In this document: positions 1 to 64,000 of the stretch, one piece after another | Numbering within the stretch: the first letter of the stretch is position 1 | How the letters are laid out: every line of letters starts with the position of its first letter | From: Actinomycetota bacterium | Lineage (GTDB): Bacteria; Actinomycetota; AC-67 | Reading direction: 5' to 3' | DNA: 64,000 nucleotides | Assembly (NCBI GenBank): GCA_041658565.1 | Contig: JBAZZY010000010.1 | Location: forward strand, 11,881-75,880 | Position numbers and translations under genes: made by a program | Notes under the pieces: model-generated | Told to the model about the DNA's origin: nothing | Database searches by the model: none | What the model saw: the letters and a program-made list of their open reading frames with translations, nothing else

Positions 1-1311
1 GTGGTGTGGATCATCGACCGCAATGTCACCGGAACGCGGCTCGGGCGCGCGCTTCACGGGATCCGCGAGGACGAGAACGTCGCGGCCTCCTTCGGCGTGG
101 ACGTTCCGCGCTTCAAGCTCACCGCGTTCGTGCTTGCCGGGACACTCGCCGGTGTCGCCGGCGCGCTGCACGCTCCCCTGCTCTCGCTCGCACAGTCCGA
201 GGCGTACACGCTGCAGTTGTCGCTGCAGTTCGTGATCATCGTCGTGGTCGGCGGCCTCGGATCGCGCGTCGGAGTGATGGTCGCCGCGATCTTCTTCGGC
301 GTCCTGCCGGAGGTCTTCGGTTTCTTGCAGGCATGGCAGTTCGCCGTGGGCGCCGGACTACTCGTCTACACGCTCGCGCGCCATCCCGGCGGCATCGCGC
401 AAGCGTTGCGCGAATCGGCCGAGCGCAAGCGTCGTCCCGACGAGGAGGACGACACCGACCGCGGCCTGCCCGATCTGCCGCACGTAAGCGTCGGGCGCGC
501 GCGCCCCGAGTCTCCCGCCGACGGCGTGCTGCTGCGCGCGCGCGACGTCTCGGTTCGCTTCGGAGGGCTGCAGGCACTCGACGGCGCCGAGATCGCAGTC
601 CGCGAGAACTCCATCGCCGGCTTGATCGGACCTAATGGGGCAGGAAAGACCACGTTTTTCAACGTGCTTTCGGGCTTCCAGCCGCACGAGCGCGGACGCG
701 TTGAGTTCCTCGGGCGCGATGTCACCGCACTCGGTCCGCACCGGCGCGCCGCAATGGGCGTCGGACGCACCTTCCAACTCGCCGGGCTCGCGCGCAACCT
801 CTCGGTCGAAGAGAACTTCCTTTTGGCGCAGCACTCTCTGGCCGGCTACGGCGCGATCGAAGCAATCGTTCGCTCGCCGCGCGCGCGCCGCGAGGAGGCC
901 GCGATGCGTCGGCGCGCGCGCGAGGCGCTGGTCGCACTCGGCTTCGAGCGCTACGCCGAGCGCGCGGTGAGCACACTCTCGGGCGGCCAGCAGCGCCTGG
1001 TTGAACTCGGATGCGCGCTGGTCACCGGACCCTCGCTCCTGCTGCTCGACGAACCGTCGGCGGGCCTTAGCCCCGCCGCAACCGAGAGCCTCGCGGAGCG
1101 ACTTCGCACCGTGCGCGACGAACACGGTGTGACCATCTTGTTGATCGAGCACCACATCCCGCTCGTCGCCGCCGTGTGCGACGAAGTCACCGTGTTCAAC
1201 CTCGGAACCCTGCTCGCCTCGGGCCCCACCGCCGACGTGATCGGCAATCCCGCCGTCATCGCAGCCTACTTGGGTGAGGACGCGGCGGCGGACGAGGAGG
1301 CGGTGAAATGA
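1..1311 (+). CDS. Branched-chain amino acid ABC transporter, fused permease (LivM-like C-terminal TM segments) and ATP-binding (LivG-like) protein; 5' end outside window
   Basis: Continuous ORF. N-terminal part is a hydrophobic LivM-type permease tail. After an acidic linker comes a Walker A (GPNGAGKTT), ABC signature (LSGGQQRLVELGCAL) and Walker B (LLLLDEP). Confidence 0.8.
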   Translation: MVWIIDRNVTGTRLGRALHGIREDENVAASFGVDVPRFKLTAFVLAGTLAGVAGALHAPLLSLAQSEAYTLQLSLQFVIIVVVGGLGSRVGVMVAAIFFGVLPEVFGFLQAWQFAVGAGLLVYTLARHPGGIAQALRESAERKRRPDEEDDTDRGLPDLPHVSVGRARPESPADGVLLRARDVSVRFGGLQALDGAEIAVRENSIAGLIGPNGAGKTTFFNVLSGFQPHERGRVEFLGRDVTALGPHRRAAMGVGRTFQLAGLARNLSVEENFLLAQHSLAGYGAIEAIVRSPRARREEAAMRRRAREALVALGFERYAERAVSTLSGGQQRLVELGCALVTGPSLLLLDEPSAGLSPAATESLAERLRTVRDEHGVTILLIEHHIPLVAAVCDEVTVFNLGTLLASGPTADVIGNPAVIAAYLGEDAAADEEAVK

Positions 1312-2087
1312 CCGTCGAAAACCCGATGCTGGAAGTGCGCGGTCTGGTCTCCGGATTCGGCCACAACACCGTTCTGCACGGCGTGAACCTCACCGTCGGG
1401 CGTGGTGAGTTCGCCGCGCTGCTCGGACTCAACGGCGCCGGCAAGTCGGTCACGCTCAAGAACATCTCGGGTTTGCTCACCCCCTGGAAGGGCTCGGTCA
1501 TCCTCGACGGGCGCGACATCACCAAGCTCGACCCGGAAGACCGCGTGCTCGCCGGACTTGGTCACGTCCCCCAGGGACGCCAGGTATTCCCGCACCTGTC
1601 GGTGGCCGAGAACCTGCGCCTCGGCGGCGCGACCGTTCGCGACCGCGCGCGCTACAACGACGCGCTGGCGCGCGTATACGAGTCGTTCCCGCGCTTGGGC
1701 GAGCGCCGCGCGCAACTCGCCGGAACGCTCTCCGGCGGAGAGCAAGCCATGCTCGCGGTCGGGCGCGCGCTCATGCCCTCGCCGCGCCTGGTGCTGATCG
1801 ACGAGCCGTCGGCCGGCCTGTCCCCCATCGCGCTCGCGGAGTTGCTGGGAATCATCCGCGAGGTCAACCGCACCGGGGTGACCGTGCTGATGGTCGAGCA
1901 AAACACAACGTTTACCTTGCGGATCGCAGACACCATCCATGTGATGCAGAAAGGAAGCATCGTGCTGTCATCGGCCGTGTCTGAGTTGTCGGACCCGAAC
2001 GAACTGCTCGCGCACCTCGGCGTCGGCGCGCTCATGCGCGACCGCATCGCGCGCGAAGTTGCCGCGCGCCGCGGCGCGTCTTCCTGA
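1308..2087 (+). CDS. livF: Branched-chain amino acid ABC transporter ATP-binding protein (LivF-type)
   Basis: ATGA overlap with upstream gene. Walker A GLNGAGKS, signature LSGGEQAML, Walker B LVLIDEPS. About 259 aa, typical LivF size. Confidence 0.85.
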   Translation: MTVENPMLEVRGLVSGFGHNTVLHGVNLTVGRGEFAALLGLNGAGKSVTLKNISGLLTPWKGSVILDGRDITKLDPEDRVLAGLGHVPQGRQVFPHLSVAENLRLGGATVRDRARYNDALARVYESFPRLGERRAQLAGTLSGGEQAMLAVGRALMPSPRLVLIDEPSAGLSPIALAELLGIIREVNRTGVTVLMVEQNTTFTLRIADTIHVMQKGSIVLSSAVSELSDPNELLAHLGVGALMRDRIAREVAARRGASS

Positions 2088-2129
2088 GTCCCTACGCGCG
2101 CGCCGTCGACGGTATCGGCATGCCGCACC

Positions 2130-2759
2130 TCAAGGGACCACCACGCCGACCGAATTGGATCTCCAGCCGTCACCCCGGAATGCGGCTGCGCGCGACGGCC
2201 CGACGGCAACCCACGAACCGCTGACCAGATAACGTCCGGACGGCAAGGAGCCGCCGCCACAGACCGATCCGTCCCACGCGACCTCAGCGGAGCCCTCCTC
2301 CCCCGCGCGTAGCACCGCCACCCATGCCGGATGATCGAACTCGCGTCCGAAGGCCCACCGCCACACGACGCCGGAGGCATCCTCCACCCAGAAATCGAAC
2401 TCCTGCTCGCCCTGTTGGTAGGCCAAGTCTGTAGTCCCGCGGTTTCGCGCCGTGAGTCGAAATACCCAGTTGCCGGAATCCCCTTGGACATCCAACCGCA
2501 CCTCGACATCCTTGGGAGCCTTGCCGGCGCGTCCGGGCGATCCACAATCGATGGTCCGGCCAACCGAAGACAGGAGCCCGCGCGACGCATCCACCCTCGG
2601 CTCCTCAGTACCACGACCTCCGGATGAGCAGCCGGAGCCGACGAGAAGAACCAGAGCCAAGCCTGCGGCACCAAGTCGCCCGAGAGACGCACCGAACAGC
2701 CAAGAACTCACAGAATCGTCCACGTTCCACCCCGTTCGCGAGATCAGACTTAGGGCCAC
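2130..2759 (-). CDS. Putative lipoprotein with BsuPI-like (intracellular proteinase inhibitor) beta-sandwich domain
   Basis: N-terminal hydrophobic region ending in a Cys (LLVGSGC). C-terminal ~110 aa follow the BsuPI pattern (VFRLTARNRG…EFDFWVEDASGVVWRW…GRYLVSGSWVA). Lies next to an S1 protease gene. Confidence 0.45.
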   Translation of the reverse strand: MALSLISRTGWNVDDSVSSWLFGASLGRLGAAGLALVLLVGSGCSSGGRGTEEPRVDASRGLLSSVGRTIDCGSPGRAGKAPKDVEVRLDVQGDSGNWVFRLTARNRGTTDLAYQQGEQEFDFWVEDASGVVWRWAFGREFDHPAWVAVLRAGEEGSAEVAWDGSVCGGGSLPSGRYLVSGSWVAVGPSRAAAFRGDGWRSNSVGVVVP

Positions 2760-2965
2760 GCGCGGCAGTTCCCGGGGCGAGGCATGAGCCCGTCCGCTTC
2801 AGGACGCGGTCTACTCCAGGACTCACACCGACCACACGCGACGTTCTCCCAGCGCGGGTATCCCGCCGCCCCGTGCCATCCACGCAAACCCCCGGCGAGC
2901 CCCAGACCACTGGACACAAGGCATCCGACCCGAGCGCGCAGGTCACGAGTCCGCGCTCCGAACGC

Positions 2966-4222
2966 TCAGCAGCTTCCAGCTGCGCATGTGTTCAACGGTC
3001 CGAGTTCTGTCGATAGCTGGATGTTGCCGATCGCCGAGAAATACGAAGTATTCCAGTCGTTCTTGGGGCCGCCCCAGAGAATCCCTTTCAGGTTGACGTC
3101 TCCGACCGGCAGTCCCTCCCGCGCGATCATCGCGCTCCCGCTATCGCCATTGTAGGAAAACGCATTCGTCACGTACTGACAGAGCAGCGTGATGTTCGTC
3201 TCGTCAACATTGATGTCAAGGCATGTGCCCGTGACTGTTCCACTCGAGTAGCCGCTACTCGCACCGACTTTGGCAATTCCGCGTCCCGAGATCGGAGCAG
3301 TCTCACCCTTAACCGTGTACTTGCTCGTCCCGTTCCACGCGGGGACCGGGGGCGGGTCACCGGTTGTCGAAGACGCGGATGCGATCTTGCCTTGCTCAAC
3401 GGTGGCCGTGGGTTGCAGGCTGAAGAAGGCCGAGTCGCTGTATCGACACACTCGCCCTGTTGGGCATCCCATGATCCCTGCGGCGAATTCCGGATCGCGC
3501 TCCTCAGTCCCGACCCACACAGCCACAACTGGTTGCCCCATAACCGTGCCCTCTTCGCCACCCCACGTGTCTGTACAGTGGGAGTTGGTCACGAAACCCT
3601 GCATGGTGCCCATCTTCGCGTTAAACCCTAGGGTGCACCACCCCCACAGGGTCTCAATCTTCAAACCCCCCACCATTGGCCGATGATAATCCTGAAGATT
3701 GCTGCGAAACTGAGGTCGCCTGCCCCGAGCCAGTTTGATCGCGCCTGTCGGAATCCCGACCTCAGCAAGCCTGGCCTCAATCGCAGCCACCTGCTCTGGG
3801 GTGCCGTCCACTTCGATGCGGACGACATTGTCGCGCTCTGCCACATCAGTCGATACCGCCCCCGGCATCGACAGGACTTCCTGGGTCGCGCGGGCTTGCC
3901 ATGTCTTCAACTCCTCAAAGCGGTATGTGCTGGCGACCCCAATGACGGAAAACGTACGTAGGTCCCCGACGACATCGAACAGCGCGTCCGCTGCCTGGAT
4001 GGCAAGGGCTCGATCCCCGCCGACAACGCCGACATATACCCTGTGTAACGCCTCATCTACAAAGGCGCCTGCAAACTCGGGCACCTGGTGCGAAACCTCG
4101 AGGAACACGCCATCGCCAACTGCGGTCACCGATGTTGTTGGGGTGTCCGGTGACGATTCGCTCACCGCGGGAAGAATAAGAAGAAGCACTGTCATCGCGG
4201 AGACAAGGATTCGGCTCATCAC
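2966..4222 (-). CDS. Secreted S1-family serine protease (alpha-lytic protease/streptogrisin-like) with N-terminal propeptide
   Basis: Signal peptide MSRILVSAMTVLLLILPAVS (start chosen at this Met; ORF extends to 4342). Catalytic His context TNSHC, Ser context GDSGS, and C-terminal Cys pairs typical of the S1E family. GC content is clearly lower than surrounding genes. Confidence 0.75.
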   Translation of the reverse strand: MMSRILVSAMTVLLLILPAVSESSPDTPTTSVTAVGDGVFLEVSHQVPEFAGAFVDEALHRVYVGVVGGDRALAIQAADALFDVVGDLRTFSVIGVASTYRFEELKTWQARATQEVLSMPGAVSTDVAERDNVVRIEVDGTPEQVAAIEARLAEVGIPTGAIKLARGRRPQFRSNLQDYHRPMVGGLKIETLWGWCTLGFNAKMGTMQGFVTNSHCTDTWGGEEGTVMGQPVVAVWVGTEERDPEFAAGIMGCPTGRVCRYSDSAFFSLQPTATVEQGKIASASSTTGDPPPVPAWNGTSKYTVKGETAPISGRGIAKVGASSGYSSGTVTGTCLDINVDETNITLLCQYVTNAFSYNGDSGSAMIAREGLPVGDVNLKGILWGGPKNDWNTSYFSAIGNIQLSTELGPLNTCAAGSC

Positions 4223-4330
4223 GCGTCCCCCTTGGGATCGGCAACAGACAGGCAGGCGTTCCGTCCCGGTCGACGCTTTCGGATGCCGAGGATGGATGAG
4301 TGGGCCGACGCCAGGACAAAAGAGTAAATA

Positions 4331-4344
4331 ACACACACACACAC
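4331..4344. repeat. (AC)7 dinucleotide microsatellite about 110 bp upstream of the S1 protease start
   Basis: Direct reading: aaata-acacacacacacac-tgtc. Confidence 0.9.
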
Positions 4345-4404
4345 ACTGTCAAGGGCCCGACGAGGGGCTCGCGAACAACGCGATTCGCTGCTCGTAGGGA
4401 GGCC

Positions 4405-4537
4405 TACGCGCGCGCCGCGCGCGCGACGTTGTCGATCAGCATGGCCACGGTCATTGGGCCGACTCCGCCGGGGACAGGAGTGATCGCGCTCGCGATCTCG
4501 GACACCGGCCCGAAGTCCACGTCGCCGATCAAGCCGG
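4405..4537 (-). repeat. Duplicated folD 3' end (about 133 bp, ~96% identical to 5238..5370), direct repeat copy A; encodes only the last ~44 aa of FolD
   Basis: Near-identical nucleotide run beginning exactly at a stop codon (ctacgcgcgcgccgcgcgcgcgacgttgtcgatcagcatggcc…). Translation [44 protein letters not shown] equals the C-terminus of the intact FolD. Confidence 0.85.
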
Positions 4538-4765
4538 CGCGCGTCGGCGAACGAAGAACAGCCAAACCCAGTACATCGTTACGCCGAAGCCCGGCGCCAG
4601 CAGAATGAGGACGACCCACACCCAAACCCGCGCGCGCGCGGCGTGAACGAGCGACGCGATCGTCACCGACAGCAGGATCAGCGGCAGGACTACGGCCAGG
4701 CCACCTCGCCACGGATCCGACGAGGGGGCCCGCGTGACCTGCGCCCACAGAACTAGCGCGACCAC
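4529..4765 (-). CDS. Small hydrophobic hypothetical protein (78 aa, 2 TM segments); doubtful
   Basis: ORF between the folD repeats. Strongly hydrophobic, but its 3' end runs into repeat copy A. Confidence 0.2.
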
Positions 4766-5124
4766 CGATCCGCAAACCCCGGGTTGAATACCCGAACTCC
4801 AGAGGTTCTCATGGGCAGACTTCCTACGACACGGCTTCCGCTCGGGCTCGCATAGATCGGAATCGACGCTGCGTCCCTTCCCGGGCCAAGGGGATCGGCA
4901 TTCAGGTCATTCTTGTCGACATAGCCGATCGTCTCGCCGTTGGGACCCACCACGCCGATACGGGCCGGCATCTTCGAGAAATCACCCCGCCCGTCGGCGT
5001 CCACCCAAGAGGGCCTTGGTGGGGCGGACCCCGTATCCGTCACAGATGACACAGCGAAGATGCCGCTGAGCACAACGACGATCCCGAGAACGGTCCCGCG
5101 CCTGGATGAGGCTCGCATCTCCAT
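4753..5124 (-). CDS. Small secreted hypothetical protein (123 aa)
   Basis: N-terminal signal-like segment [20 protein letters not shown]. No recognisable domain. Sits inside the segment bracketed by the folD 3' direct repeats. Confidence 0.4.
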
Positions 5125-5237
5125 CCCCTCCTTGGCTCCGTCATGTCGACGGTGTCAACCGCCGCGTCACCGCCCGACTCCCGCGAGAATATTGATGCGG
5201 TGAATATCAATCAAGGGAGCCGCAACCCATGGCCCCG

Positions 5238-6089
5238 TTACGCGCGCGCCGCGCGCGCGACGTTGTCGATCAGCATGGCCACAGTCATTGGGCCGACTCC
5301 GCCGGGGACCGGAGTGATCGCGCTCGCAATCTCGGACACCGGCCCGAAGTCCACGTCGCCGATCAGGCCGCCTTCGGGGCCTTTGTTGGTTCCGACGTCG
5401 ATCACGACGGCGCCGGGCTTCACCATGTCCGCGGTGAGGGCCTTCGCGTGGCCCGCAGCGACAACGATGATGTCGGCCTCGCGCGTGTGGGAGCCGATGT
5501 CGCGCGTGCCGGTGTGGCACAACGTGACGGTCGCGTTCAGGCCCGGGCCCTTCTGTGACAACAGGATCGACAGCGGACGTCCCACCAAGTTCGAGCGCCC
5601 CACCACGACCACGTGACGGCCTTCGACATCGACTTCGCCGCGGTGCAACAACTCGACCACACCTGCCGGGGTTGCGGGAACGAAACGCGGCCGCCCCATG
5701 GCGAGCAGTCCCTGGTTCTCGGGGTGCAATCCGTCCACGTCCTTGGACGGCAGGATCGCGCACTGGATCTCGAAGGGGTCCGCGTCACACACCTTCGGAA
5801 GCGGCAGTTGCACGATGATGCCGTGCACGTTCGGGTCGGCGTTCAGTTCATCGACCGCGCGCAGGATCTCGTCTCGCTTGGCGTCTGCCGGAAGAACGCG
5901 GTCGAACGCGACCATACCGGCGGCAACCGCAGCCTTGTTCTTCATGCGCACATAGGTGGCGGATGCCGGATCCTCGCCGATGAGCAAGTCCACGAAACCC
6001 GGAGTCACACCGGCGCGCGCCACGCGTTCGGCGACCTCGGCGCGCACCTGCGCGGCGATCGCCTTTCCGTCGATTATTCGCGCTGCCAT
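5238..6089 (-). CDS. folD: Bifunctional methylenetetrahydrofolate dehydrogenase/cyclohydrolase FolD
   Basis: [19 protein letters not shown]…YVRMKNKA…GIIVQLPLP…[15 protein letters not shown]. Start taken at MAARIID (ATGA overlap with purH stop). The longer 526-aa ORF is an upstream in-frame extension artefact. Confidence 0.9.
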   Translation of the reverse strand: MAARIIDGKAIAAQVRAEVAERVARAGVTPGFVDLLIGEDPASATYVRMKNKAAVAAGMVAFDRVLPADAKRDEILRAVDELNADPNVHGIIVQLPLPKVCDADPFEIQCAILPSKDVDGLHPENQGLLAMGRPRFVPATPAGVVELLHRGEVDVEGRHVVVVGRSNLVGRPLSILLSQKGPGLNATVTLCHTGTRDIGSHTREADIIVVAAGHAKALTADMVKPGAVVIDVGTNKGPEGGLIGDVDFGPVSEIASAITPVPGGVGPMTVAMLIDNVARAARA

Positions 6090-7630
6090 CAGCCGTGCCG
6101 GAAGTGACGGGTGCCGGTGAAGACCATCGGGATGCCGTGCTCGTTCGCCGCGGCGATGACCTCGTCGTCGCGAACCGAGCCGCCCGGCTGGATCACCGCG
6201 GCGGCGCCCGCGGCGGCTCCGACATCGAGTCCGTCGCGGAAGGGGAAGAACGCGTCGGAGGCCATGACCGAGCCGCGCGCGCGATCCCCTGCCTTGCGCG
6301 CGGCGATCTCGGCCGCGTCCACTCGGCTCACTTGGCCGGCGCCGATCCCAACCGTCGCGCCGTCGGACGCAAGCACGATCGCGTTGGAGCGAACGTGTTT
6401 GCACGCGCGCCAGGCGAACAACAGGTCGCGCCACTGATCTTCGGTGGGCTCGGCGCGCGTCACCACGGTCATGTCGGCGCGGTCGTCGGCTGCGGTGTCG
6501 GGATCCTGAACCAAGAACCCACCCGAGATCCGGCGGAACGCGCGCTCGACCGGCGGCGTCGCGTCCAGCACCAACAAACGAAGGTTCTTTCGCTCCTGAA
6601 GCACCGCGATGGCACCCGCCTCGAATCCCGGCGCGACGATGCACTCGGTGAAGATCTCGGCGAGCATGCGCGCGGCGTCCTCGGTGACGGCGCGGTTGAA
6701 GGCGACCACGCTGCCGAAGGCCGACAGGCGATCGCAGTCCAGCGCGCGCGCGTATGCCTGCGCAACGTCGGCGCCGATCGCCAAGCCGCACGGAACCGCG
6801 TGCTTGATGATCGCGCACGCCGGCTCGGCGAAATCGAAGGCGGCGCCGAGGGCGGAGTCCAGGTCGAGGTAGTTGTTGAAGGAGAGTTCCTTGCCGTGGA
6901 GCTGGCGCGCGCGCGCCAGCGTCCCCGCTGCGGCGTCCTGCTCGACGTACAACGCGCCGCGCTGGTGGGGGTTCTCGCCGTAGCGCAGCAACTCGCCTGA
7001 GCGCTCAAGCGCAACGCTGATGCGCTCGGGGAACTCGATGTCTTGCTGCATCCAGGACGAGATCGCGGCGTCGTAGGACGCCGTCAAGGTGAAGGCCTCG
7101 GCCGCAAGCGCGCGCCGCGTAGTCGCAGTCAAACCGCCGAGACGGCGGATCTCGTCGGCGACGACCGCGTAGCGCCGCGGGTCCACCACGATGCCGACGC
7201 CGGAGTTGTTCTTCGCCGTCGCGCGCACCATCGCGGGACCGCCGATGTCGATCTGCTCGATCACCTCCGGCCACTCCTTGCCGGCCGCGACGGCCTCGCG
7301 GAACGGATACAAGTTCACCACCACGAGGTCGATCGGATCGATCCCGGCTTCGGCCAACTGACGCATGTGTTCAGGGTCGGCGCGGTTCGCGAGGATCCCG
7401 CCGTGGATGCGCGGGTGAAGGGTCTTAACTCGGCCGCCGAGCATCTCGGGGAATCCGGTGACTTCGGCAACCGGCGTGGTGGTCACGCCGTTCTCAGCGA
7501 GGTGCCGGGCGGTGGAGTCGGTGGCGATGATTTTGATCCCAAGGTCGGCGAGATCGCGACAGAACTCGGCGAGGCCGGTGCGGTCAGAAACGGAGACCAG
7601 GGCGGTTTTCACAGGCACGGTATCGGGCAT
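6089..7630 (-). CDS. purH: Bifunctional AICAR transformylase / IMP cyclohydrolase PurH
   Basis: 513 aa. N-terminal MGS-like domain ([11 protein letters not shown]…[16 protein letters not shown]) and C-terminal AICARFT domain. Confidence 0.95.
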
Positions 7631-7661
7631 GTCGCCACTCTACCGGATGGGCGAAGAGCCC

Positions 7662-8264
7662 CTACAGGCGCCGCACGCGCCTTCCTTCGACCTCGAGGCG
7701 ACCTTCGGCAAACAGCCGTATCGCCTCGGGATACAGACGCTGTTCGACCGCCTTTATGCGCTCGTGAAGCATCTCTTCGGTGTCGCTCTCTTCGACGACC
7801 ACGGCCTCCTGAAGAATGATCGGGCCGTGGTCCACTTCCTCGTCAACGAAGTGGATGGTCGTGCCGGTGATCTTGACTCCCCACTCCATCGCCTCGCGCA
7901 CGCCGTGCGCGCCGGGGAAGGACGGAAGCAACGCCGGGTGGCTGTTCATCGAGGGGACGCCGAGAGTTCGGAAGTAGATCGGTGAGAGGATCCGCATGAA
8001 GCCCGCCTGGATCGCGAGGTCGATGCCGCGCTCGCCCTCGGCGCGCGCGATCGCTTCGGAGAACTCCTCGCGCGAAGCGAAGTCCTTGAAGTCGAACACG
8101 AGCACCTCGACGCCTGCGGCCTGCGCGCGCTCGATCGCCTTGACGCCGGGCCTGTCGGTCACCACGAGCGCAACCTCGTAGTGGTCGTCCTGGCCGTCCA
8201 GGATCGCCTGAAGCAGCGACCCGGTTCCCGAGGCAAGTACCGCGACACGCAATCTCTTCACGCG
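7662..8264 (-). CDS. purN: Phosphoribosylglycinamide formyltransferase PurN (start approximate)
   Basis: RVAVLASGTGSLLQAIL…NSHPALLPSFPGAHGVREA…HFVDEEVDHGPIILQ formyltransferase motifs. The ORF extends to 8450, but PurN-like length suggests a GTG/ATG start near 8264. Confidence 0.8.
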   Translation of the reverse strand, partial: RVKRLRVAVLASGTGSLLQAILDGQDDHYEVALVVTDRPGVKAIERAQAAGVEVLVFDFKDFASREEFSEAIARAEGERGIDLAIQAGFMRILSPIYFRTLGVPSMNSHPALLPSFPGAHGVREAMEWGVKITGTTIHFVDEEVDHGPIILQEAVVVEESDTEEMLHERIKAVEQRLYPEAIRLFAEGRLEVEGRRVRRL

Positions 8265-8268
8265 CGCA

Positions 8269-8730
8269 ATGCTACCCGGTCGGCGCAGCACGGCCCGGCG
8301 GAGGTCTACCATGACGGCGATGGCACGCCCGATCGACTTCTCGGCACTCACGCGCGCGGAACGGCTCGTGCTCGCCTCGGGCGCACTCGGCCTCGTCAAC
8401 GGGATGATCCCTTGGTGGTACCGAGCCACGACCTCGCAGGGCACCTTCACCTACAACTCCGGATTGCGCGGATGGGGAGTCGTGGCGGTCCTTGCCGGGG
8501 CCGCTGCGGTCCTCGGTGCGCTGGCGCGCGGCTGGATCTGGCCGCGCTCCGCCCCCCGCCACGACGGCACCGCGTACCTCGTGCTTGCAGCCGTCGCGCT
8601 CGCGGCGCTGTCGGGAGAAGTGGGCGCGCGCGGAGCGTGGATCGGCGTCTGGGTCGCCCTCGCCCTCGCGTTCGCCCTGGGCGCCGCCGCCCTAGCCCGC
8701 CGCGCCGAACGCCGCCGCGGCTGGAGCTGA
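8269..8730 (+). CDS. Hypothetical membrane protein (153 aa, 3-4 TM)
   Basis: Hydrophobic segments. No recognisable motif. Confidence 0.45.
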   Translation: MLPGRRSTARRRSTMTAMARPIDFSALTRAERLVLASGALGLVNGMIPWWYRATTSQGTFTYNSGLRGWGVVAVLAGAAAVLGALARGWIWPRSAPRHDGTAYLVLAAVALAALSGEVGARGAWIGVWVALALAFALGAAALARRAERRRGWS

Positions 8731-8731
8731 A

Positions 8732-8959
8732 CTAAGAAACCCGGCGCTCGAGGCGCTCGGCGATCCAGACCTTGATCACCGACTGTCGAGTTACTCCAAG
8801 ACGCTTCGCCTCACGGTCGAGCGACTCGATCATCCAGGACGGGAAGTCCACGTTCACGCGTCGCTGCTCCTCCCCCGGCCTGCGAGCCTTGGACAGGTCG
8901 AGGTCGGCGGTGACGTCCTCGCCTTTGTCGAACTTACGGTCGAGGTTCTTCGCCTTCAT
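8732..8959 (-). CDS. brnA: BrnA-type antitoxin (ribbon-helix-helix)
   Basis: 75 aa with FDKGEDVTADLDLSKARR…VNVDFPSWMIESLDREAKRLGVTRQSVIKVWIAERL, diagnostic of BrnA. Overlaps the upstream toxin gene. Confidence 0.8.
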   Translation of the reverse strand: MKAKNLDRKFDKGEDVTADLDLSKARRPGEEQRRVNVDFPSWMIESLDREAKRLGVTRQSVIKVWIAERLERRVS

Positions 8960-9224
8960 AGATCGCCACCTCCTCAGCGCGCGCCCTGCGGACCGAAATC
9001 AACCTCACCCTTTGGTCGCGGTCAGTGCAGATCGCCGACCAATGCTGTCCGGCAATCTGCCCAATGACGACGTACCGGGGTTCGTCTTCCGTACGAGCCG
9101 GGATCTCGACGCGCATCTCGTCAGTCCAGATCGCCTGCGCATCGACGAAGTCGATGCCGTGCTTAGCCTTGTTCGTCTCGCTCTTGCGCCGATCGAACTC
9201 GAACTCCACACCCTTGAACTCCAC
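8934..9224 (-). CDS. brnT: BrnT-type toxin (DUF497 ribonuclease)
   Basis: 96 aa. FEFDRRKSETNKAKHGIDFVDAQAIW…YVVIGQ matches the BrnT/DUF497 signature. 26-bp overlap with brnA. Confidence 0.8.
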   Translation of the reverse strand: MEFKGVEFEFDRRKSETNKAKHGIDFVDAQAIWTDEMRVEIPARTEDEPRYVVIGQIAGQHWSAICTDRDQRVRLISVRRARAEEVAIYEGEEPRP

Positions 9225-9246
9225 GCCCAGCCCCTGGTCTCCTCAG

Positions 9247-9259
9247 TATAGAAACTATA
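9247..9259. promoter_or_regulatory. Palindrome tatagAAActata about 25 bp upstream of brnT; candidate BrnA operator
   Basis: Perfect 5-3-5 inverted repeat in an AT-rich intergenic stretch. Confidence 0.3.
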
Positions 9260-9381
9260 CCGTTCCGACGTCTAGATGACCAGAGACAGCTCGGATCCGG
9301 GTCGCCGCGCACCGGTTCCCGCTCCGACCCCGCAGGGACCCTGAAAATCCCACACTCAATGTTCGTTTTTCATGGTACACT

Positions 9382-10569
9382 GTGACCATGATCGAGCGGT
9401 CGCAGTGGCTGGCGGAGTTGAAGGCCGCTCTGCGGCGAAGCCGAGTTGTTGCCCTCATCGGCCCACGTCAGTCCGGCAAGACCACCCTTGCGCGCGCCCT
9501 CGTATCACCCGACTCTCCGAACTACTTCGATTTGGAGGATCCCCGCAGTCTCGCGCGTCTCAACGAACCGATGACCGCCCTCGCACCGCTCAAGGGAACA
9601 GTCGTCATCGACGAGATCCAGCGACGGCCGGAGTTGTTCCCCGTACTGCGCGTACTTGCCGACCGACACCCACTCCCTGCGCGGGTTCTCATTCTCGGCA
9701 GCGCAAGTCCTCCGCTGCTTCGCCAGTCCTCGGAAACGCTCGCCGGACGCCTCGAGACACTGACGCTCGCGGGGTTCGCGCTGGAGGAACTCGGCGCGGG
9801 GGTCCTTCGCAAACACTGGAGGCGAGGAGCATTTCCCCCCGCATACCTCGCTCGTTCCGAAAAGGCGAGCCTGATCTGGCGCGAGCAGTTCATCCACACC
9901 TTCCTCGAGCGCGACGTCCCGCAACTCGGCATCACCATCCCCTCGGCCACGCTTCATCGGTTCTGGACGATGCTGGCGCACTACCACGGAGGGGTCTGGA
10001 ACGCAGCAGCCTTTGCTCGCTCCCTCGGAGTCGCCGAGCCCACAGCGCGACGCTACCTGGATCTCCTCTCCGGGCTGTTCATGGTGCGGCAACTTCAGCC
10101 CTGGCACGAGAACTTGAAGAAGCGCCAGGTCAAGTCGCCGAAGGTGTACGTGCGCGATAGCGGTCTGCTTCACGCTCTCCTCGGTCTGACGACCGAGCAT
10201 GACGTCATGATGCATCCGAAGGTCGGTGCCTCATGGGAAGGCTACGCCCTCGAAGAGACGCTGAAAGCCGTGCGACCGGAGGCCGCCCACTTCTGGGCCA
10301 CACACACAGGCGCCGAACTCGATCTTCTGCTGGTCAAGAACGGAAGGCGCTACGGCGTGGAGTTCAAGCTCCAGGATGCCCCCCGCGTGACGCCCTCGAT
10401 GCGGATCGCGATCAGCGATCTTCAGCTGACTCGGCTGACGGTGCTGTACCCGGGAGACCAGTCCTACGAGCTCGATTCTCGCATCGCCGTTGTCCCTCTT
10501 GCGCATCTGGCAACGGCCGGAGCCGCCGCGGTGACGAAGAAACCGACACCGCGCAAAGCGGCGACCTGA
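9382..10569 (+). CDS. AAA+ ATPase of the COG1373 / AAA_14-DUF4143 family
   Basis: Walker A GPRQSGKTT, Walker B VVIDEIQ, and a C-terminal DUF4143-like region. The upstream region is unusually AT-rich for this genome. Confidence 0.75.
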   Translation: MTMIERSQWLAELKAALRRSRVVALIGPRQSGKTTLARALVSPDSPNYFDLEDPRSLARLNEPMTALAPLKGTVVIDEIQRRPELFPVLRVLADRHPLPARVLILGSASPPLLRQSSETLAGRLETLTLAGFALEELGAGVLRKHWRRGAFPPAYLARSEKASLIWREQFIHTFLERDVPQLGITIPSATLHRFWTMLAHYHGGVWNAAAFARSLGVAEPTARRYLDLLSGLFMVRQLQPWHENLKKRQVKSPKVYVRDSGLLHALLGLTTEHDVMMHPKVGASWEGYALEETLKAVRPEAAHFWATHTGAELDLLLVKNGRRYGVEFKLQDAPRVTPSMRIAISDLQLTRLTVLYPGDQSYELDSRIAVVPLAHLATAGAAAVTKKPTPRKAAT

Positions 10570-10600
10570 CCCCACCGGACCCCTGGCAACAGGGTGGTTT

Positions 10601-11698
10601 CTAGCAGCTGCCTTCGTAGTGGAGATTGTGCTGTTGCTGAACGCCGATCCCCACCCCGACTCCCCCAACCCCGACGAAGTAGGGAACACGGCTCTCGTTG
10701 TTGGCTCGGTTGGGGTCGCTGCCCGAGAAGACTGACGCGTGAACCCAGACGTCTCCAACGACCCCAACGGCGTTCCAGACGAAATCGCATCGCCGGGCAC
10801 CACCTGGATCCAACGCAACGGACACCTCGGCAAGGTCAACGCGGTAGTCCGAATCCGGCTGCGTGACCCACACCCTTAGTCGCGCCTCATCCGGTCCCGT
10901 CCCACGATTTGAAACGTCCACGTGGATTCGCCGACTCAACCCTGTTCCAACCGGCAGAGACATCACCCCGGTTCGGAGAACCTCCTCCTTCACAACCACG
11001 CGATCCACTCCGAAATCCGGCCACGGGACGGCAATCATGACAATGTCGATGTTGCCCGTCTCTTCCCCGAGGGCTACGTGTACGGGTGTCGCTCGAACAG
11101 CGGACGTCTCCCCCTCGTACCACTGGTCGTAGTGGGCGTAGTCGTAGCAGTCATAGAAGTAGACCGTGTATTCGCCGGCAGGAAGACCCCCGATCTCGTA
11201 TCCGCCGCCGGTGTCGGTAAACGTGACGCCGCCCATGGGCTTCCCGTCCATTGAGAAGACGTGCACGCAGATGGCTTGCAGGGCAGAACCGATCTGATCG
11301 ACGACCTCGCCCGATATCGATCCGCCGAACACCATTTGGGCATCGACACGGACTCCACCACCGGCGGGCACCGAGACGGGATCGGCAAAACCGCGGCTGG
11401 GCTTGCCCGAACCCCATTCCTCCAGATAGCGCGTGTAGTACCGACAGTCCGTGAACTGGACCTTGTATGTCCCCGGATCGACGTCCTTGAGCACATACCA
11501 GCCCCTATCGTCTGTCCAGGCCTGATAGGTCGGAACTGTCGCATCGTCGGCCCACGCCGACACGCAAATGTCCTTCAGCGCACCGACTTTGCCGGTGACG
11601 CCGCCATAGATGTTCCCAACGTCCTGCGCGCGCGCAGGGAGAGCGACGGTCAGCGCAAGCAGTGCGACGGTCGCTCCAATACGGAATCCCTTGGTCAT
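10601..11698 (-). CDS. Secreted protein with two internally duplicated beta-sandwich (carboxypeptidase-regulatory/Cna-B-like) domains
   Basis: Signal peptide MTKGFRIGATVALLALTVALPARA. Internal repeat GTYKVQFTDCRYYTRYLEEW vs GEYTVYFYDCYDYAHYDQWYEG. Confidence 0.55.
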   Translation of the reverse strand: MTKGFRIGATVALLALTVALPARAQDVGNIYGGVTGKVGALKDICVSAWADDATVPTYQAWTDDRGWYVLKDVDPGTYKVQFTDCRYYTRYLEEWGSGKPSRGFADPVSVPAGGGVRVDAQMVFGGSISGEVVDQIGSALQAICVHVFSMDGKPMGGVTFTDTGGGYEIGGLPAGEYTVYFYDCYDYAHYDQWYEGETSAVRATPVHVALGEETGNIDIVMIAVPWPDFGVDRVVVKEEVLRTGVMSLPVGTGLSRRIHVDVSNRGTGPDEARLRVWVTQPDSDYRVDLAEVSVALDPGGARRCDFVWNAVGVVGDVWVHASVFSGSDPNRANNESRVPYFVGVGGVGVGIGVQQQHNLHYEGSC

Positions 11699-11829
11699 GC
11701 TCTCTTTCTTCGCCGATCGAACCCCGAAACCCTGCTATCTCCCATGCGACGTCCCATCAAACCCGCGGGGAACTCTACGGGCTCTCGACCCGCGGGCGCC
11801 GGCCTAATTGGCAGACAAGAAACTCGTCC

Positions 11830-11938
11830 TGTTCGTCGCGCGATTGGAGCTCAAACCGCAACTGGACGCAATGACGGTGACGAGCGCGCCACCGACCATT
11901 ACGCCGATCCGATTCCGGAGACCCCCCACGGCCGACAG
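11830..11938 (-). pseudogene. Degenerate duplicate of the 5' end (signal-peptide region) of the beta-propeller lipoprotein gene at 12890..14152
   Basis: About 109 bp, ~93% identical to 14013..14121. Minus-strand translation …VGGLRNRIGVMVGGALVTVIASSCGLSSNRATN then stop, versus the intact gene's GGLRNRIGVMVGGALVAVIASGCGLSFNRATNS. Confidence 0.7.
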
Positions 11939-12048
11939 TTTAGATCTTCCCATCACGTACGCCGCAGACCTGCTTTGTTCTTACCTTGCGGCGAGCCGAA
12001 TGCTGTTGCCCCCGCCCGCCGAAGCGCTGATACCGGCCGCAATGGCGC

Positions 12049-12738
12049 TCAAGCCCCGTTCTTGGCTGGTCTGGTCCGGTGCGCGCGCCCGCGGCCTCGA
12101 GGGCTACTAACGAGCACCGCCGGACCCTCTTCGTGGCCCACATAGGGAACGGCGCTTTCCTGAACGATGCGCGCGACCTCGACCCGCTCCCGATCGCGCT
12201 CCAGGCGCGCGGCCATGCGACGCACTTCGAGAGCTCCGTTGACGGCCGCCAGGAAATCGGCTCCTTTGCCGGCCGGGAGTCCCTCACCGAGCGACGCGGC
12301 GAACCAACGAGTCACGTCGGACCACCGCCAAATGCGCCCTCGGGACTTGAGGTGCGATATCGGGGACGGGAACCCACCCGGGCCGCGCTCGCCGGCTATC
12401 AGAAGTCGTACGCTCTCGCGGGTCCGGCCGGTTCGCTCGGCGATGTCCGCAGCCGTCACGAGATCCTCAGGCTCCACCCGGATCACTCGCAGACCGGGAA
12501 CGGCCGACTCGACTGCCCGCTTCGCCGATCCGACGGCTTCGGCCAACGAGCGAGACCGCCGCGTGAAATCGGCGTACTGGCATCCGTCCACTTCCCCGAA
12601 CGTTGCGTCACCGCAACCGGCATCAAAGAGAGCGTCAACCGCCGCGTCACTGAGCGCGTCCGCGCCCTCCAAAACCAAGGTGAACTCGTAGGTGGCCATC
12701 TCGCTATCTCCTGCCCGCCGCGACGCATCGTGCTTCAC
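12049..12738 (-). CDS. Hypothetical protein with putative helix-turn-helix (likely start MATYEF… near 12699)
   Basis: HTH-like segment TAADIAERTGRTRESVRLLIAG. No family recognised. The 3' end reads antisense through the permease-fragment repeat. Confidence 0.4.
   Translation of the reverse strand: MKHDASRRAGDSEMATYEFTLVLEGADALSDAAVDALFDAGCGDATFGEVDGCQYADFTRRSRSLAEAVGSAKRAVESAVPGLRVIRVEPEDLVTAADIAERTGRTRESVRLLIAGERGPGGFPSPISHLKSRGRIWRWSDVTRWFAASLGEGLPAGKGADFLAAVNGALEVRRMAARLERDRERVEVARIVQESAVPYVGHEEGPAVLVSSPRGRGRAHRTRPAKNGA
12064..12110 (+). repeat. Degenerate duplicate of the 3' end of the ABC-2 permease gene (16606..16661)
   Basis: …ggtctggtccgg[11-bp indel]tgcgcgcgcccgcggcctcgagggctactaa versus …gcgcgcgcccgcggcctcgaaggctactag. 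Encodes …ARARGLEGY*. Confidence 0.65.
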
Positions 12739-12889
12739 CCCAGCGATGTCCCGAAGCGCGCGGACTCACCCACCAGCCGCGCGACTCCGCAAACCGCAAA
12801 GCCGCCTCAACCTCCTTCTTGGGATGGCGCGCGCGCACCCGATCATCGCTCGCCCGTTGGCACTTGTCAACGGCTCGGCGCGGGCCCGT

Positions 12890-14152
12890 CTAACGCGTCG
12901 ACAGGAAGTACGACCTCTGCACCCAAGGAAGCGAGAGGCTCTTCCTGGTGCCGGTCGTCAGATCAACTCGGAAAACGGGCCCGATGGCGGCCCACGGAGT
13001 CTCCCAGCAATCATCGACATTGCATGGACGGGTCTTCGTCAGCACCAGTTCGTCGTTCGACACCCACATCGCATCAACCGCATCATCGGCGACCTTCCGC
13101 TCGGTTCCGACCGCAAGATCGAAAACGTACGCTGCGGGGTGCTTGCCGGACGTGTCGTACGCCAAACGAGTCCCGTCGGGTGAGACCGAGGGCCGCATGG
13201 CGTCGTGACGGACCGCCAGAGTCTGCCTCGACCCAGTCACCGGATCGAACGAATACCACACGCGGCGGGAGTCCAGCTCGGGGGTGGCAAGCTTGTACGA
13301 GTCGCGATAGGTGCTTCGGTAGTAGATCCGGGATCCGTCTGGCGACCACGTGGCAAACGTGCCCTCCCCGGGCGGAGCAACATCGCTGCCGTCCGGTCGA
13401 ACGACGAACATCGTGACCCCGGTGAGCCCGTCGTCGGAGTAGAGAATCTCCTGGACGAGAAGCATCCGCCCATCCGGCGACCAAGATGCTTCCGCATCCT
13501 CGTCCTCTGCCGACTCGCGCAGGGCAGCGTCTCCGAGAGCACCTAGCCGGTGCACCTTGCCGGTCGCACGGCAGTAGTGCATCGCCGTCAGCGCTACCGA
13601 GGACACGTCAACTTCCTGAGACTGAGACCGCGTGAGACTCAGTGCCGACCCGGTGGGATCCCACGCGCCGGGGGTGAAATCCCCTTCGAGCAGGACACGG
13701 CTCTTCCCGGTCCGCAGATCAATCTCTATAACCCGGGATTCGTCATAATCGCCCAGCCCGTAGCTGATCGTTTCCGGACCGGAGAAGTCGGCACCATTGA
13801 CAGCGTGCTTCCCACCTCGCACCAGGCGCCGAGACTTGTCGGTCTTCATGTCGTAGATCCAGAGGTCGTTCGCATAGCCCACGCCGGTGGGCCGCGCAAA
13901 GAGGATCCGCTCGACGCCGCCGGGCGGACGGTCGATGGCAGCGCCGGGGACGACCGGACAGGGACCCACCGACGCTGCCGCGGATGGCGCAGGACTCGAA
14001 GACCCGATGGCGCTGTTCGTCGCGCGATTGAAACTCAAACCGCAACCGGATGCAATGACGGCGACGAGCGCGCCACCGACCATTACGCCGATCCGATTCC
14101 GGAGACCCCCCACGGTCGGAAGTATAGGGCGGCTCCCGGGGGCGCTCATCAT
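12890..14152 (-). CDS. Lipoprotein with TolB-like (PD40/WD40-like) beta-propeller repeats
   Basis: Lipobox-like VAVIASGCG after a positively charged n-region. Repeated SPDGxxL motifs (WSPDGRMLLV, WSPDGSRIYY, VSPDGTRLAY). Start uncertain (14152 or 14083). Confidence 0.7.
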   Translation of the reverse strand: MMSAPGSRPILPTVGGLRNRIGVMVGGALVAVIASGCGLSFNRATNSAIGSSSPAPSAAASVGPCPVVPGAAIDRPPGGVERILFARPTGVGYANDLWIYDMKTDKSRRLVRGGKHAVNGADFSGPETISYGLGDYDESRVIEIDLRTGKSRVLLEGDFTPGAWDPTGSALSLTRSQSQEVDVSSVALTAMHYCRATGKVHRLGALGDAALRESAEDEDAEASWSPDGRMLLVQEILYSDDGLTGVTMFVVRPDGSDVAPPGEGTFATWSPDGSRIYYRSTYRDSYKLATPELDSRRVWYSFDPVTGSRQTLAVRHDAMRPSVSPDGTRLAYDTSGKHPAAYVFDLAVGTERKVADDAVDAMWVSNDELVLTKTRPCNVDDCWETPWAAIGPVFRVDLTTGTRKSLSLPWVQRSYFLSTR

Positions 14153-14287
14153 CGGCGTGCACTGAGGACGGACGACGCATTGAAGTTCCACACTCGTCGG
14201 CACCGTGCCTCTATTTCTGGAGATGCTCCGCAGCGACAGAGGTAGGCTCTGCTCGGCCGTACGCAAGTCGAAGCGCTGGGATCAGCA

Positions 14288-15076
14288 ATGATCGCGTGTG
14301 AGAGTGTCTCAAAGACGTACCGGATCCGAGACCGCCTCGGGTGGTTCCGGCGCGGTCCAGCGCGCGCCATCCCGGCGCTGCACGAGGTCTCGCTCAGCAT
14401 CGAGCAAGGTGAGATCGTCGGGCTGCTCGGCCCGAACGGCGCCGGCAAGACCACCTTGCTGAAGATCTTGTGCACGCTGGTGCTTCCAGACGCCGGGCGC
14501 GCGCACGTCGGCGGCTTCGATGTCGCATGCGACGCGCGCGCGGCGCGCATGGCGATCGGGTTCGTTCCGGCGAGCGATCGCAGTCTGCACTGGAAGCTCA
14601 CGGCCCGCGAGAACCTCGCGCTCTACGGCGGGCTCTACAACCTGTCCCGCTCCACCGTGCGCTCACGTTCGCATGGGACCCTAGCGAACGTCGGCCTCGC
14701 GGACTTCGTCGACGTCCCTGTCGAGAAGTTCTCAACCGGGATGCGCAAGCGCCTCATGCTCGCGCGCGCCTTGCTGCACAACCCGGCTGTGCTCCTTCTG
14801 GACGAACCGGGAAGCGGCCTGGACGTGCTCGGTAAGCGCGAGATGTGGACATCGCTGCGGCAAGCGGCCGCCGAGCACGGCGTCACCACGCTCATTGCGA
14901 CGCACGACATGGAAGAGGCCGAAGTACTTCCCGAGCGACTGCTGCTCATCGATCGCGGAACTTTGCGCGCGGACGGGACGGCCACCGATCTGCGCCGGCG
15001 CGCAGGGCGGGAAGATCAAAGCCTCGGCGACGCATTCCTCGCTCTCACCGGAAGCTCACTTGAGGACTCCGAATGA
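14288..15076 (+). CDS. ABC transporter ATP-binding protein (ABC-2/DrrA-like)
   Basis: Walker A GPNGAGKTT, signature FSTGMRKRLMLARAL, Walker B LLLDEPGSGLD. Confidence 0.85.
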   Translation: MIACESVSKTYRIRDRLGWFRRGPARAIPALHEVSLSIEQGEIVGLLGPNGAGKTTLLKILCTLVLPDAGRAHVGGFDVACDARAARMAIGFVPASDRSLHWKLTARENLALYGGLYNLSRSTVRSRSHGTLANVGLADFVDVPVEKFSTGMRKRLMLARALLHNPAVLLLDEPGSGLDVLGKREMWTSLRQAAAEHGVTTLIATHDMEEAEVLPERLLLIDRGTLRADGTATDLRRRAGREDQSLGDAFLALTGSSLEDSE

Positions 15077-15831
15077 GAGCTGTGCTTGCCCTGCTGCGCG
15101 CCGAGATGCTGCGCCGGCGCGCGTATCCGCTTCAGATCCTCGGCCTGACGCTCAGCCCCTTTCTTGTCGTCGGCCCGTTCGTGTTCGTCGGGACGATGTT
15201 CCCGGACCCGAAGGTGCGAACATCGGTCGCCGTGGGCACGATCCTTTGGTACTGGCTCTCGATGTTGTTCTGGGGAGTCGGTTTCGGAATCCGCGAAGAG
15301 ATGGAAGAGGGCGTATTCGAGAGCATCGCGGCAACACCGGCGCGCCTCCAGTCGCTGCTGGCCGCCAAGGCGCTGGACGTCCTCGCCGGCAACATCTACT
15401 TGACTGTGTGCACCTTTGCGCTCCTTCGCTGGACGGCGAACGTGACGGTGGCCGTCCCGTGGAGCCGCATCGTGCCGGTAGTGATGGCGGCCGCGTTCGC
15501 GCTTTCGGCGCTCGCCGTGGCTTACGCGGCACTCGTTCTGGCTACCCGGCAGGCTTCTGGGATTGGATCCATGACGCAGCAAGCTCTCGGAGCGCTCTCC
15601 GGCATGACGGCGCCCGTCTCGACGCTCCCGCGCGCCGCCCGATGGGCAAGCGCAGCCGTGCCGCTCACGTACGCAATCCAGGGCGCGCGCGCGGCCCTGG
15701 AAGGACGATGGCCGTGGAGCGAAATAGCCGTCTTGGCGGCCTTCGGAACCGGGATGCTGGTAGTCGGTCTGGCGGTCTTTGCGCACGCCGAGCGGCGCGC
15801 GCGCACTACGGGAACGCTCGGGGAGTATTGA
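15073..15831 (+). CDS. ABC-2 family transporter permease
   Basis: 252 aa, six hydrophobic segments. ATGA overlaps on both sides. Confidence 0.75.
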   Translation: MRAVLALLRAEMLRRRAYPLQILGLTLSPFLVVGPFVFVGTMFPDPKVRTSVAVGTILWYWLSMLFWGVGFGIREEMEEGVFESIAATPARLQSLLAAKALDVLAGNIYLTVCTFALLRWTANVTVAVPWSRIVPVVMAAAFALSALAVAYAALVLATRQASGIGSMTQQALGALSGMTAPVSTLPRAARWASAAVPLTYAIQGARAALEGRWPWSEIAVLAAFGTGMLVVGLAVFAHAERRARTTGTLGEY

Positions 15832-16661
15832 TGGCGGCTTTTGAAGCGACGTTGCGAGGGTCGGCAGCCCTGGCTGCAGCATCGCTTCGCGGACGTTCTC
15901 GCTACCGGCTGGACTACATCACGTCCACCGTCGGTCCACTGCTGTGGGTTATCCCCGCGCTCCTCACGCTTCGCTTTGCTGAAAGCTTGGGAATGGGTGA
16001 TGCGTTCAAGGATGCAACCGGGATCGCGCGTTCGCGCGCGCCGCTTTACTTCCTCGCCGGTGCCGTCTACTGGAACTACGTGGAGGGCGTCTGGAGCCTC
16101 GCCATGAACGTGCGCGGAGCGATGCGCAGCGGAACGCTCGAACCGCTTTGGTGCACGCCGGTCCCGCGCCTCGCGCTGGTTGCCGGCTGGTCGGCGGGAA
16201 CCCTGGCCTCAATCACCCTGCAGTCGGCAATCGCGTTCGCCCTCCTCGCGATCGTGGGTGGAACGCCGCCGGTCGTTTCCTGGGTGGGGGTCGCTGCGCT
16301 GTTGGCGGGATCGGTGCTGGCCGCATACGGCTTCGCGTTCGTGTTGATCGGCCTCACTCTTCGTTTCCGAGATGCCGAATCGATCGTGAGCATGCTCGGG
16401 AACGCCGCTCCGCTTCTCGGGGGCGTCATCTTCCCCGTGGCGCTTCTGCCACTCCCCCTGCGCCTTCTCAGCTATCTCTTCCCATTCACCTACGGCGCAG
16501 ACTTGCTCCGTTCGCTCTTGGCCGGAAGCCGCACACTGCTGCCCGCACACGTCGAGGTGCTGGTCCTGGCCGCCATGGCAGTCGTGCTCCCGGTGCTCGG
16601 CTGGTGGGGTCTGGTCCGGCTCGAGCGCGGTGCGCGCGCCCGCGGCCTCGAAGGCTACTAG
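15831..16661 (+). CDS. ABC-2 family transporter permease (second)
   Basis: About 276 aa, polytopic. Start MAAFEATLRG overlaps the upstream stop (ATGA). C-terminus …RARGLEGY is the copy duplicated at 12064..12110. Confidence 0.75.
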   Translation: MAAFEATLRGSAALAAASLRGRSRYRLDYITSTVGPLLWVIPALLTLRFAESLGMGDAFKDATGIARSRAPLYFLAGAVYWNYVEGVWSLAMNVRGAMRSGTLEPLWCTPVPRLALVAGWSAGTLASITLQSAIAFALLAIVGGTPPVVSWVGVAALLAGSVLAAYGFAFVLIGLTLRFRDAESIVSMLGNAAPLLGGVIFPVALLPLPLRLLSYLFPFTYGADLLRSLLAGSRTLLPAHVEVLVLAAMAVVLPVLGWWGLVRLERGARARGLEGY

Positions 16662-16778
16662 CCGATTGCTCGACCGGTCATCGTTACGCAATGCGCGCGA
16701 ACGACCGGAAAAGCAAGGACCTAACAAATAGCCTTTTCGGGGCATGGAATCGGCTTCGCACCGTGAAGAGAATGAGGC

Positions 16779-18032
16779 ATGACCCAAGGACATAAGGCCT
16801 CACTCGAGCAGGAGATGAGCCTGCTGCTCGAACTCAGTCGCGACGTTTCGAGCACACTTGACCTACAGGCCGTCCTCGACAAGAGCCTTGCGTCGCTGCG
16901 GCGTCTGATCGTGTTCGACGGTGGGTCAATTCAGTTGGTTGTCGACGGCGCCTTGCAGTTGGCCGCCACCGACCCCCCCGCGCCCCCCGAGGCGTACGCA
17001 GTTCGGCTACCGCTCGGCCGCGGACTCGGCGGCCGAATCGCCGTCACTTGCGAACCGCTCTACTGTCCCGACGCGACCGCCGACGCGCGCGCCGACCCCG
17101 AAGGACTCGCCAAGGCGGCGACGGCCGGAATCCGCAGCTACTTCGGTGCACCCCTCATCGAGCACGGAGCAGCGATCGGCCTCGTTCAACTCGATTCGGG
17201 CACCGTCGATGCGTTCCCGGCAAACGCGCGCGCATTCGTACTGGCGTTCCTCCCCACGATCACCGCCGCCGTGCAAAACGCTCGACTGTTCAATCGCGAG
17301 GTCGAAACGCTCAACCTCCTTCGCGAAGCGGAGAACATCAAGAGCGACTTCCTCGCACTCGTGTCGCACGAATTGCGGACCCCGCTCACCGTGGTGATCG
17401 GGATAGCCGACACCCTCGCCGGGCACACGGCGGAGTTCGACGCCGACACGATCAAGGACCTCGCCCGACGGATCGGCCGAAACGGCCAGGTACTGATGCG
17501 CCTGATCGAGGATCTGCTCGACCTGTCCACGATCGAACGTGACGTGATGAACATTGAAGTAACCTCATTGGACGCAGAAGAGTTGATCCGTGAGGTCGCC
17601 GACGGCATCCACGCCGAACGCCCACTGCGCATCCGGATCGCGCCGGGATTGCCGCCGGTCCTGGCGGATGCCGACCGACTGACACAGGTGTTGCGAAACC
17701 TCCTCAGCAACGCGGTGAAGTTCTCACCGCCGGGCACGCCAATCGAGGTACACGCCGAGATGGAAGGCGATCGAGTCGCAGTGAGCGTTACGGATCATGG
17801 CCTCGGCATCCCCAAGGAGTTCCAGGAGCAAGTCTTCCAACGGTTCTTCCAGGTTGAGCGAACGACGACGCGCTCAGTCGGCGGAATAGGCATCGGGTTG
17901 TACCTCGTGCAACATCTATGCAAGCTCATGGGCGCTTCCGTGCGCATCGACAGCTCGCCGGGGCACGGCAGCACCTTCACCGTCGTGCTCGCGGCGGCTG
18001 CCAGCGGGGCCAACGCTCTGCTCGATGCATGA
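16779..18032 (+). CDS. Cytoplasmic sensor histidine kinase (GAF-HisKA-HATPase)
   Basis: GAF-like N-terminus. H-box [14 protein letters not shown]1, G2 boxes (NLLSNAVKFS…DHGLGIP…GGIGIGL). No TM segments. Confidence 0.8.
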   Translation: MTQGHKASLEQEMSLLLELSRDVSSTLDLQAVLDKSLASLRRLIVFDGGSIQLVVDGALQLAATDPPAPPEAYAVRLPLGRGLGGRIAVTCEPLYCPDATADARADPEGLAKAATAGIRSYFGAPLIEHGAAIGLVQLDSGTVDAFPANARAFVLAFLPTITAAVQNARLFNREVETLNLLREAENIKSDFLALVSHELRTPLTVVIGIADTLAGHTAEFDADTIKDLARRIGRNGQVLMRLIEDLLDLSTIERDVMNIEVTSLDAEELIREVADGIHAERPLRIRIAPGLPPVLADADRLTQVLRNLLSNAVKFSPPGTPIEVHAEMEGDRVAVSVTDHGLGIPKEFQEQVFQRFFQVERTTTRSVGGIGIGLYLVQHLCKLMGASVRIDSSPGHGSTFTVVLAAAASGANALLDA

Positions 18033-18207
18033 GCAGCCCTATCGAACCGGCCCGGGCGCCGGGACACCTCGGACGTTTCGCCTACTCCTTCGGCTGCGCG
18101 TCAACCCGATCCGATCATTCGATGACCATCCTGCCCGGAATCACTTCAGCCACGCGCTACGGCGCTCGATGCCTACGAGCGAGATGGGGTAATAGGGGAG
18201 GACTACC

Positions 18208-20679
18208 GTGCGTCGATTCATTTGCTTGTCCGCGCTTCTCACGTGCGCGCTGGTGTCGTTCGTTACCATTCCCGCGCGCGCATTGTCGCTGACGACTGTC
18301 GTCGTCACTTTCGACACCCGGCCGACCGCCGACATGCTCGCCGAGGTCTCCGGTGTCGCCGTTGCCGTCCACGGGTTCAAGCATCTGCCGGCCGCGGTCG
18401 CCGTCGTGGCGCCGGGCGACGCAGGCCTGCTGGCGAACCTGCCGAGCGTGCGCCGCGTGTATCCGAACCGGGCCTTCACGTACCTGCTGCGGCAATCGAC
18501 GCGCACGGTCCGAGCAGACCAGGCATGGGACCTCGGGTACAACGGCGCGGGAATCGGGGTGGCGGTAATCGACGCCGGCGTCGATGGGTCGCGTCCCGAT
18601 CTTTGCGCCGCGCCGCAATTCTGCACCGGCACGGCCGTCAAGACCGTGCAGAACGTGAAGTTCGTCGGACGCCAGGACCTCGGCGTGGATCCGGTGTTGG
18701 TCCTTGAGGACCAGATAAACACCGACACGTCTTCCGGACACGGTTCCCACGTTGCCGGGATCGTCGGCTCCTGGGGCGTCTCCAGCGCCTACGAAGACGG
18801 CAAGTACCGCGGCGTCGCGTGGGGCGCGGACATCATCGGGCTCGGAACCGGTGAAGTCGCCACCGTCGACAACGTTCTCGCAGCCTACGACTGGGTCATC
18901 GCACACAGAGACGAGTACAACATCCGGGTCATCAACAACTCGTGGGGCCCGGGCGCCGGCGCACCCTTCGACCCCGAGGATCCGGTCCAGCGCGCAACGA
19001 CGGCCGCGCACGACGCGGGGATCGCCGTCGTTTTCGCGGCCGGCAACGAAGGCCCCACCACCGACACTCTCAATGCGTTCTCGGCGAACCCGGATGCGAT
19101 TTCAGTCGCGGCCGGGATGAAGGGCGGCCAGATCGCGTTCTTCTCCTCGCGCGGCGTGCCCGGCAGTTCCTTCTGGCACCCGACGGTCACCGCACCCGGG
19201 TACTTCATCGCCTCGGTCCGTGCCTCGACGGGCTTCTACGGCGACGTCGCCGACGCAACTGCGGGACCCAACCCGGATCTCGTGACCCCGCCGGACGACG
19301 TCTACTACGCGACATCCAGCGGCACGTCCATGGCGGCACCCCACGTCGCCGGCATCGTCGCGCTGATGCAGCAGGCTTCGTTCCAGAGTCGCGGCGCCTA
19401 CCTCACTCCCGACCAAATCAAGAACATCCTGCAGAACACCGCGGTTTCGAACGACCCGGCGCGCGGTTCCGGCGGTCTTCCCAACTACCAGCGGTACACC
19501 ATGGGAGCCGGCTACGCGGATGCGCTTGCCGCCACGACCGCGGCAGCTGCGGGCACGATGACTTCGGCATACAACCCACACACCGTCTACGACGTCCGGA
19601 CCTTCTCCGGCGACATCGGACCGTCGACGGTGTTCGGGGTGTCGCAATCCGTCACCTCGACCTTCCAGGTCAACGCCGGCGCGATCTCACTGGACGCGAT
19701 GATCGACTGGTCGCAGAAGGCGAACGGCCTCGATTTGGAGCTATACAACCCGTCGGGTGCGCTCGCGCACTCCACGTTCCTTCAGTGCAACCCCGACGCA
19801 GAGCCGAACGGCTTCTCGTGGTTCTGCACCCAAACCGCGAACCAGCGCATCGTGATCACGGCACCGGCTCCCGGCACGTGGACGGCCGTCGCACGCGGAA
19901 CGATCTCGGCCGTAGACACGGTCAGGGGCACGTGGTCCGCGGTCTACCCCGACACCACCACACTCCCACCCGCCCCGGCGCCGGCGTCGATCACAGTCGC
20001 TGCCTCGTCACCACCGGCGAGCACGACCGGTCAGAGCGCCGCGGGTCAAAGCGTCGCGTTCGTGGCCACCGTGCACGACGCGGCCGGCAATGCGCTGCCG
20101 AACGCACCGGTCGCATGGACGAGTTCGGGTGTGGGCCGAATCGAGTTTGGGGAGACCACGACGCACATCGACGGGACTGCCGACGCGTCTGCGCGAAGCG
20201 ACGTTGCCGGTAGCCAGACGATCACGGCATCCTCCGGGGAAGCAAGGGACTCGGCGAACCTCACGTGGATCGGCGTGACGTTGCCCGGCACCACGAGCAC
20301 GCCCGGCCGAGCGTCGGGCGGCGGTTGGATCCCCGGCGCCTCGTCACCCAAGAACACGTTTGGGTTCTGGTCCGAATACCGCGCCGAATGGACCGGCCCC
20401 CAAGGGGAAGTCTCGTTTAACGACCACGCCGATACAAAGGTGAAGGCGGCCGGCGTGAACCGACTCGAAATCACGGGGAGCACGGCAACGGTAACCGGCA
20501 CGGCGACCGTCAACGGCAGTTCGGGTTATCGCTTCCAGCTCACCATCGCCGACGACGGGACACCCGGTCACGGCAGCGACACATTCGACCTCCGGCTGAC
20601 CGCCGACCTGGACCCGCTGTGGACGTACCGGGCCACGGGAACGCTCCGGGGAGGCAATATCGTCGTGACGCGCGACTAG
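18208..20679 (+). CDS. Secreted subtilisin-like serine protease (S8) with C-terminal Ig-like/beta-sandwich extension
   Basis: Signal peptide. Catalytic triad contexts VAVIDAGVD, HGSHVAGIVGS, GTSMAAPHVAGIVALM. About 350-aa C-terminal extension. Confidence 0.85.
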   Translation: MRRFICLSALLTCALVSFVTIPARALSLTTVVVTFDTRPTADMLAEVSGVAVAVHGFKHLPAAVAVVAPGDAGLLANLPSVRRVYPNRAFTYLLRQSTRTVRADQAWDLGYNGAGIGVAVIDAGVDGSRPDLCAAPQFCTGTAVKTVQNVKFVGRQDLGVDPVLVLEDQINTDTSSGHGSHVAGIVGSWGVSSAYEDGKYRGVAWGADIIGLGTGEVATVDNVLAAYDWVIAHRDEYNIRVINNSWGPGAGAPFDPEDPVQRATTAAHDAGIAVVFAAGNEGPTTDTLNAFSANPDAISVAAGMKGGQIAFFSSRGVPGSSFWHPTVTAPGYFIASVRASTGFYGDVADATAGPNPDLVTPPDDVYYATSSGTSMAAPHVAGIVALMQQASFQSRGAYLTPDQIKNILQNTAVSNDPARGSGGLPNYQRYTMGAGYADALAATTAAAAGTMTSAYNPHTVYDVRTFSGDIGPSTVFGVSQSVTSTFQVNAGAISLDAMIDWSQKANGLDLELYNPSGALAHSTFLQCNPDAEPNGFSWFCTQTANQRIVITAPAPGTWTAVARGTISAVDTVRGTWSAVYPDTTTLPPAPAPASITVAASSPPASTTGQSAAGQSVAFVATVHDAAGNALPNAPVAWTSSGVGRIEFGETTTHIDGTADASARSDVAGSQTITASSGEARDSANLTWIGVTLPGTTSTPGRASGGGWIPGASSPKNTFGFWSEYRAEWTGPQGEVSFNDHADTKVKAAGVNRLEITGSTATVTGTATVNGSSGYRFQLTIADDGTPGHGSDTFDLRLTADLDPLWTYRATGTLRGGNIVVTRD

Positions 20680-20729
20680 CCCTACAACTACGCCGGCACT
20701 CCGGCTCGTCGCATCCCCGCCACTCGCCG

Positions 20730-23303
20730 TCATCTCGCGGCGGGACCGGCGAGCGCGAGGTGCGGGGCGTATGTCCGGTCCAAACGGGCGTCACTGTGCA
20801 CACGCGCCGGCCAGGTCTGGTCCAGAACCGCAGCGATGTGCTCGGCGGCGAGCGGCTTGCTCAGCAAGTAGCCCTGCGCGACGTCGCATCCCAGGGCGCT
20901 CAGTCGGTTCCACGCAAGCTCGGTCTCGACTCCCTCCGCAACGACGCGAAGACCGAGCGTCCGTCCAAGGTCGATGATCGAACGCACGATAACGGCGTCG
21001 TCCTCGTCGGCCGTCATGCCCATGACGAACGAGCGATCGATCTTGATCTCGTCTACAGGCAGTCGCTGCAGATACGACAGAGAGGAATACCCGGTGCCGA
21101 AGTCGTCGATCGAGATCGCAATCCCCATCGAACTCAACCGGGACAGGGTGCCGATCGATCGCGCCGGGTCGGTCATGATGTTCGTCTCGGTGACCTCGAG
21201 AGTGAGCGACGACGGATGAACTCCGGCGTCACGCAGGCGTCGCGCGATCTGATCCGGGAGCCCTTGATCCAGCAGCGTTCGTGCGGAGAGGTTGACGGCC
21301 ACACTCAGGTGGCGCCCGGCCGCCGACCACTTGGCGGATTGGCGAAGCGCGGCATCGAGCACCCAGTAGGTCAACGGACCGATCAAGCCGGTCTGCTCGG
21401 CGAGCGGAATGAAGTCGTCCGGCGAGACGAGGCCGCGACGGGGATGATTCCAGCGCACGAGCGCTTCGACGCCGGTGACCACGCCGCTGTCGATATCGGC
21501 CTTCGGCTGGAAGAACAGCATCAGCTCGTCCGATTCGATCGCATGCCGCAACTCGCCGACCAGGGCCAGCCGCGCGGGACTGTAGGGGTCGCGCTCGGGC
21601 GCGTAGATCTGCGCGCCGGCCTGCTCGCCCTTCGCGAAGTACATGGCGACGTCGGCGCGCTGCATCAAGGTGTCGGAGTCCTCACCGTGTTCGGGATACA
21701 GCGCGATGCCGATGCTCGCGCCGACGGTGATCGTAACCTCCTGCAGAACGATGGGCTGCTCGAGTGTGGCGCGCACGGCCTCGGCGACGCGCAGAGCGTC
21801 GACGGTGTCGGAAAGCCTCGGCAGGACGACGGCGAACTCGTCGCCTCCCAGCCTGGCAACGGTGTCACCTTCTCGCAACGAACCACGCAACCGGCGCGCC
21901 ATCTCCTGCAACAGCAGATCTCCGTTGTGATGGCCGAGTGTGTCGTTGACTTCCTTGAAACGATCCAGATCGATCATCATGATGGCGACTTGGTCTCCGG
22001 CGCGCGCGGCGGCCAGGACCGCTTGCCGCGTGCGATCACGGAGCAGCGTTCGATTAGGCAGGCCGGTCAGCGCGTCGTGAAGGGCTTGATGCTGGTTCTG
22101 CTCTGCCTGGATCTTGAGCCGATCCACGAGTTCGCCGTTGTGAACCATCGCGCTCGCGTGATTGGCAAACGTTTCGAAGAGCTTCAGGTCCTCGTGGTCG
22201 AAAGTGCCGACGTCCCCGAGGCGGTTGCGGACCATGATCGTTCCGGCAACCTTGTTCGCGACGTACAGCGGCGCCACCATCGCGTCGCGGATCCCCTGCG
22301 ACTCGAAATGCTCACGGAGGCGCTCGTTCTTGATCGGGCGAGGTATCAGCACCGCCTGCGCTTCCGACGCAACACGCGCCCACACGCCCTCGCCGGGATC
22401 AGGCCGCGCGGGCTCGGTAACGACATCGCCACCGTCGGCCCGGACGTACGTGCTCGTCGCTTCATGCTCCTCGTTCGCAAAGGCGACAACCTCCGCCGAT
22501 TCCGCATTGAACATCGCGCAGAGTTGCCGCAGTATCTCGGGGATGATGGAGCCCTCTTCGAGGGGCTTCTCGACGATGCGCGTCGAGTCGTAGAGAAGCT
22601 CGAGACTTCCGTACCGCTGCCGGGTCGTGACGTACGCGCGGTAGGTGACGATCATGACGGCGGCCGCGATCGTCAGCAGCCATGCCGCGCGCGAGTCGTG
22701 CCAGATCACCGTTGCAGCCAGAAGCGCAAGGCCGGTATTGGTCGCGGTGGCAACCAGCCCGAGTCCCGGGAGACCGCGAAGGGCATGCCACACCAATCGT
22801 CCTTCGAGCAGCGAAACCGCGAGAGTGATCATCAATGCCGACGCGAGATCGATCGTGAGCGTGGCGCCGAGCGCGGCCGCCCACCACCGGGGCCCGAGGG
22901 GCTCGGAGGCACTCGCGAAGCACTGGAAGACGACGACGGCCAGCGTGGTACCGATCGCGTACTGGCTCAGGTTGAAGACGAACTTGACCAGCGGTTGCCT
23001 GCGGTGGATCGCGAGCGCCACCGCTGATCCGGTGACGAGGGCCAAGATCAGCTCCGACGGCGGAGCGAAGAGCAATCCCAGGACGATCGGCAATTCGCTG
23101 ATCGAGAACGAGTGCGTGTCCCTGCGGACGTGCACATGCACGGCGAAGATCTCAGCCAGGCAGAACATCGCCGCAAGGAGCGTCCAGTGGATCCGGACGG
23201 GGGCACCGACCGGCGCCAACCCGCGGGTAACCCACACGTAGCCGGCCGCGGCAAGACAAGCCAAGAGTACGTTCAGGATCCAGACCCGGCGCGAACCGCA
23301 CAT
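20730..23303 (-). CDS. Membrane-bound GGDEF-EAL protein (diguanylate cyclase/phosphodiesterase) with N-terminal polytopic sensor domain and GAF-like linker
   Basis: Six or more TM helices. RLGGDEFAVVLP (GGDEF). EALVRW…DDFGTGYSSL (EAL). The N-terminal TM domain contains RRQPLVKFVFNLSQYAIG, homologous to the histidine kinase at 37795..39693. Confidence 0.85.
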   Translation of the reverse strand: MCGSRRVWILNVLLACLAAAGYVWVTRGLAPVGAPVRIHWTLLAAMFCLAEIFAVHVHVRRDTHSFSISELPIVLGLLFAPPSELILALVTGSAVALAIHRRQPLVKFVFNLSQYAIGTTLAVVVFQCFASASEPLGPRWWAAALGATLTIDLASALMITLAVSLLEGRLVWHALRGLPGLGLVATATNTGLALLAATVIWHDSRAAWLLTIAAAVMIVTYRAYVTTRQRYGSLELLYDSTRIVEKPLEEGSIIPEILRQLCAMFNAESAEVVAFANEEHEATSTYVRADGGDVVTEPARPDPGEGVWARVASEAQAVLIPRPIKNERLREHFESQGIRDAMVAPLYVANKVAGTIMVRNRLGDVGTFDHEDLKLFETFANHASAMVHNGELVDRLKIQAEQNQHQALHDALTGLPNRTLLRDRTRQAVLAAARAGDQVAIMMIDLDRFKEVNDTLGHHNGDLLLQEMARRLRGSLREGDTVARLGGDEFAVVLPRLSDTVDALRVAEAVRATLEQPIVLQEVTITVGASIGIALYPEHGEDSDTLMQRADVAMYFAKGEQAGAQIYAPERDPYSPARLALVGELRHAIESDELMLFFQPKADIDSGVVTGVEALVRWNHPRRGLVSPDDFIPLAEQTGLIGPLTYWVLDAALRQSAKWSAAGRHLSVAVNLSARTLLDQGLPDQIARRLRDAGVHPSSLTLEVTETNIMTDPARSIGTLSRLSSMGIAISIDDFGTGYSSLSYLQRLPVDEIKIDRSFVMGMTADEDDAVIVRSIIDLGRTLGLRVVAEGVETELAWNRLSALGCDVAQGYLLSKPLAAEHIAAVLDQTWPARVHSDARLDRTYAPHLALAGPAAR

Positions 23304-23306
23304 AAC

Positions 23307-25055
23307 CTAATCCCAGCTCCTCGCGGACCAGCCCTCGTCGGACCACGACCGGCCCGACCAGGATCTGCCCGACCAGGATCTGCCCGACCAGGACCTGCCG
23401 GACCAGGTTCGGCCGTCCCAGGTGTTGTCCGACCACGTGCGGCCCGACCACGTGCGGCCGGCGAAATCGTTCGCCGTCCAAGTCGCTCCCGCCCAGTCGA
23501 CGGTGCGCCAGACGCCACCCACCCACGTGACGCCTCGCAGGAACTGGTCGGTCCACGCCACGGCATCCCAGCCGACGCCGAAGAGGTCCTGCTCCCCGGT
23601 CAGTGCGACCGTGCCGTCCACGATGCGCAGTGAGCCGCGCGCCGCCTCAAGCGACCCAAGTCCCGTCGCGGGAACAAAGAGCTGCTTGGTCAGCAGCGCC
23701 GAAGGCGTCGTCTTGCCGAGCGCGACCTTGAGGTCGAGTGCACCCGCGCCTTGCGCCGCAACGGTTGCGCTCGGGATCTTCGTCGCCGATTGCCTCAATA
23801 GGGCCTTGATTTGATCCGGCGAGATGGTGGGCCGCTGTTGGAGGATCAAGGCTGCGGCGCCGGAAACGACGGCGGTCGCTTGTGAAGATCCGCTGCCTCG
23901 GAAGAACCGCCCACCGACGCGCGCAGATGGGAAGAGCTGGTCGATGTCCGATGCCGGGACGCGCAGTGACGCGACCGAAGTCCCCGGAGCAACGACGTCG
24001 GGGTTGCGCACACCGTCTCCCCGGCTGGACCACGACGGGATCGTCGCGTCGCTCGTGCCGTACAGCCCGCCCGGATCGGTGTACCCACCCACCGCGATGA
24101 CGTAAGGATCAATGGCCGGGTTCGTCATCCCGATGCTCTCGCCGCCGCGATTGCCGGCAGACACCACGACGACCAGACCCTTGCGCCAGGCAACTTCGGC
24201 CGCATAGGACAGCGGGTCAAGAAGGTAGCTCTGCAGACCGTAGCTTCCGAACGAAAGGTTCAAGACTCGGATGTTCAGACCGTCGCTCCTTGTGTGGTTG
24301 ACGACCCAGTCGATGCCGGCGATCACTTGAGAAACGTCCGTCCACCCTTGCGCGTCGGCCACCTTCACGCTCACAACGCGCGCGTCGGGAGCGATGCCGA
24401 GGAAGCGACTGGTGTTGCCGGCCTTCACCGCCGTGGCCGAATCGCGTCCGGCGATGATGCCCGCCATGTGCGTGCCGTGACCGAACGCATCTTTGTTGCG
24501 TAGGTTCGGCGCCTGCGACTCCACGGAGAAGTCCGGACCGTAGACAACCTTTCCGGCGTCGTTGAGGCCTTGCACGTTCGCAACGCCGGAGTCGATCAAC
24601 GCAACGTCGACTCCTTTGCCCGTGAAACCCTTGGCCCAGTAGCTGCTCGCGCCGGTGACTTTCTGCGCGATCGTGTAAAGGGAATATGGATCGGTGCCGG
24701 CGTCGTACCCGTTGGTCGCGGCGGCAAGCTGCACACGCCCGTTGCGGGTGACCGCCAAGATCCCGGACTCGGCGCTGAGACGATCCAACGACGCGCGCGG
24801 CACCTCGGCGACGAGGCCGCCGATAATGCCGATGCGGCGGACGGTGATGCCGCCTTCGCGCTCAACCGCGCGCTCGGCAGCCTGGGGCGATCCCGGAAGC
24901 GTACGCACGATCACCGAGACCATGTCCACGGTCGACGACGATCCGGACCGCGTGTCGCCCCAGGAACTGATCGCCAAGACGGCGACAATCAGTGAGGCTG
25001 CAACCGCGGACCTGCGACTCAGGCGCCTCTTCCCCATCCGTGCGTTCGCGTCCAT
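23307..25055 (-). CDS. Secreted S8 subtilase with I9 propeptide and C-terminal (G-R-S/T-W-S)n tryptophan-pentapeptide repeat tail
   Basis: Signal peptide MGKRRLSRRSAVAASLIVAVLA. Triad contexts VALIDSGV, HGTHMAGIIAG, GSSQATAVVSGAAALI. C-terminus GRTWSGRTWSDNTWDGRTWSGRSWSGRSWSGRSWSGRSWSDEGWSARSWD. The ORF extends to 25151. Confidence 0.8.
   Translation of the reverse strand: MDANARMGKRRLSRRSAVAASLIVAVLAISSWGDTRSGSSSTVDMVSVIVRTLPGSPQAAERAVEREGGITVRRIGIIGGLVAEVPRASLDRLSAESGILAVTRNGRVQLAAATNGYDAGTDPYSLYTIAQKVTGASSYWAKGFTGKGVDVALIDSGVANVQGLNDAGKVVYGPDFSVESQAPNLRNKDAFGHGTHMAGIIAGRDSATAVKAGNTSRFLGIAPDARVVSVKVADAQGWTDVSQVIAGIDWVVNHTRSDGLNIRVLNLSFGSYGLQSYLLDPLSYAAEVAWRKGLVVVVSAGNRGGESIGMTNPAIDPYVIAVGGYTDPGGLYGTSDATIPSWSSRGDGVRNPDVVAPGTSVASLRVPASDIDQLFPSARVGGRFFRGSGSSQATAVVSGAAALILQQRPTISPDQIKALLRQSATKIPSATVAAQGAGALDLKVALGKTTPSALLTKQLFVPATGLGSLEAARGSLRIVDGTVALTGEQDLFGVGWDAVAWTDQFLRGVTWVGGVWRTVDWAGATWTANDFAGRTWSGRTWSDNTWDGRTWSGRSWSGRSWSGRSWSGRSWSDEGWSARSWD
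23310..23459 (-). repeat. 15-bp-period tandem repeat encoding 10 Trp-pentapeptides (GR[ST]WS) at the subtilase C-terminus
   Basis: …cccgaccaggatctgcccgaccaggatctgcccgaccaggacctgccggaccagg… Strict 15-nt periodicity. Confidence 0.85.
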
Positions 25056-25202
25056 AGCAATGCCTCCGCGTCGTTCTCGTACGTCTATGTACGGAGCCCA
25101 CCAATCCCGGAAACATGGCCTCCCGCCGTCATTCCACGCGCGCGCAGCCACTACGCGAGCTATCGATCTCTCTAACTACGCCGGCGTGATCGCTCCATGC
25201 TT

Positions 25203-25222
25203 CATGAGGCGGCTGCCTCATG
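25203..25222. promoter_or_regulatory. 20-bp dyad catgaggc-N4-gcctcatg in the divergent intergenic region between the W-tailed subtilase and the LuxR-type regulator; candidate LuxR/FixJ-family box
   Basis: Perfect 8-bp inverted arms. Each arm contains the self-palindrome tcatga. Confidence 0.3.
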
Positions 25223-25276
25223 AGGCAGGGGCCTCCGCAGGCCGACTCTGATCATTGAGGGCTTTGTATTGACGAG

Positions 25277-25969
25277 GTGGTCCGTGTGCGCATCCTGCTG
25301 ATCGACGAAGACGCATCCACGATCGAGTTGTGCCGACTCGCCTTCGAGTCGGAACGGCATGACCTAAGGGCCGCGCCCGCGGATCGCGATGCCATTCGTG
25401 CGGCGGTCGCTCCTCACGTCGATGCGATCATCCTCGACAGTGCGTCCACCGGCATCCGAGACGGAGAAGACCTGATCGAGATGCTGCGATCCATCGAGGG
25501 CGCGCGCGCGACGCCGTTCGTCGTACTGACGGCGCGCGCGCGTCTGGAAGACGAGATCCGAGCGTGGGAAAGAGGTTCGGATGCGTTTGTGCGCAAGCCG
25601 TTCTCACCCGTCGGCCTGATCGACGTGGTAGTCGCGGTCGCCGACATGACGCCGAAGGAGCGGTGCGTGAGGAGAAACGCGATGCTCCGCCGAGTCCGAG
25701 CCGTGCACGATCGAGTCGCATGGGCCCGTGAGGAGCGAAGGATGCACGCGGGGCTGGGATCCCTTACTCCGGTCGAGCGTCGCGTCGCGAATCTGGTCGT
25801 GGAAGGCGTGCGCCTCAAGCCGGCTTGCGCGCGCCTCGGCGTCGCGGAAGGCACGTACTGGGCCCACAAAGGCGCCATCCGCCGGAAGCTCTCCGTCCCG
25901 CGCAACGAACCACTCGAGTCATTCCTGCGTCGCCTGGGATCGCCTTCAGAGTGTCAACGCGTCGGCTGA
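25277..25969 (+). CDS. Two-component response regulator, receiver plus LuxR/GerE-type HTH (NarL/FixJ family); GTG start
   Basis: Receiver-like N-terminus (RILLIDED…). C-terminal HTH LTPVERRVANLVVEGVRLKPACARLGVAEGTYWAHKGAIRRKL. Confidence 0.8.
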   Translation: MVRVRILLIDEDASTIELCRLAFESERHDLRAAPADRDAIRAAVAPHVDAIILDSASTGIRDGEDLIEMLRSIEGARATPFVVLTARARLEDEIRAWERGSDAFVRKPFSPVGLIDVVVAVADMTPKERCVRRNAMLRRVRAVHDRVAWAREERRMHAGLGSLTPVERRVANLVVEGVRLKPACARLGVAEGTYWAHKGAIRRKLSVPRNEPLESFLRRLGSPSECQRVG

Positions 25970-26033
25970 CCGGATCCGGCCGGTGCCTCCTGTCAGAAAC
26001 CCTCGCGCGCGGCGCGGTGGCAGACACTCCGCG

Positions 26034-26420
26034 TCAGATCTGCTGGACGGCCACGCCGTCCGCGCGCGCGGCGAGCGCACGCAGGTCCGTCAGATCTTGA
26101 GTGAGGACGATCCCATCGGACTCGGCCATGGCAACAACGATGGCATCGACGGCTGAGCCGCGTCGCGCGCGCGCGCGAAGAGCTGCCGCGCGTCGTGCGA
26201 TCGCCACGGAAACCTGCTCTTCGACGAGACACATCTTCAGGAATCGATTGGCGTTCGCATCACAGCCCGCATGACCCGCGAGTGACTCGACGAGCACCGG
26301 TGAGGGAACCACGGGAGGCCACATCCCAACTTCCCGAAGGGCGGTGATGCGCGCAACCGCCATCGTCGATCGCTCCGCCAGGCGCGAGACCGCACCGGAA
26401 TCCAACACGACTCCGCTCAA
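26034..26420 (-). CDS. vapC: PIN-domain toxin (VapC-like)
   Basis: 128 aa. N-terminal VVLDSGAV acidic start and overall PIN-like acidic residue spacing. Immediately downstream of an RHH antitoxin gene. Confidence 0.6.
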   Translation of the reverse strand: MSGVVLDSGAVSRLAERSTMAVARITALREVGMWPPVVPSPVLVESLAGHAGCDANANRFLKMCLVEEQVSVAIARRAAALRARARRGSAVDAIVVAMAESDGIVLTQDLTDLRALAARADGVAVQQI

Positions 26421-26666
26421 TCAGCCGGCCTTCGATCTCCGACTGGTCGCGCGCTTTGCGAGCGACCGCGCCGCGCGCCACTCGGCCGGCGAGGGTTCCC
26501 CCACCTCGGCCACGAGATCTGCCAGGTAGTGCTCGGTGTGCAACTCCGCAGCCCGTCGCCTGACCTCCGCGCGCACAGCGTCCTGGAGCAACTGCGAGGC
26601 GGGAAGGCCGTGCTCCTTGAGTTCCCGGTAGAGATCGGCCGGCAAGTACACCTGAACCCGTGGCAT
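26421..26666 (-). CDS. vapB: Ribbon-helix-helix antitoxin (VapB/CopG-like)
   Basis: MPRVQVYLPADLYRELKEHGLPASQLLQDAVRAEV is a classic RHH N-terminus. Start at this Met rather than the ORF's upstream Met. Confidence 0.6.
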   Translation of the reverse strand: MPRVQVYLPADLYRELKEHGLPASQLLQDAVRAEVRRRAAELHTEHYLADLVAEVGEPSPAEWRAARSLAKRATSRRSKAG

Positions 26667-26719
26667 ACGCCTAACTATACACCCTAGAGACGACCAGCGT
26701 CTGCAGGGCATTCAAGACT

Positions 26720-27418
26720 TCATCCGGTCGGCACTCGATCATCGGGTTGGAAGAAGACGAATCGCTCCCACGCCTCCGGATAGCATCCGCGGACCCCTTC
26801 AGGAAGCTCGGTCACTTCCTCGGTCCGCAACATATCCACCGTGAGGGCCGACGACTGCTGACCAAGGCGACGCCCATCAAGCTCATAGGTAATGTCGACT
26901 CCCCGGACAACGTGATGCCCGGGCTGCTTTGCCCGCAAGAAGAACGCGACCGCGAACTTGTCTCCGACGTCCACCCGGAGGTTTCGGATGTTGTACGTCG
27001 GCCCAAACCCGGCGGGTGGCCAATGCGTACAGATGTATCCCGGGGACAGGCCTCCCGTTGTCACGTACCGATCGCTACGCAGGAAGTCGATGCGGGCCGC
27101 GAGCAGTTCCACCGAGTCCGGCATCTCATGAGGGCGCGCGCCAAGGAGCGTGACCAAACGCTGCACGGTGAAGACCTCGGCCTGAACGAATTCCACCACA
27201 TCCAGGGTGTTCGGAGACTCGACGAGGACGCGTGCGCTGCGGGACACCAGAGCATCGCCTTCCGCGGCCTGCTCGACCGCACCACCCCCGCTGCACGCCA
27301 CAAGCGCTACGAGGGCAATGATGAGGACGCGTTCGCTGCGGAACACCACTCCGCCTCCCGAAGACCCTCCCATGGCTCGCACGCTAACACGCGGCGGAAT
27401 GTCGCGGATCTTACGCAA
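26720..27418 (-). CDS. Hypothetical lipoprotein
   Basis: Lipobox LVALVACSGGG. No recognisable domain. Confidence 0.5.
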   Translation of the reverse strand: MRKIRDIPPRVSVRAMGGSSGGGVVFRSERVLIIALVALVACSGGGAVEQAAEGDALVSRSARVLVESPNTLDVVEFVQAEVFTVQRLVTLLGARPHEMPDSVELLAARIDFLRSDRYVTTGGLSPGYICTHWPPAGFGPTYNIRNLRVDVGDKFAVAFFLRAKQPGHHVVRGVDITYELDGRRLGQQSSALTVDMLRTEEVTELPEGVRGCYPEAWERFVFFQPDDRVPTG

Positions 27419-27462
27419 TGAGGGCCGCGCGAAGCGCGGCCCTCATTGCAGCGTTGCGCGCG

Positions 27463-28338
27463 TTAGCTCAGAGACTTCACTGCCAACTCGGCGGCCTCGG
27501 TGGGGTTGGTGCCCACCTTGATGCCGAAGGACTCGAAGGTTTCCTTCTTCGCCTTCGCCGTGCCCTTGGATCCGCTGACGATCGCGCCGGCGTGGCCCAT
27601 CCTCTTGCCTTCAGGCGCGGTGAACCCTGCGATGTACGCAGTTACCGGCTTGGTGACGTTCTCGGAGATGAACTTCGCAGCCTTCTCTTCTTCGTCGCCG
27701 CCGATCTCGCCGATCAGCACGATGGCCTCGGTCTCGGGGTCGGCCTGGAACAACTTCAATGTGTCGATGAAGTTCGTCCCGACGATCGGGTCTCCCCCGA
27801 TGCCGACGCAGGTGGACTGCCCGACGCCGGCCGAGAACATCTCGTACATGACCTGATAGGTCAGCGTCCCAGAGCGCGACACCAAACCGATGGGACCCTG
27901 TCCGGTGATCTCGCCGGGGATGATGCCGAGGTTCGCCTTGCCGGGAGAGATGAGACCCGGGCAGTTCGGACCGATGAGCGTCACGCCCTGCGCGCGCACG
28001 TACGGGTAGACCTCGGCCATGTCGCGGGCCGGGATTCCCTCGGTGATGCACACCACGAGCTGACATCCCGCAGCCACGGACTCCACGATCGCGTCGGCCG
28101 CGAAACGAGCCGGCACGAAGATGAGCGATGCATTCGCGCCTTCCTTGGCGACGGCGTCGGCGACGGTGTCGAACACCGGAACCTTGCCGTCGATCGCGGT
28201 CTGGCCGCCCTTGCCCGGCGTCACGCCCGCGACGATGTTGGTGCCGTACTCAATGTTGCGCCGAGTGTGGAACGTTCCTTCCGAGCCCGTGATGCCCTGC
28301 ACCACAACGCGCGTGTTCTGATCGAGCAGGATGCTCAC
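27463..28338 (-). CDS. sucD: Succinyl-CoA synthetase alpha subunit
   Basis: RVVVQGITGSEGTFHT…MGHAGAI (catalytic His loop). 291 aa. Confidence 0.95.
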   Translation of the reverse strand: MSILLDQNTRVVVQGITGSEGTFHTRRNIEYGTNIVAGVTPGKGGQTAIDGKVPVFDTVADAVAKEGANASLIFVPARFAADAIVESVAAGCQLVVCITEGIPARDMAEVYPYVRAQGVTLIGPNCPGLISPGKANLGIIPGEITGQGPIGLVSRSGTLTYQVMYEMFSAGVGQSTCVGIGGDPIVGTNFIDTLKLFQADPETEAIVLIGEIGGDEEEKAAKFISENVTKPVTAYIAGFTAPEGKRMGHAGAIVSGSKGTAKAKKETFESFGIKVGTNPTEAAELAVKSLS

Positions 28339-29496
28339 GATGCCCTCCGCTTCTTGGCAAGTGCGACCGCCTTGGCGGCGGCTTCCAGCATGGTCGCGGC
28401 CGGCACGACCATGTCGTGGTTGCGCTCGGCCAGGATCGCGCGACCGGCTTCGGCATTGGTGCCGTCCAGTCGCACGACGATCGGAACCTTCACGCCGCCG
28501 AGCAAGTCAATGGCCGCGAGGATTCCCTTGGCAACTTCATCGCAGCGAGTGATGCCGCCGAAGATGTTGACCATGAGCGACTTCACTTTGCGGTCGGACA
28601 AGATCACGCCGATCGAGTTGGCCATGACCTCCGCGTTCGCGCCTCCACCGATGTCGAGGAAGTTCGCGGGCTTCCCGCCGGCTTGGGCGACGACATCGAG
28701 CGTGGACATCGTCAGTCCCGCGCCGTTGCCGATCACGCCGACGAATCCGTCCAGGCTCACCCAGTTGCCGAGCCCCTTCTCCTTCGCCGCGCGCTCCTGC
28801 TTGGAAAGGCCGCTGCTGTCCTCGTACTTCTCAAAGTCCGCGTGACGGTAAAACGCGTTCTCGTCGAGCGAGACCTTCGCGTCGAGCGCGATCGCCTCAC
28901 CGGTTGACGTGAGCACCAGCGGGTTGACTTCGACCAGCGAAGCGTCCGACTCCACGAACGCGGTGTAGAGCTTGGCAAGCAGCGCGCCGACGGCCTTGTG
29001 CGCCGAGGTGGGGATCTTGCCTCCGTAGAGCATCGCGCGGATGTGCGACGGCTTCAGCCCGACGAGTGGATCGATGTGCACCTTCGCCAGGAACTCGGGC
29101 TCCTCGGCCGCGACCTGCTCGATGTCCATGCCACCCTTGACGCTGCACATCCCAAGGTAGGCCTTCGCGCCACGGTCGAGCATGAACGACGCGTAGAACT
29201 CGGAGGCGATATCGCCCGCGCGCTCGATCAGGACTTCGCGGACCTTGTGGCCCTTGATGTCCATCCCGAGGATCTCGCCGGCGTACTGCGCGGCTTCCGC
29301 CGGGGTCTTGGCAAGCTTGACGCCGCCGGCCTTGCCGCGACCGCCGACCTTCACCTGTGCCTTGACGACGACCGGACCGCCGAACTTCTCGGCGATCTGA
29401 CGCGCCTTCTCCGCACCGCGGGCCGGCTTGCCCTCTGGTACAGGAATCCCGAACTTCTTGAACACTTGTTTACCTTGGTACTCCGTTAGGTCCACT
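28335..29496 (-). CDS. sucC: Succinyl-CoA synthetase beta subunit (GTG start)
   Basis: [20 protein letters not shown]… ATP-grasp N-terminus and CoA-ligase C-terminus. The long 683-aa ORF is an in-frame upstream extension. GTG at 29496 gives about 387 aa. Confidence 0.9.
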
Positions 29497-29889
29497 AGGC
29501 AGCGCTCCCTATTGTCTTGCGTAGCCACTCGACGATCTCGGACGTCGCCGCCCCTGGAGTGAAGATCGCAGCGATCCCCTTCTCTTGAAGCACGGCAATG
29601 TCTTCCTTGGGAATGATGCCGCCGCCGAAGACGATGACGTCGTTGACGCCGCGTTCGCGGAGCAGATCCAGCACCTTGGGAAACAGCGTCATGTGCGCGC
29701 CCGAGTGAATCGACAGGCCGACGGCGTCGGCGTCCTCTTGAATAGCGGTCTCCACGATCTGCTCGGGAGTCTGGTGAAGGCCGGTGTAGATGACCTCCAT
29801 CCCGGCGTCGCGCAACGCGCGCGCGACGACCTTGGCTCCTCGATCGTGCCCGTCGAGTCCCGGCTTGGCGACGACGACGCGGATCTTTC
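29495..29889 (-). CDS. Stand-alone cobalamin-binding domain protein (methylmalonyl-CoA mutase small/C-terminal subunit-like)
   Basis: [36 protein letters not shown] is the B12-binding signature (DxHxxG). GGAGG sits 8 nt upstream of the GTG at 29889. About 131 aa. The ORF extends to 29970. Confidence 0.75.
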
Positions 29890-29978
29890 CTGCAGGCACG
29901 GCGGCCTCCGTTTGTCCTGTCGGGTTCTGCCGGTGATGATACGGGCGCTTGTGAAAGCGCCGCAAAATAGGGGAATCC

Positions 29979-31484
29979 ATGAATCCGACGACCGCGCGCG
30001 ACTGGCTCGATTTGGTACTGGACCCCGGCTGGGTCGAAATCGACGGCGACGTCGTCTCGGCGGACCCGCTGGGGTTCCCCGGATACAGCGCGCAACTCGC
30101 GCGCGCCCGCGCAGCCACAGGCACGACCGACTCGGTCCTCACCGCCTCCGGCGCCGTAGACGGCAAGCCGATCCTCGCCATCTCCTTCGAGTTCGCCTTC
30201 CTCGGCGGCTCGATGGGCGTGGCGACCGGGGAGCGCGTTGCCAGGGTCTTCGAGCGCGCGGCGGATGAGCGCACCCCGGTACTCGCGCTGACGGCGAGCG
30301 GCGGCGCGCGCATGCAAGAAGGCATGTTGGCGCTGGCGACCATGCCGGGAACGCTTGCGGCGCGCGAACTCCTCGCCGCCGCGCACATTCCGTTCATCGC
30401 GTACCTGCGCAACCCGACGACCGGCGGGGTATTCGCGTCTTTCGCCTCAAGCGCCGACCTCGTGTGGGCGCAGCCTGGGGCGACCATCGGCTTCGCCGGT
30501 CCGCGCGTTTCCGAGACCGTCACCGGAGAGCCTTTGCCGGAAGGATCCCACACCGCGGAGTCGGCGCTCGACGCTGGGTTGGTGGACGCCCTGGTCGAAC
30601 CGGCCGAGGTGCGCGCGCGCCTAGCGCGCGCCCTTTCGGCCCTAGCCCCCGCCTCCACCCGAAAGGCACGCCTGCTGGGGGACCTCGCACCTCTGAATAA
30701 CTCCCCCACCGGGGGCTCTGGACACCCCGAGCCCCCCGCGGCGACGGCGATCGGTGCGTGGGAGCACGTGGTGCGCGCGCGTCGCGCTGATCGCCCCACC
30801 GGAACCGACTACGCCGGGATCTTCGAGCCGCTTCGCCGCGGCGGCATCGACCCCACCATCGTCACCGGGCTCGCGACCGTCGGGAGCGAATGCGTCGTCG
30901 CGATCGCACAGAACCGGTTTGCGGAGCACGGGCGCCCCACACCGGCGGGGTACCGGCGCGCGCGCGAGGCAATCGCGACCGCGGAGCGACTTGGGCTGCC
31001 AATCGTGACCTTCGTCGATACCCCGGGCGCCGATCCGGGAGCGGCCTGCGAGCGCGACGGGATCGCACGCGAGATCTCGCTCACGTTCTCGGCACTGCTG
31101 CGCGCGACGGTTCCCACGGTGGCGTGCGTCGTAGGCGAGGGTGGCAGCGGCGGAGCGCTCGCGCTCGCGACCTGCGATCGCATCCTCATCCAGGAGAATG
31201 CGATCTTCTCGGTCATCGCCCCGGAGGGCGCCGCAAGCATCTTGCGGCGTGACGACATCGAGGCCGTCGCACGTGAGCTTCGCCTGACGGCCGACGATCT
31301 CGCCGGCCTCGGGCTGGCCGACGCCGTGGTTCCGGAACCGGCGGGCGGAGCACACATGGACCCGGCAGGCGCGCGCGCGCAAGTCCAAAACGCAATCCTT
31401 TGGGCCTGCATTGCAGCGGCCGAGGGGCCGCATCCGGACCCGGTACGAAGGACGCGGTGGCGCGCGGCGGGGAGTCCGAAGTGA
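29979..31484 (+). CDS. Acetyl/propionyl-CoA carboxylase carboxyltransferase, fused beta (AccD-like) and alpha (AccA-like) domains
   Basis: N-terminal half has beta-subunit motifs (…[12 protein letters not shown]…). C-terminal half has alpha-subunit motifs ([42 protein letters not shown]…[12 protein letters not shown]). Confidence 0.8.
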
Positions 31485-31639
31485 CATCCCCCACGAAGCG
31501 TCACAACAAGAGAGTCCGGCCACCCAGGAAGATCGTTCGCCCAGGTCGAATGGGGCCACAGTGGATCATCGGCTCCATCGCCCTGGCGGCGGTCATCCTG
31601 GTCACAGGGATCCTGCTACTGGTGGTTCAGCCTCGATAA
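31481..31639 (+). CDS. Small basic membrane protein (about 52 aa, single TM); doubtful
   Basis: …RPGRMGPQWIIGSIALAAVILVTGILLLVVQPR. Overlaps the accDA stop. Confidence 0.25.
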   Translation: MTSPTKRHNKRVRPPRKIVRPGRMGPQWIIGSIALAAVILVTGILLLVVQPR

Positions 31640-31663
31640 CCGCGCTTCGGGTCAGCGCCCAAG

Positions 31664-32596
31664 TTGCCGATAGACTCCGCAGGTAGCAACGGGTATGCGG
31701 AGGACGCAACGATGATGAAGCCCGACCTCGACCGGGTTCGCGACGACGCCGTCGCGGCGAGCCGAGTCCTGAAGCGTGCAGCGCTACGTCCGCGCACGTA
31801 TCCGGGATTCGCTCGCGAAATCGCTCGGGTCGGCATGCACCTTGCCATGTATCCCGCCGGCGTGGTGTCCGACGCGCTCAAGATCGACAACGTCGTGCGC
31901 CTCGGCGATGGCTACAACTCGCGAACTCCGCTGCGCTACCTCGAACCTGAAGCAGCGTCCATGCCGATCATTCTGGTCCACGGCGCAATGCACAATCAAA
32001 GTGCTTTCACGGCCATCAAGCGCGCACTGCGGCGCTACGGCTTCCGCAACGTCTACACGATGAACTACAACATGATCGGCCGCGATGTCGAGCAACTGGC
32101 CGCGCAGTTGTCCAAACACGTTCAAGAGATCATGCACCGCACGCAAGCGTTGGGCGTGCATCTAGTCTGCCACTCGCTCGGCGGCGTCGTCGCGCGCTAC
32201 TACATCCAGGAACTCGGCGGCGACGAGTTCGTACACACGTGCGTGACTATCGGCTCGCCGCACAAGGGAACCCACGCAGCGCTTGTCGGACGAGGGGCGA
32301 TGCGCCAACTCCGGCCGCACTCACCCCTGTACGACCAACTTGCTCGCTCGACACGCGAGATGCCGGTGAAGTGGGTGTGCTTCTACTCGAACCTGGATTC
32401 GCTTGTCTTGCCGTCCTCAAACGCCAAGCTCGAAGAGCCCGAACTACACGCGACAAACATCCTGGTCAAAGACCATGGGCACTTGAGTCTGCTGTCGTCG
32501 CGGGCCGTCATTCGCCGGATCGCCGACGCACTGGCACGCATGGGGGATGAGAAGCCGGTCGACCAAGCACCTGAAACGGTGACGCACCGCGCCTGA
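31664..32596 (+). CDS. Alpha/beta-hydrolase lipase/esterase (PGAP1/triacylglycerol-lipase-like)
   Basis: GxSxG nucleophile elbow VCHSLGGVVARYY. ILVHGAMHNQSAF upstream. Start could be 31711 (MMKPDL). Confidence 0.7.
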   Translation: MPIDSAGSNGYAEDATMMKPDLDRVRDDAVAASRVLKRAALRPRTYPGFAREIARVGMHLAMYPAGVVSDALKIDNVVRLGDGYNSRTPLRYLEPEAASMPIILVHGAMHNQSAFTAIKRALRRYGFRNVYTMNYNMIGRDVEQLAAQLSKHVQEIMHRTQALGVHLVCHSLGGVVARYYIQELGGDEFVHTCVTIGSPHKGTHAALVGRGAMRQLRPHSPLYDQLARSTREMPVKWVCFYSNLDSLVLPSSNAKLEEPELHATNILVKDHGHLSLLSSRAVIRRIADALARMGDEKPVDQAPETVTHRA

Positions 32597-32598
32597 GA

Positions 32599-33057
32599 CT
32601 ACTCGTCCCCGCTGCTGCGACGACCCGGACGCTGCAAACGCCGCTCGACCGGCTTGAGCGCAAGCGAAACCAACACGATGCCGACGGCGGTCCCGGCTCC
32701 CACGTAGAAGCCGAAGCCCACAGCAAGTCCCACCGCGGCCGTCACCCACAGGCTCGTCGCGGTGGTCAGCCCTCGAACGGACCCCCCGTGACGCAGGATC
32801 GCACCTCCGCCGATGAACCCGATGCCGACCACGACCTGTGCGGCGATGCGAGTGGGGTCGATCCCGGCCACCGAAGTTCCCGCAGGGCCGAGAAACCCGT
32901 AGACCGACACCAAGGTGAACAAACACGCGCCGACAGAAACCAGCGTGTGGGTTCGAAGCCCCGCGGGGTGATCACGTAACTCGCGCTCCAGCCCTACCAG
33001 GGCGCCGAGCACACCGGCCACCAAGAGCCGGAAGACAACGTCGAAGTCGCCGATCAT
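32599..33057 (-). CDS. MgtC/SapB-family membrane protein
   Basis: ALVGLERELRDHPAGLRTHTLVSVGACLF is the MgtC signature. Confidence 0.8.
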   Translation of the reverse strand: MIGDFDVVFRLLVAGVLGALVGLERELRDHPAGLRTHTLVSVGACLFTLVSVYGFLGPAGTSVAGIDPTRIAAQVVVGIGFIGGGAILRHGGSVRGLTTATSLWVTAAVGLAVGFGFYVGAGTAVGIVLVSLALKPVERRLQRPGRRSSGDE

Positions 33058-33677
33058 CTCTCGGGAAGCACGAGGTCCCAGCCGGGTCGGATCACATCGG
33101 GGTTGAGAAACCGAGAGCCGGCCTCAAGCGAGCGGCCTCGGTTACGTTCCCAGATATCCGGCCAGCGCGTGGGATCGCCAAGTTCCCGCCCGGCGATCCT
33201 CCACAACGAGTCCCCCGGGGCCACGGCGACTGAGGGCACCGCTGAAGCAGCAATCGGAGCGACAACCGTCGAAGGCGCGACCACACGAGAAACCGTCACC
33301 GAACGGCCCGGCACGGGCTGCACGGTCGCGGTGCCCCGAGCCGCCGCAGTCACAAGCGTCATCGCCAGCAGGACGACAAGCGCGGCCGCGGTTCCAAGGC
33401 GGCCTCCAAGTCTGCGTCGACTACGGCGCGCCGGAATCGGGGCGGGGAACACCCCCACAGCGGCCTTCGCCGGAGCAGGAGCAGGAGCCCGCGCCTCGGC
33501 CGCAAGCCGGGGAGCCGGAGTGAAATCGACCCGAGAATCGGCCTCCCAGGCTTCCAGCGCACGCGAAACCGCGTCCGAGGACAAGGGCACGCCGACGACG
33601 TGTCGATCGGCCTTGAGCAAATGCAGTGCGGGTGCGTGCCGGACGTCAACGCCAACAAGGAGCGCCTCGCCGTTCAT
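33054..33677 (-). CDS. Membrane-anchored LysM-domain protein
   Basis: Single TM segment. C-terminal LysM-like VAPGDSLWRIAGRELGDPTRWPDIWERNRG…IRPGWDLVLP. Confidence 0.65.
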   Translation of the reverse strand: MNGEALLVGVDVRHAPALHLLKADRHVVGVPLSSDAVSRALEAWEADSRVDFTPAPRLAAEARAPAPAPAKAAVGVFPAPIPARRSRRRLGGRLGTAAALVVLLAMTLVTAAARGTATVQPVPGRSVTVSRVVAPSTVVAPIAASAVPSVAVAPGDSLWRIAGRELGDPTRWPDIWERNRGRSLEAGSRFLNPDVIRPGWDLVLPER

Positions 33678-33879
33678 GGTTTCCCCTTCTTCTTTGGGGT
33701 TGGTCCACCGACGGTTCGCTCCGCTTCGCTATGTCCGAAACCGTGCCTGCGGGGAACCCCCGACAGAACGCCCAGTCACGGACAGGCTCCACTTTAGGAA
33801 CACGAGTTAACAAGTCAAGCATCCTGGAACTTCACTCACACCACGATGCGTGAGCGTTCAACCACGGACAGTGGCCGGG

Positions 33880-36141
33880 CTACGCCTTCTTCAGAGGGGC
33901 GTAGGCGAGCAAGAGGCGCTTGGCGCCTTCTCCGGGGAAGTTCACCGTCGCCTCAGCGTTTGTTCCCGAGCCGCCGACCGACACGACGATCCCTCGTCCG
34001 AACCGGTCGTGGAAGACCTCTTCTCCAACCGTGACGTGAAGCGCCGTGCCGGGTCCGGTCGAGGCGCGCGCCGGAGCCACGTGGGCGCGCGCGGGCACGG
34101 ACGGCGCGCGCGCCGCGGGAACCGACGATCGCCCCCCAAATGAACTCGGGGCGACGGACACGGGCTCGTCCTCTTCGCCAATGTCCTCGAGCAAGCCCTC
34201 GGGGATCTCGGCGAGAAATCTCGACGGGGGGTTGTAGTTGGTGCCGCCCCACAGGGTCCGGCACCACGCGTGGGTCAGCACGAGGCGCTCGCGCGCGCGC
34301 GTGATCCCGACGTAGCACAGGCGCCGCTCCTCCTCGAGCTGATCCGGGTCCGTCATCGAGCGGATGTGAGGGAAGATCCCCTCCTCCAATCCAGTCACGA
34401 AGACCACGGGGAACTCCAGCCCCTTGGCGTTGTGCAGGGTCATCATGGTGACCCTTCCCTCGTCGGCGACGACCTCGTCGGCGTCGCTCACCAGTGACAC
34501 CTGCTCAAGGAACCCGCGCGCGCCGCCTTCGGGGTTCTCCGCGGCGTACGTCGCCGCCGTTCCGACCAACTCCTGCAAGTTCTCGATTCGGCCCTGGGAC
34601 TCGATGGTGTTCTCGGCTTCGAGTTCGGCGAGATACCCGCTGGCCTCGATCGCGCGCTGGAGCATCTCGGACGGCCCGGCGTCGGCCTCGGCCATTTCGC
34701 GCAGCGAGCGTGCGAGGGAGCCGAACTCGGTAACGGCGCCGCGTGCGCGCGCCGACAACCCCGACTCGTCCACGCGGTCGACCGCGTCGCTCACGGTGAC
34801 GCCCTGGGCGCGCGCGAACTGCACGAGGGTTGCGACCGTCTGATCCCCAATCCCGCGCTTGGGAACGTTGACGATCCGGCGCAGCGACACCTCGTCGGCA
34901 GGGTTGACCGCCAGGCGCAAATACGCGAGCGCGTCCTTGACCTCCTTGCGCTCGTAGAACTTCAGCGACCCGATGATTCGGTAAGAGATCCCGAAGCGAG
35001 TGAAGGCTTCTTCCAGAGCGCGCGACTGCGCGTTGGTCCGGTAGAACACCGCGACATCGCCGAACGCGCGATCTTCCTCGTCACGAAGTCGATCGATCTC
35101 GCGGCCGACGAAGGTCGCCTCGTCTCGCTCGTCGTCGGCATGAAAGCGGACGATCGGCTGCCCCTCCCCCGCGTCGGTCCACAGGTTCTTGGGCTTGCGC
35201 TGGCGATTGTGCTCGATCACCGCGTTCGCAGCCGAAAGGATCGTCTGCGTCGAGCGGTAGTTCTGCTCGAGCACCACCACGCGCGCGTCGGGAAACACGT
35301 CTTCGAAACGCAGCACGTTGCGGAAGTCGGCGCCGCGGAAGGCGTACACACTTTGGTCGGCGTCGCCGACGACGCAGATGTTGCGGTCCCTCCCGGCGAG
35401 CATTCGCACCAGTTCGAACTGCGCAGCGTTGGTGTCCTGGAATTCGTCGATGAGCACGTGCCGGAAGCGATCCTGGTACTGCTCCAACACATCGGGGAAC
35501 AAGCGGAACAGATGCACGACGTTCAGGATCATGTCATCGAAGTCCATCGCATTCGCCTTGCGCAACCGCTCCTGATACATGCGATAGACGTCTGCGATCT
35601 GACGCTCCAGGAAGTTCGACGCGCGCTCGGCGAACGCGTCCTCGTCGAGCATCTCGTCCTTGGCGCGGCCGATGGCATTCGCGAACGAGCGCACCGGGAA
35701 GCGCTTGAGGTCGACCTCCAACTCGCGCATGCAGTACGCCAGCAGACGCTCCGAGTCGCCCGAGTCGTAGATCGTGAAGTTGGACGTGTAGCCCAGGCGC
35801 ACGCCCTCGCGACGAAGGATGCGGCCACACGCCGCGTGGAAAGTCATGACCCACATCGCCGTCCCCAGCCGGTCCCCGACCAGACGTCCGACGCGCTCGC
35901 GCATCTCTTGCGCGGCCTTGTTGGTGAAGGTGATCGCCAGCACCGAGAACGGCGAGGCGCCGCGCGCGCGGATCAGGTGCGCAATCCGATGAGTAAGCAC
36001 CCGGGTCTTCCCCGAGCCCGCTCCGGCAACAATGAGCAGCGGGCCGTCGCCATACTCGACGGCCTCTCGCTGACCGGGATTCAGTCCACCGAGCAATGCA
36101 TCGCCCGCGGAGAACAAGGGGGTGGGTTCCACTGTCGCCAT
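33880..36141 (-). CDS. pcrA: ATP-dependent DNA helicase PcrA/UvrD family
   Basis: Motif I LIVAGAGSGKTRVLTHRIAHL, motif II VLIDEFQDTN, motif VI VGITRAR. 753 aa. Confidence 0.9.
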   Translation of the reverse strand: MATVEPTPLFSAGDALLGGLNPGQREAVEYGDGPLLIVAGAGSGKTRVLTHRIAHLIRARGASPFSVLAITFTNKAAQEMRERVGRLVGDRLGTAMWVMTFHAACGRILRREGVRLGYTSNFTIYDSGDSERLLAYCMRELEVDLKRFPVRSFANAIGRAKDEMLDEDAFAERASNFLERQIADVYRMYQERLRKANAMDFDDMILNVVHLFRLFPDVLEQYQDRFRHVLIDEFQDTNAAQFELVRMLAGRDRNICVVGDADQSVYAFRGADFRNVLRFEDVFPDARVVVLEQNYRSTQTILSAANAVIEHNRQRKPKNLWTDAGEGQPIVRFHADDERDEATFVGREIDRLRDEEDRAFGDVAVFYRTNAQSRALEEAFTRFGISYRIIGSLKFYERKEVKDALAYLRLAVNPADEVSLRRIVNVPKRGIGDQTVATLVQFARAQGVTVSDAVDRVDESGLSARARGAVTEFGSLARSLREMAEADAGPSEMLQRAIEASGYLAELEAENTIESQGRIENLQELVGTAATYAAENPEGGARGFLEQVSLVSDADEVVADEGRVTMMTLHNAKGLEFPVVFVTGLEEGIFPHIRSMTDPDQLEEERRLCYVGITRARERLVLTHAWCRTLWGGTNYNPPSRFLAEIPEGLLEDIGEEDEPVSVAPSSFGGRSSVPAARAPSVPARAHVAPARASTGPGTALHVTVGEEVFHDRFGRGIVVSVGGSGTNAEATVNFPGEGAKRLLLAYAPLKKA

Positions 36142-36205
36142 TATCGCCGACCCGCTCGGGGCGCGCGCCGCCTCGGAATCAACTCGGCGGCCCCACTTGC
36201 GGGCG

Positions 36206-37750
36206 CTACTCCCACTCGATGGTCGCCGGAGGCTTCGACGTGATGTCGTACGCCACGCGGTTGACGCCCGGAACTTCGGCGATGATCCTCGACGCCATTC
36301 GCTCCAACAGGTCGTAGGGCAGACGAGCCCAGTCGGCCGTCATCGCGTCTTCGCTCGTGACCGCCCGGATGACGATCGGGTGCGCGTACGAGCGTTCGTC
36401 ACCCATGACGCCGACGGTACGCACATCGGGCAAGATCGCAAAAGACTGCCACAACTCGCGCATCAGTCCCGCTTTGCGAACCTCGTCGAGCACGACCGCG
36501 TCTGCTCCGCGCAAGATCTCCAGCTTCTCCGCGTCCACATCACCAATCACGCGAATCGCAAGGCCCGGCCCCGGAAACGGTTGCCGCCAGACGATCTCGT
36601 CGGGAAGCCCCATCTCCTCACCGATCGCCCGAACTTCGTCCTTGAACAAATTGCGCAAAGGCTCGACGAGTTCGAAGTCCATGTCCTCGGGGAGACCGCC
36701 GACGTTGTGGTGGCTCTTGATCTTGGCTGCGTCGCGCGTGCCGGACTCGATGATGTCGGGGTACAGCGTCCCTTGGACCAAGAAGCGCGCGCCGGCGAGA
36801 TCGGTGCGAGCGACTTCCTCGAACACCCGGATGAACTCCTCGCCGATCGCCTTACGTTTGCGCTCGGGGTCACTGACGCCGGCCAGCCGCCCGAGGAAAC
36901 GATCCTGCGCCTTCACGTGGATCAAGTTGATTCGGAAGAGGCGCCGGAAGGTCTCCTCCACCTGTTCGGCCTCACCAGCCCGCAGGAGTCCGTGGTCGAC
37001 GAAGATGCACGTGAGGTTGTCGCCGACGGCCTTGTGCACCAGCACCGCGGCCACCGAAGAATCCACGCCGCCGGAGAGCCCGCATACGATGCGCTCACTC
37101 CCCACGCGTTCGCGAACCTCGCGCACGGCTTCTTCGATGATCGAGACGCGAGTCCACACCGGCCGCGCGTCGCAGGCTTCGTAGAGGAAGTTCTTGAGCA
37201 GATCGAGTCCGCGCGGCGTGTGCGCAACCTCAGGGTGGAACTGAACTCCGTACAACCCCCGCGCGCGATCTTCGAACCCCGCCACGGGCGAGGACTCAGA
37301 CGAAGCCGTCACCTGGAAGCCCTCGGGCGCGCGCACGACGACATCGCCGTGACTCATCCAAACCGTCTGCTGCTCCGGCAACCCCTTGAACAGCGAAGGC
37401 GTACCGAGCACCTGCAGGTCGGTCTTGCCGTACTCACGGGTACCGGTCTTGGCGACCTCGCCACCGAGGGCCTTGGCCATGGCCTGCTGCCCGTAGCAGA
37501 TACCAAGCACAGGAATGCCCAGCTCAAAGAACTCGGGGTTCACGGCCGGAGCACCCGCCGAATAGACGCTCGCCGGACCGCCCGACAAGATCAGCCCGCG
37601 CGGCGCGCGGCGGCGGATCTCATCGACGGGAACGTCGTGAGGAAGGATCTCGGAGTAAACCTTGCACTCGCGAACGCGGCGCGCGATCAGTTGTGCGTAC
37701 TGCGCGCCGTAATCGATCACGAGAACGGAATCAAAGGAGGATGCGTCCAC
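36206..37750 (-). CDS. guaA: GMP synthase (glutamine-hydrolysing)
   Basis: GATase N-terminus (LVIDYGAQY…ICYGQQ) and PP-loop SGGVDSSV. Confidence 0.95.
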
Positions 37751-37794
37751 GGTGCGCGCAGTATAACGCTCGCGTGCCCGGGCCGAATCGGCCG

Positions 37795-39693
37795 CTAGCC
37801 GGCGGGGTCGGACTCCGCCCGCTCCGGCGGCACGGCCGGCCGAGGCGGCTGAGCCGGCAAGGCTTCAGCCGGGTCTCCCGGCGCGCGCGGGATCTGGGGG
37901 AGGTCGGAACGCCGGCGCTGCGGAAGCGCCGGCGCAGCGGCCGAAACCGGCAGCAACACGGTGAACGTGCTCCCACTGCCCAACTCACTTTCCAACTGGA
38001 CCGACCCGCCCATCGCCAGCGCAAGTTGTCGCACGATGAACAGCCCGAGGCCTGCTCCGCCGGTCTCCATGCGCAAAGGGTCCTCGAGACGCTTGAATTT
38101 CTCGAAGATCTCTTCAGTGCGGTCCGGCGGAATGCCCCGACCCTCGTCGCGCACTCTGATCTGTATCCACTTCCCCGTCTGCTCAGCCTCGACGTCGACC
38201 GGAGCCCCATCGTCGGAGAACTTCACGGCGTTAGAGACCAGGTTGGCAACGACCTGCTCGATTCGAATCGCATCACCCAGGACCGTGAGGTCCTCCGCCG
38301 CCTGAAAGCGGAACTCCCGCGAGGGGTGCGAGACGCGGAACGACCGCAGCGCGCGCTCGACCACCGGAACGACCGCAACCGGTTGCCGATTGACCTCCGG
38401 CATCCGCCGCTCGTCGGTGTTCGCGATCCGCGACGCCAGCAGCATGTCCTCAACCAGCCGCGCCATGTGATCGGTCCGCTCCAGAATGGACTGCACGGCT
38501 TCGCGGCGACGCTCGCTCGGCAAATCGTCCATGCGGCGAAGCAACAACGACGCGTATCCCTTGATCGGCGTGAGCGGAGTCCGCAACTCGTGCGAGACCG
38601 TCGAGAAGAAGTCGTCCTTCAACCGATCGACTTCGCGCTGCCGGGTCACGTCGGTGACGACCAAGACATCAAAGGTCAGCTCTCCGCGCTCGTCGAACCC
38701 AGGTCCGTGTTGAACGCGCAGCCAACGCGGAGTCCCGTCGGCAGCGATGATCTCGATGTCGACCGGCTCGCCCTCAGCGGAAACGTCGATCGTAAGCCAC
38801 TGGCCGAAGACACCCTTGCCTCGCAGCAGATAGGACAGCGCTTTGCCGGTCGCTTCCTCGCGCGACACGCCGGTCGCGCGCTCCATCGAAGGGCTCCACA
38901 AAAGGACGGCCCCCGACGCATCGGCAAGCACGATCCCTTCGCTCGAATGCTCCAGAATCCGGCCGAGCTTGGTGGACTCCTCCTCCATCTTGCGCGACAG
39001 TTCCTTCTCTTTGACCCAGCCTCCAAATGCCAGGTGCAGAGCAAGCGTCGGGGCGAGAACGGCCGGCAACAACTCGGGCCGCGTCAGATACAGGGACACC
39101 GCCACCATCCCGACCGCCGAGTTGCCAAGACCGAGGGAGAACGACATCCCCCCCTCCTCCGCGAGAACCTTCCGCAGCGGACGATCGGTCGTCGCGGCGA
39201 TGATGGCCGAGATCGTCACCAAGTTGCCGGCCGTGAAGATCGCCATCCCGGCCACGATCGCAAGCAACCCGGCCGTCGAATCGAAGTCCCCACCGCCGAA
39301 GGTGTGGTACAGCCCGATGGCCGGGACGATCCCGACCGCGTACTGACCCAGGTTGAAGATGAACTTAACTAGTGGCCGGCGCCGAATCACGAGCGCCACG
39401 GCGAGCCCGCCGATCGAAACCAACGCCGCCATCGAGGCCGGCAGCAGCACGATGTCGGCAACGACCGCCAGTTCGAACAACGTGAGCATCTCGGCCGACC
39501 GGCCGTGGCGATAGCGGATCGCGACGAGTTCCGACACTGCCGTCAAGCCGAGCAGAAGCCCGGCCTGATGCGCCGATGTCCCCGAGAACGACGGCGGATC
39601 GGCGAGACACGCGGCCGCCAAGGCAACGGCCCCGCCGATCGACACTGCCCAGATGAGAAGAGTTGTGGCTTGTAGCTGTCTCCCCCGAGTCAC
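37795..39693 (-). CDS. Membrane sensor histidine kinase: polytopic N-terminal domain (paralogous to the GGDEF-EAL protein N-terminus), PAS-like, HisKA, HATPase
   Basis: [18 protein letters not shown] in the TM domain. H-box [19 protein letters not shown] boxes. Pro-rich C-terminal tail. Confidence 0.85.
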
Positions 39694-39702
39694 GAGTGCA
39701 GC

Positions 39703-41379
39703 CTACCCCCAGCCGTCTGCATCCCAGCGACGGGCGTCCCAGCGGCGTGCGTCCCACTGGCCGGCATCCCAACGCCTGGCGTCCCAGCGGCGTGCATCCC
39801 AGCGGCGTGCGTCCCAACGGCGCGCGTCCCAACGGCGCGCGTCCCAGCGGCGTGCGTCCCAACGCCTGGCCGCCCACTGCCTGGCCGCCCACTGGCGCGC
39901 GGCCCACTGCCTGGCCGCCCACTGGCGCGCGGCCCACTGCCTGGCCGCCCACTGGCGCGCGTCCCAATCGTTCAAGTCCCAACGACGGGCGTCCCAGCGA
40001 CGCGCTGCCCACTCCTGCGCCCCGTCGGCTCGGCTTCGGACCCACTCCGCATCGAGCCCGCGCGGCATCCACGGCTTGTCGAGTTCGCCGAGATCGGGAA
40101 CCGGCGGAAGCTCCGGCATTTCTCCATCGAAGAGGACTGCTTCGTTCGCGTCGACCTCGCCGGCTCCGACCGAGTCGGGGTCGCCGTCGGACACGTCCGC
40201 TGCCGTCGCCTGCATTAACGCCTTGACTTCGTCCGGCGACAGTTCAGGCTTTGCTTGCAGGATGAGCGCAGCCGCACCGGCGGCAGCCGCCGAGGACATG
40301 CTCGTCCCCGAGCCCCTGAAGTATGCGTCGTCCACGCGTGCCGACGGGTACTCCTCGTCGATCGTCGAGCCCGGGGCGCGAAGTGAGACGAGGTGCTCGC
40401 CCGGCGCAGCGATGTCGGGCTTCTCGTCGCCCCATCGCGTCGGACCGCGGCCTGAGTATTCCGAAACCGTGTCGTCGCCCTGGGAACCGGTCGCGTGGTC
40501 GTCAACCGAACCGGCCGTCAACAGCACCGGGTCTTCGCCCGGAGAAGCAATCGTCTTCGCGTCGGGACCCTCGTTGCCGGAGGGAACGACAACTACGATC
40601 CCGCGCGCCCACAACTCGCGCAACGCGTTGGTCAGCGGATCGAGTTCCGGCGGCAACGGCGACTCGGAGTGCAGCGCGAGCAACACGACGCCCACGTTGA
40701 ACCGGTTGGCCGAGACGTCTACGAGCTGGATCCCCGCCAGCACCTGTCCGAGACTCGTCATCCCCGAGCGATCCGCGACCTTGACCGACATCAAGTTCGC
40801 CTCGGGAGCAACCCCGACGTACTTCCCGTCGGACGATGCCCCGTTCCCGGCGATGATGCCCGCCTGGAACGTGCCGTGTCCGTAGGTGTCTTCGAGACTC
40901 CGCTCTTTGGTGAAGTTGGCGCGCGCAACCACGCGGCCACGAAGGTCGGGGACGTCGGCGATGCCTGTATCGATCAGCGCCACCGTGACACCGCGGCCGG
41001 TGATCTCCCGACTCCACAGTGCCGGCGCGCCGACGGCTTGCGGGTACGCCGAGACGAGTGCGTCGCCGTACGATGCGCTCTGCAAGTGCAGGGTTCGGTC
41101 GGGAACCACAATGGCGCGCGCGGACAGTTCGTCCATGCGAGATTCGGGCACGCGCGCAGAGACGCCGCCGATGATTGGCAGAACGTTGTCGATCTCGCCG
41201 CGGGCTCCGAGAGTCAGATCAACCGCGGACGTAGCGTCGCGGCTCATCACGATCACGGGGACGTAGCGGCCAAGAGCCTCCACAGCCGGCGCTCCGCCAA
41301 GAACCAGCAGCAACGCCACAACCATCGTCGTCGCCAGACGGCGAACTCGATGCTGCTCCGCAAACACGAGCGTCGTCAT
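39703..41379 (-). CDS. Secreted S8 subtilase with I9 propeptide and about 21-unit C-terminal (A-R-R/Q-W-D/A)n tryptophan-pentapeptide repeat tail
   Basis: Signal peptide. Triad contexts VALIDTGIADV, YGHGTFQAGIIAG, GTSMSSAAAAGAAALI. C-terminal about 105 aa: …RRWDARRWDLNDWDARQWAARQWAARQWAAR…RRWDARRWDARRWD…. Start overlaps the stop of the upstream receiver gene by 4 bp. Confidence 0.85.
   Translation of the reverse strand: MTTLVFAEQHRVRRLATTMVVALLLVLGGAPAVEALGRYVPVIVMSRDATSAVDLTLGARGEIDNVLPIIGGVSARVPESRMDELSARAIVVPDRTLHLQSASYGDALVSAYPQAVGAPALWSREITGRGVTVALIDTGIADVPDLRGRVVARANFTKERSLEDTYGHGTFQAGIIAGNGASSDGKYVGVAPEANLMSVKVADRSGMTSLGQVLAGIQLVDVSANRFNVGVVLLALHSESPLPPELDPLTNALRELWARGIVVVVPSGNEGPDAKTIASPGEDPVLLTAGSVDDHATGSQGDDTVSEYSGRGPTRWGDEKPDIAAPGEHLVSLRAPGSTIDEEYPSARVDDAYFRGSGTSMSSAAAAGAAALILQAKPELSPDEVKALMQATAADVSDGDPDSVGAGEVDANEAVLFDGEMPELPPVPDLGELDKPWMPRGLDAEWVRSRADGAQEWAARRWDARRWDLNDWDARQWAARQWAARQWAARQWAARQWAARQWAARRWDARRWDARRWDARRWDARRWDARRWDARRWDAGQWDARRWDARRWDADGWG
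39706..40020 (-). repeat. 15-bp-period tandem repeat (about 21 units) encoding the Trp-pentapeptide tail
   Basis: …gcgtcccagcggcgtgcgtcccaacggcgcgcgtcccaacggcgcgcgtcccagcggcg… Strict 15-nt period with unit variants (cagcggcgtgcgtcc / cactgcctggccgcc / cactggcgcgcggcc). Confidence 0.9.
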
Positions 41380-41756
41380 GCCGCCACCCCCGACGTCAGA
41401 TCGTGGACAACGTTGATCAGGTCTTCGGGCTCGAACGGCTTATTCATGTAGTAGTGACAGCCGGCGCTCCAGCCCTTCCATGTGGAGTCGGGATCGTCGA
41501 GCGCGGTCAGCATCACGACGGGGAGTTCTCGAGTGCTTTCCTGGGCGCGGATCTTCTCGAGTACAGCGAACCCGTCCATGCCCGGCATCATCACGTCGAG
41601 CACAACAAGGCTCGGAGTGCGAACACGGATGCGCTCGAGCGCGGTGGCACCATCGCCCACCGCCTCGACCTCATAACCTTCCATCTCCAGCGTGTGCTGG
41701 AGCAGTGTTCGGGTGGCGAGGTTGTCCTCCACGACCAAGATCCTCGGACTACTCAT
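41376..41756 (-). CDS. Single-domain response regulator (CheY-like receiver, no output domain)
   Basis: MSSPRILVVEDN…LVVLDVMMPGMDGFAVL…VVMLTA…KPF has the receiver aspartate and lysine contexts. Confidence 0.8.
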   Translation of the reverse strand: MSSPRILVVEDNLATRTLLQHTLEMEGYEVEAVGDGATALERIRVRTPSLVVLDVMMPGMDGFAVLEKIRAQESTRELPVVMLTALDDPDSTWKGWSAGCHYYMNKPFEPEDLINVVHDLTSGVAA

Positions 41757-41925
41757 CGTCGTCCCCTGTGTCCGCCAAGACCGGCAAAAGCTGCCTGTCA
41801 CTGGTGTATATATCGGCGCTCTTCGCGAATCCCTCCAGACCAGGAGCGGTGCTAAATGAGCGACACGAAATGACTAGAAGAGCGGGGACTTCGGTCGGTT
41901 TCGGACGAAATCGCGGAAGCGAGGA

Positions 41926-42825
41926 CTACTCCGAGCGAAGCAGCGCAAGGTCCGCGAGGTCGTAGCGATCGAAGTCGTCGGGCGGCCCGCCGGAAAGAAG
42001 GGCACCGATCGATATGTCTTCTATCGCCCAGAACATCACCGACGTCTGATATCGCGAGTGGTATCGGTGGTCGGGATCCTCATGCGCGTACTTGCTGGTG
42101 TAGCCGAGGTTCACCAGCGCGAGCAAGTGCCCGACCTCGTGCGTGAGCACCGACCGCTCGATCGCCCCCGGCTGCACGAGTGAGGTGGAGGCCGAAGAAA
42201 TCTGGTCGGCGAAGATCGCCGCTCCCGAGGCTTCGTACGCCACTCCGAGAGTCGAGTCATCCCCCTGCAAGGTTCCGTTCAAGTACACGATCCACATCGT
42301 TGCCGTCTGCGCCGACGAGTGGATCGTTCGGTACCGGCGCTCGAGGCGCCCGATCTCTTCAATGGAGTATGCATCCGACGTCGGCGAGAACTCCGGGCCG
42401 ACGCGAAGCGTGATTCCACCCGGCTTGTCGGCCTCCCGGCGCAAGATCGAAAGGACGTGATCCAACGCGGCCTGCGAAGGGCGGCTGCCGCTGGTGTAGG
42501 CGACCTGGATCTCCAATGCGCGCGCCGGCGACGCGCGCAGGTACGACCGCGCCATCTCACCCACCCCGCCGGAGTCCTGGTAGACGCGGCTGGAAGGCGT
42601 CGAAGACGCCACTCCGGTGCCAGTGCCGCGCGCCGCAGTGGGAGACGGACCGACGCGCGCCGGCGATGCCGCGGACGACCCGCCGGAGCGACGGGGTGAC
42701 GGAACACCCGAACCGTAACCAGCCGACGGCCCGGTCGGAGCCGCGCACGCCGTCAGAACCAACGCCGCTACGGCCGCAAGGCCGAGTGTCCGAAAGACCC
42801 GGGCGCGCGCCCCGATGACGCTCAT
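41926..42825 (-). CDS. Lipoprotein, putative zinc metallopeptidase (HExxH)
   Basis: Lipobox LVLTACAAP. HEVGHLLAL zincin motif with downstream acidic residues. Ser/Pro-rich linker. Confidence 0.5.
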   Translation of the reverse strand: MSVIGARARVFRTLGLAAVAALVLTACAAPTGPSAGYGSGVPSPRRSGGSSAASPARVGPSPTAARGTGTGVASSTPSSRVYQDSGGVGEMARSYLRASPARALEIQVAYTSGSRPSQAALDHVLSILRREADKPGGITLRVGPEFSPTSDAYSIEEIGRLERRYRTIHSSAQTATMWIVYLNGTLQGDDSTLGVAYEASGAAIFADQISSASTSLVQPGAIERSVLTHEVGHLLALVNLGYTSKYAHEDPDHRYHSRYQTSVMFWAIEDISIGALLSGGPPDDFDRYDLADLALLRSE

Positions 42826-43994
42826 CCCATTCCGACGCCCTGGGCCCGCTGGTAGGTCTTGCCCTCAGACATGAACGACGCGCTCACAGCAACCTCCACC
42901 CGCTGAAAATCGCGGATGTTCTGGTAGCCGCAGTCGGCCATGCTCGTCTGCAAGGCGCCGAACAGGTTCATGGTCCCGTCGTTGACGGGAGCGGGTCCAA
43001 GCAGGATCTCACGAAGCGTTCCGGCAATACGCGTCTTGACGCGGGTGCCGCGAGGAAGTTCGGGGTGGAACGTGGCCATGCCCCAGTGGTAGCCGCGGCC
43101 GGGAGCCTCCGAGGCGCGCGTCAACGGCGAGCCGATCATCACAGCGTCGGCTCCGCATGCGATCGCCTTCGAGATGTCGCCGCCGGTGCGCATTCCCCCG
43201 TCGGCGATGACGTGCACGTACCGACCGGTTTCCTGCAGATGGCGCGTGCGCGCGCCCGCAGCATCGGCGATCGCCGTCGCCTGCGGAACGCCGATCCCAA
43301 GAACGCCGCGAGTCGTGCACGCGGCGCCGGGACCGACGCCTACCAAGACGCCGACGGCGCCGGTGCGCATCAAGTGCAGCGCGGTCTCGTAAGACGCGCA
43401 GCCTCCGACGATGACCGGCAGTTCGTACGACGCGATGAACTCCTTCAAGTTCAACGGCTCCGTACGCGTCGAGACGTGCTCGGCCGACACCACCGTTCCC
43501 TGGATCACCAGGATGTCCAACTCGGCGTCCAGGGCGATCTTGTGGAACCGCTCGACGCGCTGGGGCGTAAGCGACGCCGCAGCGACGACCCCGGCATCCT
43601 TGATCTGGCGAATACGCTTGTGGATCAACTCATCCTTGATCGGTGCGGCGTATATCTCTTGCATGCGGTGAGTCGCCTCGGCATCCGGGAGGGTCGCGAT
43701 CTCCTCGTAGATCGGATCCGGGTCCTCGTACCGAGACCACAGGCCCTCGAGGTTGAGCACCGCAAGACCACCGAGCTGGCCGATCTCGATCGCGGTCGCG
43801 GGAGACACGACCGCATCCATTGCGGACGCAAGCAACGGAAGCGAGAACTTGAAGGCATCGATCTCCCAAGAGGGATCGACGTCGTCCCGGTCGCGCGTCC
43901 GCCGTGAGGGAACGATCGAGATCTCGTCGAATCCGTACGCGCGCCGCGCCGTCTTGCCTATCCCAAGTTCAACTTCCGCCATGCCGTCCTCCAA
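42822..43994 (-). CDS. guaB3: IMP dehydrogenase-family protein lacking CBS pair (GuaB3-like)
   Basis: FDEISIVPSRRTRDRDDV…IVGGCASYETALHLMRTGA…IADGGMRTGGDISKAIACGADAVMIGS TIM-barrel IMPDH motifs. About 390 aa without CBS insertion. Confidence 0.85.
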   Translation of the reverse strand: MEDGMAEVELGIGKTARRAYGFDEISIVPSRRTRDRDDVDPSWEIDAFKFSLPLLASAMDAVVSPATAIEIGQLGGLAVLNLEGLWSRYEDPDPIYEEIATLPDAEATHRMQEIYAAPIKDELIHKRIRQIKDAGVVAAASLTPQRVERFHKIALDAELDILVIQGTVVSAEHVSTRTEPLNLKEFIASYELPVIVGGCASYETALHLMRTGAVGVLVGVGPGAACTTRGVLGIGVPQATAIADAAGARTRHLQETGRYVHVIADGGMRTGGDISKAIACGADAVMIGSPLTRASEAPGRGYHWGMATFHPELPRGTRVKTRIAGTLREILLGPAPVNDGTMNLFGALQTSMADCGYQNIRDFQRVEVAVSASFMSEGKTYQRAQGVGMG

Positions 43995-44126
43995 AGATCA
44001 AATGCGCGCCGCCGACGGTCCGCTCGCCGGTCCCCAAAGAGTAACGGAGAAGCCGCCACGGCGCAGGGACGCCCCAAAATGCGCGAAGAGCGGCACTCGG
44101 CCGCCCTCCGAACATGTATTCAGTTC

Positions 44127-44423
44127 TTACTTGCTGATCTTGGCGAGCACGTCGCGCGCACTCAGCACCAAGTACTCCTCGCCTTCGACCTTGACCTCGG
44201 TGCCGCCGTACTTGGAGTAAATGACGCGGTCGCCGACCTTGACGTCCACGGGGACACGCGTGCCGTCCTCGAAGCGCCCGGGACCGACGGCCACGACTTC
44301 GCCCTCTTGCGGCTTCTCCTTCGCGGTGTCCGGGATGATGATCCCGCCGGCAGTCTTCTGGGTCCCCTCGTCGAGCGGCCGGACGACAATCCGGTCCTCA
44401 AGAGGCTCGAGGTTGAACGCCAT
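44127..44423 (-). CDS. groES: Co-chaperonin GroES
   Basis: [49 protein letters not shown]… 98 aa. Confidence 0.95.
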
Positions 44424-44471
44424 GTATATCCCTCCCTGGTCTATGCCTGTTTCAAAGCCTGATGGTGATGC

Positions 44472-44498
44472 TTAGCACTCACCCCAAGGGAGTGCTAA
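44472..44498. promoter_or_regulatory. CIRCE element (HrcA operator) TTAGCACTC-N9-GAGTGCTAA, about 50 bp upstream of groES
   Basis: Perfect consensus inverted repeat read directly: ttagcactc accccaagg gagtgctaa. Confidence 0.9.
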
Positions 44499-44658
44499 GC
44501 GGCAACTATAGAGTTCGGCGCGCAGGCCAGTCAACCCGCCGGACGCTCGCTCGCCTCTCGCTTCACCCCTTCCGGGCCCCTGCATGATTTGACGGCGCTA
44601 GTATGTTCGGGCAGCCTAACATTCACTACAGGGTTCCCCTTACAGGAGAGGAAACAGA

Positions 44659-45690
44659 ATGGCGCGGCGGATCATCATCATCGGACTTGCGCTGCTGGCG
44701 CTCACCGCGGCTTCCTGCTCCACGCCGAATCGGGAGGCCAAGCCGGGCGGCAACAAGACGCCCTCCGGGGCGATCACGGTTTACTCGGGGCGCGAGAAGG
44801 ACCTCGTCGCACCCCTGTACGAGCGATTCACAGCGGCAACCGGCATCACGGTCAACGCCCGCTACGGGGACACCGCGGAACTCGCGGCACAGATCCTCGA
44901 AGAGGGTTCGGGCTCCCCCGCCGACGTGTTCTTCGCGCAAGACGCGGGGGGACTCGGCGCCGTATCGGCGCGAGGGCTCTTCGAGCCACTCGAGGAAGCG
45001 ATCACAAACAAAGTCGAGTCTCGGTTCCGCGCGAGTGATCGATCTTGGGTGGGCGTCTCGGGGCGCGCGCGCGTCGCCGTCTACAACACCGAGACCTTGA
45101 AGAGGGAAGACCTGCCGACTTCAATCCTCGGCTTCACCGATCCGAAGTGGAAGGGCAAGATCGGTTGGGCACCGACGAACGGGTCGTTCCAAGCGTTCGT
45201 GACGGGCCTGCGAATCCTCAAGGGCGACGATGCTGCGCGCGCGTGGCTTCGCGGACTCAAGGCCAATGACGCACAGGTCTACCCGAAGAACACGCCGATC
45301 GTCGAAGCTGTGAATGCGGGCGAGATTCAGGTCGGATTCGTCAACCACTACTACGTGCTGGAGATGATGAAAGATAACCCCGCGATCAAAGCGGCGAACT
45401 ACTTCTTCTCCGGCGGAGATCCCGGATCGCTCGTCAACGTCGCCGGAGTCGGAATCGTGAAGACGTCGCACAACGAGGCTGCAGCGCGACGCTTCGTGGA
45501 ATACCTGCTGGAAACGGAAGCCCAGGAGTTCTTCGCGACCGAGACCTTCGAGTACCCGCTGGTTGCCGGCATCAAGGCCGACCCGCGCCTTCCGGCCTTG
45601 ACCGCCCTTGAGCCTCCGGCCATCGACCTCTCCCAATTGAAGTCGCTCGAGGCGACCTTGACCATGCTCAAAGACGAGAACATCCTGTAG
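44659..45690 (+). CDS. fbpA: Fe(3+) ABC transporter periplasmic substrate-binding lipoprotein (FbpA/AfuA family)
   Basis: Lipobox LTAASCS. ITVYSGREKDLVAPLYERF…VFFAQDAG…NHYYV, typical of the FbpA family. Confidence 0.8.
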   Translation: MARRIIIIGLALLALTAASCSTPNREAKPGGNKTPSGAITVYSGREKDLVAPLYERFTAATGITVNARYGDTAELAAQILEEGSGSPADVFFAQDAGGLGAVSARGLFEPLEEAITNKVESRFRASDRSWVGVSGRARVAVYNTETLKREDLPTSILGFTDPKWKGKIGWAPTNGSFQAFVTGLRILKGDDAARAWLRGLKANDAQVYPKNTPIVEAVNAGEIQVGFVNHYYVLEMMKDNPAIKAANYFFSGGDPGSLVNVAGVGIVKTSHNEAAARRFVEYLLETEAQEFFATETFEYPLVAGIKADPRLPALTALEPPAIDLSQLKSLEATLTMLKDENIL

Positions 45691-45693
45691 AGC

Positions 45694-47328
45694 ATGCGCC
45701 CCGTCGAAAGGGACCCGGTTCTCGACACCCTCGAGCCGAGTCCCTCTCGCCCCCGGCGCCGCTCCGCGCCACGCTCGCTCATCGCCGGGGCCACCGTTGT
45801 CGGCGCACTCACAGTGCTGCCGGCCCTGTACCTCGTCGTGAGATCGTGGGAGGGCGGGCCGGACACGATTCTCGACACGATCCTGGACGCGCGCACAGCC
45901 GGCTTGCTCGTGCGGACGATTGGACTCGCGCTTGCGGTTACGGCCACGGCGGTCGCGATGTCGCTGCCGCTCGCATGGCTGACCGAGCGAACCGATTTGC
46001 CCGGGCGGAGGGCGTGGACGGTGCTGCTGGCGCTGCCTCTAGTCATCCCTACGTACGTCGGCGGCTACGTGTTCGTCGCGGCACTGGGGCCGCGCGGTCT
46101 CCTGCAGCAACTGCTCGAGCCGATCGGCGTGATGCGACTGCCGTCGATCTACGGGTTCGGCGGTGCGTGGCTCGTGCTTACATTGTTCACCTTCCCCTAC
46201 GTGTACCTCACCGCGCGCGCCGCGCTGCGCGGTCTGGACCCCGCCCTCGAGGAAGCGAGCATGGCCCTTGGACGATCCCGTCGGGAAACGATGCGGTCGG
46301 TTGTGCTCCCGCAACTCCGTCCGTCCGTCGCCGCCGGATCGCTGCTTGTCTCGCTATACGTGCTGCACGATTTCGGAGCGGTTTCACTGTTGCGATTCGA
46401 CTCGTTCACGCGCGCCATCTACATGCAATACACAGGCTCGTTCGATCGTTCACGCGCCGCGATCCTCGGGCTGCTGCTTATCTGCGTCACGGGTGTTCTT
46501 CTTTCCGGCGAGCGCCGCGCGCGCACTCGTGCGGCCTACTACCGCGCGCAGGGATCGGCGCCGCGTATTCCGACCCGGTCGGCCCTCGGCCGCCGGCGTT
46601 GGCCTGCGTTCGCCGCATGCGCCCTGTTGGTCACCGTCGCCCTGGGAGTCCCCATCGCGGTAATCGCGTACTGGCTCGCGCGCGGCGTTCGTGCCGGCGA
46701 GACGACCGGAGTCGCGTTTGCCGCCGCGGGACGAAGCCTGCAGGCATCCGGACTCGCGGCAGGCGCAGCCGTCATCGCGGCGTGGCCGATCTCGGTCCTC
46801 ACGGTGCGCTACCCGAGCCGCCTGACGCGCGCCCTCGAGCGCGCGTCCTTCATCGGCTACGCGCTCCCGGGCCTGGTCGTCGCCCTCGCACTCGTATTCG
46901 TCGGCGCCCGATACGTCCCAACGCTCTACCAGACGCGCACGATGCTCGTTTTCGCCTACGTCGTGCTCTTCCTTCCCCAAGCGGCCGGCGCCCTTCGCGC
47001 CGGCCTGCTCCAACTCAACCCGCAGATCGAAGAGGCCGCGCACTCACTGGGAAGCGGTCGCATCGAAACCCTGCGCCGGGTCGTGCTCCCGCTCGTGCGG
47101 CCCGGAATGCTCACCGGAGCCGCGCTGGTATTCCTCACGACGATGAAGGAACTACCGGCCACGCTACTGCTCGCCCCGACAGGTTTCGCAACGTTGTCGA
47201 CCGAAGTATGGAGCGCCACGAACTCGGCTTCCTTCGCGCGCGCCGCGATGCCGGCGCTGCTGTTGATCGTGCTGGCCGCCGGCCCGCTCGCCGTCATGCT
47301 GCTCCGGGGACGGGTGAGCGAACGATGA
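45694..47328 (+). CDS. fbpB: Fe(3+) ABC transporter permease (FbpB, duplicated 2x6 TM)
   Basis: 544 aa, two permease repeats. Confidence 0.8.
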   Translation: MRPVERDPVLDTLEPSPSRPRRRSAPRSLIAGATVVGALTVLPALYLVVRSWEGGPDTILDTILDARTAGLLVRTIGLALAVTATAVAMSLPLAWLTERTDLPGRRAWTVLLALPLVIPTYVGGYVFVAALGPRGLLQQLLEPIGVMRLPSIYGFGGAWLVLTLFTFPYVYLTARAALRGLDPALEEASMALGRSRRETMRSVVLPQLRPSVAAGSLLVSLYVLHDFGAVSLLRFDSFTRAIYMQYTGSFDRSRAAILGLLLICVTGVLLSGERRARTRAAYYRAQGSAPRIPTRSALGRRRWPAFAACALLVTVALGVPIAVIAYWLARGVRAGETTGVAFAAAGRSLQASGLAAGAAVIAAWPISVLTVRYPSRLTRALERASFIGYALPGLVVALALVFVGARYVPTLYQTRTMLVFAYVVLFLPQAAGALRAGLLQLNPQIEEAAHSLGSGRIETLRRVVLPLVRPGMLTGAALVFLTTMKELPATLLLAPTGFATLSTEVWSATNSASFARAAMPALLLIVLAAGPLAVMLLRGRVSER

Positions 47329-48473
47329 GCATCACACTTCCCGGACGCGAAACGCTCCGGACGTTCGATCCCGGTGCGGATAGGCTGAACGCAACAATGC
47401 AAACGGCCTTCGCAACTGAAGGACTCGTGAAGTTCTACGGTGACACGCCCGCGGTCGCCGGGGTGCACGTCGATGTTGCGCGCGCGGAGATCCTCGCCCT
47501 GCTGGGCCCCAGCGGCTGCGGCAAGACAACGTTCTTGCGCCTGATCGCCGGCTTCGAGCGTCCCGACGCCGGAGTCGTGCGCTTCGGTGACCAACAGATG
47601 GCCGGACCGCACCGATTCGTTCCGCCGGAGCGTCGGAGCGTCGGCTTCGTCTTCCAAGACTACGCTTTGTTCCCGCACATGAGAGTCGCCGATAACGTCG
47701 GCTACGGCGTCAGAGGAGACCGCGCTCGACGCCGATCCCGAGTCACGCAGGCACTTGATCTTGTAGGTCTCGGCGACCTCGGCGATCGATACCCACACGA
47801 GTTGTCCGGCGGTCAGCAGCAGCGCGTCGCGCTGGCGCGCGCGCTGGCGCCGGAGCCGCAGATCGTGCTGCTCGACGAGCCGTTCTCGAACCTCGACGCG
47901 GACCTGCGGACGCGGGTGCGAACCGAGGTGCGCGACATCTTGCGCGCGGCGGGCGCCACAGCGATCTTCGTAACGCACGATCAAGAAGAAGCGCTGGAGA
48001 TAGCCGATCGCGTGGCCGTGATGCACGACGGACGCATCGAGCAGATCGGGCGGCCCGAGGAGATCTACCACACGCCGGCGACGCGCTTCGTCGCGGACTT
48101 CGTCGGCGAAGCCGAGTTCCTTCCTGCCGTCGTAAAGAACAACCTTCTCTCCACCGACCTCGGCTCGTTCGCGTTGCCGAACTCGGGCGTAACCCCCGGC
48201 CCCGGCGAACTGATGCTGCGGCCGGAGGACATCCACCTGTCGCTCGATCCATCCAGCGAAGCCGAAGTCGTTGCCGAGCGATTCCACGGCCCGTTCAACC
48301 GCACAGTCGTGCGGTTGCCGTCGGGCCGGATGCTCGTTTCCGCACACTCGTCGCAAGCGACGTTCCACCCCGGCGACCGAGTACGAGTCGAGTTCCGCCC
48401 GGATCACCTGGTCCTGTTCCGCGGCGAGACGCGCGCCGCGTGGATCCCCGCCGGTCCGCGCGCGGGGACGTAG
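47325..48473 (+). CDS. fbpC: Fe(3+) ABC transporter ATP-binding protein (FbpC) with C-terminal TOBE-like domain
   Basis: Walker A GPSGCGKTT, signature LSGGQQQRVALARAL, Walker B VLLDEPFSNLD. ATGA overlap with the permease. Confidence 0.85.
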   Translation: MSITLPGRETLRTFDPGADRLNATMQTAFATEGLVKFYGDTPAVAGVHVDVARAEILALLGPSGCGKTTFLRLIAGFERPDAGVVRFGDQQMAGPHRFVPPERRSVGFVFQDYALFPHMRVADNVGYGVRGDRARRRSRVTQALDLVGLGDLGDRYPHELSGGQQQRVALARALAPEPQIVLLDEPFSNLDADLRTRVRTEVRDILRAAGATAIFVTHDQEEALEIADRVAVMHDGRIEQIGRPEEIYHTPATRFVADFVGEAEFLPAVVKNNLLSTDLGSFALPNSGVTPGPGELMLRPEDIHLSLDPSSEAEVVAERFHGPFNRTVVRLPSGRMLVSAHSSQATFHPGDRVRVEFRPDHLVLFRGETRAAWIPAGPRAGT

Positions 48474-48491
48474 TCCGCCCCGCCAACCACC

Positions 48492-49493
48492 TCAGCCCAG
48501 CGAAAGCGCCGGGTTTGCGCCGATGTCCCAGGATGCTCGGTCGCCTCGCTCGAACCGGCGCGCGCCCGCTGCCGCGATCATCGCGCCGTTGTCGGTGCAC
48601 AACGCGATCGAAGGGACGACGACGCGAATGCCGGACTCCTCCCCCGCCGCGCGCATGCGCGCGCGCAGTCGCGAGTTCGCCGCGACCCCACCGGCGAGGA
48701 CCACCGTGTCGATGCCCAGATCGCGCGCGGCGCGGATCGTCTTGGTGACGAGCACGTCGACGATTGCCTCTTGAAAAGACGCCGCAAGATCGGCCGGATC
48801 GAACGAGTCCTCGAGGTTCTGCCGTTCGCGAACCCATCGGATGACGGCAGTCTTCAAGCCCGACATAGAGAAGTCGTAGTTCGGCTCACCCAGCAGCGCG
48901 CGCGGAAAACGATACGCCGACGCATCGCCCGACGCGGCCAGTCGATCGATCACCGGACCGCCGGGGAACCCCAGACCGAGGAATCGCGCAACCTTGTCGA
49001 AGGCTTCCCCTACCGCGTCGTCAATCGTCTGGCCAAGGATCTCGAACCGGCCGTGCTCCGGCATCACCGCAATCATGGTGTGTCCCCCGGAAACGATGAG
49101 CGCAACGACCGGCGGCTGCACGGATGGATCTTCGAGGAATGACGCCTCGATGTGCCCTTCCAGATGGTTGACTCCAATCAGCGGGATGTCCAGCGTTGCA
49201 GCCATCGCCTTTGCCGCGGCGACTCCTACGATGAGCGCGCCGACGAGCCCGGGTCCAACCGTAACCGCAACGGCGTCCAGATCACGCGGGCCGACGCCTG
49301 CTTCCGCGAGCGACTGCTCGATCGCAGGTGTCACCGTCATTACGTGCGTTCTACCGGCAATCTCGGGAACGACGCCGCCGAACGGTGCATGCAGGTCGAT
49401 TTGGGACGAGATGATGTTGGAGCGCACGGCTCCGTCCACCAGGACCGCGATTCCCGTCTCGTCGCAGGAGGTCTCAATTCCGAGAATGATCAC
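48492..49493 (-). CDS. tsaD: tRNA N6-adenosine threonylcarbamoyltransferase TsaD
   Basis: MIILGIETSCDETGIAVL…GVNHLEGH. Confidence 0.95.
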   Translation of the reverse strand: MIILGIETSCDETGIAVLVDGAVRSNIISSQIDLHAPFGGVVPEIAGRTHVMTVTPAIEQSLAEAGVGPRDLDAVAVTVGPGLVGALIVGVAAAKAMAATLDIPLIGVNHLEGHIEASFLEDPSVQPPVVALIVSGGHTMIAVMPEHGRFEILGQTIDDAVGEAFDKVARFLGLGFPGGPVIDRLAASGDASAYRFPRALLGEPNYDFSMSGLKTAVIRWVRERQNLEDSFDPADLAASFQEAIVDVLVTKTIRAARDLGIDTVVLAGGVAANSRLRARMRAAGEESGIRVVVPSIALCTDNGAMIAAAGARRFERGDRASWDIGANPALSLG

Positions 49494-50023
49494 AATCCAA
49501 CGGCTCCCCGGATTCGCGCCAAGCGCTCGGTGATTTCGTAGGACTGCACGTTCTCAACCCACATCACCAGCGCGTCCTCCCCGGTCTCCGCGTAGTAATT
49601 GCGCCGAACGCCGACCGGTCGGAAACCGAACCATGCGTACAGTCGCTGCGCCGGCCAGTTGGCAACACGAACTTCAAGCGCAATCGACGTTGCGGCGCGC
49701 GCGCGCGCCTCGTCGAACAGATTCAGCATGATGCGGGTTCCCACTCCCCGATGCTGCACCAACGGATCCGTTGCGATCGTCGTGATGTGGCCTTCTCCCT
49801 GGTGCACCATGAGTCCGCCGTACCCGACGAGCCGGTGCTCCTCAATCGCAACCACATAGTGGCGCGTCTTACGCTGCGACAACTCGCTGAAGAACAGCGC
49901 CGCGCTCCAGGGACGGGGGTAGACCTGCCGTTCGATCTCAAGAACCTCGCGCACGTGGCGGCGGCGCATGGGAGTGATCTCGATGGGCAGCAAACCGCGA
50001 GGGGGATCGGCTTCGGCTCTCAT
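49490..50023 (-). CDS. rimI: Ribosomal-protein-alanine N-acetyltransferase RimI (GNAT)
   Basis: GNAT motif A QHRGVGTRIM. Start chosen to overlap tsaB stop (ATGA). The ORF extends to 50098. Confidence 0.8.
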   Translation of the reverse strand: MRAEADPPRGLLPIEITPMRRRHVREVLEIERQVYPRPWSAALFFSELSQRKTRHYVVAIEEHRLVGYGGLMVHQGEGHITTIATDPLVQHRGVGTRIMLNLFDEARARAATSIALEVRVANWPAQRLYAWFGFRPVGVRRNYYAETGEDALVMWVENVQSYEITERLARIRGAVGL

Positions 50024-50766
50024 CCGGCCTCCCCACGCGCTCGCTTGGAAACCTGAACTCGCATCGGTCGCTCGATCGTGACGCCTCTGTCGGCCCACTT
50101 GATCTCGGCATCCGACTTGCGAACATACAGCGGCTCGATCAGCGCGGGAACGACGCCCTCGCCGCTCTCGAGGCGCGGCGACGCGAGTTCCACGAGCACC
50201 GCCGCCGACGGGAATGCGCGATCCGGCGGAGCGACGCTGCCGAGGCCGGCGAGTTGATCCGGGTACGCGGATACCCCATCTCCGACCATCAGCACAGGCT
50301 GCCCGCGTGACTGCAACTCATCTGCGAGATCCGACGGATCCCACGCGCGGTACTCGTCGAGTCGCTCGACTCCGACGGGCGCGCGCCGGTACATCGACGC
50401 GAAGACCTGGCCCCTGCGGGCGTCAATGCACGCGCAGATCACGCTCGACGTGTCGCGCACTCCCGCGGCTAGCAGGTCCAAGCTCGACACTCCGACCACC
50501 GGCACTTCGAGCATCTGCGCCACGGTCTTCGCGGTCACGATGCCGACACGCATACTCGTGAACAACCCGGGGCCGATTCCTGCGGCGACCCCGCCGACCT
50601 CGCGAAGATCCGTCTTGGTGAGTTCGAGCAGCGACCGCATTGCGGGAACCAGAAACTCCACATGCCCGCGGCCGCGCGCAACGACGATGCTGCCGAGGAC
50701 TCCCTGCGAGTTCGCAAGGGCAACCGAGGAGACCGGCGTCGAGGTCTCGAACCCGAGCACCAGCAT
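50020..50766 (-). CDS. tsaB: tRNA threonylcarbamoyladenosine biosynthesis protein TsaB
   Basis: MLVLGFETSTPVSSVAL… inactive-Kae1-like fold. Placed between tsaE and rimI. Confidence 0.85.
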   Translation of the reverse strand: MLVLGFETSTPVSSVALANSQGVLGSIVVARGRGHVEFLVPAMRSLLELTKTDLREVGGVAAGIGPGLFTSMRVGIVTAKTVAQMLEVPVVGVSSLDLLAAGVRDTSSVICACIDARRGQVFASMYRRAPVGVERLDEYRAWDPSDLADELQSRGQPVLMVGDGVSAYPDQLAGLGSVAPPDRAFPSAAVLVELASPRLESGEGVVPALIEPLYVRKSDAEIKWADRGVTIERPMRVQVSKRARGEAG

Positions 50767-51254
50767 CAGGCCTCCGCCGCCCATCCGGCACACGCTTTGC
50801 GCAAGGACTCCCAGTCCCGATCCCAGCGTCTCCCCGACGCGCGAATCACGATTCGGCGCCGCTCCTCATCATGCTGCGTCATCTCTATCTCCAGACGATC
50901 GGCCGGCAGCGCGCCGTCGACCGCGTCGCCCCACTCCACGAACGTCACCGAGCCGGGATCGAACACCTCTTCGTAGCCCAAGTCGTACAGCTCCTGCAAG
51001 GAATTCAGTCGATAGACATCGACGTGCACGACCCGCGCAGACCCCGCGTATTCCCGCACCAGCACGAACGACGGGCTCTGCACCCGGGCCCGCACGCCCA
51101 GCGCTGCCGCCGCCCCTTGCACTAGACAAGTCTTTCCCGCCCCGAGATCGCCCGACAACGACACCACATCTCCCGGCGCCAAGAAACCGGCCAACGCGCC
51201 GCCGATCGCACGGGTCACCTCGGGCGAGGTCGAGACACACTCCATTTCCAGCAC
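50766..51254 (-). CDS. tsaE: tRNA threonylcarbamoyladenosine biosynthesis ATPase TsaE (GTG start)
   Basis: P-loop GDLGAGKT. AAGGAGG sits 8 nt upstream of the GTG at 51254. Confidence 0.8.
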   Translation of the reverse strand: MLEMECVSTSPEVTRAIGGALAGFLAPGDVVSLSGDLGAGKTCLVQGAAAALGVRARVQSPSFVLVREYAGSARVVHVDVYRLNSLQELYDLGYEEVFDPGSVTFVEWGDAVDGALPADRLEIEMTQHDEERRRIVIRASGRRWDRDWESLRKACAGWAAEA

Positions 51255-51268
51255 CGGGATTTCCTCCT

Positions 51269-51898
51269 TCAGAAAAGCCCCGGTTGTGGCGCGGAGTCGC
51301 CGTCGCCCGATACCGCATCCTCGCCCGGCACGGCACGCAACTCCTCGAGCACTTTGGACAGGAACCGGAAGTCGTCTTCCATCTGGGACATCGCCGTGCC
51401 GCTGCGGCCGCTGTGCAGCACGGCGGCGGGATGGAACGTGGGCACCAGTACCCGGCCCATCACCTCGTAGCGCTTGCCCCGCAATCGAGAGATCCCAACC
51501 TGAGTTTGCAGCAAGAACCTCGTGGCGAAGTTCCCCAACGAACACACAACTAGAGGGTCGACCAGATCCATCTGTTCGGTCAACCACGGCGTGCACGCTT
51601 CGATCTCGCCGGGCTGCGGATCGCGATTGCTCGGCGGGCGACACTTCAAAACATTGGCGACGTAAACGTCATCGCGCGTAAGTCCGATCCCTTCGATCAG
51701 CTCGTTCAGCAGATTCCCGGCCGCGCCGACGAATGGAACGCCTTTCCGATCCTCGTGGAATCCGGGAGCCTCTCCTATGAACATCAGCTCCGCGGCGGGG
51801 TCACCGGAGGCGAACACGACCTGCGTCCGCGTTTGCGACAAGTCGCATCGCGCGCACTGCGCGGCATCGCGCGCGGCGGCATCGATCGTTCTCGTCAC
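51269..51898 (-). CDS. Uracil-DNA glycosylase, family 4
   Basis: CxxC Fe-S start (AAQCARCDL), GEAPG motif, HPAAVL C-terminal motif. Confidence 0.85.
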   Translation of the reverse strand: MTRTIDAAARDAAQCARCDLSQTRTQVVFASGDPAAELMFIGEAPGFHEDRKGVPFVGAAGNLLNELIEGIGLTRDDVYVANVLKCRPPSNRDPQPGEIEACTPWLTEQMDLVDPLVVCSLGNFATRFLLQTQVGISRLRGKRYEVMGRVLVPTFHPAAVLHSGRSGTAMSQMEDDFRFLSKVLEELRAVPGEDAVSGDGDSAPQPGLF

Positions 51899-52806
51899 GC
51901 GCTCCCCCCATGCATTCGACCAAGAGCGGGGGCACCGGCGACGCCGGTTGCCGCGCGCACTCCGCGACGCACCGCCTCGGCCACCAAGTCCGCCGCCATC
52001 CGTCCAACCATCTCCGTGTGCGCCGGAACCCGGCGTGTGGACAACGCGAACACGGTATCGCCGTCGAACAAGGTATGCACAGGCCGGATCGCCCTGGCAA
52101 GGCCCGTCGCCGCCATGCGGGCGACGCGCGACAACTCGTCACGTGAAAGCGTCCCGTTGGTGGCGACACACACCAGCGTGGTCGATGTCGACCGCGGAAG
52201 CGAAAACGCAGCTTTCGCGCGCGCTCCGGCGAGAACCTCACCCGACTCATCGATGACGTCGCCGAGCGCATTTACGACTGCGATCACGCCGACGACCAAG
52301 TCCCCCTCGGCGCGCGATGAGCCCCCGATTCCGCCCCGGCTCTGATGCTCGAGCCCTGCGGTCTTGCCGACCGTTGCCCCCATCCCGGCGCCGACATTGC
52401 CCTCCCGGGACTCCTCGGCCTCGGCCGCTTCGCAAGCCGCATAGCCCTCGGCCGGACCGGGCCGAACACTCGGATCTCCGATCCCCAGGTCGTAGATCAC
52501 GGCCGCAGGAACGACCGGCACGCGCGCGCCCGGCGCCGCCACTCCGACGCCACGCTCTTCAAGCCACCGCATGACGCCGTCGGCTGCCGCCAGGCCGAAC
52601 GCAGACCCGCCGGTGAGCAAGATCCCATGAACTTCCTGCACCAGCGATCCCGGTGACAAGGCATCCATCTCGCGCGTGCCCGGCGCGCCCCCCGCGACGA
52701 ACGCGGCGGCCGCAGTGCCCGGCGGCGGAAGGATGACGGTGCAGCCGGTGAGCGCATGATCATCGGACCAGTGCCCCACTCGGATCTCGGGGACCGCCGT
52801 AATCAT
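51895..52806 (-). CDS. P1/S58-family aminopeptidase (DmpA-like)
   Basis: GHWSDDHALTGCTVIL…TGGSAFGL…TLVCVATNGTLSR match the S58 autoproteolytic family. Confidence 0.7.
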   Translation of the reverse strand: MITAVPEIRVGHWSDDHALTGCTVILPPPGTAAAAFVAGGAPGTREMDALSPGSLVQEVHGILLTGGSAFGLAAADGVMRWLEERGVGVAAPGARVPVVPAAVIYDLGIGDPSVRPGPAEGYAACEAAEAEESREGNVGAGMGATVGKTAGLEHQSRGGIGGSSRAEGDLVVGVIAVVNALGDVIDESGEVLAGARAKAAFSLPRSTSTTLVCVATNGTLSRDELSRVARMAATGLARAIRPVHTLFDGDTVFALSTRRVPAHTEMVGRMAADLVAEAVRRGVRAATGVAGAPALGRMHGGSA

Positions 52807-53846
52807 CGCGTCGTTGTCGCGGCAACGCGGGCGACGAAGCGTCGCACGTGATCGTTGAACTCCTCGTGCCGCTCAAGCATCGAGCTGTGTCCGGCTCCCT
52901 TCAGAACGACGAGTTCCGCGCCGGGGATGGCGCGCGCCATGCGCACCGACGCCCCAGGCGGCGTGAGCCGGTCGTGCGAACCGACGATGATCAGCACGGG
53001 GATGTCGATGACCGGCAACACCGTCGTCACATCGAAGCCGAGCAACGTCGGCAGCAGGCGCTCCCAGACCTCAGACGGAACCTCAGCAAGCATGCGTTCG
53101 ACGAAGTCCACTTGCGCCGGAGACGGGCTCGGACCGAATCCGAAGAACCGCGCCGACAAGTACGCGATCGAGCTGCCGTTGGCGCGCATTCGATCGACGG
53201 TATCCGCCCTGCCGGTGAGCGCGCGCATGAGACCCTCTTGCAACGCTTGAGATACGGCGCGCGCGCGCCGTCCCGCGCCGTAGAGCACGCCTCCCATAAC
53301 GTCGGCGGCCGTCGTGTCGACGAGCACAAGACCTCCCACACGCCGACCGATCTGTTCGCCGAACAACTCGCAGTACTTCAACGCGGTCATGCCGCCCATC
53401 GAATGACCGACCACGACTGCGGGACCGTCGCCGGTCGTTTCGCTCAGCACGGCGTGTAGATCGCGAGCGAGTGCCTCCAGCGACCAATCCTGCGACTCCG
53501 GACGTCCGCTGCGACCGTGCCCGCGATGGTCGTAGAGCACCAGTCGCATGTCTTCGGCGAGCCCGGTGATCTGGTGATGCCACAACGTGAGGTTCAGCGA
53601 AAACCCGTGCGAAAACACCACGGTAGGCCCGCTGCCGGCCTGCTCGACGTTGAGCAGTGTCCCGTCGAACGACGGGATCGGACCGATGGACGCGCCGCGC
53701 ACGCTTCCGTACGCCTCTTTTGCGAACGGGTCGGCACGGCTTCGGTCACGACGGACGAACGCGCGCTCGGCGGCTATCCCGCCCGCAACTGCCGCAGCAA
53801 TCGCCGCTGCGGAGATCGCACCCGCGCGCAACCCTCGCTTAGCCAC
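52803..53846 (-). CDS. Alpha/beta-fold hydrolase
   Basis: VVFSHGFSLN…GHSMGGM nucleophile elbow. C-terminal HxxML. Confidence 0.7.
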   Translation of the reverse strand: MAKRGLRAGAISAAAIAAAVAGGIAAERAFVRRDRSRADPFAKEAYGSVRGASIGPIPSFDGTLLNVEQAGSGPTVVFSHGFSLNLTLWHHQITGLAEDMRLVLYDHRGHGRSGRPESQDWSLEALARDLHAVLSETTGDGPAVVVGHSMGGMTALKYCELFGEQIGRRVGGLVLVDTTAADVMGGVLYGAGRRARAVSQALQEGLMRALTGRADTVDRMRANGSSIAYLSARFFGFGPSPSPAQVDFVERMLAEVPSEVWERLLPTLLGFDVTTVLPVIDIPVLIIVGSHDRLTPPGASVRMARAIPGAELVVLKGAGHSSMLERHEEFNDHVRRFVARVAATTTR

Positions 53847-54963
53847 GGAACACCCTCGGGATGCGAGGCGAAACCCTCGTCACGACTTCGTAGTTGATGG
53901 TCCCGGTGGCAGCAGCCACTGCCTCGACACCGATTCGTTCGCCGCCCTGTTCGCCGATCAGCACGATCTCGTCCCCCACCTCGCACTCGTCGTCTCCAAG
54001 ATCCGCCATGAAGGAATCCATGCACACGGTCCCCACCGCAGGGTAGCGCCGTCCACCGATAAGCACGTCGGCGTTGGAGGACAACCCGCGCGGCCATCCG
54101 TCCGCGTACCCGAGCGGGATCGTGACGATGGTTGCGTCCCGCTTCAGCCGGTACCGATGCCCATAGGACACCGCCTCGCCGCCACGAACTCGCTTGACCA
54201 TCGCCGCGCGCGCCTTCAGTGTCAGCGCCGGTCGCAACGCGACAATCCCGTCACACTTGGGGCCCGGAGACAAGCCGTACATCGCGATCCCGACACGCAC
54301 CATGTCGAAGTGCGCGTCGGGTCGCGTGAGCGAGGCAGCGGAATTCCCGGCGTGCAGCAAGCGCGGTTCGATCCCATGCGCGCGCAACTCATCGACTGCC
54401 GCAGCGAAGCGCGACAACTGCACTGAAATGAACGGATGATCCGGCTCGTCGGCAAAAGCGAAGTGCGTGAAAGCTCCCTCGATCTCCACGAGCGGGTGCG
54501 CGCGCAGCGCCAGGGCAAACTCATCGATTCGATCCGACGGCCAGCCGAGCCGATTGAGCCCGGTGTCGATCTTCACGTGCGCGCGGATCGGGCTTCCCGC
54601 GCGCGCCGCCGCAGCTCCCAGCGCCTCGAGGCCGGCAATCGTGAACACCGCAGGCGTCAAGTCCCTCGCCAAGACCTCCGCGGCGCGATCGTACGCAGGT
54701 TCCTGCATCAGCAGCACCGGCGCACCGATCCCCGCCTCGCGCAGCCGAATCCCTTCCTCCAGCAGCACCACACCCAACCCGGCCGCCCCGGCCTCAAGGG
54801 CCGCGCGCGCCACTTCGACGTCGCCGTGGCCGTAAGCATTTGCCTTCACCACCGCCATGATGCGCGTGCCGTGGTTCAGGCCTGTCGCGATATTCACAAG
54901 GTTCGCCCGAATAGCTCCGAGATCCACCTCGGCCCACGCGGGGCGCGGCGCGCGCGCGATCAC
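53839..54963 (-). CDS. alr: Alanine racemase (GTG start overlapping upstream stop)
   Basis: PLP-lysine motif AVVKANAYGHG. C-terminal catalytic Tyr region (SMDSFMADL). The ORF extends to 55074. Confidence 0.9.
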   Translation of the reverse strand: MIARAPRPAWAEVDLGAIRANLVNIATGLNHGTRIMAVVKANAYGHGDVEVARAALEAGAAGLGVVLLEEGIRLREAGIGAPVLLMQEPAYDRAAEVLARDLTPAVFTIAGLEALGAAAARAGSPIRAHVKIDTGLNRLGWPSDRIDEFALALRAHPLVEIEGAFTHFAFADEPDHPFISVQLSRFAAAVDELRAHGIEPRLLHAGNSAASLTRPDAHFDMVRVGIAMYGLSPGPKCDGIVALRPALTLKARAAMVKRVRGGEAVSYGHRYRLKRDATIVTIPLGYADGWPRGLSSNADVLIGGRRYPAVGTVCMDSFMADLGDDECEVGDEIVLIGEQGGERIGVEAVAAATGTINYEVVTRVSPRIPRVFRG

Positions 54964-56477
54964 CCGGCCACCTCGTGCAGCAAGGGGCCGATCTCGGCGG
55001 CCAGTGCCGAGGCGTTGGACGTGTGCGGATCGAGTCGCGCGGCCAAACGGTCGCCCGCCGCGCCGTGCAGCCACACACCCAGCGCGATCAAGCGCGCGTT
55101 CACCGGCTCACCGCGAGCCGCTGCCTGCGCCGCCAGCGCGCCGAGCATCCCGGTAAGTACGTCGCCGGTCCCACCTTGAGCAAGCGAGGGCCCGCCGGTT
55201 GGGTTCACCCATGTCTCACCGTCGGGCGCGGCGATCACAGTCCCGGGACCCTTGAAGACGATCAAGCACCCCGACTCCGCCGCTGCATCGGAGGCGGCCG
55301 CAAGCCTGTCGGAATCGAGTTTGGAAGCGCTTTGTCCGCTCAACCGAGCGAGTTCGCCGGCGTGCGGCGTGAGGACGACCGGCGCGGATCGGGCGCGCGC
55401 CGGTCCGGCGAGGTCCCCCGCGAAAACGCCCAACCCGTCGGCATCAAGCACCACGGGTATATCCAGACGCGCAAGCAGTTCCCGCACGGCGGCGACTGCT
55501 TGAGGCTGGGTGGTGAGGCCGGGTCCGACTGCGACGGCGTGAAACTCCGAGGCGCGCGCGCAGATCGCTTCGACCGCCGACGCATCGAACGTGTCGGACG
55601 AAAGCGGGATCGTGGTGACCTCCGGCGTGCGTGTCACGGCCGCGCGGCAAGCGGCCTCGGGAGCACACAGAACCGTCAATCCCGCACCGGTGTGCATGCC
55701 CGCCGAAACCACCAGTGCTGCCGCCCCGGGCATCGCTGTCGATCCTGCCACGACCAGAAGCGTCCCGGCACTTCGCTTGTGCTCGCCCGGGGCCCTTCGC
55801 GGCAGCGCGCGCGCAACGTCGGATCGCTCCAACGCGCGCGCCGAACCGCCTGCGAGATCCACCGGAACCCCGATCCCGGCCACCTGGATCCGTCCGGCGT
55901 GGACGGCGCCGGGAACGAAGAGCAATCCGGGCTTGAGTCCACCGAGCGTCACCGTGACGTCGGCACGGACGGCGACTCCGGGCACAGAACCGGTGTCGGC
56001 GTCGATGCCGGACGGAACATCTATGGACAGAACCGGTGCGGTCGCGCGCGCAATCGCTTCGATGGCTGCGGCAGACGGACCCTCGGGCGCGCGCGCCAGT
56101 CCGACACCCAAGACCGCATCGATCACCAGATCCGCGCGCGCCAACTCACGATCGAGCAACGCGGAATCACAGACCCTGCCGCGGAAACCCTCGAGCTGAG
56201 CGGCCGGCAGCGCGGCAAGCGGACCCGCGACCGGCACCACCACAACGTGCGCCCCCCAGCCCGTAAGAAACCGCCCGGCAACGATCCCGTCACCGCCGTT
56301 GTTGCCTTTTCCGCACACAACGACGATGCGGAGGCCGGAAGTTCCCCCGAGCATCGCGCGCGCGGCGCGCGCAACGGCGAACCCAGCGTTGCGCATAAGA
56401 CCGGCCACCGGAATCCCGCGCGCGACACACGCCGCGTCCTGATTCCGGACGTCCGCAGCTCGCAGGACGTCAAGCAT
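54960..56477 (-). CDS. nnr: Bifunctional NAD(P)H-hydrate epimerase/ADP-dependent dehydratase (Nnr; YjeF-N + YjeF-C)
   Basis: CGKGNNGGDG (YjeF-N) and C-terminal GTGDVLTGMLGALAAQ (carbohydrate-kinase-like YjeF-C). Confidence 0.85.
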   Translation of the reverse strand: MLDVLRAADVRNQDAACVARGIPVAGLMRNAGFAVARAARAMLGGTSGLRIVVVCGKGNNGGDGIVAGRFLTGWGAHVVVVPVAGPLAALPAAQLEGFRGRVCDSALLDRELARADLVIDAVLGVGLARAPEGPSAAAIEAIARATAPVLSIDVPSGIDADTGSVPGVAVRADVTVTLGGLKPGLLFVPGAVHAGRIQVAGIGVPVDLAGGSARALERSDVARALPRRAPGEHKRSAGTLLVVAGSTAMPGAAALVVSAGMHTGAGLTVLCAPEAACRAAVTRTPEVTTIPLSSDTFDASAVEAICARASEFHAVAVGPGLTTQPQAVAAVRELLARLDIPVVLDADGLGVFAGDLAGPARARSAPVVLTPHAGELARLSGQSASKLDSDRLAAASDAAAESGCLIVFKGPGTVIAAPDGETWVNPTGGPSLAQGGTGDVLTGMLGALAAQAAARGEPVNARLIALGVWLHGAAGDRLAARLDPHTSNASALAAEIGPLLHEVAG

Positions 56478-56479
56478 GG

Positions 56480-58309
56480 CTACTCGACCGTGACGCTCTT
56501 GGCGAGGTTTCGCGGCTGATCCACATTGCAGCCGCGAAGCGTCGCGACCTCGTAAGCCAAGAACTGCATCGGCACCGCCACCAGCGCAGGGACCAAGAGT
56601 TCGTGGACACGGGGAACCTCGATCACGCGATCGGCATGACGCGCCACCTCGTCACGATCGCCCTCACTGCAGATCGCGACGACGAACGCGCCGCGCGCCT
56701 TGACCTCCTGGATGTTGGAAAGCACCTTCTGATACACGTGACACTGCGTCGCGACGGCCACGACCGGCACGCCCTGCTCGATCAAGGCGATCGGACCATG
56801 CTTGAGTTCGCCGGCGGCGAATCCCTCGGCATGCACGTAGCTGATCTCCTTTAGCTTCAGCGCGCCTTCGAGTGCCAGCGGGTATCCGACGTGGCGGCCC
56901 ATGAAGATAACGCTCGAGGCGCCGGCGATCTCAGCGGCGATCGCCTTCACCGGCTCATGCAGGTCGAGCACGCTCTCGATCAACGCCGGCAGACGCTGCA
57001 TATCGGCCACAATTGCCGCGGCCTCCGACGGCCACATGGTCGCCCGCACTTGCGCAAGGTACAGCGCCAGCAACTTCAGCCCGACGACCTGCGTCAGAAA
57101 CGTCTTGGTGGCCGCGACGCCGACTTCCGGACCGGCGCGCGTGTACAGCACCCCGTCCGCTTCCCTCGCGACGCTGGAGCCGACCACATTGACCACCGCC
57201 ATGACCTTCGCGCGCTGCTCGCGCGCGTATCGCACTGCTTCCAGCGTGTCGATGGTCTCACCCGACTGCGACACCGCGATCACAAGCGTGTCACGGTCCA
57301 GCACCGGATCGCGGTAACGAAACTCACTGGCGATCTCGATCTCAACCGGCAAGCGGGTCCAGTGCTCAATCGCGTACTTGGCAACCAGCCCGGCATGAAA
57401 CGCGGACCCGCAAGCGACCACGAAGACCTTGTCGATCGCGCGGATCTCCTCGTCGGCCAAGCGCAGCTCATCCAGCATCAACTTCCCGTCAGGCAGCGTT
57501 CGTCCACGCAATGCGTCGGCAACCGCATCGGGCTGCTCGTAGATCTCCTTGAGCATGAACGTGTCGAACCCGGACTTCTCCGCCGCCTGCACATCCCAGT
57601 CGATGTGGATGGCGTTGCCCTCGGCGGGGGATCCGTCGAGCGTCGTAAGGCGGAAACCGTCGCGGCGAATCTCGACAAGTTGGTCGTCGAGCACGTGCAC
57701 GACGTCGCGCGTGTGCGGGAGCAATGCCGTCGGGTCCGACGCCAGATACGTCCCCTTGTCATTCCGTCCGACGATCAGCGGACTCGTTCGCTTCGCCGCG
57801 ACGATTAGGCCGGGCTCGTCGGCGGCAATAACTCCGATTGCAAAGGCGCCCTCGACTTCCGCGACGATGCGACGCACGGCCGCGACAAGGTCGCCTTCGT
57901 AGACCGACTCGATCAAGTGCGCCAAGGTCTCGGTGTCGGTGTCGGAGGAAAACACGTGTCCGTCCGCCTCCAGGCGCGTTCGCAATTCGAAGAAGTTCTC
58001 AATGATCCCGTTGTGGATCAGTGCGATTCTCCCGGCGCAATCGGAATGAGGGTGCGCGTTGCGATCCGTCGGGCCGCCGTGCGTCGCCCATCGGGTGTGC
58101 CCGATCCCGGTCGTGCCCTCGATCACCAAAGGTGCAAGCTCTTTGTCGAGCGCTTCGATCTTGCCGGCCTTTCGCACCAACCGGATTCCGCCGTTCTCCA
58201 GCACCGCAACGCCCGCGGAGTCGTACCCGCGATAGTCCAGTCTGCGAAGTCCGTCGACGACGACGGAGAGAGCGGGGGTATCCCCGACCACGCCCATGAT
58301 TCCGCACAT
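56480..58309 (-). CDS. glmS: Glutamine--fructose-6-phosphate aminotransferase
   Basis: MCGIMGVVG N-terminal nucleophile. Two SIS domains. C-terminal …SVTVE. Confidence 0.95.
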   Translation of the reverse strand: MCGIMGVVGDTPALSVVVDGLRRLDYRGYDSAGVAVLENGGIRLVRKAGKIEALDKELAPLVIEGTTGIGHTRWATHGGPTDRNAHPHSDCAGRIALIHNGIIENFFELRTRLEADGHVFSSDTDTETLAHLIESVYEGDLVAAVRRIVAEVEGAFAIGVIAADEPGLIVAAKRTSPLIVGRNDKGTYLASDPTALLPHTRDVVHVLDDQLVEIRRDGFRLTTLDGSPAEGNAIHIDWDVQAAEKSGFDTFMLKEIYEQPDAVADALRGRTLPDGKLMLDELRLADEEIRAIDKVFVVACGSAFHAGLVAKYAIEHWTRLPVEIEIASEFRYRDPVLDRDTLVIAVSQSGETIDTLEAVRYAREQRAKVMAVVNVVGSSVAREADGVLYTRAGPEVGVAATKTFLTQVVGLKLLALYLAQVRATMWPSEAAAIVADMQRLPALIESVLDLHEPVKAIAAEIAGASSVIFMGRHVGYPLALEGALKLKEISYVHAEGFAAGELKHGPIALIEQGVPVVAVATQCHVYQKVLSNIQEVKARGAFVVAICSEGDRDEVARHADRVIEVPRVHELLVPALVAVPMQFLAYEVATLRGCNVDQPRNLAKSVTVE

Positions 58310-58364
58310 ATGCGCCTCAGTCTACCGGCGCTCGGGAACTGTCTGCGTACGATCGGCCGGGCGA

Positions 58365-59672
58365 TCAGCCCAGCGTCGCCCGTACTACTTCAACCACTGT
58401 TTCAACCGCGGCGCGAGCGCGCTCTTGGGTCGGGGCCTCCGCCATGACGCGCACGAGTTGCTCGGTGCCGGACGCGCGCACCAACAACCGACCCTCGCCG
58501 TTCATCCCGGCTTCCACGGCGCTCACCACATCCCACACCGGCCTCGCGTCGGCGAGCGATTCGCGGTCCCGCACTCGAACGTTGACCAGGACCTGTGGGA
58601 ACCGAGGGATGCGCGCAGCCAGATCCGCGAGGCTCGCCCCGGTAGAGGCCACGACACGCATCAATCGAAGAGCGGTCAGAATCCCGTCCCCGGTCGTGTG
58701 GCGGTCGAGGAAGACGATGTGACCGGATTGCTCCCCGCCCATCACGGAGCCGCTCGCGAGCATCTCCGCGAGCACGTACCGGTCCCCCACCTTTGTTTCC
58801 AGCACGCGGATTCCCTCGCGCTCCATCGCCCTGCGGAATCCGAGGTTAGCCATCACGGTCGTAACCACGGTGTTCTCGGCGAGCGCGCCGAGATCTCGAG
58901 CATGCAGCGCGCAAATCCCGAGGATCTGGTCGCCGTCGACAATGTCGCCGCGCGCGTCGATGGCGATGAACCGGTCCGCGTCGCCGTCGTGAGTGATCCC
59001 CGCATCGGCACCGGTCTCGATCACCTTTGCCGCACAGGCCTCGGGATGCGTTGATCCGACGCCGGCGTTGATGTTGGTGCCGTCCGGCTCTGCGCCGATC
59101 ACAATCACCTTGGCGCCCGCGCGCCGGTAAACCTCTGGGGCGATCGAGAACGCCGCGCCGTTGGCGCAGTCGACCACCACGCGCAAACCCGCCAGCGACG
59201 GAACGCCTTCGAGCAAGAACTCCTCATAACGCTCGCGCGCGTCCGTGAGAGGCTCGGGTGCGGCCGGCGGATCCGCGGTGCCGTCCATTGCGGCCTCGAT
59301 GCGGTCTTCGACTTCGTCGGGCAACTTCATGCCGTCGGGGCCGAAGAACTTGATGCCGTTGTCCGCCGCAGGATTGTGGCTCGCGCTGATGACAATGCCC
59401 GCCGTCGCGCCGTAGGCGTGAACCAGGTGAGCGACTCCCGCGGTCGGCATCACGCCGGCCGACAACGAATGCCCGCCCGCCGCAACGATGCCGGATGCAA
59501 GTGCACTCTCCAGCGCAGGGCCTGATGCGCGCGTGTCCATCCCGATGACGATGCGGGGGGATCCGTCTCCCAGGACCGTTGCAGCCGCGTGTCCAAGGGC
59601 GCGCGCAAGATCGTCGGTCAGGGTCGTGCCGTAAGTGCCACGAACGCCGTCGGTCCCGAAAAGGCGGGCCAC
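58365..59672 (-). CDS. glmM: Phosphoglucosamine mutase
   Basis: MARLFGTDGVRGT. Active-site Ser loop ISASHNPAADNGIKFF. Confidence 0.95.
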   Translation of the reverse strand: MARLFGTDGVRGTYGTTLTDDLARALGHAAATVLGDGSPRIVIGMDTRASGPALESALASGIVAAGGHSLSAGVMPTAGVAHLVHAYGATAGIVISASHNPAADNGIKFFGPDGMKLPDEVEDRIEAAMDGTADPPAAPEPLTDARERYEEFLLEGVPSLAGLRVVVDCANGAAFSIAPEVYRRAGAKVIVIGAEPDGTNINAGVGSTHPEACAAKVIETGADAGITHDGDADRFIAIDARGDIVDGDQILGICALHARDLGALAENTVVTTVMANLGFRRAMEREGIRVLETKVGDRYVLAEMLASGSVMGGEQSGHIVFLDRHTTGDGILTALRLMRVVASTGASLADLAARIPRFPQVLVNVRVRDRESLADARPVWDVVSAVEAGMNGEGRLLVRASGTEQLVRVMAEAPTQERARAAVETVVEVVRATLG

Positions 59673-59679
59673 AGCCGTA

Positions 59680-60078
59680 CTAGCGCTTGGAGTACTGCGG
59701 CGCCTTGCGGGCCTTCTTGAGGCCGTACTTGCGGCGTTCCTTGGCGCGAGCGTCGCGAGTGAGCAGACCCTTGCGCTTCAACTCGGTACGCAACGTCGGG
59801 TCGGCCTCGATGAGCGCGCGCGCGATGCCGTGGCGCAGCGCCCCCGCCTGCCCGCTGGTTCCGCCGCCTGCCAGCGACGCGATCACGTCGTAGCGCTCGG
59901 CCGTGTTGGTGAGCCGCAGGGGCTCGGTCACGACCATCTGAAGCGCCGGACGCGGGAAGTAGTCCTTGAGTGGGCGGCCGTTCAGAGTGAACTGACCCGT
60001 TCCGGACACGATGCGCACGCGCGCGACCGATTCCTTGCGTCGGCCCGTCGCTCGAATTGCCTGTGCCGCTATCGCCAT
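59680..60078 (-). CDS. rpsI: 30S ribosomal protein S9
   Basis: C-terminal …[10 protein letters not shown]. Confidence 0.95.
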
Positions 60079-60521
60079 TACCGAGTCACCGCCTTCGCCT
60101 GGTAGGGCTCCGGCTTCTGCGCTTCGTGCGGATGCTCGGGACCGTCGTACACCTTCAACTTCTCGCCCATCGCGCGTCCAAGCCGGTTGTGCGGGAGCAT
60201 TCCCTTCACCGCGCGTTCAACCGCCAACGACGGCCGCGTCTGCAGCAGCTCCTCGTACGACACGCGCGTGAGACCGCCCGGGTACCCCGAGTGGCGGATG
60301 AACTCCTTCTGGGCGGTCTTCTTGCCCGTCAATCGGATCTTGCTCGCGTTGACGATGACGACGAAGTCGCCGCAGTCGACGTGGGGAGCAAAGATCGGCT
60401 TGTGCTTTCCGCGGAGAAGGCGCGCGGCTTCAACGGCAAGGCGACCCAGGACGCGATCTTCCGCGTCCAGGACCCACCAACGACGCTGGATATCTGAGGG
60501 TTTCGGAGAGAATGTTTTCAT
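60078..60521 (-). CDS. rplM: 50S ribosomal protein L13
   Basis: [29 protein letters not shown]. Confidence 0.95.
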
Positions 60522-60554
60522 AAATAAAGTGCCTGGTCAGCGGGCGGAAACTCT

Positions 60555-60575
60555 ACCCGGGCGCCGCCCCCGGGT
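60555..60575 (-). terminator. GC-rich hairpin acccggg-cgccgcc-cccgggt between the ABC-2 operon and rplM (candidate factor-independent terminator without a clear U-tract)
   Basis: 7-bp perfect stem and 7-nt loop in an 88-bp intergenic region. Confidence 0.3.
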
Positions 60576-60608
60576 CAACCTGCGCGAATTCCTCCGGGGA
60601 CTGAAGAC

Positions 60609-61748
60609 CTAGGTCTGAGGGCGAAGGATCGCCCGCTCCCCCGACGTGAGCCGGCGTGCCGCCTCAACGAGCAACGTGGAGTAGACGATGGTCGGGAGCA
60701 GGACCGAGAGTATCGCGCCGATCCCAAGTGGCCCCAGAATTCCCTCGCGCGCGAGGATCATGGGTCCCAGCACAGGGACCGCAAGGAGAGCAGGCGCAGG
60801 GGAGATGTCGGGCACGACCAGGAAGATCACGCTCATGACTCCGGCGGGAATGTAGATCGAAGCGGAGAGCGAGGATGCCTCTCGGGCCGAAGTCCCCCAA
60901 GCACCGACAGCCAGGCCTGCGGACACCGTAAACGCAGCCACGGCGAACATCGCGATCGACAGGGAAGACAACTCGGCCCACCCGAAGGACAGCCGGCCCC
61001 CCAAAGCAGGAAGATCCAGAACGCTGACCACCGCAAACGGTAACAAACTGACTGCGGCAACCGTCAGCGCGGCCAGCATGGACACCCCCCACTTGGCTGC
61101 GATGACCTGCCAAGGACGGTAAGGAAGGACGAGGAGCGACTCGAGAGTTCGGCCGTCTTTCTCTGAGGCAAGGGTCGAAACCGAGAAGCCAAGCATGACG
61201 CTGAGCGGGAACCAGACGTAGACCGGCAGAACCGAGGCTGCGAAGAACCTCCTTCCCGCTGGGCTGCGTACAAGGTCGGTGGTGTGGATGTTGACCTCTC
61301 GGCGGCGTTCCGCAACTGCCGTCGCTCTATTCAGCACTCCCTGCACACGGAAGAACGCGAGCACCGACTTGCCGCTTGCACCCAGCAGCAAGACCTCCAC
61401 GTTGAGTTCAGGCGCGCGCTTTCCCCGCAGAGTGGTGGAGACGACCATCCCCACGTCTGCCTTTCGCCCAAGAACCGCGGCAGCGGCGTCGCGGGTTTCA
61501 CGGATGGTGATCCCCCCGGACTCCAACGCTTGGCGGACCGGTTCGGCTCCTCCCTGGACGGCCACGACGACCGAGCCGTGAGAGAGGTCCGTAGCGGAAC
61601 GCTGCGCAATCAGGCCGGGAAGTCCGAAGAAGAGAGGAACGAACAACAGCGGCTGGAGAAGCGTAGAGATCCGCACCCACCGCTGTCGGCCGATATCCAT
61701 CAACTCACGCCGGAGGATGGTGGCGATCCCAGCCGGAGTATCGGTCAT
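60609..61748 (-). CDS. ABC-2 family transporter permease
   Basis: 379 aa, polytopic. Overlaps the upstream ATPase gene (4 bp). Confidence 0.75.
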   Translation of the reverse strand: MTDTPAGIATILRRELMDIGRQRWVRISTLLQPLLFVPLFFGLPGLIAQRSATDLSHGSVVVAVQGGAEPVRQALESGGITIRETRDAAAAVLGRKADVGMVVSTTLRGKRAPELNVEVLLLGASGKSVLAFFRVQGVLNRATAVAERRREVNIHTTDLVRSPAGRRFFAASVLPVYVWFPLSVMLGFSVSTLASEKDGRTLESLLVLPYRPWQVIAAKWGVSMLAALTVAAVSLLPFAVVSVLDLPALGGRLSFGWAELSSLSIAMFAVAAFTVSAGLAVGAWGTSAREASSLSASIYIPAGVMSVIFLVVPDISPAPALLAVPVLGPMILAREGILGPLGIGAILSVLLPTIVYSTLLVEAARRLTSGERAILRPQT

Positions 61749-62605
61749 GCGCTCCCCTCGTGCCCGAAAGCACCTTCGCCGAGAAGTGCGGCACTCGGTG
61801 GGTCCATCGTGCCCGCCAAGGCCTCGTCTTTGAGGGCGTCGAGGAATGCCAGACGGAACTCGCCGGTGACATGGCGACGTGCGATGTCCTCGACAGATCC
61901 TTCAACGACCACACGGCCCGCCGTAATGCCGACCACGTTGCGGCAGAGCAGTTGCACCTCGGTGAGGATGTGCGTGGATAGGAGCACCGTCTTGTGGGCG
62001 AAAGCGCTCCCGGTCAGAAGGTCGTGTACTGCGGCTGCGGCTGAAACGTCCAAAGACGCCGTGGGTTCGTCGAGCAGCAAGACCGGGGGATCGTGGACCA
62101 GCGCGCGCGCCAAGGCGATCTTCTGTCGCGTCCCCTTTGAAAGCACGGCCGCCTTCGAATCCAAACGGTCGTGGAAGGACAGGAGTTCCGCGAGTTCCTC
62201 CACGCGCCGGCGCGCGACCGCCGAACTCAGGCCGAAGGATCGCGCAGCGAACACGAGTTGCTCGCGGCAAGTGAGGCGATCGTAGAGACCCGGGTCTTCC
62301 GTGAGCAGGCCGATCGAGCGCCGGACCTCCCGGGAGTTCGCCACGGTATCCAGTCCGCACACGCGCACCGAACCGGAGTCCGGACGAAGAAGGGTGGCGA
62401 TCAAGCGAAGTGTCGTCGTCTTGCCGGCGCCGTTGGGTCCGAGCAGTCCGGTGATCAGACCGGGCACCGCGAGGAAACCGACGCCCCTCAAGACCGGCTT
62501 CCCGCCGAGGCTTCGCCGGACATCCACGACTTCAATCACGGCGCGATATTGCCCTCCGCGATCCAACAGCTGGGCTATACCCGACATCGACTGATCTTCT
62601 GTCAA
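61745..62605 (-). CDS. ABC transporter ATP-binding protein
   Basis: Walker A GPNGAGKTT, signature LSKGTRQKIALARAL, Walker B LLLDEPTASLD. Confidence 0.85.
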   Translation of the reverse strand: MTEDQSMSGIAQLLDRGGQYRAVIEVVDVRRSLGGKPVLRGVGFLAVPGLITGLLGPNGAGKTTTLRLIATLLRPDSGSVRVCGLDTVANSREVRRSIGLLTEDPGLYDRLTCREQLVFAARSFGLSSAVARRRVEELAELLSFHDRLDSKAAVLSKGTRQKIALARALVHDPPVLLLDEPTASLDVSAAAAVHDLLTGSAFAHKTVLLSTHILTEVQLLCRNVVGITAGRVVVEGSVEDIARRHVTGEFRLAFLDALKDEALAGTMDPPSAALLGEGAFGHEGSA

Positions 62606-62938
62606 GAACCGGCGTCACGGTGCTCCGCCTTTCCTGTCCGCCATACGCACGTGCAGTCGCAGTAAGCGGCCGCATGTGACGCAGGCATTTCTGTAGGGGG
62701 AAAGTAGGGTGCAATGGGCCGCGGCGCAAGACCCGGTCGGATGCGCTGCTACCACGCGGGAGGCCGCCGACCGAGGAGCAGTGGAAGGAGCCCCGACACC
62801 GAAAATAGGGCGTGCGCGCTTGTCAAGGGGGGGATGCCATCCGAGACCGCGCTCGCACCGAGGAACGACACCCCTTGCCCTCAACGCCGCCGTGGGTTAC
62901 GAATGGGACATATCTGCAACACGGGATCGGGGGGAAGA

Positions 62939-63827
62939 GATGAGACGTCCGATTGCGGCGCTGGCCTGCGCCACGCTGATCTCCATGGTCGCCTGCGGCA
63001 GCAAGGTCCCGCGCGCGGCGCCGCTGGTCGCACCCTCGGAGTCCCGGCCGTCTGAGAGCGTCACCGCATCGACGACGACGTCGGCGACAGAGACGCCCCG
63101 CCCCGCGCCCAGCCCCTCGGCCTCCCCCTCGAGCATCCCCACCCGGCGCCATGTCCCCGACGAGGTCCTGCTTGGATTGAGGACGCCGCGTAACGGATCA
63201 ACACGCAAGTTGCAGTTGCGCTTCAGCGCGTTTGGATTGCCCAGCACCTGCGGCTCTGTCGGTCCCCTCGAGGTCTCCAAGCGCCTGAAGGAAGATCTGC
63301 AGGCAACGATCCAGGGGTTCGACCGCACAGAGGGCAAGCGTGGCTCGGTGTGCGGCGGGGCGATTCAAGTCACGTCCTCGACCATCGACATCCCGCTGTC
63401 GTGGGCGCGCGCCAAGGCGCGCACGATCGTCGTGGATCTGTCCGGGAAGAAGAACACCTTCCAGCTCACGCTCGAAGGCTACGTGGCCGTCCTCGATCCC
63501 TCGCGGACGCCGAATGTCTTCTCCGGCAGGCGCGATCTCCCGGATCGGCGCGTTGGGTCGAGCCAGGTGACCGCCATCCTGTATCCGCAAGACGTTGGGC
63601 GCCTCTACGTGGCTGCTTCCGGGGACTATGTCGAGAGGTTACGGACCTTCGCGGGCGAACAAGGCTGGCTCGACGCTCGCGAAACCTACGGATTCCCCGA
63701 CGCGAACCCAGAAAAACCCACCATGCTGTGGGTCGTGGTCCGAAATCGGGAGCTGCCCCCGCCGCACCGTGGAGAGATGGTCGGCAAGATCGGCTCGGCG
63801 GAAGTGCACCTCGCCTGCGAGGAGTGA
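62939..63827 (+). CDS. Hypothetical lipoprotein
   Basis: MRRPIAALACATLISMVACGS lipobox, then Ser/Thr/Pro-rich linker. No recognisable domain. The ORF extends upstream to 62709. Confidence 0.5.
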
Positions 63828-63842
63828 CGGCCACCGGACTCG

Positions 63843-64000
63843 TCAGCGCGCAAACGGGTTGCGGGGATAGCCGACCTCCATGAAGTGCAGGCCGCGCGCC
63901 GGAGCCACCGGACCGGCCGCGGCGCGATCGCGTGCGGCGAGCGCGCGCTCCACATCCTCAACCGCGCGCCGTCCTCGTCCGACCTCCAGCAGCATCCCCA
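63843..64000 (-). CDS. 3' end of an unidentified gene continuing beyond the window
   Basis: Minus-strand frame reads …ALAARDRAAAGPVAPARGLHFMEVGYPRNPFAR-stop. Partial only. Confidence 0.25.
   Translation of the reverse strand, partial: GMLLEVGRGRRAVEDVERALAARDRAAAGPVAPARGLHFMEVGYPRNPFAR

Follow-up and report, generated by a model that had tools for sequence, protein, structure and literature searches.

A predicted secreted S1 protease and a BsuPI-fold putative lipoprotein encoded as a recurrent gene pair, beside a (GT)8 repeat in an uncultured actinobacterium

The question raised by this locus is whether a gene for a secreted protease and the small putative lipoprotein gene that follows it belong together and, if so, what the second protein does for the first, whence the two genes came, and whether a dinucleotide repeat upstream of them bears on their expression. 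The locus lies in an uncultured actinobacterium, within a stretch of 64,000 nt that was analysed as a whole and is called the window below. A first-pass annotation had set out a protease gene and its lipoprotein neighbour; two minus-strand open reading frames do lie at the place given, its interval on the protease side being extended upstream to take in the repeat at 4331-4346. The first of the two genes, assigned from its open reading frame and from identity to the protein P0001, has the following features.

2966-4219, minus strand: predicted secreted S1 serine protease precursor, 417 aa
Residues about 1-22: signal peptide
Residues about 36-171 (~145 aa): N-terminal alpha/beta domain in the AF2 model
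Residues 173-177: low-confidence linker
From about residue 181: alpha-lytic-type catalytic domain
3578-3580, minus strand: catalytic H214
3434-3436, minus strand: catalytic D262
3140-3142, minus strand: catalytic S360

That this protein is an S1 protease with an alpha-lytic-type catalytic domain, as had been proposed, is supported both by its sequence and by its modelled fold, proteolytic activity being predicted from these. The triad residues stand in the order His, Asp, Ser within the motifs TNSHC (H214), YSDSAF (D262) and GDSGS (S360) and are, like the cysteines, unchanged across the 27 sequences of a homologue alignment. A phmmer search of PDB sequences matches alpha-lytic protease at E = 2e-6, and in Foldseek the AF2 model (pLDDT 84.5) matches the same enzyme at E = 3e-13, with a TM-score of about 0.8 on the target and 24% identity; for the entries 1GBA, 2ALP and 3M7U, the E-values lie between about 1e-12 and 3e-13 and the TM-scores on the target between 0.78 and 0.82. 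Among Pfam profiles, Nal1_C (PF25819) passes marginally (26.3 bits against a cut-off of 26.1) and Trypsin_2 falls below its cut-off (17.6 against 27.6 bits); there is no Pfam match to Trypsin (PF00089), none in NCBIfam, and none to the alpha-lytic pro-domain (PF02983) at E <= 1.

The catalytic domain thus has the fold of the alpha-lytic and streptogrisin chymotrypsins (MEROPS S1E; 2ALP, 1SGP, 2PFE, 5MRR). Like alpha-lytic protease, the window protein is a precursor for secretion in which a large N-terminal region stands ahead of the catalytic domain; that domain opens at a VGG motif, which aligns with the mature N-terminus of alpha-lytic protease, and the protein has the His-Asp-Ser triad and a disulfide bracketing the His. 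It differs in having insertions and two conserved cysteine pairs of its own (C252/C258 and C412/C417), in the profile results for the pro-domain and Trypsin_2 given above, and in an N-terminal domain that aligns better with that of the plant protein NARROW LEAF 1 (NAL1). Indeed, the best whole-chain structural match is rice NAL1 (Foldseek, E = 3e-15), the entries 8PMI and 7Y77 aligning at E about 1e-14 to 3e-15 over ~380 columns that include the N-terminal domain. The likeness to NAL1 (7Y77, 8HAS, 8PMG; PF25819) therefore lies in the whole-chain fold and in the passing Nal1_C profile, whereas identity is only 18%, TM about 0.5 and rmsd about 8 A; moreover, NAL1, which forms hexamers, is a plant enzyme that has no signal peptide and stays inside the cell, unlike the bacterial secreted precursor of the window. 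The family points to a large set of secreted proteases in bacteria, as yet uncharacterised, which would be nearest to plant NAL1 in structure among prokaryotic proteins.

The second gene lies downstream of the protease gene on the same strand.

2130-2759, minus strand: BsuPI/IPI-fold partner, longest open reading frame 209 aa
2723 or 2711, minus strand: likely GTG start of the partner, giving a signal peptide with a lipobox-like end
2628-2630, minus strand: Cys44 of the lipobox-like LLVGSG-C
2214-2504, minus strand: BsuPI domain, residues 86-182 (Pfam PF12690)

The partner is supported, again by sequence and model, as a protein of the BsuPI/IPI fold with a lipoprotein-type signal. The profile search that had been proposed for it returns PF12690 at E = 3.8e-8; the score of 33.6 bits exceeds the gathering cut-off (22.9), and the alignment spans positions 2-95 of the 101 in the profile. 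Its AlphaFold model (pLDDT 83.6) has as best PDB match in Foldseek 3ISY, the IPI of Bacillus subtilis (E = 1.2e-7, TM 0.81 on the target), the second-best fold being ~1000-fold weaker. The signal, also foreseen in the first-pass annotation, depends on the start codon, which is uncertain: from either GTG the sequence runs to GLALVLLVGSG-C44, which by eye fits a relaxed PROSITE-type lipobox, whereas the public gene call starts at 2594, gives 154 aa and leaves the signal out.

IPI shares the Pfam family and the fold with the window partner and, in both, a possible lipoprotein signal lies upstream of the domain; in IPI this would follow from an upstream start with the motif LLIGC (PMC3901451). The two proteins are only 16% identical, and the neighbour of the window partner is an S1 enzyme, not a subtilisin. 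In this regard, no IPI homologue is reported to have a subtilisin gene close by, and no gene-neighbourhood link of the BsuPI family to any protease is reported in the same work (PMC3901451), whereas the subfamily of the window directly adjoins its presumed target. IPI itself inhibits a serine protease with a Ki of about 1e-9 M (literature cited in PMC3901451), and is the one biochemically studied member of the family, whose sole characterised target is a subtilisin (S8) and not an S1 enzyme. The standing of the family as true inhibitors is disputed, its founding member included, and it has been dropped from MEROPS on the grounds that the proteins could be acting as competing substrates or as general binders (PMC3901451).

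Whether the two genes belong together is answered by the loci of related proteases. Among the 137 loci with at least 600 bp of downstream sequence (76 from genomes and 61 from metagenomes), a BsuPI-domain open reading frame lies directly downstream of the protease homologue and on its strand in 20, namely in four of the genome loci and 16 of the metagenome loci. Further pairs are found at the locus of P0009 (downstream), at L004, L111 and L150 (upstream) and at L101 (downstream, partial). PF12690 is matched at E <= 1e-3 by 20 of 21 partners, and the pairs, which occur in Acidobacteriota, Bipolaricaulota, Actinomycetota and unbinned metagenome contigs, are not close copies of one another, 19 of them falling into 17 clusters below 90% identity. 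The distances among the proteases correlate with those among their partners (Mantel r = 0.876, p <= 2e-4). Every partner has either a lipobox or an N-terminal transmembrane helix; the lipoboxes are of the form LVTGC or GSNGC, the actinobacterial subtype having a conserved Cys pair, and are clear in nine loci (L006, L008, L010, L097, L105, L109, L114, L120 and L129). The first-pass annotation had taken the two genes for a cognate pair, and same-strand adjacency that recurs across phyla, together with the correlated distances, bears this out: the two genes are a cognate, co-diverging pair. No published report of a protease-BsuPI gene pair was found in the literature covered, which is incomplete, and the pairing is the first gene-neighbourhood link of the poorly understood BsuPI family to a specific protease. 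As the partner accompanies only about 15-25% of protease homologues, it is not obligatory. In the window, 206-255 nt separate the two genes, a wider gap than at the other loci; no terminator-like site was found in this gap in a scan of 1900-5400, and a hairpin sought after the partner gene folds no better than shuffled sequence.

What the partner does for the protease is a matter of weighing several readings. The most likely is that of a secreted protease and a cell-surface inhibitor that protects the producer, although inhibition itself is something that we infer; the two-gene module taken in full, that is a secreted S1 protease and a BsuPI lipoprotein with putative inhibition, self-protection and co-transcription, has a little better than an even chance of being right. 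One objection, that the genes are unrelated neighbours and the BsuPI match that of a generic Ig-like beta-sandwich, draws on the large beta-sandwich class to which the fold belongs, with weaker matches to GH3 C-terminal domains, transglutaminase and RbmA, and on the other contexts in which BsuPI-domain proteins are found. The closest sequence relatives of the window partner do sit elsewhere, for instance beside an ECF sigma factor, and a reciprocal neighbourhood test places the BsuPI protein P0124 beside an ECF sigma factor and an integrase and P0127 after an unannotated 846-aa open reading frame, so that it is the subfamily of the window partner, and not BsuPI proteins as a whole, that is protease-linked. 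Against this objection, the more than 20 BsuPI matches in ~1.25 Mb of related loci all adjoin the protease on its strand, with none in the ~812 kb of non-adjacent flank, and the lead of 3ISY over the next fold and the Pfam score above threshold speak for more than a generic sandwich; these neighbourhood statistics effectively refute the objection and make it very improbable. A true partner of another kind is a further alternative, if a rather unlikely one: the protein could be a surface anchor or scaffold by which the enzyme stays on the cell, or it could help folding or maturation, a part played by the lipoprotein PrtM for lactococcal PrtP. It could also be a sensor or substrate, its cleavage sending a signal across the membrane. 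The partners at L004 and L014, which have a cytoplasmic N-terminal segment and a transmembrane helix, fit such a role, as does the transmembrane form of the related BsuPI-domain protein beside the ECF sigma factor, which recalls the architecture of an anti-sigma factor. However, the partners of the window, L006, L008 and L010 read as plain lipoproteins without a cytoplasmic domain, the protease carries its own N-terminal domain, which is the usual folding helper in alpha-lytic-type enzymes, and IPI is reported to inhibit a serine protease at nanomolar strength (work cited in PMC3901451), which argues for an inhibitor.

Under the favoured reading of protease and surface inhibitor, the partner would be a lipoprotein anchored to the cytoplasmic membrane on its outer side. 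The protease would be exported, its N-terminal domain assisting folding or keeping the enzyme inactive, or both, by analogy with alpha-lytic protease, and the mature enzyme would work extracellularly, lysing bacteria or scavenging protein. At the cell surface, the BsuPI domain on its tether may then form a tight complex with the protease and block its active site, such that the producer's own envelope would be spared. The logic is that of several operon-encoded pairs, AprA-AprI, PrtA-Inh, staphopain-staphostatin and SpeB-Spi, in which the gene for a secreted protease is followed by that for a small protein that binds this protease and so shields the producer, although the partner of the window is an inhibitor by prediction. 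In each case, the partner is located in the compartment through which the protease passes. The folds and catalytic classes are unrelated, however, since the enzymes of these pairs are metallo- or cysteine proteases, and their inhibitors are soluble, periplasmic or cytoplasmic, whereas the window partner would be membrane-tethered. To our knowledge, the alpha-lytic protease of Lysobacter enzymogenes has no inhibitor partner gene. Strict and recurrent pairing with one S1 family gives the BsuPI family a concrete, testable enzyme-partner pair; if inhibition holds true, it would be a new protease and immunity pairing in soil and sediment bacteria and a possible source of specific inhibitors of alpha-lytic-type enzymes. 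No major paradigm is changed by this, and the finding is a solid and moderately interesting one at the level of annotation.

The origin of the pair is suggested in part by base composition. The first-pass annotation had described a low-GC islet in a genome of 70% G+C and had proposed horizontal acquisition; the window is in fact of 66% G+C. The protease gene has the lowest G+C (0.597) and GC3 (0.67) of about 44 open reading frames (z = -2.8 and -2.9, respectively, against 42 others of at least 150 aa), and 3001-4000 is the lowest of the 64 1-kb bins at 0.600, the window mean being 0.66. The partner has a low GC3 of 0.70 (z = -2.1) and an ordinary overall G+C of 0.66, so that the islet in raw G+C is confined to the protease gene, and the Karlin B codon-usage distances of protease and partner are elevated, not extreme (5th and 7th of 44). 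The deviation as a whole is moderate.

Further upstream, the flank of the pair contains the intact folD gene and the following features.

4405-4536, minus strand: orphan copy of the last 44 folD codons, 132 nt, identified by repeat search, Pfam THF_DHG_CYH_C, alignment and tblastn
4537-5238: insert of ~700 bp between intact folD and the orphan 3' copy (feature listed as 4529-5118, minus strand)
4753-5118, minus strand: insert open reading frame of 121 aa
4529-4765, minus strand: insert open reading frame of 78 aa

The orphan copy is 97% identical to 5239-5370, ends exactly at the stop codon and lies 52 nt upstream of the -35 hexamer described below. The 132-nt repeat brackets the insert only, and not the protease pair. 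Both insert open reading frames have hydrophobic N-termini or transmembrane segments and find no match in Pfam, NCBIfam or PADLOC; their membership in the protease module is uncertain. Three relatives with FolD proteins 80-82% identical to that of the window, a distance too great to define insertion boundaries, have a different gene block after folD, and synteny with them breaks exactly at the folD stop codon. The following searches were negative: no integrase or transposase in 2130-5238, no tRNA in the whole window, no Rfam match on 1900-5500 at E <= 1, no PADLOC defence model, no tblastn match of the protease or the 121-aa product among 72,556 plasmids, and no hairpin better than shuffles after either the orphan fragment or intact folD.

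Upstream of the protease gene, the following elements stand in close order.

4347-4352, minus strand: perfect -35-type hexamer TTGACA, adjoining the repeat without a gap
4331-4346, minus strand: (GT)8 on the protease coding strand, that is (AC)8 on the plus strand
4325-4330, minus strand: candidate -10 element TATTTA, preceded by TGT (extended -10-like TGn)
4226-4233, minus strand: Shine-Dalgarno-like AAGGGGGA, 6 nt before the protease ATG

The repeat had been described as (AC)7 about 110 bp upstream of the protease; its place is right, at 111 nt from the ATG at 4219, and its length is eight units and not seven. It was also rightly called unusual, (AC)8 being absent from all of 100 dinucleotide-preserving shuffles; no dinucleotide repeat in the window is longer, and all others that reach six units are GC repeats. 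TTGACA and TATTTA are 16 nt apart, and the (GT)8 tract takes up this distance exactly; transcription of the protease probably starts at this candidate promoter, with the repeat as the whole of its spacer. TATTTA is a weak candidate -10 element as it has no T at position 6, and a consensus promoter scan of 1900-5400, which requires that T, called no site, the candidate pair included; the promoter is consequently read from the raw sequence and marked as weak. The slipped-strand variation of expression suggested in the first-pass annotation is thus better placed than had been seen there, and is hypothetical: gain or loss of one repeat unit would give a spacer of 18 or 14 nt and might alter expression.

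The composition of the protease gene could come from its amino-acid content and from poor codon adaptation, as in a secreted-protease gene that is seldom expressed and has long resided in the lineage, and not from recent transfer; GC1 is low too (0.60), in keeping with amino-acid composition, and the ordinary G+C of the partner, the modest codon-bias ranks and the lack of an integrase or transposase in 2130-5238 agree with long residence. Moreover, protease homologues are the locally lowest-GC3 genes at L004, L014, L009, L006 and L008, so low GC may partly be a trait of the family. Set against long residence are the nearest protease homologues, which are only about 41% identical and in other phyla, with none higher among 5.8 billion clustered proteins; the best partner-bearing match of both genes, which is one and the same foreign locus, L004; and the end of synteny at the folD stop, beside the duplicated folD 3' end. 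Long residence is doubtful in our judgement, and horizontal transfer probably brought the module into a site immediately beyond folD that is prone to rearrangement; the earlier proposal of acquisition is partly supported, by atypical GC3, low identity, scatter over phyla and the folD break and duplicate, and tempered by the lack of a mobility gene, the distance of the relatives and the low GC3 of homologues. The same duplicate ends only 58 nt from the (AC)8 tract, which fits a repeat that is a neutral slippage product or a rearrangement scar beside the folD fragment, with no role in expression and a fortuitous adjacency to TTGACA. We hold such neutrality to be reasonably probable. It accords with the absence of a called sigma-70-type promoter and of the conserved T from the candidate -10 element, and with comparable repeats being no commoner upstream of 160 homologous protease loci (6 in 92 kb) than in the background (63 in 1252 kb overall). 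It accords also with an equal repeat length in two assemblies: a second one (L002) has the same (GT)8, ENA ERZ27247322 and Logan SRR8449812 being identical over 4434 bases and possibly not independent samples, so that phase variation is for the present hypothetical. An exact-pattern scan of JGI metagenome contigs for repeat-length variants between fixed flanks gave 0 matches, and a look-up by the 154-aa partner protein found no third assembly on record. What neutrality leaves to chance is that, of only eight TTGACA hexamers in 128 kb (both strands of the window), one abuts the repeat exactly, an adjacency for which our own estimate is of the order of 1e-3, and that the repeat has the length of a functional 16-nt spacer and is followed by the one part of the intergenic region that is rich in A+T.

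Promoters that vary in phase through a repeat in their -35/-10 spacer include those of Haemophilus influenzae hifA/hifB, with (TA)n, and of Neisseria meningitidis porA and opc, with poly-G and poly-C, respectively. The arrangement in the window resembles them in that a simple-sequence repeat lies between a -35 and a -10-like element, such that the number of units would set the spacer. It differs in that no length polymorphism is observed, in that the -10 element is weak and the promoter a candidate only, and in its host, an uncultured high-G+C actinobacterium; we know of no such switch in high-G+C actinobacteria, and if true it would be an unusual case of simple-sequence phase variation for one. 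A more far-reaching reading, in which BsuPI/IPI lipoproteins would be dedicated surface immunity inhibitors of a widespread and uncharacterised NAL1-like and alpha-lytic-like family of secreted S1 enzymes, with on/off switching by the (GT)n spacer in the window, is speculative and on the unlikely side; if true, the orphan BsuPI family, which left MEROPS for want of a clear target, would have S1 enzymes and not subtilisins as its natural cognate targets. As to the promoter itself, an alternative -10 element, TACTCT, fits TAnnnT and is not preferred, since it needs a spacer of 20 nt.

The window belongs to a contig of 87 kb (ENA ERZ27247322 k141_606729) from the MAG of an uncultured member of the Actinomycetota, on which the protease is NCBI locus WDA27_07165. 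All the elements described in the first-pass annotation, including an S1 protease gene, a BsuPI-like neighbour and an upstream dinucleotide repeat, are found in the window, in the following arrangement.

Features of the protease locus (window coordinates, strand, description)
8450–7662, minus, purN
7630–6089, minus, purH
6089–5238, minus, folD
5118–4753, minus, ORF of 121 aa
4765–4529, minus, ORF of 78 aa
4536–4405, minus, orphan duplicate of the final 44 folD codons
4352–4347, minus, TTGACA
4346–4331, minus, (GT)8
4330–4325, minus, TATTTA
4233–4226, minus, Shine-Dalgarno-like AAGGGGGA
4219–2966, minus, protease
2759–2130, minus, BsuPI-like ORF (the partner)
1308–2087, plus, convergent ABC-transporter ATPase gene

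The protease and its partner are a recurrent, co-inherited module and not chance neighbours, as follows from their repeated adjacency, the emptiness of the surrounding flanks and the correlation of their distances. In individual homologue loci, a BsuPI gene lies directly after the protease homologue P0009 and another about 800 bp before P0002, with none seen near P0005. With an HMM built from the partner's relatives, all ORFs were scanned in 80 genome and 80 metagenome loci of protease homologues, with adjacency counted only where at least 600 bp of downstream sequence was available. The ORF immediately downstream of the protease homologue is BsuPI-like and on the same strand in 4 of 76 genome loci and 16 of 61 metagenome loci. 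In three further cases the BsuPI-like ORF lies immediately upstream or is truncated by a contig end, and the same scan found none in the remaining flanks, some 812 kb not adjacent to the protease. PF12690 was confirmed by Pfam in 20 of 21 partners, and the partner-bearing proteases sit in the clades nearest to the window enzyme. Moreover, in the 19 pairs, which represent 17 clusters at identities below 90%, distances between proteases are correlated with those between partners (Mantel r = 0.876, p <= 2e-4). The window partner is closest to that of locus L004, whose protease, P0002, is the top non-self match of the window protease. Recurrent adjacency and the Mantel correlation thus carry the proposal of a cognate pair well past the form in which it was first made. 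At a Micromonosporaceae MAG locus (L009, 1610–2065), the gene after the protease homologue encodes a lipoprotein of about 150 aa (LVATGC) that matches neither BsuPI nor any other Pfam family and may be an analogous partner of a different fold.

The resemblance of the partner to BsuPI is borne out by a profile search, in which the ORF exceeds the Pfam gathering score for PF12690 (E = 3.8e-8, 33.6 bits against 22.9). Its relatives are all distant: when 1.84 billion representatives were searched exhaustively with HMMER, the top match had E = 4e-16 and identities were at most 40%. The AlphaFold model (pLDDT 83.6, and >90 across the domain) has as its top PDB match the intracellular proteinase inhibitor (IPI) of Bacillus subtilis (3ISY, E = 1.2e-7, TM 0.81), generic beta-sandwiches ranking next and about 1000-fold weaker. 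The part of the ORF that precedes the domain encodes ...SLGRLGAAGLALVLLVGSG-C, which reads as a lipoprotein-type signal, with in-frame GTG starts at 2723 and 2711. The public gene call, of 154 aa from 2594, is without this signal. Partners elsewhere have classic lipoboxes, LVTGC at locus L006 and GSNGC at L008, or, at L004 and L014, an N-terminal TM helix in place of the lipobox. Since partners at other loci conserve this kind of signal, the public gene model is probably truncated at its N-terminus (2594–2759), and this comparative evidence favours the longer form. A Cys pair conserved throughout the actinobacterial partner subtype also fits an exported protein.

The first-pass assignment of the protease as S1, of alpha-lytic type, is right for its catalytic domain. 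The triad residues H214, D262 and S360 are invariant across an alignment of 27 homologues, in TNSHC, YSDSAF and GDSGS contexts, as are several cysteines, and positions in the N-terminal region are conserved. PDB alpha-lytic protease sequences align to the protease with E = 2e-6, a VGG motif at residue 184 facing the start of the mature enzyme. Inspection of the N-terminus, MSRILVSAMTVLLLILPAVS-ES, suggests a Sec signal. The AlphaFold model (pLDDT 84.5, pTM 0.84) divides into an alpha/beta N-terminal domain (residues 36–171), a low-confidence linker (173–177) and a beta-barrel catalytic domain. In Foldseek searches of the PDB, rice NAL1 is the closest match of the whole chain (E = 3e-15 over about 380 columns, with a TM of about 0.5). 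For the catalytic domain the leading matches, at 24% identity, E about 3e-13 and a target TM of about 0.8, are alpha-lytic protease and the L1 and L5 enzymes of Lysobacter. In Pfam, Nal1_C is marginal (26.3 bits, cut-off 26.1) and Trypsin_2 falls under threshold; NCBIfam gives no match. The whole protein is nonetheless a member of a distinct family of uncharacterised proteins about 420 aa long, whose only annotations are ‘S1 family peptidase’ or ‘hypothetical’; the top non-self match of the window protease among 5.8 billion protein clusters is 41–42% identical. Related loci occur in Acidobacteriota, Bipolaricaulota, Myxococcota, Chloroflexota, Deinococcota, Gemmatimonadota, Methylocystis, Nitrosovibrio and a few Actinomycetota. 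In several phyla, homologues repeatedly have large BTAD/TPR/NB-ARC-type regulator genes no more than a few kb away (L003 2441–5698, L004 5788–6174, L008 590–3241, L019 1978–4221, and L049, L054 and L068), which may be a shared regulatory partner.

Our preferred reading is that the protease would be secreted and that the tethered BsuPI domain would bind and block it at the surface of the producer. The folds and export signals of the two products, and the adjacency and co-divergence of their genes, are properties of the pair itself; we infer, in addition, inhibition of the protease by the partner, a self-protective role and co-transcription. The intergenic gap in the window is 206–255 nt, and no terminator-like site was found in it. 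An analogous logic operates in the AprA–AprI and staphopain–staphostatin systems. IPI itself inhibits the subtilisin Isp1 with a Ki of about 1e-9 M, and a possible upstream start of the B. subtilis gene encodes MKRLLVMLLPVLLLIGC, itself a lipobox (Rigden et al. 2013, PMC3901451). According to the same authors, MEROPS dropped the IPI family (former I22) on the grounds that competing substrates, and not inhibitors, might be what its members are, and subtilisin genes have no IPI homologue nearby in any complete genome (PMC3901451).

The main rival is that the BsuPI protein is a true partner of the protease, acting as an anchor, chaperone or sensor. A signalling role stays plausible for some family members, given a related BsuPI-domain membrane protein encoded beside an ECF sigma factor. 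This 276-aa protein (L089, 4001–5392), among the closest sequence relatives of the window partner, has a C-terminal BsuPI domain, and its gene is followed immediately by the ECF sigma-factor gene and then by a phage-type integrase gene, neighbours which hint that some BsuPI-domain proteins are anti-sigma or sensor proteins. Surface inhibition by the partner is still the reading we prefer, and the pairing is directly testable. The union of a tethered BsuPI-fold protein with an S1 protease is new within the known theme of protease/inhibitor operons; no published report of such a gene pair was found in our incomplete coverage of the literature.

The window has a G+C content of 0.66, lower than the 70% first given for the genome, and its 1-kb minimum (0.600) is at 3001–4000. 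About 50 ORFs, chosen by a GC3 > GC1 > GC2 rule, account for 88% of the window. Of these, the protease is lowest in both G+C (0.597) and GC3 (0.67), and the partner is second-lowest in GC3 (0.70). Compared with the 42 other ORFs that reach 150 aa, the protease has z-scores of −2.8 in G+C and −2.9 in GC3, the partner +0.1 and −2.1; their Karlin codon biases, fifth and seventh of 44, are raised without being extreme. The deviation is therefore real but moderate, and the proposed low-GC islet holds for the protease gene and its upstream region but not for the partner, which is ordinary in raw G+C. Moreover, since protease homologues are the local GC3 minimum in several unrelated hosts (L004, L014, L009, L006 and L008), low GC3 recurs across the family and is no peculiarity of the window, which fits either a frequently transferred module or a family-intrinsic bias.

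Horizontal acquisition, as first proposed, is likely but unproven: a synteny break and a folD duplicate speak for it, whereas the absence of mobility genes and the low GC3 of homologues speak against. Three relatives with FolD 80–82% identical have in common the order sucCD-purN-purH-folD-glyoxalase-CBS-citrate synthase-icd-mdh-S8 peptidase-trpS. The window keeps purN-purH-folD, collinearity stops exactly at the folD stop codon, and the downstream block is wholly absent. The 3′ end of folD is duplicated 834 bp further on (132 nt, 97% identical, 4405–4536 and 5239–5370), both copies ending at a stop codon and the orphan lying 52 nt before the −35 hexamer of the protease. This looks like the scar of an attachment-site-type insertion or recombination, though no integrase, transposase or tRNA is found near the islet, and the repeat brackets only a 700-bp insert (4537–5238), leaving the protease pair outside. 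The two ORFs of the insert, of 121 and 78 aa, are of membrane or secreted type and have no family match. In the three relatives, large secreted S8 (subtilisin-type) peptidase genes (L086 13192–15630, L087 7899–10226, L088 7584–10031) lie a few kb downstream of folD, where the window genome has lost collinearity. The same relatives have sucC-sucD directly upstream of purN; in the window, about 19 kb separate the purN end at 8450 from sucD (27469–27885). The stretch 8450–27900, in which a BrnT-type toxin gene and an AAA_14/DUF4143 gene lie and G+C is lower in places (0.59–0.63 at 9–12 kb), may be a second inserted block.

The dinucleotide repeat is present about where it was first placed, but as (AC)8 and not (AC)7, at 4331–4346 and 111 nt from the protease ATG; (AC)8 arose in none of 100 dinucleotide-preserving shuffles. 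The coding strand reads GGGCCC-TTGACA-(GT)8-TATTTA-CTCTTTTG, in which the −35 hexamer is perfect (of only eight TTGACA in the window, counting both strands, three are intergenic) and (GT)8 is exactly a 16-nt spacer. The last repeat bases form a TGn extended −10 motif, followed by TATTTA, in the only A+T-rich patch and without the conserved T at position 6; a consensus scan reported no promoter at the site. This anatomy is like that of the phase-variable promoters of the H. influenzae hif type, which have a repeat in the spacer, and a change of one unit would shift the spacer to 14 or 18 nt, in keeping with the slipped-strand variation first suggested. Against such a switch, a second assembly (Logan SRR8449812), the only other compared, is identical over 4434 bases including (GT)8, and homologous protease loci have no excess of upstream repeats. 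On balance, we lean towards a tract with no regulatory role. A second perfect TTGACA lies at 5153–5158, just after the folD stop and 34 nt ahead of the ATG that opens the 121-aa ORF, so that, with the one at 4347–4352, both intergenic regions of the islet have a consensus −35 hexamer.

Follow-up and report, generated by a model that had tools for sequence, protein, structure and literature searches.

Why does the 3′ end of folD occur twice in quick succession in the DNA of an uncultured member of the Actinomycetota, with two small genes lodged between the copies? The stretch analyzed herein, referred to as the window, comprises 64 kb of an 87-kb metagenome contig assembled with MEGAHIT (k141_606729; ENA ERZ27247322), which has also been deposited as an Actinomycetota metagenome-assembled genome. 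As described below, the duplicated folD end is best read as the ordinary scar of incoming DNA that has recombined via its own copy of the gene end. The data give good support to insertion by recombination at the 3′ end of folD, whereas a site-specific crossover and a decayed state of the inserted element are plausible readings.

The 3′ End of folD Is Present Twice

The intact folD gene (5238-6089, minus strand) is called as a gene in the source contig, where it is the last member of a purN-purH-folD cluster. Its 283-aa product carries both Pfam domains of the enzyme, THF_DHG_CYH (E 2e-64) and THF_DHG_CYH_C (E 5e-33), and is a 100% match to protein P0002. The working last 43 codons of this gene (copy B; 5239-5370, minus strand, with the stop codon TAA at 5238-5240) recur further downstream as a displaced 3′ fragment (copy A; 4405-4536, minus strand, with the stop codon TAG at 4404-4406), such that each copy reads on the minus strand as the same 43 codons followed by a stop. 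A repeat search, a MAFFT alignment, and blastn agree on a direct repeat of 132 nt per copy, with 128 of the 132 positions identical (97%; blastn E ~1e-60) and an offset of 834 nt from start to start. When the stop codons are counted, 129 of 134 positions match, in agreement with the original prediction that the folD end and its stop are present twice at about 96% identity. No third long copy is present in the 64-kb window, nor in the 5 kb of contig sequence that precede the window start.

The limits of the homology coincide with recognizable boundaries. One limit lies exactly at the folD stop codon (TAA in copy B and TAG in copy A), past which the two sequences show no likeness. The other lies at Gly-Gly codons near residue 240 of FolD, and this limit also falls within the last three codons of the second of the two genes carried by the insert. 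Just outside the repeat block, the MAFFT alignment leaves only four nucleotides (CGGC) in common between the two copies.

Copy B completes folD, and copy A is a dead, nonfunctional fragment. The copy A segment (4404-4536) yields a Pfam match only to positions 114-157 of the 160 positions in the profile of the C-terminal domain. An ORF that runs in frame with copy A (4404-4775) was considered as a real fusion gene and was rejected, given that the GC content at third codon positions (GC3) 5′ of copy A is 0.42-0.60 in that frame and that codon-position GC marks the sequence before the junction as noncoding.

A duplication of this kind might also be created in the computer, if the assembler had stitched the DNAs of two co-occurring strains into one contig. 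The evidence does derive from one metagenome contig, assembled with MEGAHIT and lacking an independent second assembly, and the 3% divergence between the copies is strain-like. However, the longest exact run common to copies A and B is 44 nt, which is far below 141, the final assembly k-mer that we take to be denoted by the k141_ prefix under MEGAHIT naming. At that length, each 132-nt copy together with both its flanks should fit one read-derived k-mer. Because no exact shared run exceeds 44 nt when the final k-mer is 141, an assembly artifact is scarcely credible. Furthermore, the 701 nt between the copies are unique in the window, and even a mixture of strains would call for real DNA molecules in which the module abuts a folD end on both sides.

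The Insert Carries a Two-Gene Module

The DNA between the copies holds a secreted-protein ORF and a tiny membrane-protein ORF, as had been predicted, and both are called as genes on the minus strand. The first (4753-5118/5124) encodes a protein of 121-123 aa with a signal peptide, and the second (4529-4765) encodes a 78-aa protein with two transmembrane segments. The two genes overlap by 13 nt, and the TGA stop codon of the second sits 8 nt inside copy A. Ahead of the first gene is a 119-nt stretch (5119-5237, minus strand) that was read from the sequence as a noncoding leader, and that carries the motif AAGGAGG before the ATG at 5118.

An AT-rich inverted repeat (5191-5211; ATTGAT-N9-ATCAAT) is located between the end of folD and the first codon of the gene for the secreted protein, in surroundings of 65-70% GC, and by its sequence looks like a possible operator. 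A scan of positions 1900-6200, including the leader of the insert, for consensus promoters and terminators returned nothing useful.

A word-indexed search with the secreted protein recovered only the contig of the window itself as a near-identical match. An exhaustive phmmer search revealed a family of 69 members at E<=1e-3, mostly 105-125 aa in length, whose alignment exhibits the conserved motif PxWVxxDGxVDxSKMPARxP. The same gene pair, consisting of a secreted homolog followed by a small membrane homolog, is present in two unrelated contigs, wherein the membrane protein is 131 aa (L087/L088) or 67 aa (L089/L090) long. Neither folD nor an integrase gene is near the pair in these two contigs. 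The insert is a complete, conserved, and self-contained two-gene module. The GC3 values of the two genes are different in character: that of the secreted-protein gene (0.71) is accessory-like, whereas that of the membrane-protein gene (0.81) is host-like, as the core genes measured range from 0.81 to 0.87.

The Two Copies Differ by Silent Changes

Copies A and B differ at five positions, which are found in the codon pairs TTG/CTG, ATC/ATT, CCT/CCG, ACC/ACT, and TAG/TAA. The four differences within the coding sequence are all synonymous, and the fifth exchanges one stop codon for another. Synonymous changes constitute 28% of the possible single changes in the repeat stretch, and the chance that four of four changes are synonymous under neutrality is P ~0.009 after weighting for the three transitions and the single transversion among them. 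This silent-only divergence points to two folD ends that diverged while functional, as parts of working genes in two lineages, and that were later brought together in one genome by recombination.

The identity of the donor lineage can be narrowed further. Both copies carry the lineage-specific residues MLID...AARA, whereas relatives whose FolD proteins are 77-82% identical carry MLMD...AAGA or a close variant. Since these residues are common to both copies, the donor would have been a very close relative, or a member of a sister lineage.

One alternative is that the duplication arose in place, wherein replication slippage or break repair copied a 132-nt piece of folD past a native module, and the copies subsequently drifted. 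No foreign DNA is needed for this process, which would give both copies the same lineage-specific residues and would accommodate the host-like GC3 of 0.81 for the second gene of the module. However, a dead copy should gain mostly nonsynonymous changes, and the pattern of four silent changes in four with retention of a stop codon has a probability of ~0.009 or lower under such drift. A copying event in place would also have had to place its boundary exactly at the stop codon, and the module follows folD in no relative examined. We consider that duplication in place has very little chance of being correct.

Gene Content Downstream of folD Varies Among Relatives

No relative with a FolD more than 82% identical is present in the databases that were searched. 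Besides the protein of the window itself, the nearest FolD in a collection of 5.8 billion proteins is 82% identical. A degenerate DNA pattern representing the lineage-specific FolD C terminus gave no match in JGI metagenome contigs. A scan of GTDB genomes produced only three relatives, at 71-75% FolD identity, and none of these has a second folD end.

The relatives are at the family level and show the following layouts. In L082, L083, and L084 (80-81% FolD identity), L091 (76%), and L002 (71%), the purN-purH-folD cluster is followed by zero to two variable genes and then by genes for a CBS protein and citrate synthase on the opposite strand, with sucCD also located upstream wherever the contig extends that far. 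The arrangement in L001 (75%) is like that of the window, with ABC ATPase genes ~3.2 kb past folD, but the three genes between are entirely different. In L092 (74%), a ceramidase-like gene follows folD. Thus, the genes directly downstream of folD are different in every relative examined, and none has the two-gene module there. Whichever insertion route holds, the spot just after folD is a hotspot of gene content in this family.

Two other features of the contig deserve mention. First, ~19 kb of accessory genes (~8500-27400) part sucCD (27463-30386) from purN-purH-folD in the window. In L082 and L084, sucCD directly adjoin purN, and in L091 ~2.4 kb of other genes lie between. The 19-kb block includes genes for BrnT/BrnA, AAA_14, lipoproteins, an ABC-2 transporter, a histidine kinase, two S8 peptidases, a GGDEF-EAL protein, and a CcdA-like antitoxin. 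Second, the contig carries another, unrelated gene-end duplication, in the form of a 115-nt direct repeat (11829-11943 and 14013-14127; 92% identity) that brackets two genes. One of the two forms the start region, with the lipoprotein signal peptide, of a gene on the minus strand (12890-14083). Its partner is found in a stub ORF of 50 aa (11804-11956), which lies upstream of the gene at 10601-11698. The differences between these two copies include amino-acid changes.

A Single Crossover May Have Inserted the Module

We propose that a small DNA carrying the two-gene module and its own last 43 codons of folD entered the 3′ end of the resident folD gene by a single crossover. Copy B, brought in by a very close relative's DNA, would now end folD, and the resident end, copy A, would have been displaced 834 nt downstream as a dead fragment. 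The enzyme behind the crossover would most probably have been a site-specific recombinase, either encoded elsewhere or since lost. If so, the insert would be an integrase-less islet flanked by att sites, similar to the units called CIMEs, and the adjacent protease and inhibitor genes described below would represent an older unit at the same site, as in tandem accretion. Taken as a whole, this account is offered tentatively, as one that is slightly more apt to fail in some part than to hold throughout.

A site-specific origin is favored by the finding that both limits of the unit are functional boundaries, namely the stop codon of folD and the final codons of the cargo, and by the existence of a possible tandem partner, marked by a 15-nt sequence. 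It is disfavored by the outcome of our searches, which recovered no recombinase, no related element, and no record of folD as a target. Pfam searches revealed no integrase, recombinase, or transposase in the ORFs of positions 2100-6100, and none is present in the annotation of the 20 kb around the site (L081). Likewise, a Pfam scan of 40 further ORFs between 15 and 64 kb, which covered the longer ORFs, revealed no integrase, recombinase, or transposase; for six of the ORFs scanned, no Pfam match of any kind was obtained. The insert carries no integration or transfer genes according to gene calls and Pfam. An integrase pseudogene was also sought in the insert and none was found; because only 119 nt of the bracketed DNA are noncoding, there is no room for one.

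Insertion of a transposon or insertion sequence does not fit, given the repeat length of 132 nt (a target-site duplication would be short, at 2-15 bp), the lack of inverted repeats at the ends of the insert among those listed by the repeat search, and the lack of a transposase.

Searches for mobile elements that use folD were similarly negative. No related element, whether an ICE, an IME, or a prophage, was encountered among the first 84 loci, among 80 IMG/VR loci, in the phage records that were inspected, or in the searchable literature. The same two sets of loci, the first 84 and the 80 from IMG/VR, contain no second genome with a duplicated folD end. The searchable literature provides no record of folD as an attachment site, although such a search is confounded by the word "fold." The two phage records that were inspected for folD 3′ fragments (H1 and H25) are UNVERIFIED_ORG entries that carry no annotation and whose origin is uncertain. 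In the IMG/VR scans, nearly all matches are to full-length folD.

Among the IMG/VR contigs, two from other phyla carry the C-terminal 109 codons (L112, 5374-6168) or ~87 codons (L128, 3707-4594) of folD fused in frame to a phage-like ORF. Host-type genes follow in each case (prlC in one and an argG fragment in the other). These loci may be phage/host junctions inside folD.

Original predictions that site-specific integration into folD had taken place, and that the insert is a decayed or cargo-only remnant left after loss of an integrase, hold in part. The structure matches a Campbell-type single crossover, which leaves one copy as the end of the gene and displaces the other, and the insert indeed has no integrase. 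Site specificity and decay are each plausible.

A serious rival dispenses with a site-specific enzyme. In this scenario, homology-facilitated illegitimate recombination (HFIR) or plain homologous recombination took place with DNA from a sister strain in which folD is naturally followed by the module. Linear donor DNA would have been anchored by RecA in purH/folD, and its far end would have been joined illegitimately within the recipient folD at codon 240, which would leave over the last 43 codons of the recipient gene. In a variant of this scenario, a circularized fragment of 834 bp would have entered by a homologous single crossover, for which 132 nt at 97% identity is a short RecA substrate.

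Several observations are in keeping with a sister-strain donor. No recombinase gene was found, and the route demands precisely the very close donor that the sequences indicate. The homology would naturally stop at the stop codon if the strains differ past folD, as every relative does. The mechanism is documented in transformable bacteria (PMC6382021). The 115-nt gene-end duplication elsewhere in the contig suggests recurring events, and it slightly favors a general habit of recombination over an enzyme specific for folD. However, two boundaries would have to match by coincidence in this scenario. The point where the two strains cease to be alike would have to be the stop codon itself, and the illegitimate joint would have to land in the final three codons of the second module gene, which keeps the module intact. 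The scenario also leaves unexplained the 15-nt copy of the folD terminus at 2091-2105, and the lineage is not known to be naturally competent. On balance, we regard recombination with sister-strain DNA as possible but rather unlikely.

A Protease Islet Might Be an Older Unit at the Same Site

Beyond copy A lies an islet (2106-4402) that encodes a predicted secreted serine protease and a predicted lipoprotein with an inhibitor-type domain. The protease gene (2966-4219, minus strand) is of the S1, or trypsin-like, type, with weak Pfam matches to both Nal1_C and Trypsin_2. The GC content of this stretch (0.57-0.62) is lower than that of its surroundings, and the GC3 of the protease gene is 0.68. 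The protease has its nearest homolog at 43% identity and belongs to a family with a scattered distribution among phyla. Downstream of the protease gene, a called gene (2130-2594, minus strand) encodes a lipoprotein with a BsuPI-type proteinase-inhibitor domain (Pfam BsuPI, E 4e-8), and has a GC3 of 0.70-0.74.

It had originally been predicted that the mobile element might have extended as one unit to about position 2100. The location of the islet contradicts this proposal. In any insertion by a single crossover, the inserted DNA lies between the repeats, and the islet is outside the bracket formed by copies A and B. Therefore, the inserted unit corresponds to 4537-5370 rather than to 2100-5238.

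Nevertheless, the boundary guessed independently near position 2100 coincides with a short sequence, designated site C (2091-2105, minus strand), that is an exact 15-nt match to the terminus of copy A (CCTACGCGCGCGCCG). Site C comprises the last four folD codons, the stop codon TAG, and the next two nucleotides of copy A, in the same orientation. It begins 3 nt past the stop codon of an ABC ATPase gene (2085-2087), at the distal edge of the protease/inhibitor islet. Site C could be a vestigial third copy of the folD end. Because an exact folD-terminus 15-mer is present at its distal edge, the islet is suggestive of a second, older unit that may have inserted in tandem at the same folD site.

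The weight of this match depends on how often such matches arise by chance. Site C is one of four matches of at least 15 nt to the copy A segment in 128 kb (both strands); another of the four is on the other strand at 615-629. One chance 15-nt match is only 1.5 kb from site C, and the tract is GC-rich. The chance expectation of a direct match in the intergenic spot occupied by site C is ~0.001-0.01, for a match that was noticed post hoc. No similarity extends past the 15 nt of site C, and no short terminal repeat is present beside the ABC gene in the relative L001. In addition, two tandem units would need different crossover positions, which counts against a site-specific tandem account.

Site C also bears on the order in which the two folD ends arrived. 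The stop codon of copy A has the context TAGG, which is the same as that of site C, whereas the stop codon of copy B (context TAAC) and the sequence downstream of it are unlike both copy A and site C. Because the protease islet is joined to copy A, and because the stop context of copy A matches site C, we infer that copy A is the older resident end and that copy B is the incoming end.

The last folD codons form a near-perfect 19-nt palindrome of alternating C and G, CGCGCGCGC-C-GCGCGCGCG (inverted repeat I22), which is found at 4407-4425 and 5241-5259, and all three repeat copies (A, B, and site C) end beside this CG palindrome. A hairpin or Z-DNA is possible for such a sequence, which might be prone to breakage.

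Upstream of the protease gene, an (AC)8 tract at 4331-4346, or (GT)8 on the minus strand, is positioned exactly between TTGACA (4352-4347) and the AT-rich TATTTA/TACTCT. As far as the sequence allows such a reading, this tract could be a slipped-strand switch that alters the length of a promoter spacer. The promoter-like elements around it were not called by the scan for consensus promoters.

We also considered a more far-reaching possibility, in which the 3′ end of folD serves this lineage as a dedicated docking site, where a recombinase acting in trans stacks very small, integrase-free modules (of 0.7 kb and 2.3 kb) in tandem. Such a locus would amount to a cassette array in the chromosome whose recombination site is an essential gene's end in place of attC/attI, with each module bringing or reusing a gene end. 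This reading appears improbable.

Comparison with Known Insertions at Gene Ends

The best-known precedent for this type of structure is the element e14 in icd of Escherichia coli K-12. According to PMC13626634, which cites Hill et al. 1989, e14 supplies a new end for the gene, and the old end persists as the icdC fragment. The e14 element (and phage 21) at icd and the folD insert are alike in that a replacement 3′ end is provided for an essential metabolic gene while the original end survives on the far side as a fragment that has no promoter. Like the folD copies, the ends at icd differ mainly by silent changes, and at either locus recombination between the ends would restore a single gene (PMC13626634).

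The two elements are otherwise distinct. The e14 element is ~15 kb in length, carries its own integrase, and excises on SOS induction. In contrast, the folD insert has 0.7 kb with two cargo genes and no recombinase, its target is folD, its host is an uncultured member of the Actinomycetota, and it is known from sequence alone. Thus, of the hallmarks of an insertion of the e14/icd type, the folD locus exhibits the gene-end repeat and the divergence expected of functional ends, and has no integrase inside the bracket.

Similarities to CIMEs are also evident. The repeats of ICESt1 are ~27 nt in length, whereas the folD repeat is longer, at 132 nt. CIMEs are integrase-less units that keep both att sites, and they undergo tandem accretion at the 3′ ends of genes (PMC5704250). 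Like the ICESt1-related CIMEs at fda in Streptococcus thermophilus, the folD insert is an islet between direct repeats of the end of its target gene and is devoid of integration and transfer genes. A counterpart to their tandem accretion would be the possible second unit at the folD site, for which the evidence is the 15-nt match. In contrast to CIMEs, the folD insert has no known parent among ICEs or IMEs, and our searches found neither such a parent nor an integrase with the corresponding specificity.

Products of HFIR, which is known from Acinetobacter, Pseudomonas stutzeri, and pneumococcus, provide the closest parallel to acquisition from a sister strain, since they too place foreign DNA beside a homologous anchor from a close relative without an enzyme from a mobile element (PMC6382021). 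However, HFIR products usually replace recipient DNA, whereas the folD locus shows a neat duplication.

Implications

Given these parallels, the folD insert is best viewed as a new instance of a known scar, and not as a new kind of system. The two leading readings would carry different lessons. If the site-specific reading is true, then folD joins the housekeeping genes whose 3′ ends serve as docking sites, and an att-flanked, integrase-less unit can be as small as 834 bp, including the repeat. If instead the module was acquired from sister-strain DNA, then the locus would illustrate cleanly, in nature, how one strain gains genes from another through one-sided homologous recombination. On either reading, the presence or absence of the 834-bp unit is a simple marker for strain variation in the source community.

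Follow-up and report, generated by a model that had tools for sequence, protein, structure and literature searches.

A tryptophan pentapeptide tail on secreted subtilases genetically paired with MASE9-type membrane sensors

Sequence comparison identifies the tryptophan (Trp) pentapeptide array at the C-terminus of a subtilase from an Actinomycetota bacterium as a module that is conserved and under selection in a very large clade of uncharacterised proteases. In the 64-kb stretch of DNA analysed here (the window), two such tails are found on paralogous proteases, each encoded just ahead of a membrane sensor. Judged from the gene neighborhoods, this protease-sensor genomic context of the Trp tails is new; the preliminary description of the sequence had missed that the arrays belong to proteases with a genetic link to membrane sensors, as their tails. 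The features of the first locus are:

20730..23303, minus strand: partner sensor 1, its start 3 nt downstream of the protease 1 stop; MASE9-like membrane domain (7-8 helices), GAF, GGDEF, EAL
23307..25055, minus strand: protease 1, a secreted S8 subtilase with Trp tail; 582 aa from the ATG at 25055, or 614 aa from a GTG at 25151
23310..23459, minus strand: regular part of array 1, ten units up to the C-terminus (GRTWS x3, GRSWS x4, DNTWD, DEGWS, ARSWD)
23460..23579, minus strand: degenerate part of array 1, eight units in unchanged register (GVGWD AVAWT DQFLR GVTWV GGVWR TVDWA GATWT ANDFA)
23580..23672, minus strand: conserved pre-array linker between catalytic domain and array
23745-24620, minus strand: Peptidase_S8 domain of protease 1
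24591-24593, 24477-24479, 24150-24152 and 23883-23885, minus strand: catalytic codons for Asp, His, oxyanion Asn and Ser, respectively
about 24744-24923, minus strand: I9-like propeptide of protease 1

The regular part of array 1, read 5' to 3' from 23459 to 23310, encodes GRTWS GRTWS DNTWD GRTWS GRSWS GRSWS GRSWS GRSWS DEGWS ARSWD, with the stop codon at 23307-23309 directly after the last unit. It had been described as ten G-R-S/T-W-S repeats. The array itself is confirmed, with seven of the ten units fitting that pattern, three being variants, and Trp (TGG) occupying unit position 4 in all ten; however, the minus-strand orientation had been overlooked and the extent was underestimated, the whole array comprising 18 units (23310-23579). 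Two of the degenerate units carry L or F in place of W, leaving Trp at every fifth residue in 16 of the 18 units, and the Trp columns of the degenerate units are invariant or nearly so in the family alignment. By our own arithmetic, assuming Trp at ~1-2% of residues, this register would arise by chance with a probability of ~1e-27; the in-register Trp of array 1 is far beyond chance. Tandem Repeats Finder reports a period of 15 over 23341-23459. In a six-frame scan of the window for at least three Trp at period 5, only array 1 and a second array at 39709-40011 were found. The two align in register, bearing out the period of five and the common Trp position proposed earlier.

Sequence matches mark the reading frame of array 1 as a real gene. 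Its product is identical (100%) to the deposited protein P0001 and matches Pfam Peptidase_S8 with 150.5 bits (E=8e-44, cut-off 21.8). The order of its parts is an N-terminal signal or anchor, the I9-like propeptide, the S8 domain, a short linker and the Trp array, the signal peptide being putative and called by eye. The triad and oxyanion residues D155, H193, N302 and S391 are invariant across 53 aligned sequences. The linker, ATGLGSLEAARGS...LTGEQDLFG, falls in nearly invariant alignment columns and also precedes the arrays in database fragments. Propeptide and catalytic domain are modeled confidently by AlphaFold2 in both paralogues, and the nearest solved structure for protease 1 is the Tk-SP subtilase 3AFG (E=2e-33). 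At E<=1, no Pfam family other than Peptidase_S8 scores above cut-off in either window protease, and the GW, choline-binding, LysM and SLH families are unmatched. The best NCBIfam match, the type VII secretion mycosin (TIGR03921), reaches 135 bits, half of its cut-off of 278.75. The W-S-G of the repeat recalls the WXG motif, but a type VII reading was rejected because of this half-cut-off score, the N-terminal export signal, the predominance of W-x-A in the clade of the second protease (clade 2), and the C-terminus of protease 1, where no hydrophobic helix or membrane anchor was found and the Trp array stands instead.

The second locus has the following features:

37795..39693, minus strand: partner sensor 2, its start 9 nt downstream of the paralogue 2 stop; MASE9, PAS, HisKA, HATPase histidine kinase
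39703..41379, minus strand: paralogous S8 subtilase (paralogue 2), 558 aa, 35% identity to protease 1
39706..40020, minus strand: array 2, the C-terminal tail of paralogue 2; 21 units (ARRWD x11, ARQWA x6, plus variants)
41376..41801, minus strand: single-domain response regulator (REC), its stop overlapping the paralogue 2 start by 4 nt

Paralogue 2 matches Peptidase_S8 with 147.4 bits. The two window proteases have >7000 and >4000 homologues, respectively, and Trp arrays of 8-41 units are present in 120 of the 120 best homologues of protease 1 and in ~117 of the 120 best of paralogue 2. The family is spread over Actinomycetota, Chloroflexota and Dormibacterota, including cultured Blastococcus, Geodermatophilus, Actinoplanes and Dactylosporangium. 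Among these best homologues of both clades, Trp is at its unit position in 96-98% of units; the family consensus unit is W-S-G-x-[S/T], appearing as GRSWS in protease 1. Units are homogeneous within one protein, differ between proteins and between the window paralogues, and vary in number from one family protein to another. Within one array they diverge mostly at synonymous sites (pS 0.56-0.66, pN/pS 0.3-0.5). In an 86%-identical orthologue of protease 1, the number and order of units are kept, variant units included.

These observations bear on whether the array is low-complexity junk, derived from a recent tandem expansion or from a translated DNA repeat. Array 2 holds a 30-bp block with 98% matches (Tandem Repeats Finder), and a near-identical database copy of paralogue 2 has two units fewer; this limited stretch of array 2 is of recent origin, and such a block with variable copy number fits the junk reading, as does the frequent origin of Trp pentapeptide arrays in databases from translated (TGGNN)n microsatellites. 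Nevertheless, we regard junk as next to impossible, refuted by the conservation and codon data. The DNA period is 15 rather than 5, the units have diverged synonymously with their residues kept, and the tail occurs in essentially every family member in three phyla. Period 15 and synonymous divergence also exclude a translated-microsatellite artefact for the window arrays. The thousands of homologues, with near-universal tails among the best 120, thus rule out the alternative named in the preliminary description, that no other examples exist and the array is junk. Its proposal of an old, maintained feature rather than a recent expansion is upheld by in-register arrays on paralogues of 35% identity, by tails on nearly all of the best 120 homologues of each, and by units whose differences are mostly synonymous.

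No Pfam or NCBIfam model matches the tail of either window protease, and literature searches on Trp-rich repeats on subtilases and on subtilase-GGDEF operons in Actinobacteria found nothing relevant. A tail-only search of a word-indexed protein database returned 72 candidates and ten short fragments; it is silent on other host domains because low-complexity words seem to be unindexed. In an index-free profile search, the other array-bearing proteins are of secreted or surface type, with cadherin, Ig-like or InlB-repeat domains. In P0047, the array is internal and Ig-like domains follow it. Of the 149 best matches to the tail profile, 44 are translated (TGGNN)n microsatellites.

The structure of the tail is less readily described. 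In two independent AlphaFold2 models, the regular units of both paralogues have pLDDT of ~30-50, and the first ~4 degenerate units of array 1 are confident and packed against the enzyme body. Of the structural role suggested earlier for the arrays, the maintenance is sustained and the structural part finds no support in the pLDDT values or in Pfam and NCBIfam. The low pLDDT could also mean a fold new to AlphaFold2 instead of flexibility. No peak was found for a super-period of three or four units, unit identity decaying smoothly over lags of 1-8 units. This lends no support to distinct solenoid faces, although it is not decisive, classic pentapeptide repeats having no super-period either.

The array could form a regular beta-solenoid akin to pentapeptide-repeat proteins, with Trp as the central inward residue, serving as a rigid stalk or spacer and possibly representing a new Trp-core class. 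Qnr pentapeptide-repeat proteins are the only solved structures matching the tail profile (weakly, E=0.02-0.05), and in this match Trp takes the central Leu/Phe position, Ser i+1 and Gly i+2. A related FSGAA/WSGAA array in protein P0397 has borderline scores against the Pfam Pentapeptide models, and the array of P0047 is placed between folded domains. However, neither window protein matches a Pfam Pentapeptide model at E<=1. That fold requires a small residue at i-2, where the clade of protease 1 (clade 1) mostly has N/Q/K/R (also S/G/T) and 72% of clade-2 units have R. On structural reasoning, the known fold would be overfilled by four Trp per coil, and AlphaFold2 usually performs well on pentapeptide repeats, yet gives the low tail pLDDT noted above. 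We consider a solenoid unlikely.

The low AlphaFold2 confidence is also compatible with a self-association (prion-like) domain resembling the tryptophan repeat of NANOG, through which the protease might form oligomers or surface assemblies. Trp at every fifth residue between S/N/Q/T/G, as in NANOG, is seen especially in clade 1. How strongly NANOG dimerises depends on how many Trp it has, and its repeat domain builds gel-like assemblies rich in beta structure (PMC5446312, PMC9106587). On the other hand, the tail is not homologous to NANOG and is extracellular instead of nuclear, clade-2 tails are Arg/Asp-rich with a composition that is not prion-like, and self-association alone would leave the link to a membrane sensor unexplained. 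We consider this self-association role unlikely.

The sensor link is seen in both window loci and well beyond them. Sensor 1 has intact GGDEF and EAL motifs. Against the Pfam MASE9 model (PF20972, cut-off 24.3 bits), sensor 2 scores 28.8 and sensor 1 scores 18.1, below the cut-off; the N-terminal domains of the two are homologous (E=2e-13). The sensor has no extracellular domain, and its predicted outer loops are short. Among 74 Trp-tail proteases, 59 are directly followed on the same strand by a homologous membrane sensor, either GAF-GGDEF-EAL or a histidine kinase. Conversely, a Trp array lies just upstream in 37 of 54 loci chosen by the sensor domain alone. The sensor is absent beside ~20% of Trp-tail proteases and the protease beside ~30% of these sensors. 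The REC-S8-kinase order at paralogue 2 is conserved in related loci. Neither the window nor the inspected related loci have an adjacent radical-SAM gene, and on this ground a Trp-crosslinked RiPP precursor of darobactin or streptide type was rejected.

The explanation that we tentatively favor, at a little short of an even chance, is that a multivalent Trp tether keeps the mature protease at the cell surface by its partner sensor. After export and propeptide removal, the tail would act as a flexible, multivalent "Trp Velcro" whose indole rings, set at even distances, attach to the cell envelope, at either the membrane interface or the wall glycans. Single Trp contacts would be weak, and 11-26 of them summed could keep the mature enzyme on the cell surface, next to the sensor expressed with it. 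The pairing would couple extracellular proteolysis to intracellular signaling in one of two directions, the protease gating the sensor or the sensor holding and releasing the protease.

Such a tether is supported by the non-globular character of the tail (pLDDT 30-50, no super-period, variable unit number), by the secreted or surface type of the other array carriers, and by the coupling to sensors (59/74 and 37/54 loci, gaps of 3 and 9 nt, the REC-S8-kinase operon). Further support comes from the Wimley-White interfacial sums, which are favorable for 120 of 120 clade-1 tails with a median of about -17 kcal/mol; in clade 2 the sums are near zero and the tails are cationic (median charge +4). 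NANOG Trp repeats provide a precedent as number-dependent association modules (PMC5446312, PMC9106587), and in ESV1/LESV a Trp-rich sheet binds glucans (bioRxiv 10.1101/2023.06.09.544376). Against the tether, the net charge of the tail is not conserved across the family (-10 to +18), implying no common electrostatic mode, and does not correlate with the charge of the sensor's predicted outer loops (rho -0.03, p=0.79, n=63). A weak correlation with a predicted cytoplasmic sensor loop (p=0.005, uncorrected) is probably phylogenetic noise. The unpaired proteases and sensors also count against the tether, and the internal array of P0047 fits a spacer equally well.

Subtilisins favor large hydrophobic P1 residues, and Bacillus uses subtilisin-family proteases to mature its Phr pentapeptide signals. 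The array might be a polyprotein precursor, cut by the protease after each Trp into xxxxW pentapeptides (SGRSW, DARRW) that the neighboring sensor would detect. Units that are uniform per protein and differ between the window paralogues, each with its own sensor, would suit such signals, as would the end of the arrays 1-3 residues past the last Trp. However, variant units (DNTWD, DEGWS, LNDWD) are mixed in, the first eight units of array 1 are degenerate, the array of P0047 is internal, no peptide transporter was seen nearby, and the sensor has no extracellular domain. We consider this precursor role improbable.

More generally, there is a small chance that the Trp array itself is the input of the MASE9-type sensor, as a tethered ligand in the membrane interface or through released xxxxW pentapeptides. 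On this reading, the protease and sensor genes would form a self-contained signaling module, gated by the protease and feeding c-di-GMP or two-component outputs, widespread in Actinomycetota, Chloroflexota and Dormibacterota, with the window copies as separate channels (GRSWS/GGDEF-EAL and ARRWD/histidine kinase).

Many c-di-GMP enzymes and histidine kinases carry MASE-type membrane sensor domains, and very few of the signals of these domains are known. A MASE9-like domain genetically tied, over three phyla, to a specific extracellular partner offers a testable handle on sensor input, and the cultured carriers (Blastococcus, Geodermatophilus, Actinoplanes, Dactylosporangium) make experiments feasible. 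In addition, the Trp tail represents a large repeat family of thousands of proteins, without a name or a Pfam or NCBIfam model, and in pattern a bacterial counterpart of the NANOG tryptophan repeat. For database quality, the many Trp-pentapeptide "proteins" that are translated pentanucleotide microsatellites should be filtered out.

By analogy, the closest known systems are the NANOG tryptophan repeat and the pentapeptide-repeat proteins, neither by homology. The mammalian NANOG repeat resembles the tail as a simple, largely non-globular repeat with Trp at every fifth residue and small polar spacers (PMC5446312, PMC9106587). It has ~10 units in a nuclear transcription factor, whereas here an exported bacterial protease ends in 11-26 units, and the likeness is one of pattern alone. 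Pentapeptide-repeat proteins (PF00805; Qnr, MfpA) share the period of five and the order of a hydrophobic center, Ser/Thr and Gly. They differ in their A(D/N)LXX unit with central Leu/Phe and small i-2, the tail having a Trp center and an i-2 that is not small, and in being cytoplasmic DNA mimics, unlike the exported Trp-tail proteases. A right-handed quadrilateral beta-helix like theirs is not seen in the AlphaFold2 models of the tail (pLDDT 30-50). Tk-SP of Thermococcus kodakarensis (PDB 3AFG) belongs to the same enzyme family as protease 1 and likewise has a propeptide, a catalytic domain and a C-terminal add-on, which is a folded beta-jelly-roll domain in Tk-SP and the Trp pentapeptide array in protease 1.

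GW and choline-binding repeats of Gram-positive surface proteins bind the envelope multivalently through repeated aromatics. ESV1/LESV of plants resemble the proposed role of the tail in using repeated aromatics for multivalent polysaccharide binding (bioRxiv 10.1101/2023.06.09.544376). All of these have longer folded units and no sequence relation to the tail. In LapG-LapD of Pseudomonas and MprAB-PepD of Mycobacterium, an extracytoplasmic protease is encoded beside, and works with, either a membrane protein with GGDEF-EAL or a two-component system. The cysteine protease LapG pairs with LapD, whose GGDEF/EAL motifs are degenerate and which includes a periplasmic domain, whereas the window proteases are serine S8 enzymes and the sensor has short outer loops, with intact GGDEF and EAL motifs in sensor 1. 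PepD is of HtrA type, unlike the window S8 enzymes, and neither system is known to carry a Trp array or an input domain of MASE9 type. The likeness of the window pairs to LapG-LapD lies in the logic alone.

The minus strand of 23459..23310 translates to GRTWS GRTWS DNTWD GRTWS GRSWS GRSWS GRSWS GRSWS DEGWS ARSWD, with Trp at position 4 in 10/10 units, and the stop codon of the reading frame (23309-23307) follows directly after ARSWD. A preliminary description, made from the sequence alone, had read this stretch as (G-R-S/T-W-S)x10. The repeat is real and 7/10 units fit that formula, but it lies on the minus strand and is part of a longer array, which extends upstream to 23579 in the same register with 8 further degenerate units. 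This array 1 has 18 units in all, Trp being present in 16/18, and a DNA period of 15 bases (Tandem Repeats Finder). In a six-frame scan of the window, the only other period-5 Trp run was at 39709-40011, in the tail of a paralogous protease (paralogue 2).

39706-40020, minus strand: array 2, 21 units (ARRWD x11, ARQWA x6, plus variants)
39703..41379, minus strand: paralogous S8 protease with array 2 at its C-terminus

BLAST pairs the two tails Trp on Trp, in agreement with the period-5 build and Trp position described earlier as common to both.

A 614-aa ORF (23307..25151, minus strand) ends in array 1; counted from the ATG at 25055, the start used in the identical database protein P0001, it is 582 aa long. 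The product, paralogue 1, is 35% identical to paralogue 2. Its sole Pfam match is Peptidase_S8 (E=8e-44), and an NCBIfam search returned protease families only, all sub-threshold. Across 53 aligned relatives, no substitution is seen in the Asp/His/Ser triad or at the oxyanion Asn, and among solved structures the closest relative is the Tk-SP subtilase 3AFG. The AlphaFold2 model (pTM 0.74) shows an I9-like propeptide and a catalytic domain with high confidence. At the N-terminus, a basic stretch precedes a hydrophobic one, a pattern judged by eye to be an export signal. Based on these features, paralogue 1 is predicted to be secreted as a subtilase zymogen whose tail is the Trp repeat; as an enzyme, it is a typical member of family S8. 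A third S8 gene in the window (18208-20679, plus strand), convergent with the sensor gene downstream of paralogue 1 (sensor 1, 20730..23303, minus strand), encodes PPC and Big_1 domains and is without a Trp tail.

Paralogue 1 has >7000 database matches, and the best 120 all bear a Trp array, 11-25 units long; paralogue 2 has >4000, with arrays in ~117 of the best 120. The low-complexity-junk reading, named at the outset as the alternative, is refuted by this conservation and by the codon data given below. Array 1 as a chance product is excluded. In one-genome-per-species data, the Trp-tail proteases are found in Actinomycetota, Chloroflexota and Dormibacterota, cultured carriers including Blastococcus, Geodermatophilus, Actinoplanes, Paractinoplanes, Dactylosporangium, Virgisporangium and Planosporangium. 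The unit consensus is W(96%)-S(68%)-G(81%)-x-S/T in homologues of paralogue 1 (clade 1) and W(98%)-[A/D/S]-[A/G/S]-R(72%)-x in those of paralogue 2 (clade 2). The two variable positions are homogeneous inside one protein and different across proteins (GQSWS, GNTWS, GKSWS, GMSWS, ANAWE, GHTWN and others), and the array usually ends 1-3 residues past the last Trp. In P0047 (locus L088, 4979-7771) the array, WSGNA x ~17, is internal and followed by Ig-like domains (Big_7 and further domains); a GAF-GGDEF-EAL gene is still found downstream, with a 4-nt overlap.

Units of the same amino-acid sequence differ in their codons, Arg in array 1 alone being encoded by CGC, CGA, CGG, AGG and AGA. The between-unit divergence (pS 0.56-0.66, pN/pS 0.3-0.5) indicates that most units are old and their residues under constraint, as the preliminary description had supposed in arguing against a recent expansion. 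An orthologue of paralogue 1 with 86% identity keeps unit count and order, odd units included. One event is recent: a 30-bp (two-unit) block in array 2 (39872-39966, minus strand) has 98% matches, and six ARQWA units are found in the window versus four in P0131, a database protein 98% identical, which marks a recent two-unit gain or loss. The GRSWS Arg codons at 23355-23401 (minus strand) include AGG and AGA besides CGG; the sequence is 66% G+C, a composition at which AGA is expected to be rare.

Both proteases are directly followed, on the same strand, by a sensor gene, with gaps of 3 nt (sensor 1) and 9 nt (sensor 2, 37795..39693, minus strand). At their N-termini the sensors share a MASE9-like domain with seven to eight helices (E=2e-13 to each other); they differ in output, GAF-GGDEF-EAL in sensor 1 and PAS-His kinase in sensor 2. 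Among 80 genome loci, 74 Trp-tail protease genes had enough downstream sequence, and a sensor is directly downstream in 59 of them (45 GGDEF-EAL, 10 kinase, 3 GGDEF, 1 other). Several sensor-less genes are upstream copies within tandem protease arrays. Such tandem genes occur in L048 (three, 4071-9770), L010 (two, 4050-7734) and L069 (two, 65-4846); in L010 and L069 a sensor follows only the last copy, and in L048 it follows none. In the reverse test, a Trp array is immediately upstream in 37/54 metagenome loci picked by the sensor domain alone, and an S8 gene was found in 0/12 checked sensor loci without an upstream Trp array. What the data show is genetic coupling between an all-membrane sensor and an exported protease whose Trp array is conserved and selected. 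The short loops of the sensor domain and the invariant charged residues within its helices agree with the view, published for MASE9, that sensing takes place inside the membrane (bioRxiv 10.1101/2021.11.05.467447). In alignment A4 of this domain (22584-23303, minus strand), E51, H56, R60, R61, E70, R101, R102 and N111 are the (nearly) invariant charged or polar residues in predicted helices; of the predicted loops, the inner ones are positive (mean +3.25) and the outer ones near neutral.

The clade-2 gene order, IMPDH-like, ~300-aa gene, REC, S8 and MASE9-PAS-kinase, is also that of the window, where the REC stop and the paralogue 2 start overlap by 4 nt. A 299-aa ORF (41926-42825, minus strand) has an N-terminal hydrophobic stretch, a zinc-protease-like HEVGH motif and no Pfam match; L084, L085 and L087 have a similar-sized gene without Pfam match at the same place upstream of REC-S8-kinase. 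The genes on either side of the REC-S8-kinase operon of paralogue 2, at 36206-37750 and 42822-43994 (minus strand), are guaA (GMP synthase) and an IMPDH-like gene. Both flanks are kept in L084 and L085, and L087 has the IMPDH-like gene upstream.

An index-free search of 1.84 billion representative proteins with a tail profile gave 3312 matches, of which the best 149 were classified.

Classification of the best 149 tail-profile matches
Proteins in which an S8 domain is recognisable: 68
Fragments of the Trp-tail S8 family: ~12
Translated (TGGNN)n pentanucleotide microsatellites, artefacts: 44
Other bacterial secreted/surface proteins: ~12

On this breakdown, the array is chiefly an S8 tail and is also present in other extracellular proteins. 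Some of the other secreted/surface proteins have cadherin-like, Ig-like or InlB B-repeat domains. Also in this class is a separate Firmicute-like family (P0272, P0331, P0333, P0350, P0371), which combines a signal peptide with a W-[ENSQ]-G-x-[PSQ] array at the N-terminus and a Gly-rich membrane helix at the C-terminus; there is no Pfam match in the four members scanned (P0272, P0331, P0350, P0371). The (TGGNN)n translations (WCGVV, WSGLV, WNGME, WHGMA, WYGMV; e.g. P0305, P0318, P0268, P0255) are spurious 'proteins' that mimic the array.

The regular units have pLDDT ~30-50 in both full-length AlphaFold2 models, and the first ~4 degenerate units of array 1 are confidently modeled as packed on the enzyme. 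A novel folded solenoid with a Trp core is a rival but less likely reading, as the only solved structures matched by the tail profile are Qnr pentapeptide-repeat proteins, though weakly (E=0.02-0.05), with Trp at the central position, Ser at i+1 and Gly at i+2. However, neither protease has a Pfam pentapeptide-repeat match, and position i-2 of the units is large and polar where that family needs a small residue. The arrays have no three- or four-unit super-period. Taken with the low pLDDT, these results suggest that the tail is probably non-globular.

We propose that the Trp array may act as a multivalent tether, which would keep the mature protease at the envelope beside the sensor. This reading draws on the surface context of all array-bearing proteins, on a protease without any other anchor, on interfacial partitioning that is favourable for every clade 1 array and on the cationic, Trp/Arg character of clade 2 arrays. 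Both association that depends on the number of Trp (PMC5446312, PMC9106587) and glycan binding by a Trp-rich domain (bioRxiv 10.1101/2023.06.09.544376) have precedents. Its weak points are that net tail charge is not conserved, that the tail and the sensor loops show no charge matching, and that the coupling is incomplete. A competing reading takes the tail as a precursor of xxxxW pentapeptide signals; another is NANOG-like self-association, the NANOG tryptophan repeat resembling the tail in pattern only.

By Pfam matching and unit consensus, the Trp tail belongs neither to the pentapeptide-repeat family nor to any wall-binding repeat family in Pfam, and a literature search found no paper on the tail or on the protease-sensor pairing. 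LapG-LapD and MprAB-PepD are alike in the logic of pairing a protease with a sensor and share no components with the present system. What is new here is the repeat module, carried by an enzyme of known type, and also the conserved protease-sensor gene pair in which it lies.

Follow-up and report, generated by a model that had tools for sequence, protein, structure and literature searches.

Why a gene for a secreted protease should lie between those for a response regulator and a sensor kinase, and whether the protease has a part in their signalling, are the questions raised by positions 37795..41801 of the window, by which we mean the whole 64,000-nucleotide stretch of actinobacterial DNA analysed here.

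The three-gene locus and its subtilase

The minus strand of this segment carries three closely packed genes, whose products are a response regulator consisting of a receiver alone, a pro-subtilase of family S8 and a PAS-containing histidine kinase with 8 TM segments (Table 1). Open reading frames, Pfam assignments and junctions bear out the operon-like block of regulator, W-tailed subtilase and kinase that a preliminary description of this DNA had reported. The stop codon of the regulator gene overlaps the subtilase ATG (ATGA), 9 nt separate the subtilase stop from the GTG of the kinase, and 44 nt lie between the kinase stop and the GTG of guaA. The kinase gene boundaries were identical in an independent gene call, and within the regulator ORF (41376..41801) the likeliest start is the ATG at 41756 (independent gene call; 98%-identical contig, also 126 aa). 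No informative promoter or terminator signals were found for the locus. The HisKA (68 bits), HATPase_c (105 bits) and Response_reg (98 bits) domains in adjoining genes mark the kinase and regulator as a putative two-component system, in which the kinase would phosphorylate the receiver-only regulator encoded alongside. The kinase core resembles PhoR/WalK in NCBIfam, with every score below cut-off.

Table 1 Features of the locus, its flanks and the second subtilase and sensor genes of the window
Feature	Position	Strand	Evidence
Second sensor: MASE9-like 8-TM, GAF, GGDEF, EAL; 857 aa	20730..23303	minus	ORF, N-domain HMM E = 2e-52, Pfam
Second W-tailed S8 subtilase, 614 aa	23307..25151	minus	ORF; Pfam Peptidase_S8 150 bits; tail reads ...GRTWSGRTWSDNTWDGRTWSGRSWSGRSWSGRSWSGRSWSDEGWSARSWD
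guaA	36206..37750		
Sensor histidine kinase, 632 aa	37795..39693	minus	Pfam MASE9, PAS, HisKA, HATPase_c
MASE9-like membrane input domain, kinase aa 1-235	38989..39693	minus	jackhmmer, Pfam MASE9, AlphaFold2
S8 pro-subtilase, 558 aa	39703..41379	minus	Pfam Peptidase_S8 E = 7e-43, 147 bits (cut-off 21.8)
C-terminal Trp pentapeptide tail of subtilase	39706..40011	minus	Sequence, TRF 15-nt period, unit list
Receiver-only (CheY-like) response regulator, 126 aa	41376..41756	minus	Pfam Response_reg E = 3.8e-28, 98 bits
299-aa protein with lipobox (LTAC) and HEVGH	41926..42825		
GuaB3	42822..43994		TIGR01304, 562 bits

The subtilase comprises a signal peptide (about aa 1-36), a pro-subtilisin-type propeptide (about 37-111), a catalytic domain (112-420), a linker and the W tail. 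AlphaFold2 modelled residues 40-420 with pLDDT >90, and the best Foldseek matches are pro-forms, namely ProN-Tk-SP (3afg, E = 1e-30) and pro-subtilisin E; the sequence match to 3afg/9ues reaches 170 bits. An Asp-His-Ser triad and an oxyanion-hole Asn on a subtilisin fold (D137, H168, N269 and S360) place the protein in the S8 family (PF00082), and these residues are invariant in 118 homologues and in 53/53 paired subtilases, predicting a secreted and catalytically competent enzyme. A search for anti-phage defence systems with PADLOC returned generic domain matches only (subtilase model, 109 bits; weak IetS and receiver).

Pairing of the tailed subtilase with a membrane sensor

The association was analysed in both directions. 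In a sample of 80 GTDB species-representative genomes or loci, with 59 tailed and 13 untailed subtilases informative, a gene containing the sensor N-domain adjoined 54 of the tailed subtilases as against 3 of the untailed ones (Fisher p = 1.3e-6), leaving five tailed subtilases without an adjoining sensor. In a scan of metagenome loci anchored on the sensor motif, the gene immediately upstream of the sensor encodes a W-tailed S8 protease in 41 of the 42 informative cases; at 90% identity these loci fall into 22 clusters, and they represent 6-9 deep lineages. The preliminary description had asked whether a membrane sensor consistently stands beside the tailed subtilase or whether tailed homologues mostly occur without one; it is the former that was found, in both directions. 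The paired genes share a strand and frequently overlap at start and stop, with a median gap of 8 nt (<=25 nt in 37/50), and in L058, L061 and L064 the gene order is reversed with adjacency kept. Furthermore, the distance matrices of protease and sensor are correlated (Mantel r = 0.70, a value reached in 0 of 2000 permutations and to which species phylogeny contributes), the two matrices agree on the nearest neighbour of 28 of 53 pairs, and the output type agrees with that of the nearest subtilase in 42 of 50. By these measures protease and sensor co-diversify, and the conserved unit is, from gene order and homology, two genes, one for the W-tailed subtilase and, downstream, one for a transducer that has a MASE9-like membrane domain. 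The proposed coupling of the protease to a membrane sensor is thus supported by adjacency and by correlated distances, in a unit of two genes and not three.

The outputs of 53 typed pairs are GGDEF(-EAL) in 27, histidine kinase in 23 and other in 3, corresponding in Pfam to HATPase_c (25), GGDEF (25), EAL (23), SpoIIE (2) and HD_5 (1). As GGDEF-EAL is as frequent an output as a histidine kinase, the module is not intrinsically a two-component system. In 12/50 loci the module has a regulator-family gene beside it. Such a gene directly precedes the subtilase on the same strand in L001, L004, L014, L016, L031, L057 and L080. The regulator is an accessory component present with a subset of kinase-type modules. 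Among the neighbours of 50 loci we found no third conserved partner besides this sole recurrent family; the HExxH lipoprotein between regulator and GuaB3, previously described with the operon, is not a part of the module, and searches of Pfam, NCBIfam and PDB gave no match for it. This lineage (L001, L081) is the only one in which the guaB3...guaA setting was seen; members elsewhere lie in unrelated contexts, and the proposed insertion into a conserved guaB3...guaA backbone would therefore be a lineage-specific feature.

The window holds a second, divergent pair (Table 1), in which the start of the sensor gene overlaps the stop region of the subtilase gene; the catalytic domains of the two window subtilases differ at 59% of sites, and L066 likewise contains two pairs. 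Modules occur in Actinomycetota (Frankiales, Mycobacteriales, Micromonosporales, Propionibacteriales, Geodermatophilales, Acidimicrobiia, Thermoleophilia and Nitriliruptoria) and also in Chloroflexota. A literature search found no published description of the pairing of W-tailed subtilase and sensor. The locus is, as far as homology and gene order can tell, one member of a widespread, hitherto undescribed two-gene sensory module of both phyla.

The membrane domain and the tryptophan tail

The partner transducers share a MASE9-like membrane domain of about 230 aa. Pfam MASE9 detects it at E <= 1e-3 in just 9/53 partner proteins, scoring 28.8 bits in the window kinase (cut-off 24.3) and 18.1 bits, below that cut-off, in the second window sensor. 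A jackhmmer search from the kinase N-domain recovered the full-length domain in 51 of 53 downstream proteins irrespective of output, and the alignment contains the near-invariant residues E74, K110, F113 and N114 (RRxxxKxxFN motif). Hydropathy and AlphaFold2 secondary structure, the latter at low confidence, indicate about eight long helices. Like MASE9, the domain spans the membrane about eight times, has short loops on the outside and is fused promiscuously to varied outputs; by sequence it is classed as a divergent MASE9-related subfamily with its own RRxxxKxxFN motif. P0122, a remote relative of the N-domain, occurs without a subtilase.

The predicted outside loops measure about 4-12 residues and are poorly conserved, giving this 8-TM input domain a near-absent predicted extracytoplasmic surface. 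This bears on the idea that the sensor itself is the substrate, the protease cleaving either the loops that the transducer exposes outside the cytoplasm or a protein bound to them, and the tail merely localising the enzyme. The conserved active site, tight adjacency and co-diversification would all suit such a relationship; however, loops this short and variable make poor protease substrates, and we consider it very improbable.

The tail of the window subtilase (residues 457-558) consists of 20 full W-[D/A]-A-R-[R/Q] units and a terminal WG, with 21 tryptophans in total, refining the earlier estimate of about 21 units; Tandem Repeats Finder reports a 15-nt period over 39718..40011. A tryptophan at every fifth position characterises the tails of 172 of the 173 family members examined, and the tail is therefore no chance feature. 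In the family logo the unit reads W, A/D/S, A/G/S (90%), R (61%), S/Q/T/N. The number of units ranges from 6 to 42 per protein, being lower by two in a 98%-identical homologue. AlphaFold2 gave no confident fold for the tail (pLDDT 31-50). Classification as a pentapeptide repeat protein (PF00805) was rejected, with no such Pfam match on the subtilase and no beta-helix in the AlphaFold2 model. Among bacterial repeat regions the tail constitutes a new type.

Free variation in unit number, together with catalytic residues strictly conserved along with the tail, could point to a self-encoded peptide signal. The tail would then be a polyprotein of pentapeptides, cut by the subtilase after each Trp to release x-[A/G/S]-R-x-W peptides that the MASE9-like domain senses within the membrane in an autocrine or quorum fashion. 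The subtilase family generally prefers large hydrophobic or aromatic P1 residues, and in 149 of 172 proteins (87%) the last W stands one residue from the C-terminus, so that the tail parses into whole units. There is also precedent in Bacillus, where the secreted Phr pentapeptides of the Phr/Rap systems are matured by proteases of the subtilisin type (subtilisin, Epr, Vpr), although Phr precursors are small separate genes while here the putative precursor would be fused to the protease, and Phr receptors are cytoplasmic TPR proteins reached via Opp where here a membrane domain would take the receptor's role. Were it true, each subtilase molecule would yield dozens of W-terminated pentapeptides, constituting a new class of peptide autoinducer in Actinomycetota/Chloroflexota, and a MASE9-type domain would have its first ligand. 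However, units are heterogeneous within a single protein at three of the five positions, and Arg is missing entirely from many tails (GSAWN, AAGNW), which means that no one peptide of defined sequence is conserved; nor does a peptide importer or cytoplasmic receptor gene recur nearby. We regard a peptide signal as improbable.

Wimley-White interfacial energies per unit (family mean -0.29 kcal/mol; window tail +0.52) do not favour simple lipid anchoring of the tail, and any coupling of the tail to the sensor would have to be by specific binding. A tail not predicted to partition into lipid, facing sensor loops that are not conserved, would also agree with mere co-expression, that is, with a protease of nutritional or cell-surface function which attaches to a cell-wall polymer through its W tail and is co-transcribed with, or regulated by, the sensor without coupling to its input. 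Aromatic-rich short repeats are common in wall- and glycan-binding modules. Yet the partner outputs vary between kinase, GGDEF-EAL, PP2C and HD-type proteins with the membrane input domain alone constant, which rules out regulation of a neighbouring gene as what the pairs have in common. The near-obligate association in both directions, the co-diversification of pairs, including the paralogous pairs of one genome, and the start/stop overlaps, which suggest stoichiometric co-production, likewise speak against co-expression alone, leaving it an unlikely account.

A candidate co-sensor and its relation to known systems

Outputs differ between pairs and the membrane input domain stays the same, which would place the link to the protease at the signal input. 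We hypothesise, and hold it to be somewhat more probable than its negation, that the protease is an extracytoplasmic co-sensor of an intramembrane-sensing transducer, with the W tail as coupling element. The protease would act on the input side of a transducer unable to perceive the outside alone; its tail would hold it at the membrane domain or report its state to that domain, with the output determined by the condition of the tail: free, engaged or trimmed. For the paralogous pair at 20730..25151 the predicted effect is on c-di-GMP turnover instead. With the outside loops of the sensor poorly conserved, no docking site is evident. As points against a co-sensor we counted the low pLDDT of the tail, its Wimley-White energies, the five tailed subtilases lacking a sensor and P0122.

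To our knowledge, hardly any MASE-type membrane sensor domain has a known signal, and a near-obligate, co-evolving protease partner offers a testable handle on what one such subfamily senses. The module feeds both phosphorelay and c-di-GMP signalling, with more than one copy per genome possible. From this use of both routes, the copy number and the breadth of orders, the module probably serves soil-dominant Actinomycetota/Chloroflexota as a general input device with which to sense the envelope or the environment. The near-constant pairing suggests an undescribed, protease-dependent way in which bacteria may sense their surroundings.

Nearest to the catalytic and propeptide parts, by sequence and fold, are subtilases of the Tk-SP/pro-subtilisin type (3afg, 9ues); Tk-SP, however, ends in a folded beta-jelly-roll domain, in contrast to the Trp pentapeptide repeats found here on a protease whose gene is tied to a sensor. 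The mycosin MycP of type VII secretion is likewise an actinobacterial S8 protease that acts at the membrane within a membrane-protein assembly, and mycosin TIGR03921 is the best NCBIfam match of the window subtilase. Its 160.3 bits nevertheless fall below the cut-off of 278.75, MycP1 (4hvl) matches with 59 bits compared to 170 for Tk-SP, the C-terminus is a polar W repeat with no TM anchor, the propeptide is of the pro-subtilisin type, and no ecc/esx-type family recurs among the neighbours of 50 loci, so the subtilase was not assigned as a mycosin. The tryptophan repeat (WR) domain of Nanog, a eukaryotic nuclear transcription factor, provides an analogy without homology, having other spacer residues and a length fixed at about 10 units where the tail here is variable.

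For MASE9 (PF20972) the ligand has been proposed to bind inside the membrane, the periplasmic segments being short and poorly conserved (Galperin and Chou, bioRxiv 10.1101/2021.11.05.467447). MASE9 and the N-domain described here are alike in their 8-TM input, short outside segments and fusion to HD-GYP, GGDEF-EAL and other outputs (10.1101/2021.11.05.467447), but MASE9 is not reported to have an obligatory protease partner, whereas this subfamily adjoins a tailed subtilase. Intramembrane-sensing kinases that depend on accessory proteins are documented in LiaFSR (PMC3543457) and BceS-BceAB (10.1101/2020.02.28.969956). Like LiaS-LiaF and BceS-BceAB, where LiaF and BceAB do the sensing, the module combines a transducer of negligible predicted extracytoplasmic domain with an accessory protein encoded beside it. 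It differs from them in its phyla, Actinomycetota and Chloroflexota, in that the same accessory type also serves GGDEF-EAL, PP2C and HD-type outputs, and in the accessory protein itself, which in those systems is a membrane protein or an ABC transporter and here would be a secreted serine protease with a Trp-repeat tail.

Gene organisation in the window

The sensor locus lies between the genes for GuaB3 (TIGR01304, 562 bits) and GMP synthase (guaA). Its three minus-strand reading frames, a receiver-only response regulator, an S8 subtilase and a histidine kinase, were confirmed in every detail at the positions and with the identities assigned in the preliminary description, and gene calling carried out independently on a contig with 98% identity also gave the regulator 126 residues. 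The regulator stop codon overlaps the subtilase ATG, 9 nt separate the subtilase stop from the GTG of the kinase gene, and the 44 nt between the kinase stop and guaA (37751..37794) contain no terminator-like structure, and read-through from the putative sensor operon into guaA could occur. Scanning for promoters and terminators inside and around the operon gave no signal above shuffled expectation. The polytopic N-terminus of the kinase matches Pfam MASE9 with 28.8 bits against a cut-off of 24.3.

Genes of the two subtilase-sensor loci in the window and of their surroundings
Feature	Coordinates	Strand	Remarks
Receiver-only response regulator	41376..41756	minus	126 aa; likely start ATG 41756; Pfam Response_reg E = 3.8e-28
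S8 subtilase, W-tailed	39703..41379	minus	Peptidase_S8, 147 bits
Histidine kinase	37795..39693	minus	Polytopic N-terminus (MASE9), PAS, HisKA, HATPase_c (Pfam)
HExxH lipoprotein	41926..42825	minus	299 aa; lipobox LTAC, HEVGH motif
Second S8 subtilase, W-tailed	23307..25151	minus	614 aa; found by HMM search
MASE9-like-GAF-GGDEF-EAL protein	20730..23303	minus	857 aa; gene overlaps second subtilase
Receiver and weak GerE/LuxR-type HTH regulator	25277..25969	plus	Response_reg E = 4e-12, GerE E = 1e-3; divergent from second module
Untailed S8 subtilase	18208..20679	plus	823 aa; PPC and Big_1 domains; convergent with end of second sensor gene

The lipoprotein gene found between guaB3 and the regulator gene has no match in Pfam, NCBIfam, PADLOC or PDB, and may represent an uncharacterised zinc-metallopeptidase family. 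It is kept at this place only in the closest relatives (loci L001, with 47% identity, and L081) and therefore does not belong to the widespread module. The window also holds a second tailed subtilase with its own sensor gene, and three subtilases in all are located inside 24 kb. Another locus, L066, contains two complete pairs about 6 kb apart, one of the kinase type and one of the GGDEF-EAL type.

Pairing of tailed subtilases with a membrane input domain

A scan with the subtilase alignment across one genome per GTDB species produced 80 loci, at each of which the subtilase reading frame was extended, its tail scored and the next gene identified. The next gene after almost all tailed subtilases, on the same strand, codes for a protein of 500-1270 residues, with a median gap between subtilase and sensor of 8 nt (25 nt or less in 37 of 50). 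Pfam analysis of 53 downstream proteins identified HATPase_c in 25, HisKA in 23, GGDEF in 25, EAL in 23, SpoIIE in 2 and HD_5 in 1, with PAS and GAF domains sitting in between. Adjacency was counted with an HMM of the sensors' membrane input domain (N-domain): 54 tailed subtilases have a sensor neighbour and 5 do not, as against 3 with and 10 without among untailed ones (Fisher p = 1.3e-6), and the three untailed subtilases having a sensor carry degenerate W repeats. The central idea of the preliminary description, a protease coupled to a membrane sensor, is thus supported by the neighbourhood test it had itself proposed. At L058, L061 and L064 (Solirubrobacterales and some others) the sensor gene is directly upstream instead; the genes are still neighbours, indicating that adjacency survives rearrangement.

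The proposed three-gene operon can be narrowed to a core of subtilase and membrane input domain. The receiver is a local feature: response regulators, mostly directly upstream and on the same strand, are the sole other recurrent neighbour (12 of 50 loci), and no third conserved component besides them was found among the genes flanking these 50 loci. Likewise, the placement in a guaB3-HExxH-...-guaA backbone holds for the window and for L001 and L081, whereas elsewhere the pair stands among unrelated genes. Cultured carriers include Actinoplanes sp. NBRC 103695 (L014) and Krasilnikovia sp. MM14-A1004 (L080), where regulator, subtilase and kinase genes follow in this order, and Nocardioides eburneus DS6 (L032), Geodermatophilus arenarius and G. 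tzadiensis (L067, L070), whose sensors are of the GGDEF-EAL type.

Jackhmmer, seeded with the N-terminal part (residues 1-235) of the window kinase, found a homologous membrane domain of full length in 51 of the 53 downstream proteins, whatever the output, with positions E74, K110, F113 and N114 near-invariant. In a word-indexed protein search, where transmembrane words swamp the index, a 51-sequence N-domain alignment returned 4 matches and the single window domain 1, numbers that carry no information on the pairing as seen from the sensor. Metagenomes were scanned in reverse with a five-sequence alignment (A6), the sensor motif R[RK][PT][LP][VLK]K[FSA][AI]FN being the sole anchor; of 54 confirmed loci, 42 have 700 nt or more of DNA upstream. 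At 41 of these 42 there is an S8 catalytic-domain match together with a W-periodic tail that stops immediately ahead of the sensor gene. The 42 loci form 22 clusters at 90% identity from 6-9 deep lineages, a modest effective sample, though with a consistent result. P0122, a far more remote N-domain relative (a 401-aa MASE9-like GGDEF protein), has no subtilase, and the pairing consequently marks a subfamily rather than all MASE9-like domains.

Across 53 pairs, subtilase catalytic-domain distances are correlated with sensor N-domain distances (r = 0.70; none of 2000 permutations as high). The same locus is nearest neighbour in both matrices for 28 of the 53, and output type is shared with the partner of the nearest subtilase in 42 of 50 cases. 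The window's own two pairs have diverged far (59% and 80% differences), and the closest relatives of each are pairs from other genomes with its own output type. The correlation and the shared neighbours and output types indicate that the pairs are inherited and duplicated as units. At the level of gene content and sequence divergence, these comparisons show the two-gene module to be near-obligate and co-evolving. A protease that binds the cell wall and is merely co-expressed with the sensor is argued against by the variety of outputs and by an association that is bidirectional and co-diversifying. As the outputs are interchangeable, the link must be at the signal input, and we consider coupling of protease and sensor at this level, as such, highly probable.

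The protease and its tail

AlphaFold2, run with a 118-sequence alignment as input, folds the propeptide and catalytic domain of the subtilase with pLDDT >90, and the structures it matches best are pro-subtilases in unprocessed form (ProN-Tk-SP 3afg, pro-subtilisin E and pro-Tk-subtilisin). Tk-SP is also the closest PDB sequence (170 bits). Identity as a mycosin was rejected, given 160 bits with the NCBIfam mycosin model against a cut-off of 278.75 and 59 bits with MycP1. The N-terminus is conserved family-wide and fits Sec export, with a charged segment and a hydrophobic helix before an end of the PAxxA type. D137, H168, N269 and S360 do not vary, either among the 118 homologues or in any of the 53 subtilases paired with a sensor. 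We conclude from sequence and model that the window protein is a pro-subtilase that is exported and active, rather than a mycosin.

The tail of the window subtilase comprises 20 units W-[D/A]-A-R-[R/Q] and a terminal WG, with a DNA period of 15 nt. A word-indexed search with the subtilase found more than 4,000 homologues at E <= 1e-10, and among 173 inspected in detail, 172 have Trp at five-residue spacing near the C-terminus, in 6-42 units per protein (median 18). The family-wide unit reads W, A/D/S, A/G/S (90%), R (61%), S/Q/T/N. Whole clades lack Arg in their units and have GSAWN, AAGNW or SVSWN instead, and some Chloroflexota relatives have six-residue periods (AAWNAS, GGYLWT). Further relatives show W-Y doublets (WYGNS, WYASK) or DVSHW; tail variants were seen at L077, L051, L024, L026, L027, L039, L045, L059 and L092. 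Their common denominator is periodic Trp spaced by small or polar residues. The final unit is degenerate, and in 149 of 172 proteins the C-terminus falls exactly one residue past the last Trp. A 98%-identical protein from another assembly (P0001 / L081) has two units fewer (548 aa vs 558 aa), indicating that tail copy number shifts within very short spans of evolution and invariably in frame.

Pfam contains no repeat family matching the tail, and a pentapeptide-repeat beta-helix was dropped for want of support, the AlphaFold2 model of the tail being of low confidence (pLDDT 31-50). A simple lipid-interface anchor was also rejected: Wimley-White interfacial energies are marginal for the family (mean -0.29 kcal/mol per unit) and unfavourable for the window tail (+0.52). 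A less likely alternative, though attractive in view of the conserved active site, the free number of units and the C-terminus at a whole unit, is a tail that serves as a polyprotein of pentapeptide signals, each ending in W; heterogeneous units and the existence of Arg-free tails weaken it. The nearest analogue of the tail in sequence, which is not a homologue, is the WR region of eukaryotic Nanog, which self-associates through Trp residues spaced five apart.

A proposed co-sensor model and its known counterparts

The constant parts of the module are a W-tailed protease predicted to be active and exported and, as its partner, an input domain embedded in the membrane. Loops of the N-domain predicted to face outside are poorly conserved and only about 4-12 residues long, too short for cleavage of the sensor itself by the protease to be likely. 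Such loops agree with an earlier proposal, made for MASE9, of ligand binding inside the membrane (bioRxiv 10.1101/2021.11.05.467447), and the N-domain is probably blind to the exterior by itself. Its AlphaFold2 model (five-sequence alignment; mean pLDDT 49) was too poor for a fold search. In the most economical model, the protease would serve as extracytoplasmic co-sensor for the membrane transducer and the tail as coupling element, whose state (free, engaged or trimmed) the membrane domain would read; at the window locus, phosphate would then pass from the kinase to the single-domain receiver encoded with it. Taken as a whole, we regard this model as slightly likelier to be right than wrong.

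All parts come from known families: S8 subtilases, a two-component kinase with receiver, and an input domain related to MASE9. Neither the tail of Trp pentapeptides nor its systematic association with a MASE9-like sensor turned up in the literature searched, Pfam, NCBIfam or PADLOC, and comparison with PADLOC led us to reject an anti-phage defence reading. The module is widespread in soil Actinomycetota and Chloroflexota and gives a practical way of finding out what a MASE-type domain senses, which should be of high interest to specialists in bacterial signalling. We classify it as a known type of system, in which a membrane transducer relies on an accessory protein for sensing, with an unusual putative coupling element. 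The role proposed for the window protease resembles that of the accessory proteins acting as co-sensors for the intramembrane-sensing kinases LiaS and BceS (PMC3543457; 10.1101/2020.02.28.969956).
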